This document shows positions 1 through 64,000 of a stretch of DNA of 64,000 bases, piece by piece; the first letter of the stretch is position 1, and the number at the start of each line of letters is the position of its first letter. The notes beneath the pieces are model-generated. The model did not search any database. It was not told the origin of the DNA and saw nothing but the letters and a program-made list of their open reading frames with translations. Source of the stretch: an uncultured Acidimicrobiaceae bacterium (GTDB taxonomy: Bacteria > Actinomycetota > Acidimicrobiia > Acidimicrobiales > CAIXPF01); assembly GCA_963775055.1 (NCBI GenBank), contig CAVZHK010000008.1, forward strand, positions 154,813 through 218,812, written 5' to 3'. The position numbers and the translations under genes were made by a program.

Positions 1-948
1 GGCCAACAGCAACAAGCAACCGAACTCACCCTGCTTTGCCTGCAACTGCTCGATGCGGGCGATGGCATCATCAGGGGTGCCCACCACCGCGATGTTGTGT
101 TCCACGATCCACTCAACGGTGTCCGTACCCTTGGGCACCGGGAAGCGGGGTTGGTTGTTGTTGAGGTAATCGATGTACTCGGTGGCCCCGAAGCGGATGT
201 CCTCGATGGCCTGGGCGCGGCTTTCCGCCAGGTGCATGGTCACCACGCAACGAAGACGACCACGGTCCATCTCCCGGCCCCGCTCCGCCGCCGCCTCACA
301 GGCCACCTGCCAGTTCACGTCCAATGCGTCGAACCCCGACTGCACGCCGGCGGCCACGCACAACATGCCCAGGTCGTACCGGCCGGCCAGCCGCCCACCC
401 GATGGGGTCACCGCGCTGGCCACACATACCTCGGGATGGGGACGGCTAAAGGGACGGAGGTGGGTGCGGCCGTCTCGCAAGGTATACCAATCGGTACGTT
501 CGTTGACTACCTCGCCCCGGAACAATCGCAAGATCACATCGAGAGATTGCTCCATTCGGTCTCGGGTGTCTTCTGGTTCGATGCCCACCATCAGCGCGTC
601 CGACGCCAGCAGGCCGGGGCCCGCACCGAACATCACCCGACCGCGGGTCATGTGGTCCAACTGGATCATGCGGTTAGCCACGTTGAGCGGATGGTGATAG
701 GGCAGCGAGACCACGCCCGTACCGAAGCGTATGTACTTGGTGCGCTCGGCGGCGGCGGCGATCATCAGCTCCGGGGAGTCGATGACCTCCATGCCGGCGG
801 AGTGGTGCTCGCCGATCCACGCCTCGGCGTAGCCCAGCTTGTCCAGCAGCGTCATGAGTTCCAGGTCCCGCTCCAGTGCCAGGGTGGGGTTCTCCCGTAC
901 CGAATGGAATGGAGCGAGGAAGACGCCGTGGCGCAGCGGGATGGGCAT
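1..948 (-). CDS. LLM class flavin-dependent oxidoreductase (luciferase-like monooxygenase), 3' end outside window
   Basis: Not in ORF track (no stop in window). Manual translation from ATG 948: MPIPLRHGVFLAPFH...AWIGEHHS...GTGVVSLPYHHP...LDHMTRGRVMFGAGPG, typical LLM motifs. Confidence 0.9.
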   Translation of the reverse strand, partial: MPIPLRHGVFLAPFHSVRENPTLALERDLELMTLLDKLGYAEAWIGEHHSAGMEVIDSPELMIAAAAERTKYIRFGTGVVSLPYHHPLNVANRMIQLDHMTRGRVMFGAGPGLLASDALMVGIEPEDTRDRMEQSLDVILRLFRGEVVNERTDWYTLRDGRTHLRPFSRPHPEVCVASAVTPSGGRLAGRYDLGMLCVAAGVQSGFDALDVNWQVACEAAAERGREMDRGRLRCVVTMHLAESRAQAIEDIRFGATEYIDYLNNNQPRFPVPKGTDTVEWIVEHNIAVVGTPDDAIARIEQLQAKQGEFGCLLLLA

Positions 949-1152
949 TTGGCGATGTTAGAGGCGCGACGCTGAAGCTTGCACTTCCCCTCGCACCTTC
1001 GCCAACACTGGCAACACGCAACAGATAGGTCACGAAACGCTTCGGGATCTTCCGATGAGCACGGGACGGTCCAACCCCAACGCCGCCGCCAGACCGACCG
1101 GTACGGAGCGCAGGGGGACTCTTGGTGCCTCCTCGGCGTCGGCGGGCAGAAC

Positions 1153-2430
1153 TCAGCGGGTGGCGTTGGCCGGTAGGTCCTTGAACGGCGTCTCCCGGGG
1201 GTAGCCCGGCTCCTTGGGCAGGCCCAGACCCCGTTCGCCGATGATGTTGCGCTGCACCTCGTCAGTACCGCCGTAGATGGCCGGCGCCGGGGAGAACACC
1301 GTGAGCTCCTGCAGCCAGCCACCGGTGGCCGCGTCAGGACCCCACAGCGTGGCGTCGGGACCCAACAACCGGCAGCCCAGGTCTCGTCCCAGGTGCAGCG
1401 CCCGGGTCATGGCCACCTTGGCCAGCGAACCCTCGACACCGGTGCGTCCCCCGGCTCCGCCCTTGGCCCGGCGGCCGGACCAGGTGATGATCTGGGTCAG
1501 GCTCTGCAGCTGGGCCAGGTCTTGACGGACCGTGGGATCTTGCAGCATGTCCCGCTCACGGGCCAGTTCGATCAGGCGACGTACCGTGCCCACCGACACG
1601 TGACCCTGCACCAACTGCGGCCGGGCCCCGCCCATGAAGGTGGCACACGGCCGGTCGAGGTGGCCCGCCACGCTGCCCGACGCCGCCCGGGCGAACCCGC
1701 CGGAAGCCTCGCCGATGCTGGCCCGCTCGTGGCCGAGAGTGGTGTTGGCCACGGCCCAACCGGCACCCACGTCACCTAGGCGGTTGGCGTCCGCCACCCT
1801 GGCATTGTCCATGAAGACCTCGTTGAACACCGCGTGGCCGGTCATCTCCCGCAGCGGGCGCACATCGATGCCTGGCTGCCGCATGGGCATCAGGAAGTAC
1901 GTGATGCCCTGGTGCTTGGGCGCCTCGGGGTTGGTCCGGGCAATGAGGATGCCGAAGTCCGCCACCTGTCCGGTGGAGGTCCACACCTTCTGGCCTGTCA
2001 CCACCCACTCGTCCCCGTCCCGCACCGCCCGGGTCTGCAGGCCGGCCAGGTCCGACCCGGCGCCGGGCTCGGAGAACAGCTGGCACCAGGCGTCGCGGCC
2101 GTCGATGATGCGCGGCACGAAGCGCTCGATCTGCTCGGGGGTTCCATGGGTCAGCACCGTGGGCAGGGTGAGCATGGTGCCGATGCCCCCGGGCGGGCCC
2201 ATCACCTTCTTGGCCCGGAACGCTGCCCGCACCGCAGCCTCGCCGGCCCGGCTATAGCCCCGACCGTACGGATTGGCCAGCATCGGATAGCTCAACCCGG
2301 CCCCGGCGAGCAGTGCCCACCACGCCTGCACGGTCCGCGCCGGGTCCCAATGCCCATCGATCCAGGCCTCAACCTCCGCCTGGATGTCGTGCTCACTCGC
2401 CTGCTCGCTTGCCGATGACGTGCTGACCAT
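1153..2430 (-). CDS. acyl-CoA dehydrogenase family protein
   Basis: WCQLFSEPGAGSDLA, GQKVWTS, FNEVF, IYGGTDEVQRNIIGER motifs. Confidence 0.95.
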   Translation of the reverse strand: MVSTSSASEQASEHDIQAEVEAWIDGHWDPARTVQAWWALLAGAGLSYPMLANPYGRGYSRAGEAAVRAAFRAKKVMGPPGGIGTMLTLPTVLTHGTPEQIERFVPRIIDGRDAWCQLFSEPGAGSDLAGLQTRAVRDGDEWVVTGQKVWTSTGQVADFGILIARTNPEAPKHQGITYFLMPMRQPGIDVRPLREMTGHAVFNEVFMDNARVADANRLGDVGAGWAVANTTLGHERASIGEASGGFARAASGSVAGHLDRPCATFMGGARPQLVQGHVSVGTVRRLIELARERDMLQDPTVRQDLAQLQSLTQIITWSGRRAKGGAGGRTGVEGSLAKVAMTRALHLGRDLGCRLLGPDATLWGPDAATGGWLQELTVFSPAPAIYGGTDEVQRNIIGERGLGLPKEPGYPRETPFKDLPANATR

Positions 2431-2744
2431 GTTCGGGTTCCTTTTCGTCGGGCGCTCGCGGCGCCGGTGGTGGGTTCACGCCGCGACCCGGCCGATGCGC
2501 CTCAACCGACCAGCACCCTATTCCGGTGCCGACCACCCCGCCCTGGCTCGGCTCCAATCCCTCAGCCGCCGCCTTTCGTGCGCTGCCGCCCGCGAAAGTG
2601 GACGGGCATTGACGAGCCCAGTGCCGATTCTGCCAAGGCGGGCCGGGAGCCGGGTCAGAGTTCGCCGTTGCTCAGGCCGGCAGCTGCGCGGGGGGTCAGC
2701 GTTGCGGCAACGGCCGGGGCACCGTTTGCGTAGGCTGCGGGGCC

Positions 2745-3173
2745 ATGAGCAGCATCGAGGAGCGCCTTGCCGTGCTCGAAGCCAAAGACGAGATCCGCGA
2801 GCTCACCGCGCGGTACTGCTTCGCGGTAGCGGAGGGCCGGGCGGAAGACATCGTGGCCATGTTCTGTGAGGACGGGGTGTTCATGATGCGGGACCGTCGC
2901 TTCGCCGGGCAGGCTGAGCTGAGCCAGATGTACGCCGGCACCGCGGAAGGCGTCACCCCCAAGCCCTACATCCAGAACCACGTCATCGAGGTGAACGGCG
3001 GCAACGCCACCGGCCGCTGCGGGGTGGAGATCCGCATGGTCCGCAAGGGTGAGGCGTACACCGCTGCCGGCCACTACTTCGACACGTACCGCAAGGTCAA
3101 CGGTGCGTGGCTGTTCGCCGAACGGGACTTTCGCGCCTTCCACATGGTGCCCCTCGCCAGGGGCTGGGCCTGA
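2745..3173 (+). CDS. NTF2-like / SnoaL-like (nuclear transport factor 2 family) protein
   Basis: LEAKDEIRELTARYC N-terminus, GHYFDTYRKVNGAWLFAER C-terminus. Confidence 0.85.
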   Translation: MSSIEERLAVLEAKDEIRELTARYCFAVAEGRAEDIVAMFCEDGVFMMRDRRFAGQAELSQMYAGTAEGVTPKPYIQNHVIEVNGGNATGRCGVEIRMVRKGEAYTAAGHYFDTYRKVNGAWLFAERDFRAFHMVPLARGWA

Positions 3174-3177
3174 GTTC

Positions 3178-3897
3178 ATGAGTGACGCCAGCCACAACAG
3201 CAACACCAGCCCGAGCACCACAACGCAGGGTATGACCACCGATCTGTACGAGCTCATGTCCACGCTGCGAGCGGTGCGTCGCCTGCGCACCGACTCCATT
3301 CCCGACGATGTTTTGGAGCGGGTGCTGCAGGCCGCGTGTTGGGCCCCTACCGGCGGCAACATGCAGCCCTGGCGGGTAATCGTGGTCCGCAGCCCCGAAC
3401 GCAAGACGGCTCTGGCGGAGATCTACGGGCCCGAGTGGCACACCTACACCGGGTTCAGCCGTCGGCGGGCCGAGAAGGCCGGCGTGGCCGGGGAGGCGCT
3501 GGCGGCCATGGAACGGACCCTGGCCGCCGGGGACTACCTGGCGGACCACTTGGCGGAGGCCCCGGTGATCCTGATGTTCATCGCCGACCCGGCCATGATG
3601 GCCATCACCGACAAGAACCTGGACCGCATCTCCATGGTCGGTGGCGGATCGGTCTACACCGCGGTGCAGAACACCATGTTGGCTTGCCGGGCCGAGGGGC
3701 TGGGCTGCACCCTGACCACGCTGCACTGCCTGCGCGAGCCCGAGATCAAAGCCGCCCTTGACATCCCCGACAACTGGGCCACGTTGGCGATGGTGCCCAT
3801 TGGCTACCCCCTGGGCAAGGGACACGGGTCCATCACCCGCCAACCCCCCGCCCGGCTGGCGTTCGATGATCGCTTCGGGGAGGCCTGGACCGGCTGA
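3178..3897 (+). CDS. nitroreductase family protein
   Basis: TLRAVRR, APTGGNMQPWRVIVV, QNTMLACRAEGLG, PIGYP; alternative start ATG 3232. Confidence 0.92.
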   Translation: MSDASHNSNTSPSTTTQGMTTDLYELMSTLRAVRRLRTDSIPDDVLERVLQAACWAPTGGNMQPWRVIVVRSPERKTALAEIYGPEWHTYTGFSRRRAEKAGVAGEALAAMERTLAAGDYLADHLAEAPVILMFIADPAMMAITDKNLDRISMVGGGSVYTAVQNTMLACRAEGLGCTLTTLHCLREPEIKAALDIPDNWATLAMVPIGYPLGKGHGSITRQPPARLAFDDRFGEAWTG

Positions 3898-3913
3898 CCG
3901 GTATCAGTCGGAC

Positions 3914-5143
3914 TCAGTCCACCAGGGACTGGTACACCAGGGTTCGCAGCTCGCGCCGGATGGGGTGGGTGGAGGACGGCATGAGCTGCGCCAGTTGAAC
4001 CACCACCATGTCCTCGGACCGGTCGACCCAGAACGCGGTGGACGCCGCGCCGCCCCAGCCGTGGTCGCCCACCGAGCCCATGGCACCAGCCTTGGCGGGA
4101 TCGAGGGTGACGGACACCCCCAGCCCGAATCCGATGCCCTCGTAGGAGACTTCGGAGAACACTCGCTGGCCCATGCCGGCCAGGTCCGAGTTGCCGGGCA
4201 GATGGTTGGTCGAGAGGTATTCGACGGTCTTGCGGCCCAAGATCCGCTGCCCACCCAGTTCGCCCCGGTTGGCCAACATCAGGGCGAAGGCCAGGTAATC
4301 CGCGGCGGTGGATACCAACCCGCCGCCACCGGAGAGGAACGTAGGTGGCTGCAGGTAGGTGGAGGTGGCCGCGGCGTCGAACAATGCCAGCGGGTCCTTG
4401 GCGGTGAAGGCGTAGTTGGCGGCCAGTCGATGCACCTTTTCCGGCGGCACCCAGAAACCGGTGTCCACCATACCGAGCGGTACGAAGATGCGTTCGGCCA
4501 GGAATTGGTCCAGTGCTTTGCCGGAGATCACCTCGCACAGATGCCCGCACACGTCGGTGGCCACCGAATAGGACCACTGGGTGCCGGGCGAGAACCGCAA
4601 CGGCAGTTCGCTGAGCTTGTCGATCATCTCCGCCACCGTGGCCGCCCCGTCACGCTCCACGCCCCGCCGGCGGTACAGCGCATCGAGGGGGTGGCGGTTC
4701 ATGAACCCGTAGGTCAGGCCCGAGGTGTGGGTGAGCAGGTCACGGATCTGCATCTCCCGCTGCGGAAACGTGCTGCTGTACAGATCCGGGGTTCCGTCGG
4801 ACCATACCCGAAGGTCTGCCCAGGCAGGAATGAAGCGGGACACCGGATCATCCAGTTGGAAGTGACCCTCCTCATACAAGCTCAGCAGCGCCACCGACAC
4901 GATGGGTTTGGTCATGGAGTAGATCCGAAAGATGGTGTCCTCGGTCATGGGCGCATCAGCGTCGCGGTCACGCCGACCGACCGTGGCCAAATGCGCCACC
5001 TGACCGGCGCGGGCCACCACCGTGGTGATGCCCGCCAGCTTGCCGGCGTCCACGTAGCGCTCCTGGAAGAACGGGGCGATGCGGGCCAGACGGGCCGAGC
5101 TGAGACCAAGTTCCTCGGGCTTGTCGACAACGACGATGGGCAT
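3914..5143 (-). CDS. serine hydrolase, beta-lactamase class C-like / esterase family VIII
   Basis: SxxK (YSMTK), LLTHTSG, WSYS, SGGGGL motifs; no signal peptide. Confidence 0.92.
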   Translation of the reverse strand: MPIVVVDKPEELGLSSARLARIAPFFQERYVDAGKLAGITTVVARAGQVAHLATVGRRDRDADAPMTEDTIFRIYSMTKPIVSVALLSLYEEGHFQLDDPVSRFIPAWADLRVWSDGTPDLYSSTFPQREMQIRDLLTHTSGLTYGFMNRHPLDALYRRRGVERDGAATVAEMIDKLSELPLRFSPGTQWSYSVATDVCGHLCEVISGKALDQFLAERIFVPLGMVDTGFWVPPEKVHRLAANYAFTAKDPLALFDAAATSTYLQPPTFLSGGGGLVSTAADYLAFALMLANRGELGGQRILGRKTVEYLSTNHLPGNSDLAGMGQRVFSEVSYEGIGFGLGVSVTLDPAKAGAMGSVGDHGWGGAASTAFWVDRSEDMVVVQLAQLMPSSTHPIRRELRTLVYQSLVD

Positions 5144-6620
5144 TTCGGGCTCCCCCGGGTGCGCTCAGTGACCCGGCGACACTATCCGCCGGGCGCCGAG
5201 GGGCTGCGGTGGTCGTGGGTTTGGCGGGGTGGGCTGACGCCCGAGCCCCCGTGGTCAGCTCACCGGCGGGTTGATGCCACGGGCCAGGTGGGACAGGGCG
5301 GCGTCGGGCCCCTCGACCCGGGTGCCGTTCAGCGGGCCGCAAGGCGTGGGGTTCTCGACGATAGTCGGTCGGCGGCGAAGGACATCCGGGCAGCATCGGT
5401 GGCGCCTCGGTTGAGGCGGGAATCCGCAGGCTGGCAAGGGACGCCAGCCCGGCGATGCCCAGAGCCGCCGCCACGACGTAGGGCAGCGAGACGTTCAGGC
5501 CGAAGAGGCCAAGGGCTAACAACGGTCCCAGGATCCGACTGAATGCGCTGACCGACTGCTGCACGCCGAACAGGGCGCCGCGCTGCTCGGGCCCCGCGAT
5601 GGTCGAGATCACGGTGGACATGGCCGGGTTGAACAATCCCTGGCCCACGGTGAGGACGAACAGCGCCGGGATCAACGCCAACCATCCCGCCGCGGGGACC
5701 AGCAGCACGAACCCGATCACGTTGAGCGACATGGCTATCTGCGCCGTGCGACGGGGCCCGAAGCGACCGATGGCCCGCTTCACGCCGACCGCCTGTACCA
5801 CCGAAAGCACCAGCCCGACCCCGGCGAACACCAGGCCGGTGGAGCCTGCCGTCAAGCCCACCCGCTCCTGACCCAGCAGGCTGAAGGTGGATTCGAACCC
5901 GGCGAACCCGATGCCCATGATCAACCCGGTCAACAACATCCGACCCAACGTCGAGGACGGCTGCAGCAAGGCCAGCCTGCCGTGCGGCATCGACGCTGCC
6001 GTGTTGGCACTCACGGTCCCGGTGCTGGGGGTCGCGGTGCTGGCGGTCGCGGCGGCCGCCCGGAAGGCCGGCAGGCGCCACCAGGCGGTGACAGCGTTGA
6101 ACCCGCACAGGCCGGCGGCCAGGAAGAACGGCAGCCTCGGGCCGCCCAGCGCCGCCAGGGACCCAATGGCCGGGCCGGCGACGAAGCCGAGGGCGATGCC
6201 CGCACCGAGCAGGCCGAACAGACGTGGGCGCTGGGGTGGTGGGGCCAGATCAGCGGCGGCGGCGTGGGCCACCGAGAGGCTGCCGCCCGAGAACCCGTCC
6301 AGCGCCCGGGCCAAGATGATGAGCGGGATGGCCCCCGCCAGGCCCGTGATCAGATGCCCCACGCTGCTGCCGATGAGGGCGATGACCAGCACTGGTCGAC
6401 GCCCGTGACGGTCCGACAGCCGACCAAGGATGGGCGAGCCGATCATCTGGGCCACCGAGTACGCCGCCAGCACCAGCCCCACCGTGAACGCCGAGGCGCC
6501 CAGGTCCCGGGTGTACAGCGGCAGGATCGGCAGCACGATGCCGAAACCAAGGAGGTCCAGTACCACCGTCAACCACAGGCTGCCGAAGCCCTTCGGGAGG
6601 GGCTGGCGGTCTCGGGGCAC
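4968..6620 (-). CDS. MFS transporter (DHA1/TetA-like drug:H+ antiporter family); C-terminus uncertain
   Basis: LDLLGFGIVLPILP, motif A GRLSDRHGRRPVL, about 12 hydrophobic segments. The tail after ~5430 looks like read-through and overlaps the next gene; true stop may be 5255. Confidence 0.85.
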   Translation of the reverse strand: MPRDRQPLPKGFGSLWLTVVLDLLGFGIVLPILPLYTRDLGASAFTVGLVLAAYSVAQMIGSPILGRLSDRHGRRPVLVIALIGSSVGHLITGLAGAIPLIILARALDGFSGGSLSVAHAAAADLAPPPQRPRLFGLLGAGIALGFVAGPAIGSLAALGGPRLPFFLAAGLCGFNAVTAWWRLPAFRAAAATASTATPSTGTVSANTAASMPHGRLALLQPSSTLGRMLLTGLIMGIGFAGFESTFSLLGQERVGLTAGSTGLVFAGVGLVLSVVQAVGVKRAIGRFGPRRTAQIAMSLNVIGFVLLVPAAGWLALIPALFVLTVGQGLFNPAMSTVISTIAGPEQRGALFGVQQSVSAFSRILGPLLALGLFGLNVSLPYVVAAALGIAGLASLASLRIPASTEAPPMLPGCPSPPTDYRREPHALRPAERHPGRGARRRPVPPGPWHQPAGELTTGARASAHPAKPTTTAAPRRPADSVAGSLSAPGGARNAHRRCRQARGTWSQLGPSGPHRPVLPGALRGRRQAGGHHHGGGPRRSGGAFGHGRSA

Positions 6621-6653
6621 GAAAATCGACGCTACTGGCCGGCCATGTGGGCC

Positions 6654-8036
6654 TCAAACCTTCCGGCGGAGAATCGCCCCTTGTGGGGAGTCCTCGACCA
6701 ACCAGCCCACATCAGCCAGCTGGCCCCGAATGCGGTCCGCGGCGGCGAAGTCCCTGGCGGCGCGTGCCTCGGCCCGTTGCTGGGCCAACACCAACACATC
6801 CGTTGGCGGGCCGGTGAGATCCTGTTCGTGCAGGTCCAGGCCGACGGCGGCGCACATCTGACGGACGGCGGAGGCCAACCCGGCGGCGCTGGCATCATCT
6901 TCGGCGTCGAGCGCGGTGTTGGCGGCGCGAACCGCCCGGAACAGCTGGTCGAGGGCGCCGGGGGTGTTCAGATCGTCGTCCATGGCGGCGCGGAAGGCCT
7001 GGAGGATGGGCTCATCTGGCAGCGGCGGGCCTTGACCATCAGCGCCGCCGTGGAGCAGGTCGGCCGAGCGCCGGGCGAAGGCGTCGAGGCGGTCGAGAGC
7101 CCGTTCGGCGTCGGTGATGGTGGCCGCGGTGACCTCCAGCGGAGACCGGTAGTGGGCCCGCAGCACCAGCATCCGATAGGCCCGACCGTCGTGGCGTTCC
7201 AGCAGGTCGAGAAGGTTGGTGAAGTTGTCGAGGGACTTGGACATCTTCTCGCCCTCCACCTCCACGAAGCCGTTGTGGGTCCAGTGCCGGGCGAACTCCT
7301 TGCCGGCGGCGATGGCTTGGGCCCGTTCGTTCTCGTGGTGCGGGAAGGCCAGATCCTGGCCGCCGCCGTGCAGGTCGAACCCCTCCCCGAGCAGGTCGAG
7401 GGACATCACCACGCATTCCGTGTGCCACCCTGGGCGGCCGTCTCCCCACGGAGCGTGCCAGGTTGGTTCACCGGGCTTGGCCTTCTTCCACAAGGCGAAA
7501 TCGCTCGGGTTGCGCTTCTCGTTGCTGCCCTCCACCCGGGCGCCGGCCTGTAGGTCCTCGAGGTTCTGGCGGGCCAGCAGGCCGTACCCGGGGACCTGGG
7601 CGCAGTCGAGGTACACACCGTCTGTGGTTTCGTAGGCCTTGCCAGCGCCCAACAAGTCGGCGATCAGGGCGACCATCGGCTCGACGTACTCAGTGGCCCG
7701 GGGAGAGACGGTGGGACGTTTGACGCCGATGCCGTCCATGGCCCGGAACCAGATGGACTCGCACTTGGTGGTGATGTCCTGCCAGGGCCGCTGCTCGCGG
7801 TTGGCCCGCTCGATGATCTTGTCGTCGATGTCGGTGATGTTGGAGACGTAGCGGACCTCGAGGCCGCTCCATTCGAGGTAGCGACGCAGCACGTCGAACA
7901 CCAGCGAAAAGCGACCGTGACCGAGGTGCGGAGGGCCATACACCGTGGGTCCGCACACGTACATGGAAACCTGACCGGCTTGGCGGGGCTCAAAGGGCAC
8001 GACTTGTCCCTGGGCGGTGTCAAACAGGCGCAGCAT
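6654..8036 (-). CDS. cysS: cysteine--tRNA ligase
   Basis: YVCGPTVY, HLGH (HIGH), GRPGWHTEC, FPHHENERAQ, KMSKS. Confidence 0.98.
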   Translation of the reverse strand: MLRLFDTAQGQVVPFEPRQAGQVSMYVCGPTVYGPPHLGHGRFSLVFDVLRRYLEWSGLEVRYVSNITDIDDKIIERANREQRPWQDITTKCESIWFRAMDGIGVKRPTVSPRATEYVEPMVALIADLLGAGKAYETTDGVYLDCAQVPGYGLLARQNLEDLQAGARVEGSNEKRNPSDFALWKKAKPGEPTWHAPWGDGRPGWHTECVVMSLDLLGEGFDLHGGGQDLAFPHHENERAQAIAAGKEFARHWTHNGFVEVEGEKMSKSLDNFTNLLDLLERHDGRAYRMLVLRAHYRSPLEVTAATITDAERALDRLDAFARRSADLLHGGADGQGPPLPDEPILQAFRAAMDDDLNTPGALDQLFRAVRAANTALDAEDDASAAGLASAVRQMCAAVGLDLHEQDLTGPPTDVLVLAQQRAEARAARDFAAADRIRGQLADVGWLVEDSPQGAILRRKV

Positions 8037-8190
8037 CGCCGCCGAGCCTACCGATGGGTCCCGCTCGCGCCGTCATCGTTTCGCCGCCCTGGACGTTGGC
8101 CATGACCCCCGCCGCCGTCGGCCACTGCGCTGGCAGGGCCACGTTCCCCCGCCAGGGCCTGGAGCGTCTGCCGACAGCGCTTTTGACTTG

Positions 8191-8324
8191 CTCCGGTGAC
8201 GAAATTCGATCGACCCACCCACCGCCTCTTCCCCACCGGGGCATCGAGTCGGCTCGGGGGTTACGGTCGCCCATTCCGTCACCGGACAAACACTCCCCGC
8301 CGGCCGTCCATTTCGTCACCGGAG
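8191..8324. repeat. intergenic element bounded by a perfect 15-bp inverted repeat
   Basis: ctccggtgacgaaat (8191-8205) / atttcgtcaccggag (8310-8324), plus a partial internal copy attccgtcaccgga at ~8273. Confidence 0.75.
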
Positions 8325-8425
8325 GAAGGGATAGGTGCGGCAAAAGGCGGTCCCACCCGCGCCGGTCGCCCTGAAGGAACGGGCCCAGATCGGGGAAAGT
8401 GGACCGTGGGGACTACAGCGAATTG

Positions 8426-9730
8426 ATGGCTGAGGTCGATAGACGACGCATGTCTCGCGGTTGGCTGGGGGCCCGGGGTCCTCTCTGCATCGGCGCCGGA
8501 GCAGTTGTGCTCGGGTGCTATCTGGCGGCGGCCACCGTTGCCGCGGTGGTGCCAGGGCTGCAGGGCGCCGGTGCCGTCCTGATCACGGGCACGTTGCTGG
8601 CCTCCCTGGCCGCCATCGCCGTGTGGCTGGCCGCTCCCCGGCTGCGCAACGCCACGCCGGCGCCGCCGGTACTGGCCCGACCGCCCACGCGGGTGCTGTT
8701 CGCCGGGCCGAGCATGCGGACCAAGGAGCCGTTTCCGGAGACGGAGCGGTTGGCCCATCGATTGCGCTTCGACCAACAGCTCGAACGGGCCCTCGGGGAC
8801 GCCGAGGACCGCCGGGCACTGGCTGAGGTCGTGACCAGGGCCCTTGGCGTGGTCCCGCCCGAGGCGCCCGCTGAATGGCTGCAGCTCGGATCCCGGGGGC
8901 GAGCGCTCATCCAGGTGGCTGAGATCGGGCCCGACGGCGAGGGACCCGGCTGCCCGGTGATCGATCCTGACCACTGCGAAGCCATTCGTCGGGACCGCAC
9001 CCTCAGGTTCCACGGGGACGAGCTCGACGCCTGCCGCCACTTGGTGGACCGGTCCCCCGAACCATGCTCGGCGGTCTGCATCCCGGTGCGGGTCCAGGGC
9101 GAGGCCCGGGGGGTGCTGCATCGAACAGGAGACGAGGGCCGAGCACCGGGGGACCTCGAGGTCGGCTATCTGGAGTCGATGGCCGCCAAGTTGGGATCTC
9201 GCCTGGCCGTGCTGAGCCTGCAGAGCAGCGACGTGTCGAACGGCACCATCGATCGGCTCACCGGTCTGCTCAGCGCCGACGGACTCGAAGCCAAGATCCG
9301 CCAATTGGCCCGGGACATGACCCCCTTCGCGCTGGCCCAGTGCGACATCGACCATTTCAGCGAGTACGCCCAGCGTTACGGCCACGCCGGTGCGGATGAG
9401 GCGATGTGCACCTTGTCCCGGGCGGCCCTTCGCTGCCTTCGACCTGACGACCTGCTCGGACGAGGTCGCGGCGACGAGCTGCTGGCAGTGTTTCCGGCCA
9501 CGACTCCCACGGCCGCCCGCGGCGCGCTGGAGCGGCTTCGTGAGGAGTTGCTGCTCGAGCTGACGGCGAGCCATCAGGCGCCGTTCACGGTGAGTTTCGG
9601 GGTCATCGAATCCAGCTTCGGTCGGAGCCTCGACGAGCTGCTGGTGCAGGTCGACGCGGCCGCGGCTCTGGCCAAACAGCTCGGTCGAAATCGGGTGGTG
9701 CTGCACGGTGAGGTGCTCGACACGGACTGA
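8426..9730 (+). CDS. membrane-anchored GAF-like + degenerate GGDEF domain protein
   Basis: Two N-terminal TM segments; DRLTGLL, CDIDHF, YGH; A-site reads RGDEL; RPDD I-site; AKQLGRNRV. Confidence 0.88.
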   Translation: MAEVDRRRMSRGWLGARGPLCIGAGAVVLGCYLAAATVAAVVPGLQGAGAVLITGTLLASLAAIAVWLAAPRLRNATPAPPVLARPPTRVLFAGPSMRTKEPFPETERLAHRLRFDQQLERALGDAEDRRALAEVVTRALGVVPPEAPAEWLQLGSRGRALIQVAEIGPDGEGPGCPVIDPDHCEAIRRDRTLRFHGDELDACRHLVDRSPEPCSAVCIPVRVQGEARGVLHRTGDEGRAPGDLEVGYLESMAAKLGSRLAVLSLQSSDVSNGTIDRLTGLLSADGLEAKIRQLARDMTPFALAQCDIDHFSEYAQRYGHAGADEAMCTLSRAALRCLRPDDLLGRGRGDELLAVFPATTPTAARGALERLREELLLELTASHQAPFTVSFGVIESSFGRSLDELLVQVDAAAALAKQLGRNRVVLHGEVLDTD

Positions 9731-9758
9731 TGTCACCACCGACCGGCGCGATACCGGC

Positions 9759-11414
9759 ATGATGGGCCCGGGAAACCGCACCCGCGAGTGTCGAAGGGAT
9801 GGGCCGAGGTTGAACACACCAGCTGGCGGTCAGCACAGCATCGTGGTGCGCAGCAACGACTTGGCCGAACCCATCCCGGACCCGGCCGTGGCCACCCCGG
9901 GTGATCTCAACGCCGCGTTGCTGGCCACCAGCATCTGGTCCGATGAAGACCTGGCTCGGGCGCAGATCCCCGTGATCGACGTGCCGCTGGTGACCGCGGG
10001 GGGTGGCATCGGCAGCTTCGTGCTGGTCGACATGCTGCGAGTCGCCGGGGTGCCCACCCAGCAGATCCGAACGCTGACCAACCTCGACCATCCGTGGCAG
10101 ACCTACCAGTACCTGACCCGGGTATCGCAGATCCCCGAGCACGAGCGGCTCCGGTCAGATTCCAGCGGCATGCCGGACAACGTCTGGGGTTTCCCGTCCT
10201 ACGCCCTGCGGGAGGCGGCGGCGGAGAAGACCCTGGCCCCGCTGTGGAGCGTGCTGGTGGAGCCGATCTTCACCGACTATTGGACGCCCAGGGCCCGCAC
10301 CGCGTTCAGCGGCATGGCCAAGGAGGCGCAACGGATCGGCTATCCCGAGACCGTGGCCAAGGGGCAGGTCCGGCTGGTGCGGCGTCGTCACGGCGGCGGG
10401 TACTTCACGGTGCTGACCCCGCCGGCGGGGGCCACCCCCACCCGTCGCATCGCCTTTCGGAGCCGGTTCGTGCATCTGGCGGTGGGCTACCCGGGGCTGC
10501 GGTTCCTGCCCGACCTGCAGGAATATCGCCAGACGTACGGCGACTACGGCCACGTGGTGAACGCCTACGAACCGCACGAGCAGGTCTACGAGGAGCTCAA
10601 ACGCCGGCCGTGTGTGGTGATGGTCCGCGGCGGCGGCATCGTGGCATCACGCATCCTGCAGCGGCTCATGGAGGACCGCTGGCACCACGGCGCGCCGACC
10701 ACCATCGTGCATCTGTTCCGCACCTTCGTGGCCCACAGCCAGGATCGGGGTGGGCCGTTCTACCGGCGCCAGGGCGGGGGTGGTTTCGCCTACCAGGGCT
10801 TCAACTGGCCGAAGGGGGCGTGGGGTGGGCAGCTCAAGTCCCGCTTCGAGAGCCTCGAGGGTGAGGAGCGGGCGGCGCTGTACCGCAAGCTCGGCGGCAC
10901 CCACACCCCCAAGAGGAAGTTGTGGCAACAGCAGATGGGCCGGGCCCGGACCGAGGGTTGGTACCACACCGTGCACGGCACCGTGGAGCAGGTGCTGCGA
11001 AGCCCCAACGGGCAAGTCGCCAGTCGGGTGAAGCTGGCCAATGGGTCCACGCAGGAGGTGCTGGCCGATTTCGTCATCGACGCCACCGGCCTGGAGGGTG
11101 ATCTGCGCGATCACCGCCTGTTGGCCGATCTCCTCGATCATTCCAATGCCGGTCGGAACCCGATGAGCCGGCTCGATGTGGAGCGCTCCTTCGAGGTGCG
11201 GGGCACGCGCTCTGAGCCGGGGGGACGGATGTACGCCTCGGGCTCCATGACGCTGGGCGGCTACTACGCCGGGGTGGATTCCTTTCTCGGCTTGCAGTAC
11301 GCCGCGCTGAGCATCGCCGATGATCTGGCGTCGCAGGGGTTCTGTGAGCGCATCAGCACGGCCCGGTCCTTGTCCCAATGGTGGCGTTGGATGCGCAACC
11401 GTCCCGTTTCCTGA
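9759..11414 (+). CDS. uncharacterised FAD/NAD(P)-binding (class B flavoprotein-like) protein
   Basis: AGGGIGSF (GxGxxS), LAVGYPG, second Rossmann motif RGGGIVAS, FVIDATG. Start uncertain (ATG 9759 or TTG 9810). Confidence 0.75.
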   Translation: MMGPGNRTRECRRDGPRLNTPAGGQHSIVVRSNDLAEPIPDPAVATPGDLNAALLATSIWSDEDLARAQIPVIDVPLVTAGGGIGSFVLVDMLRVAGVPTQQIRTLTNLDHPWQTYQYLTRVSQIPEHERLRSDSSGMPDNVWGFPSYALREAAAEKTLAPLWSVLVEPIFTDYWTPRARTAFSGMAKEAQRIGYPETVAKGQVRLVRRRHGGGYFTVLTPPAGATPTRRIAFRSRFVHLAVGYPGLRFLPDLQEYRQTYGDYGHVVNAYEPHEQVYEELKRRPCVVMVRGGGIVASRILQRLMEDRWHHGAPTTIVHLFRTFVAHSQDRGGPFYRRQGGGGFAYQGFNWPKGAWGGQLKSRFESLEGEERAALYRKLGGTHTPKRKLWQQQMGRARTEGWYHTVHGTVEQVLRSPNGQVASRVKLANGSTQEVLADFVIDATGLEGDLRDHRLLADLLDHSNAGRNPMSRLDVERSFEVRGTRSEPGGRMYASGSMTLGGYYAGVDSFLGLQYAALSIADDLASQGFCERISTARSLSQWWRWMRNRPVS

Positions 11415-11457
11415 GCCTGATTCTGAGCCCTGATCCGCGCATGAAAGGCCTGCCGAC

Positions 11458-11895
11458 ATGACCCCCACGCTCATGGGCCGCATCCAGACCAGGTTGTTCC
11501 TGCTGGCGGTGGTGGGCCTACCGTGGACGCTCATCGCCACCCCGTTCCTACCCCGCCACCTGGGCGTCGGTTCGCTGGGCGGGCTCTACGCCACCACCCT
11601 GACCGCATGGCTGTTGGTGGGGGTGTTGGGCTGTGTCGTTTGGGAGCCGCTGTACCATTTGGGCCAGCAGTTCCGTTGGGAAAAGGACTGGCCCACACTG
11701 TTTGGTTTGCTCACCATCGTGCCCGAGTCACTGCTGCTGTGGTGGCTGCTCCCGGCTTATGAAAATAGCCCGGCCTCTGGTTGGACCTTTTTCTTTCACA
11801 TCACATCAACCTGGCTACTGATGTGGCTGGCGGTGATCGGACCCATCCGAATCGTGTTCATTCGTTACCGCTTCCGTGGCGGCCGGATTCTCTAG
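11458..11895 (+). CDS. small integral membrane protein (about 4 TM, Trp-rich, RWEKDWP motif), unknown function
   Basis: 145 aa hydrophobic ORF, SD-like gaaagg upstream, in operon context. Confidence 0.85.
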   Translation: MTPTLMGRIQTRLFLLAVVGLPWTLIATPFLPRHLGVGSLGGLYATTLTAWLLVGVLGCVVWEPLYHLGQQFRWEKDWPTLFGLLTIVPESLLLWWLLPAYENSPASGWTFFFHITSTWLLMWLAVIGPIRIVFIRYRFRGGRIL

Positions 11896-11907
11896 GAGCG
11901 TGCCCCG

Positions 11908-12756
11908 ATGAGCACTCCCAGTTCCTCGGCCGCGCACGGCGCCGTGGCCGACTACCAGCTGGTCGAGGTGGTGCACGACGGCACCACCTCCCGACAGTAC
12001 CGCGCCGTGCCCCCGCCCCGGTTGGGTCTGGCGCCCGGCGAGCTGGTGGTCATCAAGTTGCTCGAGGGCACCGGCGAGCGGGCCTTTTCCAGGCTGTCGC
12101 GGTTGTTGCAGACCTTCGCCGCGGTGCAGGACCCGCACCTGGTTCGGTTGCTCGACGCCGGTCAGCACGAGGATGTCTTCTTCTACGCCACCGCTGACTG
12201 GAGTGATGGCAGTTTAGCCCGGCCCCGCGTCCCGGTTGGTCCGGCGCGGGCCTTGGCGGCGGTCGCCGATCTGTGTCACGGCGCCCACGCGTTGCATGAG
12301 GCCGGTGTCGCCCATCGTGACATCTCCCCCGCAACGGTGTTGCTGCACCCCGCCGGCGCCTGGCTGGGCGGACTGGATCTGGCCCGCGCTGCCATGGGCG
12401 GCGGCTCGGTCACCTCGATGGCCGCCCTGCAGTCGGTGGGGTATGTCGATCCGGCTTGCATACGGGGAGAACCGCCGTCACGGGCTTCGGACGTGTATTC
12501 CATCGGCGCTACCCTGCACTTTGCGCTGACCTGGACACCGATCCATCCCAACCTGCCCGAGGATGACGCGGTGATGGCGGTTCGACGGGTGCTGCGGGAC
12601 GCCCCCCACCTGTCGCCGTCGCTTGACCCTTCGGCGGTGCAGATCATCCGGGCCTGCCTGAACCCTGATCCCTTGGCCCGTCCGGCCACCGCCCTGGAGC
12701 TGGTGGCTCTGTTGGCGGGCCTGGCGCCTGTCCCGTCGCCCCCTGAGGGGGCGTGA
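11908..12756 (+). CDS. Hanks-type Ser/Thr kinase-like protein, probably a pseudokinase
   Basis: VVIK, HLVRLLDAG, HRDISPATV, SDVYSIG, RP motifs present; DFG replaced by GGL; no Gly-rich loop; SD aggag at 11895-11899. Confidence 0.85.
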   Translation: MSTPSSSAAHGAVADYQLVEVVHDGTTSRQYRAVPPPRLGLAPGELVVIKLLEGTGERAFSRLSRLLQTFAAVQDPHLVRLLDAGQHEDVFFYATADWSDGSLARPRVPVGPARALAAVADLCHGAHALHEAGVAHRDISPATVLLHPAGAWLGGLDLARAAMGGGSVTSMAALQSVGYVDPACIRGEPPSRASDVYSIGATLHFALTWTPIHPNLPEDDAVMAVRRVLRDAPHLSPSLDPSAVQIIRACLNPDPLARPATALELVALLAGLAPVPSPPEGA

Positions 12757-14300
12757 TGTTGCTCGATCGGGCCCGTTTGGTGCCGTTGCAGCCACTCTCA
12801 CGGGGGCGATTGGCCCGATTCGAGGGGTCGCTGTGCCTGGTCGGTGAGGATCCCACCAGGGTCGCCAGCGCGGCGTTGATCGACGTGTGCCGAACCCACC
12901 GCGGGCCGGGCGCTGAGCTCATCGAAAAGGTCGCTTCCATGGTGCAACGCGCCGCCGGAGCCACCCTGCCGGCGTTCGTGGTGGTGGCCCAGGACGGCGA
13001 CGCGCTGCTGGTGGCTTTGCACGGACCGGCGTCCGTGACGGTCCACCAGCCGGCGGGGCCGTTGCAGCTGGACGGGAGCGAATCGACAGCCTGGGTCACC
13101 AGCCGGGTGCTGGACGCCGCGGCCCTCAATGCCGCCCTGGTGGAAGGGCCACCCATGGCCGTTCCGGCGCTGGTTGACCTGCAGCGCGGCGTGGCCGTGG
13201 GTGACGGCTTCGCCCTACTGGCTGAGGGCGTGGCCCCCGGGGACCTCGGCGGAAACGACGGGGCTGTCCCCTTGGCGTCCCAGGCTCCCGGTCCGGTGTC
13301 CGGCGTTGGCGATGTGAAAGTGCTCGCCGATGCTCCCGGCGCCGAGGTTCCCGCTGCGCCCCTGGCCCTTTCGCCTGAGGCCATTCGCCGGGTGCTGACC
13401 TCCGATCCCCTCGTGGTGGCCCAGCCGGCCCATACAGAAGAGCCCCTCGCCCCGGCGCCCCTCACAGCAGAGCCCCTCGCCCCGGCGCCTGCTCCGAGCG
13501 GCCCGGTCGCTCCGCCGCCGCAAGAAGATCCGGTCCCTCCGGCGCCCCCGGTCCTCCAGCCAGACCCGGTCCGCCCGGCACTGGCTGTCCTGCCCGCCGT
13601 GCCGGACAGCCCCCGATCACCGCTGGACGTGCCGGTCGGGGCTCACCCGGCATCTCCGACCCCGGCCGCGGAGCGCCCCGGCCCCGCTCCGCTCGGTTTC
13701 GCCTCCCTGCCAGGGGGCGCGTTCAAGATCGTGGAGTTGCGCCCGCCCAACCCGGCGCCCGCCGCCGCTCCCTTGCCGGTGGCGCAACCGCGGACCCCGA
13801 ACGACTCGCCGGAAGCGCCGAGCGGGGCGGTTCGTGTTCGGGGGGTGAACTGCGGTCGGGGCCACTTCAACGATCCGCGGGCCCGCTTCTGCGCGGTGTG
13901 CGGTCTGGCCATGTTCCAGACCAGCATCGTGATGCAGGAGGGTCCAAGGCCACCGTTGGGCGTGCTGTTGTTGAGCAACGGCGAGAGCTTCCCGCTCAAC
14001 ACGAACCTGGTGTTGGGCCGTGAGCCGGGCGTGCACCCCGCGGTCAGCAGCGGCGAGGCCGTGGGCCTGGTGCCCACCAGCATGGGGCCGAGCCTGTCCC
14101 GCCTCCACGCCCAGGTACGGCTGGAAGGGTGGGATGTGGTGCTGATCGATGAGGGCTCCACCAACGGCACCTTCGTCTGGGACGAGACCCGTCGGCAGTG
14201 GAACCGTCTGGTGGCCCATCAGCCCTACGTGTTGCGCCCCGGTGACCAATTGGCCTTCGGGGCGCTCACCGCCACGTTCGAAACGTCCTTGCAGCAGTGA
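12753..14300 (+). CDS. FHA domain protein with Pro-rich linker and Cys/His zinc-ribbon-like motif
   Basis: C-terminal LVLGR...SLSRLHA...DEGSTNGTFV...LRPGDQL (FHA); CGRGHFNDPRARFCAVCG; overlaps the kinase stop (GTGATG). Confidence 0.9.
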   Translation: MMLLDRARLVPLQPLSRGRLARFEGSLCLVGEDPTRVASAALIDVCRTHRGPGAELIEKVASMVQRAAGATLPAFVVVAQDGDALLVALHGPASVTVHQPAGPLQLDGSESTAWVTSRVLDAAALNAALVEGPPMAVPALVDLQRGVAVGDGFALLAEGVAPGDLGGNDGAVPLASQAPGPVSGVGDVKVLADAPGAEVPAAPLALSPEAIRRVLTSDPLVVAQPAHTEEPLAPAPLTAEPLAPAPAPSGPVAPPPQEDPVPPAPPVLQPDPVRPALAVLPAVPDSPRSPLDVPVGAHPASPTPAAERPGPAPLGFASLPGGAFKIVELRPPNPAPAAAPLPVAQPRTPNDSPEAPSGAVRVRGVNCGRGHFNDPRARFCAVCGLAMFQTSIVMQEGPRPPLGVLLLSNGESFPLNTNLVLGREPGVHPAVSSGEAVGLVPTSMGPSLSRLHAQVRLEGWDVVLIDEGSTNGTFVWDETRRQWNRLVAHQPYVLRPGDQLAFGALTATFETSLQQ

Positions 14301-15241
14301 AGGTGGGTGTGGGGCTGTGGTGCCTGCAATCCTCGGCGTTGCGGCCCCGACCGTTCCCGGCGTTGTATCAGGAGCTGCTGGAGGACGCTCGCCGCGCCGA
14401 ATCAGTGGGTTTGCACAGTCTTTGGCTTTCCGAGCACCACTTTTTCTATGACGGGTACTGCCCGGCGCTGCTGGCGGCGGCGGCTGGAGCGTTGTCGGTC
14501 ACCGAACGGTTGCGGGTCGGCACCGGGGTGCTGCTGTTGCCATTGCAGCGTCCGAGCCGGGTGGTGGCCGCCGTCGAGGACCTGGACCGCAGTTCGGGGG
14601 GACGCCTTGATCTGGGCGTGGGGGCCGGCTATCGGGAGATCGAGTACGTCGGGAAGGGACTGCGCTTCGAGGATCGGCTCGAACGCATGCGCCGCGGCCT
14701 CGACGCGCTGGGCGCTCTGTCTGCTCCGGTGTGGGTGGGGGTGTCAACCCCGGCGGCAGCACGGCGGGCCGGGCGGCGCAATCTGGGGCTGTTCCTCTCC
14801 GGGGCGTTCCCGCCCGCGGTGGTGCTGCAGTTGATCGAAGAGCACCGAGACGCATGGCACGAAGCCGGTGGGGTCGGCGGGGTCGGCGGCGGGCCGCCAC
14901 CAGTGGGCCTGTTACGAAACGTGTGGTTGGCCGACACCCCCGCCGAACGGGAACAGGCGTTGCACTGGGCCCGGTCCAGCTACGTGGTGTACGCCGGGCT
15001 GGGCTGGACCGCCAGCGACGCCGGCATGGACTTCGCGGCCAGTGTGGACGCCTCCATGGATGAGATGGCGCGGGGCGCGATCATCGGCAACGCAGAGCAG
15101 GTGGCCGAGGAGCTGCGGCGCTTCGATGGTATCGATACAGTCGTGTGCCGTATTGGATATGACCTACCACCCCGCTCGGCGATCATCGAGGTTCTCGAAC
15201 GCATCGGCACCGAGTTGGCACCGCTGCTGGAGACCCGATGA
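14297..15241 (+). CDS. LLM class flavin-dependent oxidoreductase
   Basis: WLSEHHF, RLRVGTGVLLLP, GRLDLGVGAGYR; GTGA coupling to the FHA gene. Confidence 0.9.
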   Translation: MKVGVGLWCLQSSALRPRPFPALYQELLEDARRAESVGLHSLWLSEHHFFYDGYCPALLAAAAGALSVTERLRVGTGVLLLPLQRPSRVVAAVEDLDRSSGGRLDLGVGAGYREIEYVGKGLRFEDRLERMRRGLDALGALSAPVWVGVSTPAAARRAGRRNLGLFLSGAFPPAVVLQLIEEHRDAWHEAGGVGGVGGGPPPVGLLRNVWLADTPAEREQALHWARSSYVVYAGLGWTASDAGMDFAASVDASMDEMARGAIIGNAEQVAEELRRFDGIDTVVCRIGYDLPPRSAIIEVLERIGTELAPLLETR

Positions 15242-15786
15242 GCGCAGAGCCGGTGCCCTTCGACGCCACCCGGCGCGGCATGATCCTGGACGACGACGCC
15301 GGCTCTGACGCGGAGGGCCGCGCCGCCTGGTTGCAGCGGGCCCGAGCGGCGGAGGAGGCCGGGGTGCCGGCGCTGTTGGTGAGCGGACCTCCCGGTACGG
15401 AGATCGTTCGTGCGGCGGCGGTGGCGGCGCAGACCCGTTGGGTGCGAATCGTGGTCGTTGTGGACCTTGACGACGAGGACCCCGTGACGCTGGCCGAGGA
15501 GCTCGCCGTGCTGGACAACCTGGCCGGCGGTCGGGTGGTCGTCCTCACCAAGGGCGGCTCAGCACACGAGCAGGCCATGCTGCGTTCGGCGTTGGCGGGC
15601 GAGGTGGTCCGGGGCGTCACCATCAGCCCACCCCCGGCGCAGCTGAACCTGCTGGTCCACGAAGCGGGCTGGGCCTCGGGCCGCTTCATCACCTGGGACG
15701 GTGACCCCGCTGAGGTGGTGCGGTCGTGTGCGCCACCCATCGTGACCGAGCTGAGCCGGCGTTTCGCCCCCGGAAGCACCGGCTGA
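15238..15786 (+). CDS. truncated/degenerate LLM-like protein (LuxB-like partner?)
   Basis: ARAAEEAG, AAAVAAQT, PVTLAEELAVLDNLAGGR; only 182 aa; ATGA coupling. Confidence 0.7.
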   Translation: MSAEPVPFDATRRGMILDDDAGSDAEGRAAWLQRARAAEEAGVPALLVSGPPGTEIVRAAAVAAQTRWVRIVVVVDLDDEDPVTLAEELAVLDNLAGGRVVVLTKGGSAHEQAMLRSALAGEVVRGVTISPPPAQLNLLVHEAGWASGRFITWDGDPAEVVRSCAPPIVTELSRRFAPGSTG

Positions 15787-15816
15787 TCCCCAGAACGGTC
15801 CGCTCCCCGGAGGGCT

Positions 15817-17193
15817 TCAGCGCACCGTGACCGGCTCGATCTGGCGGGCGATGGTAGGGACGAATCGGTCCATCAGGGGGCCGGTCATAGCGGTTGTGAT
15901 CAACGCCATGAGCACCCCACCAACCTGCATGGGCGCTGAGATCACGCCTTGGTTGAAGGCGATGAGGGCCACCACCAACACCAGCAGGCCCCGGCAGTTC
16001 ATGAGCACCCCGATGACGTTGGCCTCGGCCCAGCTGAGCCCACCGAGGCGGCCGAAGAGCAGACCCGACGCCCACTTGGCCACCACGCCGACCACGATGA
16101 AGGCCACCAGCCCGACGATGACGTCCATGCCGAGCTTGGTGAAATCGGTCTGCAAACCGGAAAAGGCCAGGAACACCGGCAGCAGGACGATCACCGTCAG
16201 GTCGTTCAGCCGGCCGGCCATCTCCGGGCGCAGACGTTCCGGCGCCGGCATGACCACCCCGGCGAGGAAGGCCCCGACGATGACGTTGATGCCGATGCGG
16301 TCCGCAGCGTACGCCGAGGCCAACGTCACCCCCACGCACATCGCAAAGGTCGTACCGGACAGTACCGTACCTTGTCGTATGGAGGGTTCGAGGCGACGGA
16401 GCAGCGGACGTACCACCCCGAACATCACCGCCAGGAAGATGGCCGCCCCCACGAAGCGCAGGACCTGTCCCCCGGCGCTGGCGTCCGCCGCCACCCCCCG
16501 GGCCACGCCCACCGCCAAGAACATGAACACCGTGACCAACGCCGCTGAGGCGATCCCGATGGCACCCATCTCGGTCTGATCGAGTCGCTTCTCCTGCAGG
16601 ATGCGAGCGGCCACCGGAAAGGCGGTGACGGACAACATGGCACCGATCATGAGGTTGAAGGCCAGCTTGGACGGGGCGGTCTGGGTGCCGAAGTTGGCCA
16701 CGAACGGCGCGTCGTACAGCAACGGGGACAAAGCGAACCCCGCCGCCAACGGCACCGCCACCACGCCCACGGCCACGCTGACCACCCCGGCCAGTCGGCC
16801 TCGGAGTTGGCCCAGATCGAGCTGCAGGCCGACCACGAACATGAACAGGATCAACGCCAACTGCCCGATCAGACCCAACAGCGGTCGGGCCTGCGGAGGA
16901 AAGAGGCAGGTGGTGATCGAAGCCACCCCTTTGGTGGGCTCCAGCGCTTTGCGGCAGGCCAGCACCCCCGGAGCGTTGTTCCATACGAACATGGTGGGCC
17001 CCAACAACGAGGGACCGAGCAGCACACCGGCGACGATCTCCCCGACCACCCGGGGTTGACCCAACTTCACCGACGCCGCGCCGCACAACCGGGCCATAAC
17101 GATGATGATCACCAGGCCCAGGAACACGAAGGCCGCCACCTGATCGGGCGGGAGGCCCGTCGGAGGCGTAGCTTGGGCTAACAACATGGTCAT
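15817..17193 (-). CDS. cation:proton antiporter (CPA2 family)
   Basis: LGQPRVVGEIVAGVLLGPSLLG, SVTAFPVAARIL, LLPVFLAFSGL, LMNCRGL. Confidence 0.93.
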   Translation of the reverse strand: MTMLLAQATPPTGLPPDQVAAFVFLGLVIIIVMARLCGAASVKLGQPRVVGEIVAGVLLGPSLLGPTMFVWNNAPGVLACRKALEPTKGVASITTCLFPPQARPLLGLIGQLALILFMFVVGLQLDLGQLRGRLAGVVSVAVGVVAVPLAAGFALSPLLYDAPFVANFGTQTAPSKLAFNLMIGAMLSVTAFPVAARILQEKRLDQTEMGAIGIASAALVTVFMFLAVGVARGVAADASAGGQVLRFVGAAIFLAVMFGVVRPLLRRLEPSIRQGTVLSGTTFAMCVGVTLASAYAADRIGINVIVGAFLAGVVMPAPERLRPEMAGRLNDLTVIVLLPVFLAFSGLQTDFTKLGMDVIVGLVAFIVVGVVAKWASGLLFGRLGGLSWAEANVIGVLMNCRGLLVLVVALIAFNQGVISAPMQVGGVLMALITTAMTGPLMDRFVPTIARQIEPVTVR

Positions 17194-19559
17194 CGGTCGC
17201 TCCTGTGCACTGGTCGGCTCGAGTGGGACGTCGGATCGGCGGAGGCCACGGGAGCGGAAGCCGTTGCCGCCACCACTCGTTCGGCCAACGGTGGGCGCTC
17301 GCCAAGCCGGCCCCTCACCGCCAGCACCGGCGTGGTGGCGGCGGACAGCGTTGCCACCACCGTGACATCTATCCCGCCGGGGCCGAACAGCAGCCCGGCC
17401 ACCAGCGGCCCGCCATTGGCGCCGCCGTCTCCCTCGACGTGGTCGGGCGCCACCGCGGATACCGAGAAGCCGGCTCGTTCCAGCTGTTCCACGGCGTTGC
17501 GACCGGCGCGGCCCGAGCTGATAGCGACCAAGGCACCGTGGCGACTGCGGGCCAGCCGGGCGCCGTGCTCGGCCACCGCAGGGGCCTCACCCGATCGCAG
17601 ATCGACCACAATCGCGGCGGCCCCGCCCCGTTCGTCTCCGCGGTCGTCGGGTCCGGCGCCAGGATCGCGTCCGACGGGCGCCAGGGTCGGGCCGGCGATC
17701 ACCAGCAGATCGGCCAGGTCGGCGTCGGCCAGCGCTTGGATGGTGTTCACCACCGACAGCTCCGCTGCCCAGGGCACCACGACGGCGTCGTGAGCGGCGC
17801 CTCGCAGTTCGTCGAGCAATTCCTGAAGGGCGTTCCCGGCGAAGCGAACCGTGACCCGGGCGGTCACACCGGCCGTCTCGATGGCCCGACGAGCCGGTTG
17901 GATGCCAGCCATGACCGAGCTCAACCGACTCAGCTCGTTGCCCTCCATCAGCGCGTAGATGGACACCACGGCAGGACGCTCAGGGCCCACCGCGGCCAGC
18001 GCGATGCCCACCGCCCGCTCAGCCAGGGCGCTCAGCTCCGTTTGGTGGCGCAGCTCCGGCGCTGAACCCCCAACGCCGTCAAGCGCCGTCACCGGTCCGG
18101 CCGGCGGCCCCCCGACGGCCAGCAGCGCGCCGCTGGGGAGCGCTGATCCCACGGGCAAGGCGATGGCCACTCGGTAACGGGCGCCGTCAGTGCTGGCGCG
18201 GCGTTCGGCGTCAGCGATGTCCCGGGCCAGCAGACGGGCGGGATACACCACACCCAACGCGGGGCCGGCGGCCACCGTGGTCAGCACCGCCATGATCACC
18301 ATCATCGTGAACAGTGGCCCATCGATCAGCCCGGCGGAGCGGCCGATGTTGAGGATCACCAGCTCGGTCAGGCCCCTGGTGTTCATGAGCGTCGCCAGGG
18401 CCAGCGACTGCCGGGTGGACATACCGCTCAGTCTGGCAGCCAGTCCCCCGCCCACGAACTTGCCGATGCAGGCGGTGGCCAGCACCGCCAGCAGCGTCGG
18501 CAGGCCGTCCCAACCCAGGCCCTTGATGTCCACCCCGAGACCGGTCACCACGAAGAACACCGGGAGCAGCACCACCACGCTGATGCCCTCAACCCGTTCG
18601 GATAGCTCATGGGCCAACGAGCCCATCTGCCGTCGGGGCACCGCCGCGCCGAAAAGGAAGGCCCCGATCAGGCTGGCCAGGCCGATGCGGTTGGCCACGT
18701 AGGCGCTGGCCAGGGCGCCGGCCAGCAGCACCGCCAACACATCGGGGCCCAGCCGCCCGGCCCGGCGGTAGCGGGACATCACCAATCGGTCCAGCAGCGG
18801 CCGTACCATACCGAACAGGACGGCGATGAAGGCCGCCAGCTCCGCCATGGCGATGGGGACGTGGCCGATGTCCCCCGAGCTGGCGATGGCCACCACCATG
18901 GTCAGCAGCGCGAACACAATGATGTCATCGATGGCGGCGCAGGCGATGGCCAACATGCCCAGCGGTATGCGGAACATGTTGCGTTCGGTGAGGATGCGGG
19001 CCAGGACGGCGAAGGCGGTGCCGCTCATGGCCACCCCCATGAACAGCGCGAAGGGCACGATGGCGGTGGACTCACCCTCCACGTTGCCGTAGCGCCCGTG
19101 GATCAACGGCGCCAAGACCAGTCCGCCGAGGGCCATGGGTACCGCGATTGAGCTGAGTGACAGCGTGACCGCCCGCCGGCCCGAGCGGCGAAGACCATCG
19201 GGGTCTATCTCCAGACCGACCACGAACATGAAGATGACCAGGCCCAGCTCGGCGGCGACCTTGAGATAGGGCCGGGTGTCGAGAGGAAAGAGCCGGTCGG
19301 GCAGATCACCGGGGAACAGCCCCAGCAGGGACGGTCCTAGGCTGATACCGGCCAGTATCTCCCCCAGCACCATGGGCTGGCCGAGCTTGCGGGCCGCCAG
19401 CCCCACCAATCGGGCCACCACTACGATCACCGCGATGGCCAGGAAAGCCTGCGCGGCGACCCGGTCAAGGGGGCTGGAACCAGCCGCCAACAGACCGCCC
19501 GGTACGGCCCCGACGGCCAGCTCGGGCGGCAGGGCGGCGTTGAGGAGGGCCCCGATCAT
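17190..19559 (-). CDS. cation:proton antiporter (CPA2 family) with long C-terminal cytoplasmic region (USP-like?)
   Basis: LGQPMVLGEILAGISLGPSLLG, TAFAVLARIL, AAIDD, LMNTRGLTELVILNIG; about 350 aa soluble tail; ATGA coupling on both sides. Confidence 0.93.
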   Translation of the reverse strand: MIGALLNAALPPELAVGAVPGGLLAAGSSPLDRVAAQAFLAIAVIVVVARLVGLAARKLGQPMVLGEILAGISLGPSLLGLFPGDLPDRLFPLDTRPYLKVAAELGLVIFMFVVGLEIDPDGLRRSGRRAVTLSLSSIAVPMALGGLVLAPLIHGRYGNVEGESTAIVPFALFMGVAMSGTAFAVLARILTERNMFRIPLGMLAIACAAIDDIIVFALLTMVVAIASSGDIGHVPIAMAELAAFIAVLFGMVRPLLDRLVMSRYRRAGRLGPDVLAVLLAGALASAYVANRIGLASLIGAFLFGAAVPRRQMGSLAHELSERVEGISVVVLLPVFFVVTGLGVDIKGLGWDGLPTLLAVLATACIGKFVGGGLAARLSGMSTRQSLALATLMNTRGLTELVILNIGRSAGLIDGPLFTMMVIMAVLTTVAAGPALGVVYPARLLARDIADAERRASTDGARYRVAIALPVGSALPSGALLAVGGPPAGPVTALDGVGGSAPELRHQTELSALAERAVGIALAAVGPERPAVVSIYALMEGNELSRLSSVMAGIQPARRAIETAGVTARVTVRFAGNALQELLDELRGAAHDAVVVPWAAELSVVNTIQALADADLADLLVIAGPTLAPVGRDPGAGPDDRGDERGGAAAIVVDLRSGEAPAVAEHGARLARSRHGALVAISSGRAGRNAVEQLERAGFSVSAVAPDHVEGDGGANGGPLVAGLLFGPGGIDVTVVATLSAATTPVLAVRGRLGERPPLAERVVAATASAPVASADPTSHSSRPVHRSDR

Positions 19560-20872
19560 TGGGGGATGGCCGCCAAACGATTCACCGCGGTGGCGAACAG
19601 GTCGTTGAAGAGGACCTCGTCCCCGGTGGTGAACTCCCGCCCGATCACCGCCACGCCCACCGAGGTCAGGTTACGCCCGCAGCGGGCCAGTCCCACCGCC
19701 CGGGTGACCGTTGGTCCCGCCAACGAGGAGGGCGCCGCCACCTGGAGGAACACCTCGCTGTCATCACACTGGGTTGGTGTCTCGAAGGGGGTGACCGCAA
19801 GCGTGTACTCCACCCCGTTGACCACCGTCGTGGAGAACGCACAGTTGGCGACCAGGCTTCGTGCACCGTCCAGGATGGCCGCCGCACCGCCGGCGTCGGC
19901 GTAGGACTGCACGTCATTGTCGATGCGCACCCCGCTGGTGGTGCCGTCCACGACCTCGAAGGCGGTGTTGGCCCGCAGTTGGGAGGTGATCACCACCGGC
20001 TGGCCGCAGTAAGGCTCGTCCGTCCCATACGCCACGGTCTGGTAGGACGGTCCGATATCGGTTGCGGTGAGCAGCGCCGACTGGACCTCGGGCAAGGTCG
20101 GGGGACGCTCCAGCACGGACCCGGTGGTTGCCGTGGGATTGGTGGCCGGGGTCAACGGGACGGTGCTGGGAAGGAGGCTGGTGGCGCTGGACGGCCGGTC
20201 GTTGCGGTTGGCGCGGGATCCGCTGGTGGCCGACGCTGTCTCGGTGCCGTCATCGCGGGCCAACAGCCCGATCACCCCCAGCAGCACCGCCACCGCCAAG
20301 GCCCCGACCAGCGCGGCCCGAAAAGCCTTGCTCTGGCCGCCCGCCGGCTTGCGGTGTGTGCCCGGTGTGCCAGGTGTGCCCTGGGTCTCATACCAGCCGG
20401 GGCCGCCGCTGAAGGCCATGTGGGGCTGACCATGGGTGACGTTCACGCCCGGCCCGCCGGTTCCGTGACCGTAGGCCGGGTTGGGTCCCGGTCCGGTTGG
20501 TATCGGGGCGCCGGGCTGGGCACTGCTGGGTCCGGCCCAGGCCGTTGGCGCAGCTCCGGGGGACCAGGCTCCCCCCGCCGCCGGTTGGATCCAGGCGGGC
20601 GGGGCCGCAGGCGGTCCACCCTCGGGTGCGCCCCACGCCGGCGGGTTCGAGGCCGGCGGGTTGGACCAGGGCGGGTTGGACCAGGGCGGGTTGGAGCTCG
20701 GTGGGTTCGAGGCCGGCGGGTTCGAGGCCGGTGGGTTCGAGGCCGGTGGGTTGGAGCTCGGCGGGTTGGACCAGGGTGGGTTCGACACCGGTGGGTTGGA
20801 GCTCGGCGGGTTGGACCAGGGTGGGTTCGACACCGGTGGGTTGGAGGCCGGCGGGTTGGACCAGCGCGGCAT
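19556..20872 (-). CDS. Pro-rich repeat + TM + Cys-containing extracytoplasmic (PknH-like sensor?) region; likely the C-terminal half of the Hsp70-family gene after a frameshift
   Basis: (SNPPx)15, Pro/Gly linker, TM ALVGALAVAVLLGVIGLLA, Thr/Ser stalk, domain with LLTATDIG and 4 Cys. Confidence 0.7.
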   Translation of the reverse strand: MPRWSNPPASNPPVSNPPWSNPPSSNPPVSNPPWSNPPSSNPPASNPPASNPPASNPPSSNPPWSNPPWSNPPASNPPAWGAPEGGPPAAPPAWIQPAAGGAWSPGAAPTAWAGPSSAQPGAPIPTGPGPNPAYGHGTGGPGVNVTHGQPHMAFSGGPGWYETQGTPGTPGTHRKPAGGQSKAFRAALVGALAVAVLLGVIGLLARDDGTETASATSGSRANRNDRPSSATSLLPSTVPLTPATNPTATTGSVLERPPTLPEVQSALLTATDIGPSYQTVAYGTDEPYCGQPVVITSQLRANTAFEVVDGTTSGVRIDNDVQSYADAGGAAAILDGARSLVANCAFSTTVVNGVEYTLAVTPFETPTQCDDSEVFLQVAAPSSLAGPTVTRAVGLARCGRNLTSVGVAVIGREFTTGDEVLFNDLFATAVNRLAAIPQ

Positions 20873-22013
20873 CGGCGCTGCCCGGGCCGACCGGTTGGGT
20901 CTGATCCCAACCCGCCCCGGAGGACAACACCGAGCGCCCGTGAGTGGCCCCCAGCGCCACCGCCGTCTTGGGATCGCCCCGGCGGCTGACGTTGACCCCG
21001 GGGAAGGCGTCGCACACCATTCGTTCCACCAACGGGGAACGGCTGGCCCCGCCGGCCAGGTACACCGCGGCCAGCTGCAGCGGTTCCAAACCAGCGTCCG
21101 CCACCGCCCGGCGCAACACCTCCACCGAGCTGGCGATGTACGGCTCGATCAGCAATTCGAACTCGTCCCGGGTGACCCGTTGGGTGACCATGCCGTTCGG
21201 TAGGGCGACCAGGAGCTCGGCGTAGGGATGGGAGGAGAGGGCCTCTTTCACCCGCCGGGCCTCACTGCGCAGGGCCGAGGCCGCTTGTTGCCAAGCCCGC
21301 TCGTCGGACACCTGCAGCGCCTCCCAAACCTCTTCGTTCAGGCGGGAACCGACGAAGTTGGCCAGCAATTCGTCGAACAGATCCCCCCCGAGGCGGTCCT
21401 CGCCACCGGGGCGCCCGATGACCACGAACCCCGGGGCGTCGTGCTGCACGGTGGCCTGCAGCACCGCGGTGTCGAACGTGCCGCCGCCCAGGTCGTACAC
21501 CGCCACGAAGCCGCCGGGGGCCACACCGACCTCATCGGCGAAGGACACCGCCGCGGCCACCGGTTCGGGCACCAGCACCGGGTTCGGCAGCTGGGCCCGG
21601 GCCGCGGCCTGCAGCAACCGATCCAAGCGAACCCGGCCCCAAGAGGCGGGATGGGTGAGACGAACCTCGACGGGGGGCGAGCCCACGTGGCGCACCGCTT
21701 CCTGGTACACGTAGGCCAGCAACGATGCGATGAGGACCGTGACGTCATGGGTGCGGCCCCCCAGGATGATCGGCGCCGGCTCCCCGATGCGGGACTTCGG
21801 GGCCCGGATGGCGCGACCCGGCGAGGAGGTGGCCAGGTCCTCGGCGGAGCGGCCGACCACCAGGGAGCCGTCGTCCTCAGCCAACACCACCGACGGCACC
21901 CGGCGCTCGCCACCGATCTCGATGACCTCGGGACCCCGCCGGGTACGGGCGGCGGCCACCGTGAAGCTGGTACCGAAATCAATCCCCAGCACCCACGGAT
22001 CCTGCACGCTCAT
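20388..22013 (-). CDS. Hsp70-family ATPase (nucleotide-binding domain only), probably frameshifted into the 19556-20872 ORF
   Basis: GIDFGTSFT, PEPVAAA, VYDLGGGTFD, LAGGASRSP, DPKTAVALGA; no substrate-binding domain; in-frame tail after the repeat is non-protein-like. Confidence 0.85.
   Translation of the reverse strand: MSVQDPWVLGIDFGTSFTVAAARTRRGPEVIEIGGERRVPSVVLAEDDGSLVVGRSAEDLATSSPGRAIRAPKSRIGEPAPIILGGRTHDVTVLIASLLAYVYQEAVRHVGSPPVEVRLTHPASWGRVRLDRLLQAAARAQLPNPVLVPEPVAAAVSFADEVGVAPGGFVAVYDLGGGTFDTAVLQATVQHDAPGFVVIGRPGGEDRLGGDLFDELLANFVGSRLNEEVWEALQVSDERAWQQAASALRSEARRVKEALSSHPYAELLVALPNGMVTQRVTRDEFELLIEPYIASSVEVLRRAVADAGLEPLQLAAVYLAGGASRSPLVERMVCDAFPGVNVSRRGDPKTAVALGATHGRSVLSSGAGWDQTQPVGPGSADAALVQPAGLQPTGVEPTLVQPAELQPTGVEPTLVQPAELQPTGLEPTGLEPAGLEPTELQPALVQPALVQPAGLEPAGVGRTRGWTACGPARLDPTGGGGSLVPRSCANGLGRTQQCPARRPDTNRTGTQPGLRSRNRRAGRERHPWSAPHGLQRRPRLV
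20636..20860. repeat. 15-bp coding tandem repeat x15 (SNPP[A/V/W/S])
   Basis: ggcgggttggaccag / ggtgggttcgaggcc-type units directly visible. Confidence 0.95.
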
Positions 22014-22062
22014 GAACCAACCTCTCGTTCCGGTGACCCTGAAGGAGCCGCTCAAAGCCCTA

Positions 22063-22089
22063 TGACGTCCGCTGCTGCCCTCCGGTTCG
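22063..22089 (-). promoter_or_regulatory. putative ECF (SigM-like) promoter for the Hsp70/antiporter operon
   Basis: Minus strand CGAACC-N16-CGTCA about 50 bp upstream of ATG 22013; fits the ECF AAC-N16/17-CGT consensus. Confidence 0.5.
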
Positions 22090-22300
22090 GCGCACGTTCA
22101 ACTTCCGGTCGGTGGTGTTCTCGACACTGCGCTTGTTCAGTGCGCGCCGCACGGCTCGTTGCGGGTCTTGCAGTCTGCACCTCGTGGACCAGTATCGCGC
22201 CGCTGAAGACCACTTCCTCGGTATCGGACAACGTTCCCGAGGACCTGTCTGTCAGGTCAGGTGAGCGCTACCGTGAGACGCTGCAACACGGAGGCCGGCC

Positions 22301-24637
22301 CTGAGCGCAAGCGTTGATCGCATCGGCAACTATCGGGTCGAACGGGTGCTGGGCGCGGGCAGCTTTGCCACCGTCTGGTTGGCGCTCGACGAGGTGCTCG
22401 ACGCCAACGTGGCCATCAAGGTCCTGGCCGACAACTGGTCCCGCCAGCCTGACATCCGGCGGCGCTTCATCGACGAGGCCAAGATCCTGCGCCGTCTCGA
22501 TGACGACCGGGTGGTGCGGGTGCACCAGGTCGACGAGATGGCCGATGGTCGACCGTTCTTCGTGATGACCTGGGCTGATCGGGCCACCCTGTTCGACCGG
22601 ATCCAGTCCCGGGCCCGGGCCCGACGGCCTTTCAGCGTCCCCGAGGCAGTCGAGTTGACCGTCGAGATCGCCCGCTGCTTGGAGGTGGTCCACGGGTTCG
22701 GGGTGGTGCATCGAGACATCAAGCCGTCCAACGTGCTGTTCCGCTCGGTCGCCGCCAGGGTGCGGGCCGCGGCCCGGCGAGACCCTGGCGCGGCCGTCGC
22801 TGCGGAGCCGACGGAGCGCATGATGCTGGGCGACTTCGGGCTCGCCAAGGACCTGGCCGGGGCCTCGGGGTTCACCTTCGCGGCCGGCACCCCGGCCTAC
22901 ATGGCACCGGAGCAGGCCCGTAGCTCCACCGACATCGATGAACGGGCCGACGTGTTCTCGGTCACCGCGGTGCTCTACGAACTGCTCACCGGACGTCCCG
23001 CGTTCTCAGCCGAGACCCTCTCGGGGGTGGCCCGATCCCACGCCGGACGGGACCTCGAGCCGTTGGTCACCGCCCGTCCCGACGCCCCGGCGGCATTGTG
23101 GCGGGTGATCCGGGACGGGCTGGCACCGGCCCGGGAGGACCGCATCGGATCCGCCGAGGAGTTGGTCGACGCGCTGCGGGCCGTGCCGCTGGCGGGCCCG
23201 GCAAGGCCCTTCACCCCGCCGCCAGCCCCCCCCGCCACCGTCACCTCGTTGCCGCCACGACCGGCGGGCCCACCCCCACCGCCGCTCCCGGTGATGGTGT
23301 CCCAGACCGTGCAGCTGCTCGACCACCTGGCCGCGGCCGCGGCCGTGTCCGTGTCGGCTGAGTCGGCGGAGCAGCGCCAGCCGGTGGCGGAGGGCGGGGC
23401 GGCGGAGGTGTTGAGCCAGGCCCGGCGCCGGTTGCTGGATCCGGTACAGGTCCTGGTGGTGGGCCCGGCTGATGGCACCACCTCGGAGCTGGCCTGGTCC
23501 CTGGCCGGGGAGCGGCTGGCGTCGGGGGGGATCGGCGGAGGCGGGCGGCTGTTCTGTCGGCTGCAGGCGGCTCCGTCCAGCGATCGGCGCAACGCCGCAC
23601 TGGCGCTTCGGCGGTCCGGGGAGCGGCTTGAAATGGCGGTCCAGCGCGACGGCAGCGGGGCGTTGATCATCGCCCCTCCAACCGGCTTCACCCCTCCAGC
23701 CGGTTTCGCGTCGCCGGAACAGCAGCTCACCGCCCTGACGGTGTGGCTCACCTCCCCGGCGTTGGCCAACCGAACGGTCATCGACGCCGGCCCGTTGCTG
23801 GCGCAGCCCACCGCTGCCCCCAGCGCCGGCCCCGATCCCGGGGGCGCCGGGTTCGGGCTGCCCACGTCCGATCCCGGCGCCGCGGTCATCCCGCCCAGCC
23901 GGGCCCTGGTCGAGGCCGATCTGCTGGCGGTGGTGCTGCCGCCCTCGGTGGCGAGCGGCCGCGCGCTGCTGGCAGAGCTGAAGGAGCGGCTGCGGGCCAG
24001 TCCCGGCGGTCCGGTGCTGGCCATGGGGGTGGTCTCGCCCGGTCCCGGTTCAACCGTCGGCGGGCCCGGCAGCGTGCCGGCGGCGTTGGCCGAGCTGGTC
24101 GGGGCCTACGGTGCCGATCCCAGCGTCAGCGCCCAGCTCTCAGCGGTGTCAGCGTTGAGCGATGGTCGGGCCCCGATGCTGGATGCGGCCTTCGAGGCGC
24201 TGCTGCGTCACAGCGACGCGGTGCGGGTCACCGCGGCCGTGGCCCAGGCCGAGGACGACTTGTCCCGAAGATCCGATCCTGCCTCCCGCGCCGCCTTCCA
24301 CGGGCTACGTGACGGTCGGGAGGCGCTGGTGGCGATGTTCCCGGCCCTGGAGGAGCTGGCGGTGCTGCGCGAGGAGGCGTCAGGACGGCTCACGCTACCG
24401 GCGTCCTATCGCAACGAGCTGCGCCGTCTGCTGGCCGGGGGTGATCCGGCGGCCCGGCTGGGTCTGGCGCCGGGAGCGGGGGGCGACGAGTTGCGACGCG
24501 CCGCGGAGGTTTCGTTGGAACGTTGGCGGACCTTCGTCAACACCGGCCGGGCCCCCTTCGCCAGCATCCACGCCTCCCAGACCGTGGTCCGGGCCCTGGA
24601 ACGCCTGTGGACAGGGTCTCAGCAACGTCCGCTCTAA
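22301..24637 (+). CDS. Ser/Thr protein kinase fused to a degenerate IniC-like dynamin domain; probable CTG start
   Basis: LGAGSFATV, VAIK, HRDIKPSN, DFGLAK, GTPAYMAPE, DVFS all intact; C-terminal AARLGL...ELRRAA...ERWR...VVRALE resembles IniC; GGAGG at 22290 precedes in-frame CTG 22301. Confidence 0.88.
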   Translation: MSASVDRIGNYRVERVLGAGSFATVWLALDEVLDANVAIKVLADNWSRQPDIRRRFIDEAKILRRLDDDRVVRVHQVDEMADGRPFFVMTWADRATLFDRIQSRARARRPFSVPEAVELTVEIARCLEVVHGFGVVHRDIKPSNVLFRSVAARVRAAARRDPGAAVAAEPTERMMLGDFGLAKDLAGASGFTFAAGTPAYMAPEQARSSTDIDERADVFSVTAVLYELLTGRPAFSAETLSGVARSHAGRDLEPLVTARPDAPAALWRVIRDGLAPAREDRIGSAEELVDALRAVPLAGPARPFTPPPAPPATVTSLPPRPAGPPPPPLPVMVSQTVQLLDHLAAAAAVSVSAESAEQRQPVAEGGAAEVLSQARRRLLDPVQVLVVGPADGTTSELAWSLAGERLASGGIGGGGRLFCRLQAAPSSDRRNAALALRRSGERLEMAVQRDGSGALIIAPPTGFTPPAGFASPEQQLTALTVWLTSPALANRTVIDAGPLLAQPTAAPSAGPDPGGAGFGLPTSDPGAAVIPPSRALVEADLLAVVLPPSVASGRALLAELKERLRASPGGPVLAMGVVSPGPGSTVGGPGSVPAALAELVGAYGADPSVSAQLSAVSALSDGRAPMLDAAFEALLRHSDAVRVTAAVAQAEDDLSRRSDPASRAAFHGLRDGREALVAMFPALEELAVLREEASGRLTLPASYRNELRRLLAGGDPAARLGLAPGAGGDELRRAAEVSLERWRTFVNTGRAPFASIHASQTVVRALERLWTGSQQRPL

Positions 24638-24671
24638 TCTGATCTGCTGCGCGGCCTGACCTGCTTGGCGC

Positions 24672-25205
24672 TCAACGCTCGAGCAACCAACGCAAGGTTT
24701 TGCGGCCTTCATGGATCCTGGACTTGACCGTACCAATCGGTACGTTGAGGGCTTCGGCGATCTCGGCGTAGTCCAGACCAAAAACGTCACGCATCACCAC
24801 CGCCTCGCCGAAACGGGGATCGATCTGCTCCAGCGCATCGAACAGATCCACCTTGGTGCCGGCCACCACGCTGGTTCGTTGGTCGGCCGAGCGTTCCTCC
24901 AACACCACCCCCAACACGCTGCCCCGCCGTTTGAGCTTTCGATAGGTGTCGAGCGAGGCGTTGGTGGCCACCTGATACAGCCAGGTGGAGAACCGGGCCC
25001 TCCCCTCGAAGCTGCCGATGCGACGCGACACCGCCAACAAGGTGTCCTGGGCCGCCTCCTGGGCGTCGAGCAGGTTCGGCAGCATCCGCCGGCAACGAGC
25101 CAACACATCCGGCTCGATCAACCGCAACAGGCGGTCCATGGCCCCCGGATCACCCCCCACCGCAGCCCGCGCCGCCGCCTCCACCTCATCGCCGTCAGCG
25201 CGCAC
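24672..25205 (-). CDS. ECF RNA polymerase sigma factor (SigM/SigW-like)
   Basis: DAQEAAQD, FEGRARFSTWLYQVATNA, YAEIAEALNVPIGTVKSRIHEGR. Confidence 0.93.
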   Translation of the reverse strand: MRADGDEVEAAARAAVGGDPGAMDRLLRLIEPDVLARCRRMLPNLLDAQEAAQDTLLAVSRRIGSFEGRARFSTWLYQVATNASLDTYRKLKRRGSVLGVVLEERSADQRTSVVAGTKVDLFDALEQIDPRFGEAVVMRDVFGLDYAEIAEALNVPIGTVKSRIHEGRKTLRWLLER

Positions 25206-25284
25206 GTGCCGACCTCACCCGGAAGAACGTACTTCGCCGAGGCCGTCCACGGTTGGGAGTAGCTTCTGCGCCGGCCACAACGCG

Positions 25285-25324
25285 CCGGGATCGCACAGAG
25301 GAGCCCGGGATCGCACAAAGGAGC
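25285..25324 (+). repeat. 20-bp tandem duplication containing the SD of the SDR gene
   Basis: ccgggatcgcacagaggagc / ccgggatcgcacaaaggagc. Confidence 0.85.
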
Positions 25325-25329
25325 ATGGC

Positions 25330-26112
25330 ATGCGGATCGAGGAGCTGTTCGGCATCGAAGGCAAGGTGGCCATCGTCACCGGGGGCAGCCGGGGCATCGG
25401 CTACATGATCGCGCAGGGTCTGGTCACCAACGGCGTGAAGACCTACATCACCTCCCGCAAGGCCGATGAGCTGAACGCTGCCGCCGCCGCCCTGAGCGCC
25501 CACGGCACCTGCATCGCGATCCCCGCGGACCTGGCCAGCGACGAGGGCCTCAACGGTTTCGTGGCCGAGTTCACGTCACGGGAGGATCAGCTCCACATCC
25601 TGATCAACAACGCCGGTGCGGCCTGGGGTGCGCCGCTGGGTGAGTTCCCGGGCTCCGGTTTTGACAAGGTGCTGGCCATCAACGTGAAGGCGCCGTTCAT
25701 GCTGACCCAGGCGCTGCTGCCGCAACTGAAGGCCGCGGTGGGCGATGAGGACCCGGCCCGGGTGGTGATGATCGGCTCCATCGACGGGATGGTGGTGCCC
25801 ATCGGGGACAACTTCTCTTACTCCGGTTCCAAGGCCGCCATCCACATGCTGGCCCGCCACCTGGCACACAACGTGGTGGGTGAGGGCATCACCGTGAACA
25901 CCGTGGCACCGGGGCCGTTCCGTTCCAAGATGATGGGCTACCTCCTCGATGATCCCGACAGCCGGGCCCGCATCGCCCGCAAGGTTCCCCGCAAGCGCAT
26001 CGGCACCCCCGAAGACGTCGCCGGCGCCGTGATCTACCTGTGCAGCCGGGCCGGTTCGTGGCTCACCGGGGTGCTGATCCCTGTGGACGGCGGCCTGTCC
26101 ACCCACGGCTAG
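25330..26112 (+). CDS. SDR family oxidoreductase
   Basis: TGGSRGIG, NNAG, YSGSK (YxxxK). Confidence 0.95.
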   Translation: MRIEELFGIEGKVAIVTGGSRGIGYMIAQGLVTNGVKTYITSRKADELNAAAAALSAHGTCIAIPADLASDEGLNGFVAEFTSREDQLHILINNAGAAWGAPLGEFPGSGFDKVLAINVKAPFMLTQALLPQLKAAVGDEDPARVVMIGSIDGMVVPIGDNFSYSGSKAAIHMLARHLAHNVVGEGITVNTVAPGPFRSKMMGYLLDDPDSRARIARKVPRKRIGTPEDVAGAVIYLCSRAGSWLTGVLIPVDGGLSTHG

Positions 26113-26166
26113 GGGTTGCGGCTGCCTCCGCCCCGCGCGTCGTCGCGGCGCGCTACGGTCCGGCCC

Positions 26167-27168
26167 ATGGACCCCGAACTCGCCGCCTGGCTGGCCACCA
26201 CCCAAGAGCAGGCCCTACAGCCCGACCTGCCCATCTGCGACCCCCACCATCATCTGTGGGACCACGCCAAGGAACGGTTCCTGGTGGAGGAGCTCAAGGC
26301 GGAGATCGGCGCCGGCCACAACGTGACGGAGACGGTGTACGTGGACTGCATGTCCGGTTACCTGACCGAGGGCCCGCCGGAGATGGCGCCGGTGGGCGAG
26401 GTCAGCTTCGCCGCCGAGCAGGCCGCCCAGTCACGCCAGAGCCCCGGGGCACGGATCGCGGCCATCGTGGGATGCGCCGACCTGCGCTTGGGCGACGGGG
26501 TGAAGCCGGTGCTGGAAGCCATGATCGGCGCCGGTGACGGGCTGTTCCGGGGCATCCGCCACGCCACCGCCTGGGACCCCTCCCCCAAACTGGGCAACTC
26601 CCACATGAACCCCACCGAGGGCGAGATGGGCAGCACCGGTTTCCGTCGTGGTTTCGAGGTGCTGACCGGTGAGCTGGGCCTGACCTTCGACGCCTGGCTC
26701 TACCATCCGCAGCTGCCCGAGGTGGCCGCGCTGGCCCGGGCCCACCCCGACGCCACCATCGTGCTCGATCACCTGGGCGCTCCCGTGGGTGTCGGTCCCT
26801 ACGCCGGCAAACGTGACGAGGTGCTGGCCGCCTGGCGCCCGATGATGGCGGACATCGCCCGCTGCCCCAACGTGGTGTTGAAGGTCGGCGGGATCGGGAT
26901 GTCCTTGTACGGGCTGGGCTGGCACAAGCGTGAAACCGCTCCCTCCTCCGATGAGCTGGTGGCGGCGTGGGGTGATGAGATGCGCTTCTGCATCGACGCC
27001 TTTGGTCCCAGTCGCTGCATGTTCGAGTCGAACTTCCCCGTGGATCGGCGGGGTTGTTCCTACGTGGTGCTGTGGAACGCCTTCAAGAAGACCGCCGCCG
27101 GTTACAACGCCGCCGAGCAGGCCGACCTGTTCCGGGGTACCGCCCAGCGCGCCTACCGGATCGACTGA
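26167..27168 (+). CDS. amidohydrolase family protein (Amidohydro_2-like)
   Basis: DPHHHLWD, RGIRH, VLDHLG, RCMFESNFPVD. Confidence 0.93.
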   Translation: MDPELAAWLATTQEQALQPDLPICDPHHHLWDHAKERFLVEELKAEIGAGHNVTETVYVDCMSGYLTEGPPEMAPVGEVSFAAEQAAQSRQSPGARIAAIVGCADLRLGDGVKPVLEAMIGAGDGLFRGIRHATAWDPSPKLGNSHMNPTEGEMGSTGFRRGFEVLTGELGLTFDAWLYHPQLPEVAALARAHPDATIVLDHLGAPVGVGPYAGKRDEVLAAWRPMMADIARCPNVVLKVGGIGMSLYGLGWHKRETAPSSDELVAAWGDEMRFCIDAFGPSRCMFESNFPVDRRGCSYVVLWNAFKKTAAGYNAAEQADLFRGTAQRAYRID

Positions 27169-27193
27169 CCGGATCGACTGACCGGATCGACTG
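27155..27193 (+). repeat. 13-bp tandem repeat x3 spanning the amidohydrolase stop codon
   Basis: accggatcgactg x3. Confidence 0.9.
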
Positions 27194-27202
27194 ATCCCGT
27201 CA

Positions 27203-27229
27203 GGTTTGACCGGTCCCTGCAGCGGGAAT
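27203..27229 (+). promoter_or_regulatory. putative SigF/SigB-type general stress promoter
   Basis: GGTTT-N16-GGGAAT upstream of ATG 27242. Confidence 0.6.
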
Positions 27230-27241
27230 GTTCGCCCGAAG

Positions 27242-28127
27242 ATGGTGACCCTCATCGTCGTCCTGGTAGGTATGGCGGTGGCGGCCGTCATGTTGTCCTC
27301 TCGACGCGGCGCGCTGCCCGCCGCTGAGCTCGACACCGAGCGGCAGGAGCGATGGTTCGTGCGCCACGCTCCCGCCCGGCTCCAGCAGCTCCTGCGCCAC
27401 CTCGACCGGCGGGTGGCGGGCGGGGCCGGGGTCGCCATCGGCTTCGGGCTGGTCCTCGGCGCCGCCCTGCTGGTGGGTTTGCTGCTCGATGCCATCGACC
27501 GCAACCGGGTGGTGGCCCGGCTGGATCGCGCCGCCGCACGATGGGGAGCGGACAACGCCACGGAGGCCTCGACTGCCGTGCTCGAGACCATCACCCAGGC
27601 CGGTTCCACTCGGGTGCTGGTCGCGCTCGATGGTCCTCATTGGGCTGGTGGCTGCCGTGCGTCACCGCTCCTTGGCCGTGCTGGGATACCTGCTGTTGGT
27701 GGGGGTGGGGGTCAGCCTGCTCAACAGCGGCCTCAAGGCCATGGTGGAACGGGAACGTCCGACGGTGGCCATGCTCACCAGCTACAGCGGCTCGTCCTTT
27801 CCATCCGGGCACTCGGCCGCGGCGGGGGCCTGCTGGGCCGCCATGGCGTTGATCTTGGCCCGCCACCGCGGCCGTTGGCCACGTCGGGTGGCCGCCGCGG
27901 GCGCTGCGCTGATCTCCGGGGCGGTGGCCGCCAGCCGGGTGTTGTTGGGAGTGCACTGGCTGTCGGACGTGGTGGCCGGGGTGGTGGTCGGCTGGGCCTG
28001 GTTCTTTCTGGTGACGTTGTTGTTCGGTGGTCGGCTGCTGCGCTTCGGCGAACCGGCCGAGCGGGTGGAGCGGCGCAGTCGACGACGACGCTTCGGCGAC
28101 GGGGCCTCCACCGCCACCCTCCAATAG
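27242..28127 (+). pseudogene. PAP2 family phosphatase, frameshifted near 27629 (pseudogene or sequencing error)
   Basis: N-half in frame of ORF 27206 (ITQAGSTRVLVAL); C-half in frame of ORF 27489 (KAMVERERP, SFPSGHS, SRVLLGVHWLSDV); removing one base joins them. Confidence 0.8.
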
Positions 28128-28180
28128 CGCTACCGGCCAAGAGCGCTCCCAGATGGTAGGGCGACGAGGAAAGGTGCAGG

Positions 28181-29845
28181 GTGCCGGAGCTGTTGTTGGG
28201 ACCAATGCTGCGCCACGTCGATGCGACCAGCGCCACGGTCTGGGTCGAGACGGATGGACCGTGCCGGGTGTCGGTGGGCCGGACCACCACCCACACGTTC
28301 TGCGTGGCGGGTCACCACTACGCGCTGGTCATGGTCGAGGACCTCGAGCCGGGCACCGTCACGCCCTATGAGGTCCGACTCGATGATTCGTTGGTCTGGC
28401 CGCGGGAGAATGACCCCTTCCCCCCATGCGTCATCCGAACCCTGGGCCGCCCCGGCCCGCTGCGGGTGATCTTCGGGTCCTGTCGGGCTGCGGCACCCCA
28501 TCAACCGCCGTATTCGCTGGAGATCGCCTCCAACCCCGAGGCCCGGGGGGTGGACGCCTTGCGGGCCCACGGCTTGCGCATGCTGGGCCAGTCCCCGCAG
28601 GAATGGCCCGACCTGTTGGTGTTGGTCGGTGATCAGGTCTATGCCGATGACGTCTCGCCCGGGGTGCGGCGTCGGCTGGCGGGCACCGTCCGTCCGGCGG
28701 GGCTCCCGGAACACAGTGTGGCCAACTTCGAGGAGTACACCTGGCTCTATCACGAGGCCTGGACCCCCGATGTGGAGCGATGGGTGTTCTCGGTGGTGCC
28801 GACGGCCATGATCTTCGATGACCACGACATGATCGACGATTGGAACATCTCCGAGGCCTGGGTCCGTGACACTCGCCGGGAGCCCTGGTGGCAGGACCAC
28901 ATTGTCGGCGGTCTGGTCTCCTATTGGATCTATCAGCACCTGGGGAATCTCTCGCTCGGGGAGGTGCGCGCCGAGGGGTTGCTGGAGGAGGCGCTTTCCA
29001 CGGCTGACGCCGAACCGGTGCTGACCCGTTGGGCCCAACGGTCCGAGGCGTTCACCCCGCTGCCCGGCGGCTACCGCTTCAGCTACGCACGGGATCTGGG
29101 ACCGGTGCGGCTGGTGGTCATCGACAGTCGCAACGGTCGGGTGTTGCGGCCCGGCGCTCGGGCCATGGTGGACGCGGACGAATGGACCTGGGTGGTCGAG
29201 CAATGCCAGGTGCCGTGCCGGGACCTGCTCATCGCCAGCTCGCTGCCGGTGCTGGTGCCTGGCGGCCTGCACGATTTGCAGGTTTGGAGCGAACGCCTCT
29301 GCGACGGCAAGTGGGGGCGATGGCCCGCCAAGGTAGGGGAACGTCTGCGGCGCGCCCTCGATCTGGAGGATTGGGCTGCCTTCGCCGTTTCCTTTGCGGC
29401 GATGATGGAATTGCTGGCTTCAGTGGGCCGCGGCCGCAATGGTCCGGCGCCGCGAACCATCTCCCTGCTGTCGGGGGACATCCACTTTAGCTATCGGGCG
29501 GAGCTGCACTTCGCACCGGAAGCGGGGGTGATCAGCCGCATCAACCAGTTGGTGAGCTCCCCCATGCGCAACGCACTCGCGGGCCGAGACCGCAAGGTGT
29601 TGGCCTTCGGCTCCAGTAGCGCCGGGCGGGCGGTGGGCCGCTTTCTTCGTCGCAGCGTGGGCGCCAGCGCCGGAACCATGTCCTGGGAGCTGACCGACGG
29701 ACCATTCTTCGCCAACGAGATGTCGATGCTCACCCTTGACGACCATACCGCTGAGTACCGCATTGAGCAGGCCAGCCCCGACGAGGAGGGGCGACCCACG
29801 CTGAGCGTCATCTCCAGAGTCGAGTTGGCCCCGCCCGGCAGCTAA
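28181..29845 (+). CDS. alkaline phosphatase D (PhoD) family protein
   Basis: LLLGPMLRHV, FGSCR, VGDQVYAD, IFDDHD, LSGDIH; no evident signal peptide. Confidence 0.9.
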   Translation: MPELLLGPMLRHVDATSATVWVETDGPCRVSVGRTTTHTFCVAGHHYALVMVEDLEPGTVTPYEVRLDDSLVWPRENDPFPPCVIRTLGRPGPLRVIFGSCRAAAPHQPPYSLEIASNPEARGVDALRAHGLRMLGQSPQEWPDLLVLVGDQVYADDVSPGVRRRLAGTVRPAGLPEHSVANFEEYTWLYHEAWTPDVERWVFSVVPTAMIFDDHDMIDDWNISEAWVRDTRREPWWQDHIVGGLVSYWIYQHLGNLSLGEVRAEGLLEEALSTADAEPVLTRWAQRSEAFTPLPGGYRFSYARDLGPVRLVVIDSRNGRVLRPGARAMVDADEWTWVVEQCQVPCRDLLIASSLPVLVPGGLHDLQVWSERLCDGKWGRWPAKVGERLRRALDLEDWAAFAVSFAAMMELLASVGRGRNGPAPRTISLLSGDIHFSYRAELHFAPEAGVISRINQLVSSPMRNALAGRDRKVLAFGSSSAGRAVGRFLRRSVGASAGTMSWELTDGPFFANEMSMLTLDDHTAEYRIEQASPDEEGRPTLSVISRVELAPPGS

Positions 29846-29888
29846 CCACCCCCAGAGTCCGCCGCCGTCGTTCGGGCCCAGCCGTGGA

Positions 29889-30128
29889 TCAGCTGGTGGT
29901 TTCGGTCTCCTCCTCGGCGCCCTCATCCACCTGCTGCTCGACCTCGTTGCGGGCATCGTCCACCACCGACTCCAACGTCTCCACTTCCTCATTCACGTCC
30001 GAACCGTTGCCGTCCTCATCTTCACCGCAGGCAGCCGCGCCGAGTGTGAGCGTACCGAACAGTACGGCCACGGCGGAAAACTTCTTCATCGTGTGGTGTG
30101 TGGTCCGCTGCACGATCATCGTCGTCAT
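29889..30128 (-). CDS. small acidic lipoprotein
   Basis: MKKFSAVAVLFGTLTLGAAAC lipobox followed by an E/D-rich tail; start 30128 or 30089. Confidence 0.75.
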   Translation of the reverse strand: MTTMIVQRTTHHTMKKFSAVAVLFGTLTLGAAACGEDEDGNGSDVNEEVETLESVVDDARNEVEQQVDEGAEEETETTS

Positions 30129-30189
30129 ACCTCTGGGTTGGAGCCGTGGCTCGGTTCTGTATGCGATCGAATGATCGGGTACCAGCCAC

Positions 30190-30216
30190 ATACCTTCCGG
30201 TTCGTGGCGTCAAACC
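30190..30216 (-). promoter_or_regulatory. putative SigF/SigB-type promoter (lipoprotein)
   Basis: minus strand GGTTT-N16-AGGTAT. Confidence 0.5.
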
Positions 30217-30228
30217 CCTCGACCACCT

Positions 30229-30256
30229 GGTTTGACCGGTCCGCAGGCGAGGGAAG
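30229..30256 (+). promoter_or_regulatory. putative SigF/SigB-type promoter (DUF1206-like gene)
   Basis: GGTTT-N17-GGGAAG; shares ggtttgaccggtcc with the 27203 site. Confidence 0.55.
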
Positions 30257-30313
30257 ATGACGGAGTGGCACGCCACCGCCTCTTCCGCAGGTGGCACAAG
30301 CAGGAGGCGCACC

Positions 30314-31273
30314 GTGTCACGGTTGCAAGATCTCACCCACCCCAAACTCAGGCCGGCTTCCAGTGCTGGGGACCGATCCAGGAGCGGTGGGTCCCCCAGC
30401 GGGCCCGGCACTGTCTCCTCCGGGGGCGTTGACGCCAGCGGGGACGTCGGGCGTCAGGCCCAGGATCTAGGGCGCCGGTTCCAGGTGCTCGGACGCGCCG
30501 GGTGGGTGGCCAAAGGGGTGGTCTACATCCTGATCGGTTTGGTGGCACTCAACATCGCCCTCGACCGGGGCAAAGGTGGCGAGGAGGCCAGCGGCACCGG
30601 CGCAGTGGCCAAACTGGCCGACCGGTCCTTCGGCAAGGCGCTGATCGCGGTGCTAGGCATCGGCTTGGCGCTGTACGTGCTGTGGCGATTGTTCACCGCT
30701 CTGCTACCGGGTGACTGGACCGGCAAGGCGTTGTTGGAGCGGGTCGGCTACCTGGTGAGCGCAGTGGTGTACGCCTCCTTGGCCCTCACGGTGCTGCAGA
30801 TCATGCAGTCCGGCACCGGCACCGACAGCAACCAGGAGGACCAAGCCGTTTCCAGCGGGGTCAACGCCCTGCTGGACAATTCCGCCGGTCGGGTGCTGGT
30901 AGGCATCATCGGGGTGGTAGTGCTGGCCGTCGCGCTGGCGTTTGCGCACAAGGCATACAGCAAGTCCTTCCAGGACGATCTTTCGCTGCCTTCCGACGCC
31001 CGGGAACGCCAGGCACTGCTGCGCTCCGGTGAGGTCGGCTGGGCCGCCCGCGGGGCCTCCATGGCGTTGGTCGGGTTCTTCCTCATCCGCTCCGCCGTCA
31101 CCTATGACGCGTCCGAAGCAGGTGGCATCGACGGCTCCCTGCGCCAGTTCACCCAGTACCGCTGGGGTCAGGTGCTGGTGGGGCTCATCGCGGTGGGCTT
31201 CGCAGCTTACGGCGTGTTCTGCGTGATCTCCGCCCGCCATCAGCGCCTGCGTGCACCCCGGAACGACCGCTGA
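30314..31273 (+). CDS. DUF1206-like membrane protein
   Basis: Repeated GRAGWVAKGVVY / ERVGYLVSAVVY / RSGEVGWAARG units, GIDGSL; SD aggagg 30302-30307 before GTG 30314. Confidence 0.85.
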   Translation: MSRLQDLTHPKLRPASSAGDRSRSGGSPSGPGTVSSGGVDASGDVGRQAQDLGRRFQVLGRAGWVAKGVVYILIGLVALNIALDRGKGGEEASGTGAVAKLADRSFGKALIAVLGIGLALYVLWRLFTALLPGDWTGKALLERVGYLVSAVVYASLALTVLQIMQSGTGTDSNQEDQAVSSGVNALLDNSAGRVLVGIIGVVVLAVALAFAHKAYSKSFQDDLSLPSDARERQALLRSGEVGWAARGASMALVGFFLIRSAVTYDASEAGGIDGSLRQFTQYRWGQVLVGLIAVGFAAYGVFCVISARHQRLRAPRNDR

Positions 31274-31282
31274 GAGCCAACC

Positions 31283-32227
31283 ATGTCGACCCAGCGATTC
31301 CGCCGCAGCGCAACGCCGGTGCTGCCTTCCCCAGGGGCCACACCATCTGGTATGGGACCGGCCGGTACCGGACCATCTGGTATGGCAGCTAGCCGGACCG
31401 GCATGGCAACCGCCCCGACCGGCATGGCAACCGCCCAGACCGGCATGGCAACCGCCCAGACCGGCATGGCAACCGCCCAGACCGGACGGACGGGTACGGT
31501 CGGTCCGGGCCGGGACACGGAGGACCGCCACGGGGCCAGCACGCTGTGGGCCACGCTGCGGCCGACGCTGCTGCCGCTGTTGGTCTCGTTCGGGGTGCTC
31601 ACCGGGCTGTGGTGCGCGCTCGGGTTCGCCCTTCGTTCGGAAGTGGCCGGACCGCTGCGGGATCTCGATGAGCGCGTAGCGGAACGGCTGGCCGCGTCCC
31701 GTACCGAGACCTGGGACTCGGTGGCGTTCTTTGTGGCCTACGTGGCCGACACGTTTCTGAAGATCGGCGCCACTGCCGTACTGGCAGGTCTGTTCTGGTT
31801 CGCCTGGCGGCGCTGGCACGAACCGCTGCTGCTGGCGGTGAGCCTGATGTTGGAGGCCGCGGTGTTCATCACGGTCACCACCATCGTGCAACGCCCCCGG
31901 CCCGACGTTCCCAAATTGGAGCAATCCCCGATCGATAGTTCCTTCCCGTCGGGGCACACCGCGGCCGCCGCGGTGTACAGCGCCTTGGCGGTGATCGTGT
32001 TCTGGCACTGCCGCAACCGGGCGTGGCGGGCCCTGGCCGTGGTGGCCAGCGTGCTGGTGCCGGCGGCGGTTGGCGCCGCCCGGGCCTACGCCGGGATGCA
32101 CGCCGTCACCGACGTCGTGGGAGGAGCCCTGCTGGGCTTCGCCTGTGTGGCGGTGGTGACCACCTTGCTGGTGCGCCGTCAGCACACCGGGGACACTGCG
32201 GTCGGTTCCGAATCGGGCGCCGGCTGA
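31283..32227 (+). CDS. PAP2 family phosphatase
   Basis: VQRPRP, SSFPSGHT, ARAYAGMHAVTDV. Confidence 0.9.
   Translation: MSTQRFRRSATPVLPSPGATPSGMGPAGTGPSGMAASRTGMATAPTGMATAQTGMATAQTGMATAQTGRTGTVGPGRDTEDRHGASTLWATLRPTLLPLLVSFGVLTGLWCALGFALRSEVAGPLRDLDERVAERLAASRTETWDSVAFFVAYVADTFLKIGATAVLAGLFWFAWRRWHEPLLLAVSLMLEAAVFITVTTIVQRPRPDVPKLEQSPIDSSFPSGHTAAAAVYSALAVIVFWHCRNRAWRALAVVASVLVPAAVGAARAYAGMHAVTDVVGGALLGFACVAVVTTLLVRRQHTGDTAVGSESGAG
31397..31480 (+). repeat. 21-bp coding tandem repeat x4 (TGMATAQ)
   Basis: accggcatggcaaccgcccag units. Confidence 0.93.
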
Positions 32228-32233
32228 ATGCGT

Positions 32234-32965
32234 TCATTCGGTGCTTCGATGGGTGGCGTTGAGATCGGGATCGTCCTCGGTTCGCACCACCAGCACGTCG
32301 TCCCGATGGACCAGCACGTCGGTGCACTCGTGACAACCATGACCGGGTCGGGCCCGCAGCGTGGCGTGCACCACCAGGCTGCGCCCCTCCTTGCCCAGCC
32401 GGACCTCCTCGATCCGCACGTGCTCGCTGGCGCTGCCCATGGCCTCGATCAGCGGACCCGTGGCCGCTCCGGGCTGCAACAGCACACTGGCATCTCGTCG
32501 CTGGTGCACACCGAAGCGGTCGATGAGATGGCGGACCGGGCGCAGCAGCACCAGGCTGGCCACCAGTACCACCGCGGTGGCCACCGCGGCGAAGAAGTTC
32601 CCGATGCCCGTGGCCAGGCCCACCGCCGACGTGACCCACAAGCTGGCGGCGGTGGTCAGGTTGTGGACCTTGGAGCCTTGCCGGAAGATCACTCCGGCCC
32701 CCAGGAAACCGATGCCGACCACCACGTTGGATGCCACCCGGGCCACATCGACGTTGACGTTGGTGAGCTCCCTCCGGGTCACGAACTCGGCAAAGCCCAC
32801 CGTTGACACCAGGCCGAACAGGCAGGCCCCCAAGGCCACGGAGATGTGGGTCCGCAACCCCGCCGGTTGGTCCGCCGCCTCCCGCTCCGCACCGATGACG
32901 GCCCCGATCAGCCCTGCCACCAACACCCGGACCAGAATCTCACTGTTCGTCGTCACAACTGGCAC
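32234..32965 (-). CDS. MgtC/SapB family protein
   Basis: IGAERE, AGLRTH, VVVGIGFLGAGVI, LTTAASLW; possible leaderless start at GTG 32956. Confidence 0.95.
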   Translation of the reverse strand: MPVVTTNSEILVRVLVAGLIGAVIGAEREAADQPAGLRTHISVALGACLFGLVSTVGFAEFVTRRELTNVNVDVARVASNVVVGIGFLGAGVIFRQGSKVHNLTTAASLWVTSAVGLATGIGNFFAAVATAVVLVASLVLLRPVRHLIDRFGVHQRRDASVLLQPGAATGPLIEAMGSASEHVRIEEVRLGKEGRSLVVHATLRARPGHGCHECTDVLVHRDDVLVVRTEDDPDLNATHRSTE

Positions 32966-32966
32966 T

Positions 32967-32993
32967 GTCCCCGATCACTGGCGTTGCGAAACG
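32967..32993 (-). promoter_or_regulatory. putative SigF/SigB-type promoter (MgtC gene)
   Basis: minus strand CGTTT-N16-GGGGAC immediately upstream of the CDS. Confidence 0.45.
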
Positions 32994-33033
32994 CGCCCAG
33001 CAGCCGCCGATCCTTCGACCGGAGCACCGCAAC

Positions 33034-33061
33034 GCACGATGCACGATGCACGATGCACGAT
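33034..33061. repeat. heptamer microsatellite (GCACGAT)4 in divergent intergenic region
   Basis: directly visible. Confidence 0.92.
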
Positions 33062-33081
33062 GAACCATAGGATCCCCGACG

Positions 33082-34011
33082 ATGGCCATCGTCGGATCAG
33101 CGCGTGGCAACCCCAAGAGCGTGGCCGTGGTCGGCGCCGGGGCCATCGGGACCGCGGTGATCGTCGAGTTGGCGTCCGCCGGTCGCCATGAGGTGACGGT
33201 TTGCCATCGCCCAGGTGGAACGCGTCCCCAGCAGTTCGTGCTGCACCGGGCCGGCGGAACCCAGGTCGAGGTCGAGCTGAGCGCCCGTCCGGCGGATCCC
33301 TTCCACGTCGGCCCGGTGGATGTGGTGCTGCTGGCGACCAAGGCGTATCAGAGCGCCGGCGCCCGGCCGTGGCTGGATGCGTTGGTGGGCCCGAACACGG
33401 TGGTGGCGGTGCTGCAGAACGGCATCGACCAGGTGGAGCGGATCAGCGCCCTGGTCCGGCCGGACGCCGTGGTGGTGCCGATGGTGGTCATGATGGCCGT
33501 CGACCGGGACCGGTCCGGCGAGGTGCACCAGGCCGCCGCCGGACTGCTGCAGACCCCTGACAGCCCCGCCGGGCGAATCGTGGCCGACCTGTTCGCCGGC
33601 ACCGCGTTGCGGGTGGAGGCGGTGGCGGATTTCCGGACCAGGGCATGGAACAAGTTGCTGATCAACGCGGTGGTCGGCGGCATCGGCGCCCTGACGCTGC
33701 GAGGACTCGACGTGCTTGGCGATCCCACTATCTATCGCCTGGCCCGGGACCTGGCCCAAGAAGTGGTGGCCGTGGCCCGGGCCGAAGGAGCCGCCCTCAG
33801 CGACGAGGATGCGGTCGGGGCCCTGGATCGCGCGGTGCGCAACGCCCGGGGTCACTGGTCCTCCATCTCGGTGGACCGCCGGAACGGAAGGCAGTTGGAA
33901 TGGGCGGTGCGCAACGCCCCTATCGGCACGCTGGGTCGGCGCCACGACATCCCCACCCCCCTCAACGATCTGGTCACCACACTGCTACGAGCCTGCGACC
34001 CGCACGACTAA
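33082..34011 (+). CDS. panE: 2-dehydropantoate 2-reductase (ketopantoate reductase) family
   Basis: VVGAGAIG, LATKAYQ, LQNGI, WNKLLIN, SSISVDRRNGRQLE, PTPLN. Confidence 0.8.
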   Translation: MAIVGSARGNPKSVAVVGAGAIGTAVIVELASAGRHEVTVCHRPGGTRPQQFVLHRAGGTQVEVELSARPADPFHVGPVDVVLLATKAYQSAGARPWLDALVGPNTVVAVLQNGIDQVERISALVRPDAVVVPMVVMMAVDRDRSGEVHQAAAGLLQTPDSPAGRIVADLFAGTALRVEAVADFRTRAWNKLLINAVVGGIGALTLRGLDVLGDPTIYRLARDLAQEVVAVARAEGAALSDEDAVGALDRAVRNARGHWSSISVDRRNGRQLEWAVRNAPIGTLGRRHDIPTPLNDLVTTLLRACDPHD

Positions 34012-34028
34012 CCCATGGCGAGGTGTCC

Positions 34029-34151
34029 GCCCAGCCCAGATCTGCGCGTTGTGGACACCAAACCAGCTGCAAGACGCAACGTCGCAGGTCCTAGCCTCGA
34101 GTGCTGGAGGTTCTCAAGGGAACCGGGCGCGAACGCGCAGATCTGCTGGGC
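34029..34151. repeat. intergenic element bounded by a 14-bp perfect (about 20-bp imperfect) inverted repeat
   Basis: cagatctgcgcgtt 34037-34050 / aacgcgcagatctg 34132-34145, extendable to gcccag...ctgggc. Confidence 0.75.
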
Positions 34152-34272
34152 ATGAGCGACACGCGTAGCCACGACGCACAGCGATTCGGCCAGCCCGGAT
34201 CGGGCCAGCACCGATCCCAGGAGTTCCCATCTGGGCAGCAGACGCAGCGACGGGCGGCAAGAATCGCCGGCC

Positions 34273-35169
34273 ATGCGATTCGGAGCGACCTTCCCTACTA
34301 CTGAGATCGGCGATGACCCCGTCGCCGTGCGTGATTTCGCCCAAGCGGCAGAGTCGCTGGGTTACAGCCACATCGTCGCCTATGACCACGTGTTGGGGGC
34401 GGTGCACGCCGACCGGGAACCCAAGCTGTGGGGGCCCTACAGCGAGGCTGATCCCTTCCACGAGCCCTTCGTGCTGTTCGGCTTCCTGGCCGGGGTCACC
34501 ACCACCATCGAGTTCGAAACCGCGGTGATCATCCTCCCCCAGCGCCAGACCGTGCTGGCTGCCAAGCAGGCCGCCGAGGTGGACGTGCTGTCCGGCGGGC
34601 GGTTGCGGCTGGGCGTCGGCACCGGCTGGAACCCCGTCGAATATGAGGGCCTGGACGTGCCCTGGGCGGGCCGCGGTGCCCGCTTCGACGATCAGATCGC
34701 CCTCATGCGGCAACTGTGGACCGAGCCGGTGCTTGACGTCAGCACCGCGCACCATCGGATCGACCGGGCCGGCATCCTGCCCCGGCCCAAGCGGTCCATC
34801 CCGGTGTGGTTCGGCGGGTCCTCGATGGTGGCGCTGCGACGCGCGGCGCGGACCGGGGACGGGTTCAGCTTCGCCAGCGCCGGCCGCAAGACCATCGATC
34901 AGGTCCACACCCTGCGCTCGCTCCTGCAGGAGGAGGGCCGCGACCCGGGCTCGTTCCCTATCGAGTTCACCTTGATGTACGGGCTGGGGGAACAGCGCTG
35001 GGTCTCCGCGGCGCAAGCAGCGAAGGACGCCGGGGTCGACTACCTGTCGATCAACGCCATGAGCACCACCGCCGCCTGGACCAAGATGGACGCCCCCAAC
35101 CTGAGCAGCGTCGGGGAGCACATAGCGGCGCTGGAGCGGTTCATGACGGTCGTGGGCGGTCTGGCGTGA
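34273..35169 (+). CDS. LLM class, probably F420-dependent oxidoreductase
   Basis: FAQAAESLGY, YDHVLG, FHEPFVLFGFLAG, SGGRLRLGVGTGWN. Confidence 0.92.
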   Translation: MRFGATFPTTEIGDDPVAVRDFAQAAESLGYSHIVAYDHVLGAVHADREPKLWGPYSEADPFHEPFVLFGFLAGVTTTIEFETAVIILPQRQTVLAAKQAAEVDVLSGGRLRLGVGTGWNPVEYEGLDVPWAGRGARFDDQIALMRQLWTEPVLDVSTAHHRIDRAGILPRPKRSIPVWFGGSSMVALRRAARTGDGFSFASAGRKTIDQVHTLRSLLQEEGRDPGSFPIEFTLMYGLGEQRWVSAAQAAKDAGVDYLSINAMSTTAAWTKMDAPNLSSVGEHIAALERFMTVVGGLA

Positions 35170-36128
35170 CCGCCTCGCTGAGGGTGGCTCTCCTCGACGA
35201 CTACCAGGGGGTGGCGCGGGACCTGCTGGCCAACTCGCCCGCTGATGGTCGGCTGGACTACCAGGTCTTCACCGACCACATCGATGCCGTGGACCTCGAC
35301 GCCCTGGTCGAGCGGTTGACGCCGTTCGAGGCGGTGGTGGCCATGCGGGAACGGACCGCCTTCGGTGCGCAGTTGCTGGCCCGGCTGCCGAACCTGCGGC
35401 TGCTGGTCACCACCGGCATGGGCAACGCCGCCATCGACCTCGTCGCCTGCCGGGATCGAGGGGTGACGGTGTGTGGCACCAGCGGTTCGGTCCAGTCCAC
35501 CGCCGAGCTCACCTGGGCGTTGATCCTGGCCGCGGCCCGCCATCTGCCCACCGAGCTGGCCAACGTCCGCACCGGCGGCTGGATGAGCACGGTGGGAACG
35601 GACCTGCACGGCGCCACCCTGGGCCTGCTGGGCCTGGGGCGCATCGGGGCCATGGTGGCCACGGTGGGCAGGGCCTTCGGCATGCGTTGTGTCGCCTGGA
35701 GCCAGAACCTCACCGCCGAGCGTTGCGCCGAGGTGGGTGTGGACCTGGTCAGCCGGGACCAACTCTTCGTCGAGGCCGATTTCCTGACCGTGCATCTGGT
35801 GCTGTCAGAGCGGACCCGAGGCCTCGTCGGCGCGGCCGAACTGGCCGCTATGAAGCCTTCCGCCTGGCTGATCAACACCAGCCGCGGCCCCATCTGCGAC
35901 GAGGGGGCCCTGGCCCGGGCCTGCGCCGAAGGAACCATCGCCGGCGCTGGCCTGGACGCCTATGGCACCGAACCCCTGCCTGCGGACCACCCGTTCCGGA
36001 CCCTGCCCAACGTGTTAGCGACACCCCACATCGGCTACGTCTCCAACAACGTCTACCAGGTGTTCTACCGCCAGATCGCGGAGGACCTGAGCGCCTACCT
36101 CAACGGGAGTCCCGTACGGGTGCTGTGA
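35166..36128 (+). CDS. D-2-hydroxyacid dehydrogenase family protein
   Basis: LLDDYQ, MRERT, GLLGLGRIG, INTSRGP, TPHIGYV; GTGA coupling. Confidence 0.93.
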   Translation: MTASLRVALLDDYQGVARDLLANSPADGRLDYQVFTDHIDAVDLDALVERLTPFEAVVAMRERTAFGAQLLARLPNLRLLVTTGMGNAAIDLVACRDRGVTVCGTSGSVQSTAELTWALILAAARHLPTELANVRTGGWMSTVGTDLHGATLGLLGLGRIGAMVATVGRAFGMRCVAWSQNLTAERCAEVGVDLVSRDQLFVEADFLTVHLVLSERTRGLVGAAELAAMKPSAWLINTSRGPICDEGALARACAEGTIAGAGLDAYGTEPLPADHPFRTLPNVLATPHIGYVSNNVYQVFYRQIAEDLSAYLNGSPVRVL

Positions 36129-36214
36129 AGGTCGATCGCTCAGCGGCGGGGCCGGGCGTGGACGCTGCCGGCAATCAGGCGGCCCACGGCGACATCCCGC
36201 CAGATGCGAGGCTG

Positions 36215-36862
36215 ATGCCCATGCAGGAAGCCACATTGCTGGCAGCGGGGTGGACCACTGGGATCAACGCCTACCTGACGTTGTTGCTGCTGGGCCTGGC
36301 GGGGCGGTTGGAGTGGGCGGAAACCCCACCGGTGCTGCAGCGGCCGTGGGTGCTGATCGTGGTGGCTGCGCTGTTCGCGCTGGAGTTCGTGGTGGACAAG
36401 GTGCCGATCCTCGACAGCGCCTGGGACGTGCTGCACACCGTGGTGCGACCGACCGTGGGCACGCTGGTGGGGGTGGCCGCGGCCGGAGCGGACAGCGACT
36501 TTGCCCTCAGCACACCGGTGGCCGCGGTCCTCGGCGGCGGGCTGGCGCTGGCTGGTCACCTCACCAAGGCCTCCACCCGGCTGGCCATCAACACCTCCCC
36601 CGAGCCGTTCACCAACATCATCGCCAGCTTCACCGAGGACGGGTTGGTGGCCTCCATGGTGGTGTTGGCACTGTGGCAGCCCCGCCTGGCCGCAGTGCTG
36701 GCCGTTGTCGCGGCATTCTTGGGCTTGCTGATGGCGGTGGCCATGTTCGCCCTGGCTCGACGAGGATACCGAAGAGTACGGCGGGTGCTGGCCCGATGGG
36801 GCGGTGGGAACGCCAACTCTGGTCCGGCCCCTCCGGCGGGGGCGCCGCAACCCCACGCCTGA
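36215..36862 (+). CDS. DUF4126-like membrane protein
   Basis: GWTTGINAY, EFVVDKVPILDSAWDVLHTVVRP, NTSPEPFTNIIASFTED. Confidence 0.85.
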   Translation: MPMQEATLLAAGWTTGINAYLTLLLLGLAGRLEWAETPPVLQRPWVLIVVAALFALEFVVDKVPILDSAWDVLHTVVRPTVGTLVGVAAAGADSDFALSTPVAAVLGGGLALAGHLTKASTRLAINTSPEPFTNIIASFTEDGLVASMVVLALWQPRLAAVLAVVAAFLGLLMAVAMFALARRGYRRVRRVLARWGGGNANSGPAPPAGAPQPHA

Positions 36863-36942
36863 GCACCTTGCCGGCTGTTGGACGGTGCCGGTCACGGCCG
36901 GCAATTACACTGAGCCGCCCAGCAGATCGCAGGAGTGGCCCG

Positions 36943-38130
36943 ATGACCGAACGAACCCTCAAGGGCCGTGCCGCCGTGGTGGGCGTGGCAGAGACCCAAT
37001 ACTACAAATGGGGCCGCTCGCCTGACCCCGAGTTCAAGCTGGCCATCAAGGCGGTGCTGGCCGCCTGCGCCGACGCCGGCATCGATCCCAAGGATGTGGA
37101 CGGGTTCAGCTCCTACAGCAATGATCGCAGCGAGGCCTCCCGACTCTCAGCGGCGCTCGGTTGCAAGCAGTTGAGCTTCGCCTCCATGCAGTGGGGTGGC
37201 GGTGGCGGTGGGGGATCCGGTGCGGTGGCCAATGCCGCGGCGGCCATCGCCACCGGCCAGGCCGAGTGCGTGGTGGTGTTCCGGGCCTTGGCGCAGGGCC
37301 AGTTCGGCCGTTTCGGTCAGGGTTCCCGCAGCCGCATGGTGTCCGGCGCCCCCGCCCATACCCTGCCGTATGGTCTGATGTCGGCGGCCCATCAGTTCGC
37401 CATGAAGGTGAACCGCTTCATGCACGACCACGACGTGCAGCAGGAGGCGCTACGGGCCATCTCGCTGGCGTCCTACGCCCACGCGCAGAACAACCCCCGG
37501 GCGGTGATGTATGGCCGTCCGCTCGATGAGACCGGGTACGAGGACTCGCGCTGGATCGTGGAGCCGTTCCACCTCTTTGACTGCTGCCTGGAGAACGACG
37601 GCGCCGCGGCGATGGTGTTGGTGGCCGGCGAGCGGGCCAAGGACTTTCCCCATCCGCCCTGCTACGTGCTGGCGGCGGTGTCCGGCTCTCAGCATCGGGC
37701 CGGGGCCACCGTGCACAATACGCCAGAGTATGCATCCTCCAGTTTCACCACCGTGGCGCCGAGGTTGTGGCGCATGGCCGGCCTGGGCCCATCCGATGTG
37801 GACGTGCTGCAGAGCTACGAGAACTTCACCGGTGGGGTCATGATGAGCATCGTCGAGCACGGATTCTGCACCGCCGAGGAGGTCAATGATTTCCTCACCC
37901 CGGAAAACCTCACGGCGCCGGGCGGCAAGCTGCCCACCAACACCAGCGGCGGCAACCTGGCCGAATGCTACATGCACGGGCTGGGCCTCAACATCGAAGC
38001 CGCCCGTCAGATCCGGGGGCAGTCCTTCAACCAGGTCGCCGGGGCGGAGGTGGCCCTGGTGGGATCGGGGCCCATGGTGACCCCGGTCAGCTCGTGCATC
38101 TTCGGCGCGGCGTCGACGGTGGGGGCCTGA
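36943..38130 (+). CDS. thiolase-like / lipid-transfer protein (SCP-x type)
   Basis: AAVVGVAET, DCCLENDGAAA, YENFTG, NTSGGNLAECYMHG; SD aggag. Confidence 0.92.
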   Translation: MTERTLKGRAAVVGVAETQYYKWGRSPDPEFKLAIKAVLAACADAGIDPKDVDGFSSYSNDRSEASRLSAALGCKQLSFASMQWGGGGGGGSGAVANAAAAIATGQAECVVVFRALAQGQFGRFGQGSRSRMVSGAPAHTLPYGLMSAAHQFAMKVNRFMHDHDVQQEALRAISLASYAHAQNNPRAVMYGRPLDETGYEDSRWIVEPFHLFDCCLENDGAAAMVLVAGERAKDFPHPPCYVLAAVSGSQHRAGATVHNTPEYASSSFTTVAPRLWRMAGLGPSDVDVLQSYENFTGGVMMSIVEHGFCTAEEVNDFLTPENLTAPGGKLPTNTSGGNLAECYMHGLGLNIEAARQIRGQSFNQVAGAEVALVGSGPMVTPVSSCIFGAASTVGA

Positions 38131-38135
38131 GCATC

Positions 38136-38591
38136 ATGAACGCACGAACCACGACCGATCGTTACCTTCTCGCAGGGCTGGCCAAGCCGGTGGCAGATCG
38201 CGAGGGCCTCGACACCGAGTTCTGGGAGGGCCTGAAAGCCGGCAAGCTGCTGCTGCAACGTTGCGACGGTTGCGGGCGTTTCCAATGGGGCCCGGAGTAC
38301 GTCTGCCACCGCTGCCACAGCCTTGAACTGCACTTCGAGGAAGTGTCGCCCGAGGGTGTCCTCTATAGCCATCAACGGGTGTGGCATCCGGTGCATCCGG
38401 CGTTGGCGGAGCAGGGCCCCTACGTCGTCGCCCTGGTCGAGTTGCCCCAGGCCGACAACGTGCGCCTGGTGGGCAACCTGCTGGGTGATCCCATGCAGCC
38501 GTTGATCATCGGCTCCAAGGTGGCCGGCGTTTTCGAGCACCACCCCGACGATGAGCCGGCAAACACCCTGCTGCAGTGGGTCGCGAGCTAG
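38136..38591 (+). CDS. Zn-ribbon/OB-fold (DUF35/ChsH2-like) protein
   Basis: FWEG, LQRCDGC...CHRC, PYVVALVEL; typical partner of the thiolase-like gene. Confidence 0.92.
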   Translation: MNARTTTDRYLLAGLAKPVADREGLDTEFWEGLKAGKLLLQRCDGCGRFQWGPEYVCHRCHSLELHFEEVSPEGVLYSHQRVWHPVHPALAEQGPYVVALVELPQADNVRLVGNLLGDPMQPLIIGSKVAGVFEHHPDDEPANTLLQWVAS

Positions 38592-38651
38592 TCGGCTGCA
38601 TCTGGCGGCTCCCCTTCTTGAGTGGGTCTTTGGGCGGATTTACCTGACAGG

Positions 38652-38679
38652 TTGGACTCTGAGTAGTCAGCCGTACACT
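38652..38679 (+). promoter_or_regulatory. putative primary-sigma promoter for the IPT/TIG gene
   Basis: TTGGAC-N16-TACACT; short palindrome acctgacaggt just upstream; strong SD aaggaggt downstream. Confidence 0.4.
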
Positions 38680-38730
38680 TTCCGAGGTATCGGACGGCCC
38701 AAGGTGGGCTGCATCCAAGGAGGTACGGTC

Positions 38731-40137
38731 ATGCCTACTGGACCCACGAGCAGCGCTGACGAACAACGGCGTCGGGCCAGATCCCGCAAGCTGGTGGCTG
38801 CTGCAGCCCTGGCGTCGGGGTTGTTCTTGCTCGGTCATTCCGTGGTCGGCTCCTCGGAGGTCGATGGCGCGGCCGACACCACCCAGAGCGATTCGCTCAT
38901 CGCCGAAGCCATCGCCCAGGGGCTGCTCAGCGAGGACGAACTAGCCGGCGCCGCCGGTGAAGTCGCCTCCGCCGTGCCGACCGTGACCGCGGTGGCGCCC
39001 ACGGCCGGCCCGCTCAAGGGTGGCCAGATCGTGGTGCTCACCGGCACCGGCTTCACCTCCGCCAGCGCGGTCAACTTCAACAACACCGGCGGGGACACCG
39101 CAGCGACCAACTACGCCATCGTCTCGGACACCAAGATCGTGGCCACCGTGCCCGACGCGGCCGCTGCCGGTGCCAAGACCCTGAAGGTCACCAACACCGA
39201 CGGCACCAACACCGCCGGCCCCAGCTACACCTACGGGGCCCCCACGGTGACCTCCGTCGTGCCGGCCTTCGCTGATCCCGGCACCGGCAAGATCGTGACC
39301 ATCACCGGCACCGGCTTCACCGGCGCCCTGCTGGCCGACGTGAAGTTCGGCACCTGGGCGCCCCAGTCGATCTGGGTTGTCTCCGATACCCAGATCATCG
39401 CCAGGACCCCCATCGATGACACCACCCCCGACCCCGACATCGATGTCACCGAAGGCATCACCGACGTCGTTGTGACCCGGAACTCCGTGGTCAGCCCCAA
39501 CGTCGCCGGCTCGAAGTTCCTCTTCAGCCCCGGCGCACCGACCATCACCACCCTGGGTGCCACCGGCGCTGAGATCACTGGCACCGACGGCGCCGCCGTG
39601 GCCTCCCTGATGACCATCACCGGTACCCGCCTGTGGGGCACCAGCAAGGTCAACTTCGGCGCCACCGCCGTGACCCTGGCGGCGGACATCGTGGTCGCCA
39701 CCGATGGTCTGACCATGACCGTCAAGGTGCCGACCCGGACCACCAGCGGCCCCGTTGACGTGACCGTGGAGAACGTGATCGGCGTCAGCACCACCAACCT
39801 CAAGACTCGCTTCAACTACATCGGCACTGTCGCCCCCACCATCACCTCGGTGACCCCGAACGTGCTGAACAAGGCGGCCTCCGGTGGTGGCGGCACCTTC
39901 CTGGTGGTGGGTACCGGCTACACCGGCATGACCACCGCCAAGGTGACGCTCAAGTGCACCACCGACATCACACCCAGCGCGGTGGTGGTCGTCTCCGACA
40001 CCAACCTCATCGTGACCGCTCCTGGCAACGCCGGCAGCACCGCAGAGGCCTGTGACCTGGAGATCGTGAACCCGGTGGACTCCACCAAGAAGGCCACGCT
40101 GCTCAAGACCGCAGCCAACGCCGTCCGCTACGTCTGA
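38731..40137 (+). CDS. secreted multi-IPT/TIG (Ig-like) domain protein
   Basis: Basic N-terminus + hydrophobic signal; four PTVT/PTIT...TGTGF-type repeats; Thr/Val/Ala-rich; strongly C-ending codons. Confidence 0.88.
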   Translation: MPTGPTSSADEQRRRARSRKLVAAAALASGLFLLGHSVVGSSEVDGAADTTQSDSLIAEAIAQGLLSEDELAGAAGEVASAVPTVTAVAPTAGPLKGGQIVVLTGTGFTSASAVNFNNTGGDTAATNYAIVSDTKIVATVPDAAAAGAKTLKVTNTDGTNTAGPSYTYGAPTVTSVVPAFADPGTGKIVTITGTGFTGALLADVKFGTWAPQSIWVVSDTQIIARTPIDDTTPDPDIDVTEGITDVVVTRNSVVSPNVAGSKFLFSPGAPTITTLGATGAEITGTDGAAVASLMTITGTRLWGTSKVNFGATAVTLAADIVVATDGLTMTVKVPTRTTSGPVDVTVENVIGVSTTNLKTRFNYIGTVAPTITSVTPNVLNKAASGGGGTFLVVGTGYTGMTTAKVTLKCTTDITPSAVVVVSDTNLIVTAPGNAGSTAEACDLEIVNPVDSTKKATLLKTAANAVRYV

Positions 40138-40175
40138 CCCAACCCGGCTGAGCTCCTCAGCCTGAACTGAACATG

Positions 40176-40217
40176 AGCAAGCGGGGCGCCCTTCTCGGAG
40201 GGCGCCCCGTGCTTGTT
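40176..40217 (+). terminator. intrinsic terminator hairpin after the IPT/TIG gene
   Basis: cggggcgccct-tctcgg-agggcgccccg followed by tgcttgtt. Confidence 0.75.
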
Positions 40218-40600
40218 GGGGGGCTGCGCCCCCCACGGCGCCCTGAGGGCGCCTCCCCCATCCACGAGGGTGGCCTGGTGGAATCTCGGTCGGCTGGCGC
40301 CTCCCTTGCGGCGCTCGGGCGGGGCGCTGTTCTTGTTGGGGGGCTGCGCCCCCCACGGCGCCCTGAGGGCGCCTCCCCCATCCGCGAGGGTGGCCTGGTG
40401 GAATCTCGGTCGGCTGGCGCCTCCCTTGCGGCGCTCGGGCGGGGCGCTGTTCTTGTTGGGGGGCTGCGCCCCCCACGGCGCCCTGAGGGCGCCTCCCCCA
40501 TCCGCGAGGGTGGCCTGGTGGAATCTCGGTCGGCTGGCGCCTCCCTTACGGCGCTCGGGCGGGGCCCCAACCCCACCCTCGGGGCCCGGCCCGGCGCGAC
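40212..40600. repeat. REP/BIME-like array A: three 120-bp palindrome-rich tandem units plus a terminal cap
   Basis: Units start at 40212, 40332, 40452 and are near-identical; cap ggggccccaaccccaccctcggggccc. Confidence 0.93.
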
Positions 40601-40675
40601 GCGGCCCGACCGCGTAGCCGGGCGCGACAGGAGGTCGAACCCGGTATCCGCGGCTCGGGCGGCGCGCGACGTCGG

Positions 40676-41491
40676 CTAGCTGCGGCGGGCGCGGGAGGCG
40701 GGAGAGGACTTGGTGTTGGCCCAGCCGGTGCGCATGCCTGCGGAGAGGCCGCCGTCTACGGGGAGGTCCACGGCGTTGACCCAGCCGCTCTTGCCCACGG
40801 CCAACCAACAGATGGCTTCGGCCTCGTCCACGGGTTGGGCCGGGCGCCCGACCTGGTCGTTCAACCATGCCATCTGATCGGCACCGGTGTCGGCCTCGAA
40901 GTACGGGAACAACGGGGTGATGACCGGGCCCGGGCTCACGCTGTTGACCCTGATCCCTTGCTGGACCACCCGGCCGGCGAGGCGCTGGGTGTAGGCCACC
41001 ACCCACTCCTTGGACAGCACGTAGGCCGCGGGGCCACCCCGGTCGTAGGCCTTGGCCACCTCGATGCCGGCGGCGAAATCAGCGGCGTCGTCCAGCGCGT
41101 TGATGCGGTCAAGGTGCCGCTCCCAGGCCATCCCGGCCAGCGAGGCGATGTTCACGATGGACCCGCCTGGCGCGGTGATCTTGCCGGCGGCCAGCATCGT
41201 CTCTGTCAGGTGCCGAAGCCCGTACACATTGACCCGGAACACCAACTCCGATCCCATGGAACCGGCCACCCCGGCCACGTTCAGCAAGGCGTCATAGGTG
41301 CCGCTCAGCCGCCCGACGGTGGCATCGATGGAATCCGCGTCGCTGAGATCGCAATGAAAGTGTTGCGCCGCGCCCGCCGGGGCCTCTTTCACGTCGAGTG
41401 AGGTGACCTCGTGGCCATCCTCGACCAGCATCTGCAGGGTGGCATTGCCGATGCCGGTGCTGGCGCCGGTCAGAAGTACGCGCTTGGACAT
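40676..41491 (-). CDS. SDR family oxidoreductase (3-alpha-HSD/coniferyl alcohol dehydrogenase-like)
   Basis: TGASTGIG, NVAG, NIASLAG, YVLSK, VNSVSPG, VDGG. Confidence 0.92.
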   Translation of the reverse strand: MSKRVLLTGASTGIGNATLQMLVEDGHEVTSLDVKEAPAGAAQHFHCDLSDADSIDATVGRLSGTYDALLNVAGVAGSMGSELVFRVNVYGLRHLTETMLAAGKITAPGGSIVNIASLAGMAWERHLDRINALDDAADFAAGIEVAKAYDRGGPAAYVLSKEWVVAYTQRLAGRVVQQGIRVNSVSPGPVITPLFPYFEADTGADQMAWLNDQVGRPAQPVDEAEAICWLAVGKSGWVNAVDLPVDGGLSAGMRTGWANTKSSPASRARRS

Positions 41492-41726
41492 CGTCTGGTT
41501 CTCCTACGAAGGTGGCCGTGCTGTTCGGCCGCGGATCGTACTCGCACCAGGGATTGACGGCGTCCGGTCCCGATCAGCGGGCCGCGGGCCAAGCGCCGGC
41601 AACAGCCCTGACCACGCCCGGTAGGATCGCCCGGCGACCGGATCGGTATCGGTCCTCGGGCATGGTTCGGATCCGGGCGCGCACACGAGAGACTTGGGAA
41701 ATATGCGGACGTGGAGGTAGCGAACC

Positions 41727-42521
41727 ATGCAGCTGAGCGACGCGGAGCTCGAACAGTTCCAACGTGAGGGCTATCTGTTCCTGCCCGGCTGTTTCCCGCT
41801 GGATGAGACGGCGCTGCTGCGGGCGGAGGCCGACCGGCTCTACGCCACCGATCGTGAGGAGGTCTGGCGGGAGTCCTCGGGCGCCCCCCGCACCGCTTTC
41901 GCCGCCCATCACTGGTCCGAACCGTTCCGTCGGCTCGGCGCCCACCCCCGCCTGATCGGCCCGGTCGAACAGATCCTGGGCGGGCAGGTCTACATGCACC
42001 AGTACAAGGTGAACGCCAAGGCCCCCTTCGACGGAGAGGTCTGGCAATGGCACCAGGATTACGGCACCTGGCAACACGATGACGACATGCCTGCACCGCT
42101 GGCCATGAACATCGCCGTGTTCCTGGATGAGGTCACCGCGGCCAACGGTCCCCTCCTGTTCATCCCCGGTAGCCACCTCGAAGGGGTGTACGAGGCCGGC
42201 CATGATCTGGCCACCACGTCCTACCCGCTGTGGACCCTTGATCGAGCCACCATCACCCGGCTGGCCGAGCGGGGCGGCATCGTGGCCCCCACCGGTCCCC
42301 CGGGCTCCGTGGTGCTGTTCTCCGGCTGCCTGGTCCATGCCAGCCCGGCCAACATCAGCCCTTTCGGGCGGGTCATCGTGTACCTCTCGCTCTGCCGGGT
42401 CGACAATCACATCCGCCGCTTCCAACGGGCCGAGTGGATCGCCCATCGGGACTTCACCCCCATTCAGGCCCTCGGCGACGACTGCCTCGCCCAACTGGTC
42501 TTGGAAGAGGCCGGCCGATGA
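41727..42521 (+). CDS. phytanoyl-CoA dioxygenase (PhyH) family Fe(II)/2-oxoglutarate dioxygenase
   Basis: WHQDYGTW (HxD), NGPLLFIPGSH, distal H (LVHAS) and R; SD ggagg. Confidence 0.92.
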   Translation: MQLSDAELEQFQREGYLFLPGCFPLDETALLRAEADRLYATDREEVWRESSGAPRTAFAAHHWSEPFRRLGAHPRLIGPVEQILGGQVYMHQYKVNAKAPFDGEVWQWHQDYGTWQHDDDMPAPLAMNIAVFLDEVTAANGPLLFIPGSHLEGVYEAGHDLATTSYPLWTLDRATITRLAERGGIVAPTGPPGSVVLFSGCLVHASPANISPFGRVIVYLSLCRVDNHIRRFQRAEWIAHRDFTPIQALGDDCLAQLVLEEAGR

Positions 42522-43843
42522 ACCTGCACCGCTTGGCCCAGCGGCGCCTGGTCGACGGTCGCCCGGTGCGGGTGGGACTGATCGGGGCCGGCAAGTTCGG
42601 CTCCATGTTCCTGGCCCAGGTGCCGCACTCCCCCCTGGTGGTCAGCGCCATCGCCGACCTGGACGTGGAACGGGCCCGACGCGCCTGCCGGCAGGTGGGT
42701 TGGTCAGCGGATCTGGTCGCCGGCACGGCCTTCACCGACTCCGCCGATGACCTGGTTCAACGTCCCGACGTGGACGTGGTGGTGGAGGCCACCGGCAACG
42801 CGGTCGTCGGGGTGGCCCACGCCCTATTGTGCTTCGAGGCCGGGAAACACCTGGTGGCGGTCAACGTGGAGGCCGACGCTCTGTGCGGTCCGATGCTGGC
42901 CCGGGCCGCCGCTGACGCCGGCGTGGTGTACTCGCTGGCGTACGGGGATCAGCCCGCGCTGGTCTGCGAGCAGGTGGACTGGGCCCGGTCCTGCGGGTTT
43001 GAGGTGGTGGCCGCCGGCAAGGGCACCAAGCACCACCCCACCTACCACCGCTCCACCCCTGACACCATCTGGGACCACTACGGGCTCACCGCCGCACAAG
43101 CGGCCGACGCCGGCATGAACAGCCAGATGTTCAACAGCTTCCTCGACGGCACCAAGTCCGCCATCGAGATGTGCGCCATCGCCAACGCCACCGGCCTCAC
43201 CCCGGCACCGGGCGGCCTGCAGTTCCCGCCCTGCGGTGTGGACGATCTGCCCCACGTGCTGCGACCGGCGGCTGAGGGCGGGGTCTTGCACCACAAGGGC
43301 CAGGTGGAGGTGGTCTCCAGCCTGGAGCTGGACTTCCGGCCGGTGTTCCGGGACCTGCGGTGGGGGGTTTACGTGGTGTTGGAGGCGCCCAACGACTACG
43401 CCGCAGCCTGCTTCGCCCAGTACGGCCTGCGGACCGACTCAACCGGCCGTTTCGCCGCCATGTACAAGCCGTACCACCTGATCGGGTTGGAGCTGAACGT
43501 GTCGATCCTGTCCGCCGCGCTGCGGGCTGAGCCGACCGGCTGCCCCGACGGATGGCGGGCCGATGTGGTGGCCACCGCCAAGCGCCCTTTGCGCGCCGGT
43601 GAGATCCTGGACGGCGAGGGCGGGTTCACCGTGTGGGGTCGGCTGACCCCGGCGTTGGACTCCCAAGCCGCGGGCTGTTTCCCGCTGGGGCTGGCCCATG
43701 GAGTGCGGTTGTTGAACGACGTGGCCCAAGACCAGCCCATCCGCTGGGCTGACGTGGAGCTGGATCCCGCCGCCACCGGTCCGGCGTATCGACTTCGCCG
43801 CGAGCTTGAGGGCCGCTCCCTGGCAACAGCCGCGGCCCAATAA
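42518..43843 (+). CDS. NAD(P)-dependent oxidoreductase with C-terminal SAF domain (homoserine dehydrogenase-like)
   Basis: GLIGAGKFG, EATG, NVEAD, YGDQPA, FLDGTKSAIEM, DVVATAKRPL...LDGEGG; ATGA coupling. Confidence 0.9.
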   Translation: MNLHRLAQRRLVDGRPVRVGLIGAGKFGSMFLAQVPHSPLVVSAIADLDVERARRACRQVGWSADLVAGTAFTDSADDLVQRPDVDVVVEATGNAVVGVAHALLCFEAGKHLVAVNVEADALCGPMLARAAADAGVVYSLAYGDQPALVCEQVDWARSCGFEVVAAGKGTKHHPTYHRSTPDTIWDHYGLTAAQAADAGMNSQMFNSFLDGTKSAIEMCAIANATGLTPAPGGLQFPPCGVDDLPHVLRPAAEGGVLHHKGQVEVVSSLELDFRPVFRDLRWGVYVVLEAPNDYAAACFAQYGLRTDSTGRFAAMYKPYHLIGLELNVSILSAALRAEPTGCPDGWRADVVATAKRPLRAGEILDGEGGFTVWGRLTPALDSQAAGCFPLGLAHGVRLLNDVAQDQPIRWADVELDPAATGPAYRLRRELEGRSLATAAAQ

Positions 43844-43956
43844 CCACCCGGCCCGGCCCGGACACCTCGTCGCCGGTGTGAATCGATGCTGGCGCGGATG
43901 ATGGCGCGGCGGCCGTCTGCCGGCCGTTGGGGTAAGGCGTCGGTAGGGTCCGGGCC

Positions 43957-44328
43957 ATGTCCTATGAAACAGGTTTGGAAACCCGTCGCGCCGTGCTCGG
44001 GGCTGAGTACGTGGACGCGGCCATCGCCAACGCGGACGACTTCACCCGGCCCCTGCAAGAGCTGGTCACCACGTACTGCTGGGGTGACGTGTGGGGTCGT
44101 CCCGAACTGGACCTGAAGACCCGATCGATGTTGAACCTGGCCATGTTGACGGCCCTCAATAAGCCCCACGAGCTGCGGCTTCACGTGCGTGGAGCCATCA
44201 CCAACGGGGTCACGCCGGTTGAGATCCGCGAGGTCCTCCTCCAAACCGCCATCTACTGTGGCGTCCCCGCCGCGGTGGACGCCTTCCGTACCGCTCACGA
44301 CGAACTGGTCCAACTCGGCGTCCTCTGA
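43957..44328 (+). CDS. carboxymuconolactone decarboxylase family protein
   Basis: RRAVLGAEYV, YCWGDVWGR, LHVRGAITNG, AIYCGVPA. Confidence 0.93.
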   Translation: MSYETGLETRRAVLGAEYVDAAIANADDFTRPLQELVTTYCWGDVWGRPELDLKTRSMLNLAMLTALNKPHELRLHVRGAITNGVTPVEIREVLLQTAIYCGVPAAVDAFRTAHDELVQLGVL

Positions 44329-44340
44329 CCGGTCCCAGCG

Positions 44341-44452
44341 CACCCTGTCTCCCCCGCCGAATCCGTACCGACATCGCGATAAGTGTCCCAAACAATGGTG
44401 TTTCACTCCCTTTCATGCGATGTCAATCGGCGAAAGGGGGAGCGGGAGGGTG
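44341..44452. repeat. long imperfect intergenic hairpin
   Basis: caccct..ctcccccgccga..gacatcgc pairs with gcgatgtc..tcggc..gggggag..agggtg around an AT-richer core. Confidence 0.55.
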
Positions 44453-44492
44453 TCGGGCTCGGGATCGCGGCAGTGCCGATAGCGTCGAGACG

Positions 44493-46388
44493 ATGCAGCT
44501 TCGTCGAAGGGGTCACGGCACCGACGCTTCCCGCAACCGGAGTCACGCCAAGCACCAAGCGCGTTCGAACGAGCCCGCCGCCACGCAGTTCGCAAGGAGC
44601 ACATTTCTGACGGCAGTGCTGTCGGCAGTACTGGCGACATTGCTGACGGTATTGCTGACGGCCTGCACCGCGGATGGCGACGACGCAGCTCGACCAGGTC
44701 CCTTGGCCGAGCTGGACAGCACCACCGTTCTTGGCGCGGATGTGGCCACTGGCGGCCCGGAGGCCCAAGGCACCGGGACGCTGCGATGGGCTGACTGCGA
44801 TGAGGACGAGCTGGCCGGGCTGGAATGCGCCACGCTGGATGTGCCCCTTGATCACGCTGATCCCGACGGTGACACCATCGAGCTTGCGCTGGCCAGGCGA
44901 CCAGCTGGCGGAACGACGGAGGCGGGCAAGACCCCAGCTGACCAGCGCATCGGTTCGCTCTTGTTGAACCCCGGAGGGCCGGGAGGATCCGGGGTGGAGT
45001 TGGTGCCGCAGTTGGCCGCGGTTATGAGCGACGAGATCCTCGACCGCTTCGACCTGGTGGGCTTCGACCCTCGCGGCGTGTCCCGATCAACGCCGGTGGA
45101 GTGCATCGAGGACCAGGAGACGCTCAATGCCCTGGACGGGGACCCCGACAATCAGGCCGAGATCGATGCCACGGTGGCTGCCCAGGCCAAGTTCCGCGCC
45201 AACTGCGAGCAGCGCCACGGGGAACTGCTTCCGCACGTGGGCACCGTGGACGCGGCCCGGGATCTGGACATCATCCGAGCCGCCGTCGGCGATGAGCGGC
45301 TGACCTACCTGGGCTTCTCCTATGGCACGCAGCTCGGGGCCACCTACGCCACCCTGTTTCCGGACCGCATCCGGGCCCTGGTCCTGGACGCCGCTGTCGG
45401 GTCAGACCTTGACGCCACCGAGGTGTCCAAGACTCAGGCCGGAGGCTTCGAACGGGCCTTCAACAACTTTGTGGACGCCTGTCGCACCGACGCTCGCTGC
45501 GAGGCCGCCCCCGACGCTCGGGCCTTGTACAACCGGGTGCGCGACGCCGTGGAGAAGCAGCCCATACCAGTTGGTACGGCAGGTGAGAGCCGGGATCTGA
45601 CCGTGGGCGACTTCCAGATCGGGGTGGTGCAGGCGCTGTATGACCAGGCGCTTTGGTTCTATCTGGCCCGGGGCCTGGCCGACGCAGCAACGGGGGAGGG
45701 TGCCACGCTGCTGGCCTTGGCGGACATGTACCACCAGCGCGAGCCCGACGGTGGATATCCCAACTCCACCGACGCCAACGTGGCCATCAACTGTGCCGAC
45801 ACCACCGAGCGCCCGACTCTGAGCGAGGTTCAGGCCGCCGCCCGCACCTTCGCCGCCGATGCCCCTACGTTCGGCGCCCAACTCGGCTGGAGCACCGTGG
45901 CCTGTACGGGCTGGCCGCTGGCCGCGGAGCCGCAGCCAGACATCGCCACCACCACGAAGGCCCCCATCCTGGTGGTCGGCACCATCAACGATCCGGCCAC
46001 GCCCTACGAGTGGGCCCAACAGCTGACCAAGGCGTTGGGGCCGACTGCCACGCTGCTCACCTGGCAAGGCGAAGGGCATACGGCCTACTTGAAGGCCCGC
46101 TGTGTTACCGAGGCCGTGGACACCTTCCTGTTGGAGCTACGCCTTCCCGCCGCGGAGACCCGCTGCCCTGCCGATGCCGACCGGGTCGATGCCGACTTCG
46201 CCGGCTTGCAGCCGGATCTGGCTGAGGCCTTCGCCGCCGATAGCGGGCTCGATGCCGACGCCGCCGAGTGCGTAGCCGCCGAGGTTTCCGACAACATCAC
46301 CGGGCCTGACCTGGCCGTGCTCTACAGCGGCGAGCTCTCCGACAGTCTTCGCGAGACCATCACCGCTGCTGCCACCAGCTGCCAATAG
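44493..46388 (+). CDS. lipoprotein alpha/beta hydrolase (tripeptidyl-aminopeptidase/Hip1-like protease)
   Basis: LLTAC lipobox, NPGGPGGSG, GFDPRGV, GFSYG nucleophile, DPATPY, GEGH; start uncertain. Confidence 0.9.
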   Translation: MQLRRRGHGTDASRNRSHAKHQARSNEPAATQFARSTFLTAVLSAVLATLLTVLLTACTADGDDAARPGPLAELDSTTVLGADVATGGPEAQGTGTLRWADCDEDELAGLECATLDVPLDHADPDGDTIELALARRPAGGTTEAGKTPADQRIGSLLLNPGGPGGSGVELVPQLAAVMSDEILDRFDLVGFDPRGVSRSTPVECIEDQETLNALDGDPDNQAEIDATVAAQAKFRANCEQRHGELLPHVGTVDAARDLDIIRAAVGDERLTYLGFSYGTQLGATYATLFPDRIRALVLDAAVGSDLDATEVSKTQAGGFERAFNNFVDACRTDARCEAAPDARALYNRVRDAVEKQPIPVGTAGESRDLTVGDFQIGVVQALYDQALWFYLARGLADAATGEGATLLALADMYHQREPDGGYPNSTDANVAINCADTTERPTLSEVQAAARTFAADAPTFGAQLGWSTVACTGWPLAAEPQPDIATTTKAPILVVGTINDPATPYEWAQQLTKALGPTATLLTWQGEGHTAYLKARCVTEAVDTFLLELRLPAAETRCPADADRVDADFAGLQPDLAEAFAADSGLDADAAECVAAEVSDNITGPDLAVLYSGELSDSLRETITAAATSCQ

Positions 46389-46463
46389 CCCGGTCCCGCC
46401 TGCCGGATCGATTCGGCGGGATTGGGTGACGATTCAGCCGGGTGATGGTCCGGGGGCTGACGC

Positions 46464-49124
<2,661 letters not shown>

Positions 49125-49210
49125 GTCGCCGACGCTAGCCGGGGCCGCCGTCACCCCCCGCCACAGCGCCCGAGCGGCACGCCAGCACGAACGCTCTACA
49201 GTGCCCGCGC

Positions 49211-51292
49211 ATGAGCGCGATCTTCGACGGTGTCCGCGTGGTGGAGCTGGCCAGTGGCATCGCCGGCCCCTACGCGGCTGCGTTTCTGGCGGACCTCGGC
49301 GCTGACGTCATCAAGGTCGAAGGCGCCAACGGCGATCCTTACCGGGCGGAGGCCGGCTTCCAGAGCGTCAATCGAAACAAGCGCTCAGTGCGCCAGCCCG
49401 ACTTAGGCGCGCTGTTGAGCCAGGCCGACGTGGTACTCACCGACCAGCCCGGCGCGGCCTGGTCCTTGCGCCGCCAAGCCCCCACCGCGGTCATCGTCAC
49501 GACCCCGCCGTGGGGCGAGCGGGGTTCGCTGGTGCACCACCCCGCCACCCCCTCGCTGCTGGCCGCGGCCTGTGGGATGGCCTGGAACCAGCAGTCCTAC
49601 ACCGAGGGCCCGGTGCACCTGGTCCTGCCGCTGGTGCCTTACGCCACCGCCGCGCTGGCCGCCAATGCCGCCGCCGCCGGGTTGCTGGCCCGCCAGCGCT
49701 ACGGAGTGGCCCCCACCTACGAGGTGTCCCAGGTGGCCGGGGCCGGGGCCTTCCAGTTGGAGCAGTTCCGCGTCGACGATCGGGTTGAAGAACGTCCCGG
49801 ATCGGCCCCGATGGGGGCCAAGGGCCGGGTGCCGATCTACCGGACGTTCCGCTGCGCCGATGACCGCTGGTTGTTCGTGGCCTGCGGCACGGTGCGGTTC
49901 TACGAGCGGCTGCTGGAGCTGATCGGGCGGCCAGAGCTGCGCCACGACCCCCGGCTGCCGAACCCGCCGTGGGGGCTGATGGACCTCGATGCCATCGCCT
50001 TCATCGCCCCGTTGCTGGAGGCCACGTTCGAAACCAAGGACCGAGACGAATGGCTGCGGCTGCTGCGAGCGGCGGACATCCCCACCCAGCCGGTGCAGAC
50101 CCGGGAGGAGTTCGCCGCGTCCTCGCTGTGCCGCTCCAACGAGCTGACCACGACCGTCGCGCACCCCGAGCTAGGCCCGGTGCGCATCGGCGGCCGTGCG
50201 GTGCGCTTCGCCGTCGGTGGGGGCGGTCCCTTGCGCCGGGCCCCGCTCCTGGGCGAGCACGACGCCGAGGTGGCTGCTGAGCTGCAGGCACCGCCGCAGA
50301 ACCCAACGGACATGACCAATGTGACCGATCCGACCGCTGCGACCCCCGCCACCCACGTCAGCTGGCCCGGACAGGGTCCCGCGCCGCTGGATGGCGTGCG
50401 GGTGCTGGACCTGGCCTCCTTCATCGCCGGGCCGGTGATCAGCCGGCATCTGGGGATGTTGGGAGCGCAGGTCATCAAGGTCGAGGCCCCCAGCGGCGAT
50501 CCGTTCCGGGCCTTCGCGCAGGCCTTCGCCAACTGGAACCAGGCCAAACGTTCCATCGCCCTGGATCTCACCACCGAGGCCGACCGGGCCGTGCTGCACA
50601 GCATGGTGGCCCGGGCCGATGTGGTGGTGGAGAACTACCGGCCCGGGGTGGCCGCCCGCCTCGGTTCTGACTACGACACCCTGCGGGCCATCAACCCGGA
50701 CCTGATCTACCTGTCCGCCCCCGGCTACGGCATCGATCCCGAGCTGGCCGGGGCCGCCGCCTTCGACCCGCTGCTGCAGTGCCTGGGCGGGGTCATGGCC
50801 AGCCAGGGCGGCGAGGACGAACCGGTGTTCCTCACCCCGGCCCTGCACGATGTCATGGTCCCGCTGCTCGGCGCCTTCGGGGTGATCGCCGCCTTGCACC
50901 ATCGCGACACCGGCCACGGCGGACAACGGGTATTGACCTCCCTGGCCCATGCCTCCCTGGCCTGCCAGATGGCCGAGCTGACCCGCTACGACGGCAGCCC
51001 CGAACCGCTCGTCGGCGGCTTCGACTACAAGGGCCCGCTTCCGGAGCAGGGGCTGATCGAGATCGATCACGGCTGGATCGCGGTCGACGGAGACCACCAG
51101 GTTGCGGTGTCCAAGACGGGCCTGATCAACAGCGACCTGGCCGCCGCCAACGAGCTGCTGGTCACCCACCATCACCCCACCTTCGGACGGTTGTGCTCCT
51201 TCGGGCAGCTGGTCCGCGGTGCCGGCCCCGCCCCCTGTCGGGGTCCCCTGCTGGATGAGCACCGAGCCGAGATCCTGTCCGAGCTCGACTGA
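49211..51292 (+). CDS. tandem (double-domain) class III CoA transferase, CaiB/BaiF family
   Basis: Two copies of DGVRV(V/L)(E/D)LA...IAGP...LGA.VIKVE; ENYRPG only in the second. Confidence 0.9.
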
Positions 51293-51579
51293 CGGGCGCC
51301 CACGGGCTGTGGGCGGGCAGTTGTGGCCAGTGATAGGCAAGCCGCCGCCGGGGCCTGGAAACCTCAACGCCCTGACCTGCGCCGTTGCGTTCGACAACGA
51401 GCCCGCTGCTGCCGGGTGCGTCATGAACTGACCAAACGCGCCCCTGTACGGCTGACCGGGACCGTGCTGCGGTGAGCCGGTCGGACGCCGTCAGGGGCGC
51501 ATCCCCAACCGCCGAGACAAGGGCTAGACCAGGGCCGTTGGTCACAACGAGTCCGTCGGAGGGCCGGTAGTGTGGCGCC

Positions 51580-52119
51580 ATGCCGGAGCCGTCCCCACCC
51601 ACCGTCACGTGGTTGGTGCAGCATTTCGGCCTCGAGCCTCTGGCCGTGGAAGGTGGCCGGTTTGCGGAGACCTGGCGTTCCCATCGGCACTGGCCCGGCA
51701 ACGACAAACCGGCCGGAACCGCCATCGTGTTCCTGCTCACCAACTCCCCCGACGGTTTTTCGGCGTGGCATCGCCTCCCCACCGACGAGGTGTGGCACCG
51801 CTACCTGGGAGATCCGGCCCAGCTGGTGTTGCTGCACCCAGACGGTCGCCGGGAGGACATCGAGCTCGGGCCGGACCTGCAGGGCGGCCAGCAGATACAA
51901 GCAGTGGTCCCAGCCGGCAGTTGGATGGCCTGTCACGTGCTGCCCGGTGGCCCGTGCGGATACACCCTCGTCGGCTGCACCATGGCCCCGGGCTTCACCA
52001 ACGAGGATTACGAGGGCGCGGACCCGGCCGAGCTGCGGGCCAGCCACCCCCACGCCGCACCCCTCATCGACCAGCTCAGCCGCCCCCAAGAACCGCTGCG
52101 CATCCCCGACCAGTTCTGA
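51580..52119 (+). CDS. cupin domain protein (DUF985/Cupin_5-like)
   Basis: EGGRFAET, TAIVFLL, WHRLPTDEVWH, VGCTMAPGF. Confidence 0.9.
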   Translation: MPEPSPPTVTWLVQHFGLEPLAVEGGRFAETWRSHRHWPGNDKPAGTAIVFLLTNSPDGFSAWHRLPTDEVWHRYLGDPAQLVLLHPDGRREDIELGPDLQGGQQIQAVVPAGSWMACHVLPGGPCGYTLVGCTMAPGFTNEDYEGADPAELRASHPHAAPLIDQLSRPQEPLRIPDQF

Positions 52120-52166
52120 CGCTGACCGGTTCTGCAGCCGGGAGGAGCGACGGCCGCCCTTAAAAA

Positions 52167-52943
52167 TCAGGCCGTCATGGCGCCGTCGATGAGGTACTCG
52201 TGGCCGCTGCAGTAGTCGCTGTCATCGGAAGCCAGCCACAACACGAGTTTGGCCACGTCAAACGGTGTCGCCGCCCGCCCGAGCGGGATACGGGGTTCGG
52301 TGAGCTCCCGCCAGTCCGGTCCGAGCTCGGTGATCATCTCGGTGTCGATGATGCCGGGGTGCACCGAGTTCACCCGGATGCCGAAGGGGCTCAGCTCCTG
52401 GGCCGCGGATTTGGTCATCCCCCGCACCGCCCACTTGGAAGCCCCGTATGCGAACGCCACCCCGGCGCCGCGCATTCCGGCGATGGAGCTGATGTTGATG
52501 ATCGAGCCGCTCCGCTGGGCCATCATCGGTTCGGCCGCCGCCCGCATCCCCAGGAACACCCCGGTGGCGTTCACGTCCATCACCTGCTGCCAGATGTCCA
52601 TGGTGGTCTTGGTCAGCGGCACCACCCGGAAGATGCCGGCGTTGTTGACCAGCACGTCGAGCCGACCCGCCTCCGCCAGCACCCAGGTCATCACGTCGGC
52701 CCAGTCGGTCTCACTGGTCACGTCGTGGCGGCGGAACCGGCCACCCACCGCCGCCGCGGCGTGCTCGCCGTCGGTGACCAGCACATCGGTGAGGAACACA
52801 GTGGCCCCCTCGGCGGCGAACACCTTGGCCTCCGCCGCGCCCTGACCCCGGGCGGCCCCGGTGATGAGCGCCACTTTGCCTGCGAGGCGTCCGGGGCGTG
52901 GCACCGCGTCGGTGGGGTTGGTGCGGGAGGTCGGCTCAGTCAT
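52167..52943 (-). CDS. SDR family oxidoreductase (3-alpha,20-beta-HSD-like)
   Basis: TGAARGQG, NNAG, YGASKWAVRG, VNSVHPG. Confidence 0.95.
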   Translation of the reverse strand: MTEPTSRTNPTDAVPRPGRLAGKVALITGAARGQGAAEAKVFAAEGATVFLTDVLVTDGEHAAAAVGGRFRRHDVTSETDWADVMTWVLAEAGRLDVLVNNAGIFRVVPLTKTTMDIWQQVMDVNATGVFLGMRAAAEPMMAQRSGSIINISSIAGMRGAGVAFAYGASKWAVRGMTKSAAQELSPFGIRVNSVHPGIIDTEMITELGPDWRELTEPRIPLGRAATPFDVAKLVLWLASDDSDYCSGHEYLIDGAMTA

Positions 52944-52996
52944 GCCCGCATCGTTGCAGGCACATGCCGGTCACGGCGGCGGGATACGCTGGACTC

Positions 52997-53458
52997 GTGG
53001 TCAAACGCTCGACGGTCGGACACATGCAGTGCTCTATAGCCCGGGCGCTCGACATCGTCGGTGAGTGGTGGACCCCCCTGATCCTCCGGGATGTCTTCCG
53101 AGGCATGCGCCGCTTCGAGGAGATCCAGACCAGCCTTGGCATCGCCCGAAACATCCTCTCGGACCGCCTCACCACGCTCATCGAGGCCGGCGTGCTGGAA
53201 AAGCGGATCTACCACACCCACCCAGACCGCTTCGAGTACCGCCTGACGGACATGGGCCGGGACTACTACCAGGTGCTGTTGGCCCTCAAGCAGTGGGGAG
53301 ACACCTGGTTGGCGGAGGAGGAGGGCCCCCCGGTGACCCTGATCCACGCCACCTGTGGGCACGAGGTCACCCCGGTGCTGACCTGCAGCGCCTGCGGCGA
53401 CGCCATCGGCCCTCGCACCATCAGGTCACCGGTCAGGGATCTCCCCAGCCCGCTCTGA
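52997..53458 (+). CDS. HxlR-family winged-helix transcriptional regulator
   Basis: CSIARALDIVGEWWT, RRFEE, EYRLT, C-terminal HATCG...CSAC; start GTG 52997 or ATG 53024. Confidence 0.92.
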   Translation: MVKRSTVGHMQCSIARALDIVGEWWTPLILRDVFRGMRRFEEIQTSLGIARNILSDRLTTLIEAGVLEKRIYHTHPDRFEYRLTDMGRDYYQVLLALKQWGDTWLAEEEGPPVTLIHATCGHEVTPVLTCSACGDAIGPRTIRSPVRDLPSPL

Positions 53459-53554
53459 TCGCCCGGTTGGCGGCTGGCACGGGGAAGCATGGCCGGCGGG
53501 TCGATTCTCCACTAGGTTCTCGCCCGTTCGCACCACCGCAACACGGGAGATTCC

Positions 53555-55852
53555 ATGGCCACCTCGGGCTCCATTCTCGGCAACTCGGTCATTCGTCGGG
53601 AAGATCCCACGCTGATCACCGGCGCCGGCAAGTACTTCGACGATCTGCAGATCGACGGTGAGCTGCACATCCACTTCGTGCGCTCACCCATTGCGCATGG
53701 TCGCATCACCAACATCGACACCAGCGCGGCGGAGTCCATGCCCGGGGTTCGCAAGGTGTACACCCAAGCCAACCTGGGCCTGCCCGACTTCCAGGCCTTC
53801 GAGATGCTGCCGGCCACCTTCAACCGGCCGCCGTTGACCGGAGACGTGGTCCGCTTCGTGGGTGACACCGTGGCCGCGGTGGTGGCGGAGAGTCGGGCCG
53901 CGGCGGTGGACGCAGGCGAGGCGATCGTGGTGGATTACGACCCGCTGCCCTCTGTGACCAGCGCGGTGGACGCCGCCGCTCCCGGCGCCCCACTGCTTTT
54001 CCCCGAGAACGGCTCCAACGTGTGCTTCGCCACCCAGTTGGGCGATGACGTGGACGCCCTCGAAGGTGCGGACAAGGTGGGCCGGGTCCGGATGGTGAGC
54101 CAGCGTCTGGCCGGGGTGCCGATGGAGCCCAACGGTCTGGTGGCGGTCCCGAATGAGCCGGTGGCCGGTGGCCTGACCACCTGGATCAGCCATCAGGCGC
54201 CGCACGGCGTGCATGCCACCATCGCCCCTTACCTGGGTCTGGACCCCGCCTCGGTGCGGGTGGTGTGCCCCTGGGTCGGTGGCGGTTTCGGGCCCAAGGC
54301 CGCGGTGTACACCGAGTACCTGGTCACCTGCAAGGCGGCACTGGATCTGCAGGTGCCGGTGAAGTGGACCGAGACCCGCTCCGAGGACATGGTGGCCCTG
54401 GTCCACGGCCGGGACTTCGTGATTGACGCCGCCCTTGGGGTCAAGAACGACGGCACCATCGTGGGCCTGGTGGCTGAGGTCACCGCGGCCGCGGGTGCGT
54501 ACCCCATCGTGGGAGCCATCCTGCCAATGCTGACCCAGTTGATGTCCACCGGCGTGTACAACATCCCCAAGATCAACTTCAAGGGCACGACGCTGGTTAC
54601 CAACAACACCAGCATCGGTGCCTATCGCGGCGCCGGCCGGCCCGAGGCCACCCAGATGCTGGAGCGGGTCATGGACGTGACCGCCGCCGAGCTGGGCATG
54701 GACCCCGCCGAGCTGCGGCGCAAGAATTTCTTCGCCCCCTTCTCCCAGCCGATGACCACCATCACCGGGGCCAACTACGACTCCGCCGATTACGCCCTGC
54801 CGCTGCAAAAGGCCCAGGAAGCCGCCGGTTACGATGCGCTGCGGGCGGAGCAGAAGCGGCGCCGGGCCGCCGGTGACCCCAAGCTGCTGGGCATCGGCAT
54901 CTCCACCTACGTGGAGATCACCGCCCCCATTGGCCTGCATGTCGAGTACGGCAAGGTCGAGGTCCACGACGACGGCTCCGCCAGCATGTACGTGGGTACC
55001 TCAGTGCACGGCCAGGGCCACGAGACGGCGTTCTCGATGCTGGTGTCAGACGTGCTCGGCATCCCCATGGACCGCATCACGCTGGTCAACTCCGACACCG
55101 CAGTGGTGCCCCGGGGTTCGGGCACGCTGGGGTCCCGCTCGCTGCAGACCGCTGGTTCGGCGGTGCATGTGGCCTCCACCGAGGTGCTGGCCAAGGCCAA
55201 GCAGCTGGCCGCCCATCTGCTCGAGGCCAACGTGGATGACATCGTCACAGGGGACGGAGGTCTGCAGGTCGCCGGTGTGCCGGCCAAGGCAGTCAGCTGG
55301 GCGGAGCTGGCCCAAGCGGCCAACGATGAGGCCAAGCGGCCCGAGGGCATGGAGGCCGGCCTGGCCCACGAGCTGGACTTCGACGGCGGCGATTCCACGT
55401 TCCCCTTCGGCGCCCACGTGGCCGTGGTCGAGGTGGACTCCGAGACCGGCAAGGTCACCCTGCAACGCCACATAGCGGTCGATGACTGCGGCCGCATCCT
55501 CAACCCGCTACTGGTCAACGGCCAACAACATGGCGGCATCGCCCAAGGCGCGGCCCAGGCGCTGTTCGAGTGGGTGCAGTACGACGCAGACGGCAACCCC
55601 ATCACCGGCAACCTGATGGACTACGCCATGCCCTCCGCGGCCGAGCTGCCCAGCTTCGAGGTCTCCAACACGCAGACCGACTCGCCCCGCAACCCCCTGG
55701 GGGCCAAGGGCATCGGCGAGTCCGGCACCATCGGGTCTACCCCGGCCATCCACAACGCGGTGGTCGACGCGCTGGCTCACCTCGGGGTGCGCCATGTGGA
55801 CATGCCGTGCACCGCCGAGCGGGTGTGGCAGGCGCTGAACGCCACCGGCTGA
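53555..55852 (+). CDS. xanthine dehydrogenase family molybdopterin-binding large subunit (form II CoxL-like)
   Basis: RREDP, VGGGFGPK, AYRGAGRPE, GQGHET, GAKGIGESG. Confidence 0.93.
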   Translation: MATSGSILGNSVIRREDPTLITGAGKYFDDLQIDGELHIHFVRSPIAHGRITNIDTSAAESMPGVRKVYTQANLGLPDFQAFEMLPATFNRPPLTGDVVRFVGDTVAAVVAESRAAAVDAGEAIVVDYDPLPSVTSAVDAAAPGAPLLFPENGSNVCFATQLGDDVDALEGADKVGRVRMVSQRLAGVPMEPNGLVAVPNEPVAGGLTTWISHQAPHGVHATIAPYLGLDPASVRVVCPWVGGGFGPKAAVYTEYLVTCKAALDLQVPVKWTETRSEDMVALVHGRDFVIDAALGVKNDGTIVGLVAEVTAAAGAYPIVGAILPMLTQLMSTGVYNIPKINFKGTTLVTNNTSIGAYRGAGRPEATQMLERVMDVTAAELGMDPAELRRKNFFAPFSQPMTTITGANYDSADYALPLQKAQEAAGYDALRAEQKRRRAAGDPKLLGIGISTYVEITAPIGLHVEYGKVEVHDDGSASMYVGTSVHGQGHETAFSMLVSDVLGIPMDRITLVNSDTAVVPRGSGTLGSRSLQTAGSAVHVASTEVLAKAKQLAAHLLEANVDDIVTGDGGLQVAGVPAKAVSWAELAQAANDEAKRPEGMEAGLAHELDFDGGDSTFPFGAHVAVVEVDSETGKVTLQRHIAVDDCGRILNPLLVNGQQHGGIAQGAAQALFEWVQYDADGNPITGNLMDYAMPSAAELPSFEVSNTQTDSPRNPLGAKGIGESGTIGSTPAIHNAVVDALAHLGVRHVDMPCTAERVWQALNATG

Positions 55853-55878
55853 CGTGGTGAAACAGATCTGAAAGCGAG

Positions 55879-55914
55879 CACGAGTGTGGCGCCGTTACGG
55901 GCGCCACACTCGTG
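55879..55914. terminator. strong hairpin between convergent genes (bidirectional terminator candidate)
   Basis: cacgagtgtggcgcc / ggcgccacactcgtg 15-bp perfect stem, 6-nt loop. Confidence 0.75.
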
Positions 55915-55935
55915 TCTCCCCCGTTGGTGAGCTGC

Positions 55936-56799
55936 TCAGGTGCCCGCCAGCACCGCTTCGGGCACATCGGCTTGATAGAGCGGCCGGGCCCGGCGATCCC
56001 CCGGCACCCAGCTCCACTTGGCTCGGCGCTCCAGGGTTGGGGCCTGGTTCAGCTCGGCCAGTGCCTCCACCACCAGGTTCAAGGCATCTTTGGGGGTGCG
56101 CTCATCGTCACTGGCCCGCCGACGGGCAGTGGCCACGATGCGGGCCACCGGTGCCAGCGGACCCCGGGCCTGCCACGGCGGCAACGCCCCTTGGAAGATC
56201 AGGTTGGGCACCGGGTCCGCTACATCGAGGAAAGCAGCGAGGGTGTCCTCATTGGGCGTCTTCGAGCCGGGCAGCCTGAACTGGTTGACCAGCATCACCA
56301 ACGCCCGGTACTGGGTCAGGCGTACCGCCCCGGTGGTGGTCCGTAGCACATGGGCGGTGTCCTCCGTGTCCAGATCGCCGACCACCCGCAGCACGATCAC
56401 CTGCCCGTGCTCCACGTCGAGACTGTTGCCCAGCAACGAGATGGCCTGGTCCACCGGATCGGTGGGCATCTGCCAGGCCTCGCCCCGGCTGGGATGGGTG
56501 GACAGTCCGGCCTCGCTCAGGTGGCGCCGGGCCACCGTGTACAGCAACACGCGGAAGTCGCGTTCGGTACCTGCGAAGTTCGCAAGTTGCACCACCATGT
56601 TCCGCCACACCCGATCGGACAGTTCCGCCGCCAGCGAGGGTTCGCAGAATCGCAGGTAGCGGCCGAGGCCCGGGTGGAGATCGGCGTACAGCGTGGCAAA
56701 GGCCGCGGTGTCACCGGAAAGGGTGGCGCGGACAACTGGGGTGAAGGATGATCCAAGCGTCACCCAAACCTTCTCGGCGTGCACGCAGGCTCCTCCCAC
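55936..56799 (-). CDS. divergent ECF sigma factor-like protein with C-terminal extension
   Basis: GDTAAFATLY...FAGTERDFRVLLYTVAR (region 2); VIVLRVVGDLDTEDTAHVL...GAVRLTQYRAL (region 4); extra ~110 aa. Confidence 0.7.
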   Translation of the reverse strand: MGGACVHAEKVWVTLGSSFTPVVRATLSGDTAAFATLYADLHPGLGRYLRFCEPSLAAELSDRVWRNMVVQLANFAGTERDFRVLLYTVARRHLSEAGLSTHPSRGEAWQMPTDPVDQAISLLGNSLDVEHGQVIVLRVVGDLDTEDTAHVLRTTTGAVRLTQYRALVMLVNQFRLPGSKTPNEDTLAAFLDVADPVPNLIFQGALPPWQARGPLAPVARIVATARRRASDDERTPKDALNLVVEALAELNQAPTLERRAKWSWVPGDRRARPLYQADVPEAVLAGT

Positions 56800-56878
56800 G
56801 GGATCATTTTCCTACCGCCGGTTGGGGTGCAGGCTGGCGTCGCCCACGAAGCGGGGCACGCCGCCCGCTCCGATGCCC

Positions 56879-59008
56879 TCAGCCCTGGTCCGTGGGCCGG
56901 CTCAGCCCGCCCAGAAACCGCTCCACCTCGGACCGATGGCGCGTGCGACGGAACGGCGGCAGGGCCGAGATGATGTCCCAGCGGTAACGGGCGGTGCCCA
57001 GCCGACGGTCGAGAACCGCTACCACTCCCCGGTCCTGCGCACTGCGGATCAGCCGGCCCGCGGCCTGGGCCAGCAGGGTGGCGGCCCGGGCCACGTCGAT
57101 GGTGGCGAAGGCCGCCGCCCCGGCCCGATCCCGGCGGGCTTGCAGCAGCGGATCATCGGGTCTGGGAAACGGCAGCCGGTCCACGGTGACCAGGGACAAC
57201 GTCTCGCCCGGGACGTCGATCCCGCTGAAGAAACCGGTGGTGGCAAACAGACACGCCTCGGGTTGGCTGCGGAACCGCTCGATCAGTGGGGCGGGCGGAA
57301 GCTGGCCCTGGGTGAGCAACGGGTAAGGCACCAAGGGCTCCACTGCCGCCCGGGCCGCTTCCAACGCCCGCCAGCTGGTGAACAAGGCCAGGGTCCGACC
57401 CCGGGCCGCGGTGATCAGGGCCACCAGTTCGGCGTGCAGGGCGTCTCGGTAGGCGGGGTCTCGGGGGTCGGGCAGGCCCAATGCGCAGTACAGCAGGGCG
57501 TTTCGCTGGTAATCGAAGGGGCTGCCCACGTCCAGTTGGCGATACCGTCCCGCTCCCAGCCCCACCCTGGCGGCCAGGCTTGTGGGGATGGTCGCACTGG
57601 TCAGCACGGCGGTGTGCTGGCCCCAGACCGTCGCAGCCAGCATCGGCCCCACGTCGATGGGGGCTACGGCCACCCGGGCGTCGCCACCTTCCGGCACCCA
57701 GGCCACATAGTTTTCAGGGAGCTCGCCGAGCACATCCAGTTCCTCCGTGAGCGCCAGCGCCACCCGCTGGGCCCTGGCGCGTCGCTGGTCGGCGTCCGCC
57801 ACCGAGGTGCTGATGGCTCGCAAGGCGTTGGTGCACCTCAACAGCGCCGCCCGGGTCTGGTCAATGCTCCCCGCCAATGCCGCGGGCAGGGGGGCGCTGA
57901 GGCGTTCTCCGCGGTGGGGATCGAACGCCGCCAGCATGGCGTTGGCCCGCCGGACCAGGGTGGCGGGCACGTCGGGGTCGGTGATGAGGGACCTCACCCG
58001 ACTGGCGAAGGCCCCGAAGCGCCCGGCGGTCAACTCGAAGCCCAACGTGGTGGACAACACGTCCTCCAGCAGGTGGCATTCGTCGATGACCACCACCTGA
58101 TGTTCGGGCAGGATCCGCTGACCCGACGCAATGTGGACCCCGTACAGCGCCAGGTTGGTGACCACCACATCAGCCTCGGCGGCAGCGGCCCGGGCCGATT
58201 CGGCGAAGCAGTCACCGCCGCGGGGGCAGCGGGCCGCACCCGGGCATTCGTCGCCGCTCACGCTCAACGCCGCCCAGACCCGGGCCGACGGTTCCTCGGG
58301 GAGATCGGCGCGGTCCCCGGTGGCGCTGTGCTCGGCCCACTGACCAAGGGCTAGCAGCTCCTGCGCCATTGCCGGCTCGCCCACCGCCAGCTCGCCCTGG
58401 CCCAGCCCGGCCCGCAGCTCATCCAGCCGCTGGAGGCACAGATAGTTGGCCCGCCCCTTCAGCACGGCCCAGGTCGGGCCGGGCACCGTTGATCGTCGGG
58501 ATGTCGATCCGGTGCCTTCCCCGGCTGGCGCAGTGCCCGAGGGTGCCCGCTCGGCATGGGGTGTGGCGTGGCCCAGCTCGATCAGGCGTCCCGTGAGAAA
58601 GGGCAGGTCGCGCTGCGCCAGCTGGTCCTGGAGGGCCTTGGAGGCGGTGGCGACGACCACCCGGTGACCCGAGCAGAACGCCGGTAGCAAGTAGGCCAGA
58701 GACTTCCCGGTACCGGTACCGGCCTGCACCACCAGATGACGTTGTTCCTCGATGGCGGTGGCCACTGCACGGACCATGTCCCGCTGTCCGGGGCGTCGCT
58801 CCCCTCCACCCGGCAGCGCCCGCGCCACACGCTCCAACAGCCCATCCACCGTGATGGCGAGCGGTCCGACATCGGTCCCCTCGCCGGTGGTGTCCGTCGT
58901 GTCGGCGCCCGCGTTGGTGTCAGCGGTCTCGTTCGGAACGCAGTCCTGGGTTTCGTTCGACGTCTCGTGCGGGGTTTTGCTCGGGTCCGCGAGGCCCTGA
59001 CCGCCCAT
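56879..59008 (-). CDS. dinG: ATP-dependent DNA helicase, DinG/YoaA family
   Basis: QAGTGTGKS, KGRANYLC, Fe-S Cys, DECH, LTSAT, GIDVPG, QAAGRLIR. Confidence 0.93.
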   Translation of the reverse strand: MGGQGLADPSKTPHETSNETQDCVPNETADTNAGADTTDTTGEGTDVGPLAITVDGLLERVARALPGGGERRPGQRDMVRAVATAIEEQRHLVVQAGTGTGKSLAYLLPAFCSGHRVVVATASKALQDQLAQRDLPFLTGRLIELGHATPHAERAPSGTAPAGEGTGSTSRRSTVPGPTWAVLKGRANYLCLQRLDELRAGLGQGELAVGEPAMAQELLALGQWAEHSATGDRADLPEEPSARVWAALSVSGDECPGAARCPRGGDCFAESARAAAAEADVVVTNLALYGVHIASGQRILPEHQVVVIDECHLLEDVLSTTLGFELTAGRFGAFASRVRSLITDPDVPATLVRRANAMLAAFDPHRGERLSAPLPAALAGSIDQTRAALLRCTNALRAISTSVADADQRRARAQRVALALTEELDVLGELPENYVAWVPEGGDARVAVAPIDVGPMLAATVWGQHTAVLTSATIPTSLAARVGLGAGRYRQLDVGSPFDYQRNALLYCALGLPDPRDPAYRDALHAELVALITAARGRTLALFTSWRALEAARAAVEPLVPYPLLTQGQLPPAPLIERFRSQPEACLFATTGFFSGIDVPGETLSLVTVDRLPFPRPDDPLLQARRDRAGAAAFATIDVARAATLLAQAAGRLIRSAQDRGVVAVLDRRLGTARYRWDIISALPPFRRTRHRSEVERFLGGLSRPTDQG

Positions 59009-59089
59009 GAAGACCACTCTCCCACGCTCGGCACCGCCCGCCGGACCACCGTGGGGGACTCCTGGCCCCGGGACTTGGCTGAGTGACCG

Positions 59090-62050
59090 TCAGGAGGTGA
59101 CGGCGGGAGTGCCCGATGGTGGCTGGCCCAACTGCGGGTCGGTGTCCGGTCCGACAACACCGGGGGGCGCGAGTAGGGGTGGGCCGGCGAGCAACGGGGG
59201 CCGGCTGGCGTCGATCGCTGTCGGCTGCTGCTGACCTCCGGCGCCGAGCCCGAAGTGTTCCCAGAGCCACCAACCGAGCTCGGCCGGAGGGAGCGGCGGG
59301 CAGACCAGGAAGCCCTGGATCTGGTCACAGCCCAGTTCCACCAGCCGGTCGAGCTGCTCGAAGTCCTCGACCCCCTCGGCCACCACCGCCGTGCCCAGGG
59401 CCCTCGCCAGTGCCGCGAGAGTGTGGGTGAGCTCGATGTCGGCGTCTCGCGCCAGGGAGGTGATGTGGCTCCGATCGATCTTGACGGAGTCGAACCCCAG
59501 GTCTCGGAGTTGCATGAATGATGAATGGCCGTTGCCGAAGCCGTCCAGCGCTACTCCCACCCCGAGGGCCCGGAGCTGGCGAAGGTGCTCAGCGGCGGTG
59601 CTCAGGTCCATCAACAGGGCGGTCTCCGTCACCTCGACCACCAGGGAAGTCGCCCGGGCACCGGCACGTGCCAACGCGTCCTGTACGTCGTGGACGAACG
59701 TGCGCGACATCAGATGCCGGGCCGGCACGTTCACGCTGACCGCCAGGGTGCCGAGGAGCGGATCGTCGTGCCAGCCCGCGAGCTGTCGGGCCACCCGATC
59801 CAACACCCAGCGGCCCACGTCCGCGATCAGCACCGAGGTGTCCGCCACCGCCAGGAACTCCGCCGTTGGGACCGGCCCATGGCCAGGCCGGTTCCAGCGC
59901 AACAGCGCTTCCACGGAACGCACCCGCTTACCGTCGGTGTCCGCCACCGGCTGGAAGTACAGCACCAGCGAGCCATCCTCCAGGGCATGACGCAAGTCGG
60001 CCTCCATGGCGCTACGTCGGGAGAGCTCCTGGCGTAGCCCGGCGTGGAACACCTCGACCTGGCCTTTGCCGGCCGCCTTGGCCCGGTAGACGGCCAGATC
60101 GGCGTCCGCCACCACCACATCGACGTCCTCCAGGCGCTCGCCGGTGGCCACGCCGACGCTGGCCCCCACGGTGATCTCCAGCTGGCCGAGCCGGATCGGC
60201 TGGGCGACGGACGTCACCACCCGCTGCCCCAGCGCGATCACCTCATCGAGGTCACTGAACTGTTCGGCCACTATCAGGAACTCGTCGCCGCCCAAGCGGG
60301 CCACGGTGTCACCGGTGCGGCTCAGCCCCTCGAGGCGGACCACCACGGCGCGCAGCACTTCGTCGCCCACCGGATGCCCGTACAGGTCGTTGACCTGCTT
60401 GAACCCATCGAGATCGACCAACAGCACCGCGGCTCGACTGCCGGTGCGCTCAGCGCGGGCCAACGCCGCGCGCACCGCATTGAGGGCCGCTGCCCGGTTG
60501 AGCAGGCCGGTCAGGGCGTCGTGGTTGGCGTCGTGACTGAGCCGCGCCCGCATGGCCGCCTCGTGCTGCATGGACTCGCCCAGACGGGACACCGCGGCGC
60601 GCAGTGAAGCGCCGATGGTGCCCACCACCGGCTGGGCCAGGCTGATGTGGTCCAACTCGGCGCGGGCCAGGGCATCTGTCTGCTGCTCGATGTGGGCCAG
60701 GTTGGTGGCGAACTCGTTGAACGCCCGGGTCACCACCCGCACCTCCTTGGGCCCGACCTCGCGCAGCGCTTCGGTCTCATCGGCACCGGCCAGCAGCTGT
60801 TCGGCCCGGTGATGCAGACGCTGCAGCGGGCGGCGCAGTGAACGCTCCACGGCAATAGTGATTGCCACCGTCACCGCCAGCACCCCCGCCATGGCGCCCG
60901 CCGCGATCAGACCGTGGCGTTGGGCCTCCGCGGCCAGGGACTCAGAAGCGGTGAGCGCCTCATCGGTTGCCGCGGCGATCAGCGCGGAGTTCAGCTCGCT
61001 GATCTCGCTGATGGCCGTGAAGGCCCGGTCCACGCCGACACCGGCCGGTAGCACCGCTGCCTGGGCGTCGATGGCACCGTCTCCAGCGGGATCCACTGAC
61101 GTCGGCGGGGCCGGGGCCGCAGCCGGGGCCGAAGTGACCGGGGCCTGGGCATCATCGAGGATCTGCTGGCCGGCGGATGACAGCACCGCTGCCAGCGCGG
61201 TGGCGGTCGGCCCGCCGGTGCCGACCAGTTGCTGCAAGCGCTCGGCGCTCATGCGCTGCTGTTCCTGCGCCCGCACCAACGCCACGCGGTCCTCACCGGA
61301 AACCGTGGGCCCGCTTCGGTCGGAGTGGAACAACAGCCACACCTGGGCATCGATGGCGTCATGGAGGCGCAGGCTCTGGTCCAGCACACTGAGGGTGGTC
61401 TGCGCCGCTTCGTGGGATCCGATGAGATTGACCAGAACCCGGGCCCTGTTGATCTCCTTCTCGGTGAGCAGGCGCAGGGTTCGCTCCAAGGCCGCGTAGC
61501 GAACACCGCCGCTCGTGACCACCAGGCCAACTTGGGGCTGCCCTCCGTCGTTGAGGCTGGCCAGGCGTTGCATCCGGGCCAGACGCACCGCCTCGTAGTG
61601 ACCCACCGCTTCGGGGTTTCCGTGTAGCACCTCAGAGCCGGAATCGGTGGCCTGAGCTGCCTCCGCCAGCCTCGCCACCAGGTCCACGCCGACCAGGTCG
61701 CTGGCGGCGTCGACACCACCCGGGCGGCGTGCCGCTTCGTCGATGATGAGCATCAGGTTTCGCTCACGGGCCAGACTGAACCGCAGGGCGCTGAGCTCGC
61801 TAACCCGTCTGAGCTGCCCAGATAGCTCCACACCCCGGGTGCGTTGAGCCTTGTCGCTGATAAGCAGCCGGCCTGACAGGACCAAAACCAGCGCCAATGG
61901 CACCGCAACCAGGGCCAGCAGGTGGGCACTGAGTCCCAGCCGGAAGGGACGCCACCGTCGAGCAGAACGGTCAGCGGCTGGCACACCGCTGAGATCGACG
62001 CAGACCTCTTGTGTCTGAGGGGTGCAATAGTCCCAAACCTGCTCTGGCAT
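59090..62050 (-). CDS. membrane sensor HAMP-GGDEF-EAL protein
   Basis: Two TMs, HAMP-like region, HDALTGLLNR, RLGGDEF, EALLRW, AEGVE, IQGF. Confidence 0.93.
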   Translation of the reverse strand: MPEQVWDYCTPQTQEVCVDLSGVPAADRSARRWRPFRLGLSAHLLALVAVPLALVLVLSGRLLISDKAQRTRGVELSGQLRRVSELSALRFSLARERNLMLIIDEAARRPGGVDAASDLVGVDLVARLAEAAQATDSGSEVLHGNPEAVGHYEAVRLARMQRLASLNDGGQPQVGLVVTSGGVRYAALERTLRLLTEKEINRARVLVNLIGSHEAAQTTLSVLDQSLRLHDAIDAQVWLLFHSDRSGPTVSGEDRVALVRAQEQQRMSAERLQQLVGTGGPTATALAAVLSSAGQQILDDAQAPVTSAPAAAPAPPTSVDPAGDGAIDAQAAVLPAGVGVDRAFTAISEISELNSALIAAATDEALTASESLAAEAQRHGLIAAGAMAGVLAVTVAITIAVERSLRRPLQRLHHRAEQLLAGADETEALREVGPKEVRVVTRAFNEFATNLAHIEQQTDALARAELDHISLAQPVVGTIGASLRAAVSRLGESMQHEAAMRARLSHDANHDALTGLLNRAAALNAVRAALARAERTGSRAAVLLVDLDGFKQVNDLYGHPVGDEVLRAVVVRLEGLSRTGDTVARLGGDEFLIVAEQFSDLDEVIALGQRVVTSVAQPIRLGQLEITVGASVGVATGERLEDVDVVVADADLAVYRAKAAGKGQVEVFHAGLRQELSRRSAMEADLRHALEDGSLVLYFQPVADTDGKRVRSVEALLRWNRPGHGPVPTAEFLAVADTSVLIADVGRWVLDRVARQLAGWHDDPLLGTLAVSVNVPARHLMSRTFVHDVQDALARAGARATSLVVEVTETALLMDLSTAAEHLRQLRALGVGVALDGFGNGHSSFMQLRDLGFDSVKIDRSHITSLARDADIELTHTLAALARALGTAVVAEGVEDFEQLDRLVELGCDQIQGFLVCPPLPPAELGWWLWEHFGLGAGGQQQPTAIDASRPPLLAGPPLLAPPGVVGPDTDPQLGQPPSGTPAVTS

Positions 62051-62271
62051 CGGTCACATAGAGCATGGGCACAATCACGCGCAGTGCTTGTTGCTCGGTG
62101 CTTGTTGGTCAGCTCGCTGTCGCTCGCTGAGTGTCGGCGGCTCGCTGGCGCTCGCGCGCCGACCTGGCGCCGCCACCCGTCGTGCAAGCACCGCTCCCCA
62201 GGTCTCAGTGCGGCGCCAGCGCCACCCTGCATCTGCTCAGTGCCCGCGAGACCTGGTGGGTGTGGATCGCT

Positions 62272-62317
62272 GGCCCCGGGATTTGACCACCCAGGCCCCG
62301 GGATTGACCACCCAGGC
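62272..62317. repeat. 21/22-bp tandem duplication
   Basis: ggccccgggatttgaccaccca / ggccccgggattgaccaccca. Confidence 0.8.
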
Positions 62318-62344
62318 AGTGATTGGCAGTCGCGCCGGGCCCTC

Positions 62345-62740
62345 GCGTCGGGCTGGGCCCCGAGGGTGGGGTTGGGGCCCCGCCCGAGCGCCGCTAGGGA
62401 GGCGCTAGCCGACCGATCTGTGCACCAGGCCAACCTCGCCCGATGGGGGGAGGCGCCCCCCGGGCGCCGTGGGGGGGCGCAGCCCCCCTTCAAGAACAGT
62501 GGCCCCGCCCGAGCGCCGCTAGGGAGGCGCTAGCCGACCGATCTGTGCACCAGGCCAACCTCGCCCGATGGGGGGAGGCGCCCCCCGGGCGCCGTGGGGG
62601 GGCGCAGCCCCCCTTCAAGAACAGTGCCCCGCCCGAGCGTTCACCCGCTCCCGGTCGGATATGACCCGCCCGAGCGTTCACCCTCCCCGCTTGAACGAAC
62701 CCCCATCCGAGCGCAGCAGCCCCCCTTACAAGAACAGCCC
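62345..62740. repeat. REP/BIME-like array B: cap + two ~125-bp units + degenerate fragments, inverted relative to array A
   Basis: Units start at ~62377, 62502, 62626 (gccccgcccgagcg); reverse complement aligns by eye with 40212-40600. Confidence 0.9.
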
Positions 62741-63984
62741 AGCCGGAGCGGCACGGTGCGAGGACCTCGGACGCCGATGGTCCATTCCACGTCACCGGCA
62801 GGCTCGAAGTCTGGGTAGCGGGCGAGCCACCGCTGCAACGCCACCCGCAGCTCCATGCGGGCCAGGTTCGACCCCAGGCAGCGGTGGATACCCACGCCGA
62901 AGGCCAGGTGGCGGTTGCGGGCCCGGTCCAAGACCACCTCGTCGGGTTGGTCGAAGTGGGACGGGTCCCGGTTGGCGGACAAGAAGCTGAGGAGCAGCCG
63001 CTCCCCCGCCGCCACCGGGGAGCCGCCGATGGATCCATCCGAGGAGATGAGTCGGCCCATCGTCACCGGCGCAAAGAATCGCAAGAGCTCCTCTACCGCC
63101 AGGTCGACCAGCCCGGGGTCATCCGCCAGTCGCCGTCGGTGCTCGGGGTGGTATGAAAGGTGGTGCAGCGAGGCGCCTATCGCGGACCAGGTGGTGTCCA
63201 CCCCGGCCACCAGCAGCAGGTAGAGGACGCCCAATTGCTCGCGTTCGCTCAGCGGCCGACCGCCACCAATATGCTCGTCACAAATATGCTCGTCACCACC
63301 TGCCGCATCGTCCACCACCGTAGCCTGGGCGACCCAGCTGACCAGGTCTGACGTCGGCCGCTGGCGACGATCCCGGAGCTGCTCGGCGAAAAATGCCCGG
63401 ACCTCGCGGGTGCAGCGGGCGGCGAGGTCCAGGTCGATCTGGCCGTCGGACAGGATGCCTTTCACCCAAACCCGGAACTGATCGGCGTCGGCAGCGTCCA
63501 GGCCCAACAGCTCGGCCATGACCTCGACGGGGATGATCTGGGCGTAGTCCAGGGCGCCATCCACCAGTTCCCGGCCGGCCAGGCGGTCCAGCGCCGCGTC
63601 ACAGCGGGCAGCGACGAACGGCTCCAGACGGGCTACCTCACGAGGGGCAAATGGCGCCAACAACGCCCGCCGCACGGGCCCGTGCAGCGGCGGATCAAGG
63701 GTGATCGGCGGGGCCTGCAAGCGGATCTTGTCCGGATGATTCTCATTGACTGCGGTGATGCGGTTGGAGAATGTGGCGGTGTCGTGCGCCACGGCGACCA
63801 CATCGTCATAGCGGGTGACCAGGTACGCCCCGTAAAATCGCTCGGTGTGCGCCACCGGACAGCGTTGCCGCAGGTCAGCGGTGATCTCGGGGCTGTTGCG
63901 GGCCCACTCGGGCGACAGATGATCGAAATCGGTGGCCCAGTCGGTCACCGGTGGACGCGCTGACCCGGCGGGCCCTTGGGTCAC
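62641..63984 (-). CDS. cytochrome P450
   Basis: LDPPLH, AGVDTT, EELLRF (ExxR), SANRDP, FGVGIHRCLG heme motif; C-terminus runs into the repeat. Confidence 0.95.
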   Translation of the reverse strand: MTQGPAGSARPPVTDWATDFDHLSPEWARNSPEITADLRQRCPVAHTERFYGAYLVTRYDDVVAVAHDTATFSNRITAVNENHPDKIRLQAPPITLDPPLHGPVRRALLAPFAPREVARLEPFVAARCDAALDRLAGRELVDGALDYAQIIPVEVMAELLGLDAADADQFRVWVKGILSDGQIDLDLAARCTREVRAFFAEQLRDRRQRPTSDLVSWVAQATVVDDAAGGDEHICDEHIGGGRPLSEREQLGVLYLLLVAGVDTTWSAIGASLHHLSYHPEHRRRLADDPGLVDLAVEELLRFFAPVTMGRLISSDGSIGGSPVAAGERLLLSFLSANRDPSHFDQPDEVVLDRARNRHLAFGVGIHRCLGSNLARMELRVALQRWLARYPDFEPAGDVEWTIGVRGPRTVPLRLGCSCKGGCCARMGVRSSGEGERSGGSYPTGSG

Positions 63985-64000
63985 AGATATTGGCCCGTGG

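Follow-up and report, generated by a model that had tools for sequence, protein, structure and literature searches.

Class B flavoenzymes are defined by two dinucleotide-binding motifs together with an ATG linker motif, and disulfide reductases of the YpdA/thioredoxin-reductase type carry conserved redox-active cysteine(s). KefF and KefG, quinone reductases of the flavodoxin-like FMN type, dock on the KTN domain of the KefC/KefB CPA2 K+ efflux systems. FHA domains bind phosphothreonine (pThr) through Gly-Arg, Ser-x-x-His and Asn-Gly residues, and FraH is built from an N-terminal zinc ribbon, a Pro-rich region and an FHA domain. The pseudokinase domain of MviN with FhaA is one of the FHA/kinase-controlled membrane machines of Actinobacteria. 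Another, as described in the abstract of PMC3138270, is the Rv1747 ABC transporter with PknF. In the available part of PMC9035410, FraH of Anabaena is given a role in intracellular membrane reorganisation, phosphorylation at T177 and association with a kinase; its cloning primer encodes an N-terminal CxxC, and no link to a flavoprotein such as the one described here is reported in that part of the paper.

The window, a stretch of 64,000 nucleotides from an uncultured Acidimicrobiaceae bacterium, carries a single copy of a five-gene module that is conserved but uncharacterised and consists of a flavoprotein, a four-helix (4TM) membrane partner, an FHA adaptor, a kinase and an antiporter (Table 1). 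Positions 9759–15786 hold six genes in one orientation according to the ORF listing with translations, immediately preceded by a GGDEF gene; the flavoprotein could alternatively start from an in-frame GTG at 9708. The first three junctions, counted from the GGDEF gene on, are gaps of 28, 43 and 12 nt. The overlapping stop and start codons named in the original prediction were all confirmed: GTGATG at 12753–12758, where the kinase stop TGA (12754–12756) is overlapped by the GTG start of the FHA gene, GTGA at 14297–14300 between the FHA gene and LLM1, and ATGA at 15238–15241 between LLM1 and LLM2. Further genes around the module are housekeeping genes (cysS, an MFS transporter and an acyl-CoA dehydrogenase).

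Table 1. Features of the module and its neighbours (positions in the window).
Feature	Position	Strand	Match or remark
GAF-like + degenerate GGDEF gene	8399..9730	+	GGDEF 8.6e-23, 81.3 bits; GAF below cut-off only
Flavoprotein, unnamed family, 551 aa from ATG	9759..11414	+	two dinucleotide-binding motifs + DATG
Four-helix membrane partner of flavoprotein, 145 aa	11458..11895	+	no Pfam domain; conserved pairing
Kinase-fold protein (pseudokinase in this lineage), 282 aa	11908..12756	+	Pkinase PF00069 2.7e-15, 56.9 bits
Adaptor, 515 aa: N-terminal domain, Pro-rich linker, zinc ribbon, FHA	12753..14300	+	FHA PF00498 9.7e-10
Luciferase-like monooxygenase LLM1, 314 aa	14297..15241	+	Bac_luciferase PF00296 2.1e-38, 132.9 bits
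Short LLM-like LLM2, 182 aa	15238..15786	+	PF00296 1.7e-08, 34.6 bits
CPA2-type cation/proton antiporter, 458 aa	15817..17193	-	PF00999 1.7e-37, 129.6 bits
CPA2-type cation/proton antiporter, long C-terminal extension, 789 aa	17190..19559	-	PF00999 6.6e-54, 183.6 bits

Across 80 Actinomycetota loci of the flavoprotein, the membrane partner was found in 79, usually directly downstream of the flavoprotein gene, the kinase fold in 70, FHA in 65 and a CPA2 antiporter in 63 (median distance of 2.5 kb from the flavoprotein), and all five genes occurred together in 57. The source genome (5.2 Mb) has 2 matches to PF00999, 8 to FHA and 21 to Pkinase, and the chance of at least one match in a 20-kb span is ~1%, ~3% and ~8%, respectively; the linkage of CPA2, FHA and kinase genes is therefore far above chance. 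Both PF00999 (Na_H_Exchanger) matches of the genome are the antiporters that adjoin the module on the opposite strand (15817–19559), each above the cut-off of 26.2 bits. Copies 53–92% identical to the 458-aa antiporter lie beside the module in Acidimicrobiia loci, and in 28 of the 80 loci a CPA2 gene stands between the FHA and kinase genes. The 789-aa antiporter has no Pfam family other than PF00999. The antiporter genes, a conserved partner by the counts above, had been absent from the original operon reading.

Since kin loci are non-independent, the CPA2 linkage could partly reflect inherited synteny, and it is weak outside Actinomycetota. Of 80 metagenome loci (median GC 0.43), 71 have a 183-aa FHA gene directly upstream of the flavoprotein and 49 have the membrane partner; a kinase is present in 12 and CPA2 in 9. 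Recurrent linkage of flavoprotein, membrane, FHA and kinase genes, which had been proposed as the test of the original prediction, was thus found in both sets, and that prediction is borne out in part. FHA-fused homologues in other phyla, also mentioned in it, do exist: 21 of 28 long distant flavoprotein homologues have one or two N-terminal FHA domains and 1 has a Pkinase domain, and those named are from Rubricoccus and Microseira (cyanobacteria). The module is widely conserved in bacteria but unstudied.

The LLM pair, counted originally as part of the operon, falls outside the conserved unit, as does the GGDEF gene. tblastn matches were obtained for LLM1 in 4 of the 80 loci (full-length only in locus L001), for LLM2 in 1 (L001, 69% identity) and for the GGDEF gene in 5, and all three are therefore lineage-specific. 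LLM1 is translationally coupled to the FHA gene and gives a full-length TIM-barrel match (residues 22–276 on PF00296 profile positions 20–307 of 314), with all of its NCBIfam subfamily matches under their cut-offs. LLM2 covers profile positions 21–116 of 314 only, the N-terminal third of the fold, and the convergent gene ending at 15817 leaves no space for the rest. The GGDEF gene directly upstream was rightly called degenerate: its translation reads RGDEL at the signature, with RPDD five residues before, and the GG[DE]EF active-site signature of diguanylate cyclases was not found in it.

The flavoprotein and the membrane partner are an obligate pair: among 401 genomes sampled from the phylum, both occur in the same 6 and are adjacent in each. 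The membrane partner has 1253 homologues and matched no Pfam family, and the structure search with its model (pLDDT 86.6) gave no clear fold match (best Z 7.5). Modelling of the complex supports binding of the two proteins, with an ipSAE of 0.83 vs 0.00 for the best of three controls; this score is the model's own confidence, from custom-made alignments. In a benchmark, 58 of 80 complexes of solved structure attained the mark, as did 2 of 110 mismatched pairs. At least 95% of contacts recur between runs, and the partner pLDDT is at least 89. In the model, the most conserved motifs of both proteins meet at one predicted cytoplasmic interface, formed on the flavoprotein side by the invariant-motif residues W143, R337, Q346, P351, G357, S537 and W541, and on the side of the membrane partner by T2–L5, the FRWEKDWP loop and the C-terminal RxRFRGG. 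By sequence and model, the latter three segments all lie on the side of the membrane protein that is rich in Arg and Lys, and the conserved, family-specific flavoprotein loop YQGFNWPK is also placed at the interface with the membrane partner. Fusions are rare: in P0438 the membrane partner follows an N-terminal part that resembles the flavoprotein, and in P0437 it is joined to FHA. Each is represented by one sequence and could be an artefact of gene calling.

The flavoprotein is a single copy in the source genome. It has no Pfam family above cut-off and no NCBIfam family, and the profile of its family found nothing among PDB sequences below E 0.8, in agreement with the original remark that it matches no enzyme that could be named; no Pfam domain was found among the 120 listed of its 2297 homologues. 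In a 21-sequence alignment from Acidimicrobiia and Actinomycetes it is 59–83% identical to its homologues. The two dinucleotide-binding motifs and the DATG motif noted before are present as GGGIGS (81–86), GGGIVAS (291–297) and DATG (441–444) and are conserved in 47 aligned sequences, the family-wide conserved residues being G81xG83xG85S, G291xG293xxA296 and D441xTG444. No Cys is among the invariant or at least 90% conserved columns in the alignments of 21 and 47 members. The protein is of the two-Rossmann FAD/NAD(P)H type, in a family without a name, and presumably catalyses a redox reaction.

Foldseek was run on the AF2 model (pLDDT 75.9), with SidA, PvdA and DesB as the best matches (E about 1e-17, TM 0.46–0.68); the N-hydroxylases matched also include KtzI, NbtG and a putrescine N-hydroxylase (E 1e-14 to 1e-17 for all six). 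VIA-align gave YpdA with Z 22.6 (rmsd 3.4, 322 aligned, 322/326 residues), DesB with Z 21.2 (rmsd 4.3, 380 aligned), SMFMO with Z 21.0 (rmsd 4.0, 321 aligned), SidA with Z 19.5 and thioredoxin reductases with Z 17–19. The class B FMO/N-hydroxylase likeness of the original prediction holds at fold level, and the modelled fold resembles N-hydroxylases, FMOs and YpdA about equally; as these are tied within about 1.5 Z, the fold selects no chemistry. YpdA/Bdr and SMFMO have Z values among the highest and the whole of their chains is covered, but the flavoprotein family lacks a conserved Cys, exceeds them in length by about 200 residues and has no sequence-level match to them.

The N-hydroxylating class B monooxygenases (SidA, PvdA, KtzI, DesB, NbtG) share the two-Rossmann FAD/NAD(P)H architecture and the ATG-type linker motif, and an unlikely but substantial alternative is that the flavoprotein is a true class B monooxygenase, hydroxylating or oxygenating a small amine (polyamine or amino acid) or a membrane lipid, with the 4TM protein delivering or exporting substrate or product and the antiporter a mere syntenic neighbour. 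N-hydroxylases are the best Foldseek matches and give the longest structural alignments (380–389 residues vs 322 for YpdA), the GxGxxA and DATG motifs are present and an invariant Cys is absent, all as would suit such an enzyme. At the level of sequence, language-model neighbours include PF13434 clusters (0.96–0.97), but PF13434 (Lys_Orn_oxgnase) itself found none of the 21 aligned family members at E <= 1 (the window protein had no match at E <= 0.01), identity to N-hydroxylases is only 12–15% and the family profile has, as given above, no PDB match below E 0.8. The surroundings also argue against it: the conserved neighbours are the 4TM partner, FHA, kinase and CPA2 only, and genes for siderophores, NRPS or other biosynthesis are absent from them; the window's other genes likewise encode no NRPS or siderophore enzymes, and CPA2 is interleaved between module genes in the 28 loci mentioned. 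The obligate 4TM partner, FHA fusions, kinase wiring and YQGFNWPK loop further set the family apart; we know of no N-hydroxylase with any of the first three.

The kinase-fold protein lies above the Pkinase cut-off of 31.7 bits. The term pseudokinase is correct for the window protein and its nearest relatives and does not extend to the family, as the catalytic Lys, Asp, Asn and Asp are intact in 57 of 68 aligned orthologues. In the window kinase, the Gly-loop G-G-G of most orthologues is replaced by H-G-S, the alpha-C Glu by L, the catalytic-loop Lys and Asn by S and T, and the DLG Asp by G; the VAIK Lys and the HRD motif are retained. The kinase is degenerate only in the clade of the window (source genome and nearest relatives), where phospho-control would therefore need another kinase.

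The portion of the adaptor that is conserved across loci is residues 360–515. Its FHA domain (residues 422–503; 39.2 bits vs a cut-off of 20.7) has the pThr-binding motif residues, in LGREP, SRLH and TNGT, and is preceded by a zinc ribbon (CGRGH...CAVC; C-x3-H-x10-C-x2-C) in 62 of 62 sequences, so that the adaptor is one orthologous family. Compared by description, FraH has similar parts (zinc ribbon, Pro-rich region and FHA), but its ribbon is N-terminal, whereas that of the module adaptor adjoins the FHA domain. As in Rv1747/PknF and MviN/FhaA, a Hanks kinase and an FHA reader are encoded with, or fused to, a membrane-associated effector; unlike in those systems, the effector is a flavoenzyme–4TM pair of no known family, and the adaptor has its zinc ribbon immediately before the FHA domain.

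Sensing through kinases and FHA domains is frequent in defence systems, as are effectors that act on membranes. It is nevertheless highly improbable that the module serves conflict or defence as an accessory system, in which a kinase/FHA sensor triggers a membrane effector made of flavoenzyme, 4TM protein and ion transporter. The flavoprotein family is patchy (the 6 of 401 genomes) despite about 60% identity between classes, which would also suit an accessory or mobile function. The kinase-fold protein matches the PADLOC kinase models PD-T4-6 (1.6e-26) and mad6 (1.3e-20), but these matches are generic, an unrelated kinase at 22346–24637 scoring far higher on the same models, and no PADLOC model matched the flavoprotein, its membrane partner or the adaptor. 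Moreover, the neighbours are the housekeeping genes named above, and no mobile-element or defence-island genes were found among the conserved neighbours. Least probable of all is a reductase of the YpdA/thioredoxin-reductase type that acts on thiol-disulfides or other soluble substrates, with the FHA/kinase/antiporter link a regulatory coincidence: the bacillithiol disulfide reductase YpdA is the best VIA-align match, with thioredoxin reductases below it, but the family has no invariant or near-invariant Cys in either alignment, an obligate membrane partner with a confident predicted interface, and FHA fusions across phyla.

The preferred reading of all five genes, a membrane redox complex that is phospho-switched and antiporter-linked, is by a small measure probable as a whole. 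The cytoplasmic flavoenzyme would dock on the cytoplasmic face of the four-helix membrane protein via the most conserved loops of both, as modelled, and at the membrane the complex would perform a redox step that depends on NAD(P)H. The zinc-ribbon/FHA adaptor and the Hanks-type kinase would most likely switch the complex through threonine phosphorylation, and phosphothreonine signalling may in this way control the flavoenzyme; in other phyla the FHA reader is fused to the enzyme. In the source lineage, the catalytic residues of the module kinase have been lost, whereas the LLM pair and the degenerate GGDEF gene are additions.

The redox step may be coupled to, or regulate, the adjacent CPA2 cation/proton antiporter, a coupling which taken on its own is plausible yet somewhat doubtful. 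The module would then be an ion, pH or redox stress module with a logic analogous to that of KefF/KefG with KefC/KefB, where a flavoprotein gene likewise stands beside a CPA2 antiporter, possibly with redox–cation/proton coupling in common. The likeness is one of logic only: unlike Kef, the module has a two-Rossmann FAD-type fold, a 4TM partner and FHA/kinase wiring, and no TrkA_N/KTN/RCK domain was found by Pfam on either antiporter, so that a Kef-like contact has no obvious docking site. The more specific proposal, that the pair is a new membrane-docked redox complex gated by the kinase and the zinc-ribbon/FHA adaptor and directly controlling the CPA2 antiporter, we regard as tentative and somewhat unlikely. 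If true, it would mean a phospho- and redox-gated ion-homeostasis switch common to Actinomycetota, cyanobacteria and other phyla, and its chemistry would differ from that of every characterised class B flavoenzyme.

Eighty genome loci of Actinomycetota were fetched with the flavoprotein alignment and queried by tblastn with the proteins of the window. The 4TM membrane partner was found in 79 of them, almost always directly downstream of the flavoprotein, the kinase-fold gene in 70, the FHA gene in 65 and the CPA2 antiporter in 63, and all five occurred together in 57; because only 60 of the 80 loci reach at least 6 kb downstream, these partner counts are lower bounds. The median distance from flavoprotein to antiporter was 2.5 kb, and the antiporter gene was placed between the FHA and kinase genes in 28 loci. 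A separate all-versus-all clustering of the ORFs returned the same five families and no other in more than 16 loci, and no phosphatase-like cluster was present among those found in at least 12. Luciferase-like monooxygenase (LLM) genes were rare (LLM1 in 4/80 loci, LLM2 in 1/80), the GGDEF gene adjoined the module in the nearest relatives only (5/80), and cysS was found in 8/80. From the five-family counts, the conserved unit is therefore flavoprotein, 4TM partner, zinc-ribbon/FHA adaptor, kinase and CPA2 antiporter, without the LLM pair or the GGDEF gene, and this five-gene module is almost certainly real. The original prediction of a conserved module thus held for the linkage of flavoprotein, 4TM protein, kinase and FHA gene, while the LLM pair dropped out of it; together with the GGDEF gene, the pair is an addition of the window's clade, in which L001 is the closest locus.

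Features of the module and its surroundings, in window coordinates
Feature	Coordinates	Strand	Remarks
GGDEF gene	8399-9730	+	Pfam/NCBIfam; precedes six co-oriented ORFs
Flavoprotein, 551 aa	9759-11414	+	alternative in-frame GTG start at 9708; Pfam/NCBIfam: nothing significant
Membrane protein (4TM partner), 145 aa	11458-11895	+	Pfam/NCBIfam: nothing significant
Kinase-fold protein, 282 aa	11908-12756	+	Pkinase, Pfam/NCBIfam
FHA protein (adaptor), 515 aa	12753-14300	+	FHA, Pfam/NCBIfam
Luciferase-like monooxygenase LLM1, 314 aa	14297-15241	+	Pfam/NCBIfam
LLM2, LLM fragment-like, 182 aa	15238-15786	+	Pfam/NCBIfam
Two CPA2 antiporter genes	15817-17193 and 17190-19559	-	PF00999; convergent with the six-ORF run
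Hsp70-like protein, 555 aa	20388-22055	-	divergent pair with the Ser/Thr kinase, just past the antiporters
Canonical Ser/Thr kinase, 763 aa	22346-24637	+	Pkinase 2.5e-35; 2.8 kb past the antiporters
Third luciferase-like monooxygenase	34273-35169	+	no link to the module seen
HAMP-GGDEF-EAL protein	59090-62050	-	no link to the module seen

The ORF listing agrees with the six co-oriented genes first described after the GGDEF gene, and the start/stop overlaps reported for them match the sequence exactly; the first three junctions, from the GGDEF gene through the kinase-fold gene, have gaps of 28, 43 and 12 nt. GC content of the module region was 0.64-0.74. A promoter and terminator scan of 8000-20500 gave no promoter-like and two terminator-like sites, not above shuffled sequences, and was uninformative on operon structure. 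A search of sequencing runs returned no RNA dataset with a match and three DNA runs with small word shares (0.05-0.14). The GGDEF protein is degenerate as predicted, with RGDEL replacing GG[DE]EF; RPDD (RxxD-like) is kept five residues upstream, a weak GAF-like region is present, and the pattern is that of a putative c-di-GMP-binding, non-catalytic GGDEF protein. LLM2 corresponds to roughly the N-terminal third of a luciferase-like fold, and its counterpart in L001 (8979-9506) is 69% identical and translationally coupled; it may be a subunit-like fragment and not a decaying gene.

A word-indexed search found 2297 homologues of the flavoprotein and 1253 of the membrane protein were also found. 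The best 120 of the 2297, at 60-96% identity, are spread over Acidimicrobiia and numerous orders of Actinomycetes; none of them carries a Pfam domain, and "hypothetical" is the most that their names say. Among 401 genomes sampled evenly across the phylum, the flavoprotein profile matched six, the window genome included. These six, and no others, were also matched by the membrane-partner profile, with the two genes adjacent in every case; they are thus an obligate but patchily distributed pair. In another of the sampled genomes, the complete G071, the membrane-partner match (G071:C1:156161-156628) contains one in-frame TGA; sequencing error, gene disruption and an extended frame are the candidate explanations. 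The window's own genome (5.2 Mb, 90%-complete) has a single flavoprotein copy, two PF00999 matches only, both beside the module, and 8 FHA and 21 Pkinase matches genome-wide.

An exhaustive search of representative sequences yielded 549 flavoprotein relatives, with Rubricoccus marinus and the cyanobacterium Microseira among the named distant members. The suggestion that FHA-fused relatives exist in other phyla proved correct: one or two N-terminal FHA domains were present in 21 of 28 long relatives scanned, an N-terminal Pkinase domain in one, and no Pfam family in the other six, nor in six relatives of ~500 aa. With the FHA-fused alignment, 80 metagenome loci (L082-L161; median GC 0.43) were fetched. 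A separate 183-aa FHA gene lies directly upstream in 71 of these, the 4TM partner is present at full length in 49 (32-41% identity to that of the window), a Ser/Thr kinase in 12, and CPA2 in 9 (31-44% identity to the 789-aa antiporter of the window over the membrane domain). These loci also contain an endonuclease V farther upstream (37/80), a GDSL lipase between the enzyme and the membrane partner (17/80) and a nearby SPFH/Band 7 protein (13/80). Three database proteins, each a single sequence, join parts of the module: P0438 (671 aa) matches flavoprotein residues 48-470 and then the membrane partner, in P0437 (381 aa) the membrane partner precedes an FHA domain, and P0241 (841 aa) combines kinase and flavoprotein (58% identical). 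The fusions in P0438 and P0437 are consistent with physical proximity of the parts, and may be artefacts.

The AF2 model of the flavoprotein (mean pLDDT 75.9) had as its top Foldseek matches the N-hydroxylases SidA, PvdA, KtzI, DesB and NbtG (E about 1e-17, TM 0.46-0.68, 12-15% identity). A structure search independent of Foldseek placed YpdA/Bdr (Z 22.6), DesB (21.2), SMFMO (21.0), SidA (19.5) and thioredoxin reductase (19.1) about level. By sequence the flavoprotein does not belong to the N-hydroxylase family PF13434: none of 21 family members matched that model at E <= 1, the family profile gave nothing below E 0.8 against the PDB, and phmmer against the PDB and the NCBIfam search gave nothing significant; Trp_halogenase, the sole Pfam match, fell under the cut-off and was rejected. 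When 47 sequences from both groups are aligned, conservation is seen in the two dinucleotide motifs, in DATG and in a GxxxxxG...VDxFxGLQ block near the C-terminus. We conclude that the flavoprotein forms a branch of its own among the two-Rossmann FAD/NAD(P)H enzymes, closer to the FMO/N-hydroxylase/YpdA group than to disulfide reductases. In the main rival to the reading developed below, the flavoprotein would be a true monooxygenase with an amine or a lipid as substrate, and the antiporter would be incidental; the N-hydroxylase matches speak for it and the placing of the antiporter between module genes in 28 of the 80 loci speaks against it, and we hold it to be unlikely. A defence system is very improbable: a PADLOC search with the flavoprotein gave nothing significant, and the conserved neighbours include no defence-island genes. 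Least probable is a soluble disulfide reductase, for which the YpdA/Bdr and thioredoxin reductase matches speak, as no conserved Cys occurs in the family alignments, the 47 sequences included.

The membrane partner was modelled as four long helices (pLDDT 86.6). Its best structural match, WbaP (Z 7.5, rmsd 4.1, 127 aligned), was under the level that the tool takes as meaningful for helical bundles, and no fold was assigned from it. Invariant residues cluster in three places, the N-terminus M-T-P-T-L-x-G-R-x-Q-T-R, the helix 2/3 loop F-R-W-[ED]-x-D-W-P and the C-terminal R-W-R-[FY]-R-G-G, which are predicted to be cytoplasmic because they lie on the Arg/Lys-rich side. The model of the flavoprotein-partner complex reached an ipSAE of 0.83 (best control 0.00), where the mark applied is reached by 58/80 solved complexes versus 2/110 mismatched pairs; runs agreed in at least 95% of contacts, with a partner pLDDT of at least 89. 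On the partner side the modelled interface consists of exactly the three invariant segments (2-5, 70-81, 128-142), and on the flavoprotein side of three elements: PDNVWGFPSY (142-147), which is conserved, the C-terminal helix (532-541) and a loop, YQGFNWPKGAWGGQLK (333-361), that had no order when the monomer was modelled. The modelling supports binding, and the flavoprotein probably docks on the 4TM partner.

In the adaptor, residues 360-515 are the conserved part. A zinc ribbon, C-x3-H-x10-C-x2-C, directly precedes the FHA domain in 62/62 sequences, and the domain keeps Gly-Arg, Ser-x-x-His and Asn-Gly residues, which we take to be the FHA residue motif. Most kinase orthologues are catalytically complete (GxGxxG loop, VAVK, alpha-C Glu, H[RG]DIKPxN, DLG): Lys, Asp, Asn and Asp are kept in 57/68 aligned rows, and three of the other 11 are truncated ORFs. 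Several catalytic residues are lost in the window's clade (the window and loci L001, L002 and L009), and separately in L004, L008 and L073. The pseudokinase of the original prediction is thus borne out for the window and its three relatives but not for the family at large; since most relatives have complete kinases, it is, on the alignment, a derived and local state. The 763-aa kinase past the antiporters could be the active kinase serving the module here, its own being degenerate.

An N-terminal flavoprotein motif (residues about 27-34; 9840-9860 in the window) reads S-I-[IV]-V in the window, L001, L003 and L009, and the scorable kinases of these are degenerate. About 21 other loci, such as L012, L022, L037 and L050, have T-I-x-[ILV], and wherever their kinase was scorable it was intact. 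The change from T to S possibly marks a lost phospho-acceptor, in a small sample confounded by phylogeny. As a universal phosphosite T-I-x-[ILV] was rejected, since of 79 flavoprotein ORFs examined no more than about 21 have it. A better universal candidate would be the partner's invariant Thr-rich N-terminus, within the predicted interface, where T2 has Leu at +3; Thr2, Thr4 and Thr11 are the candidate acceptors there.

In the reading we prefer, the flavoenzyme would dock on the 4TM protein from the cytoplasmic side. The kinase would make pThr sites, and the FHA reader would bind them and so switch assembly or activity; in Actinomycetota the reader would act in trans, in other groups in cis. 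Such phospho-control of the module is moderately likely. More tentatively, and by analogy, the redox step and the adjacent CPA2 antiporter may be coupled in a manner similar to that of KefF/KefG with KefC/KefB, to which the parts of the module are unrelated.

The domain types of the module and the control of membrane machines by FHA and kinase proteins are already known. Flavoprotein and 4TM partner are abundant families with neither a Pfam or NCBIfam model nor a solved relative at sequence level, and literature searches at the level of titles and abstracts turned up no study of such an FHA-linked flavoprotein. The gene context of the module gives an unusually clear and directly testable hypothesis. 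If true, it would define a new effector class in bacterial Ser/Thr-kinase/FHA signalling, a new branch of two-Rossmann flavoenzymes dependent on a membrane subunit and, possibly, a new mode of CPA2 antiporter regulation. The window, with its dead kinase and extra LLM genes, is a natural variant that could help to examine the role of a non-phosphorylating kinase fold.
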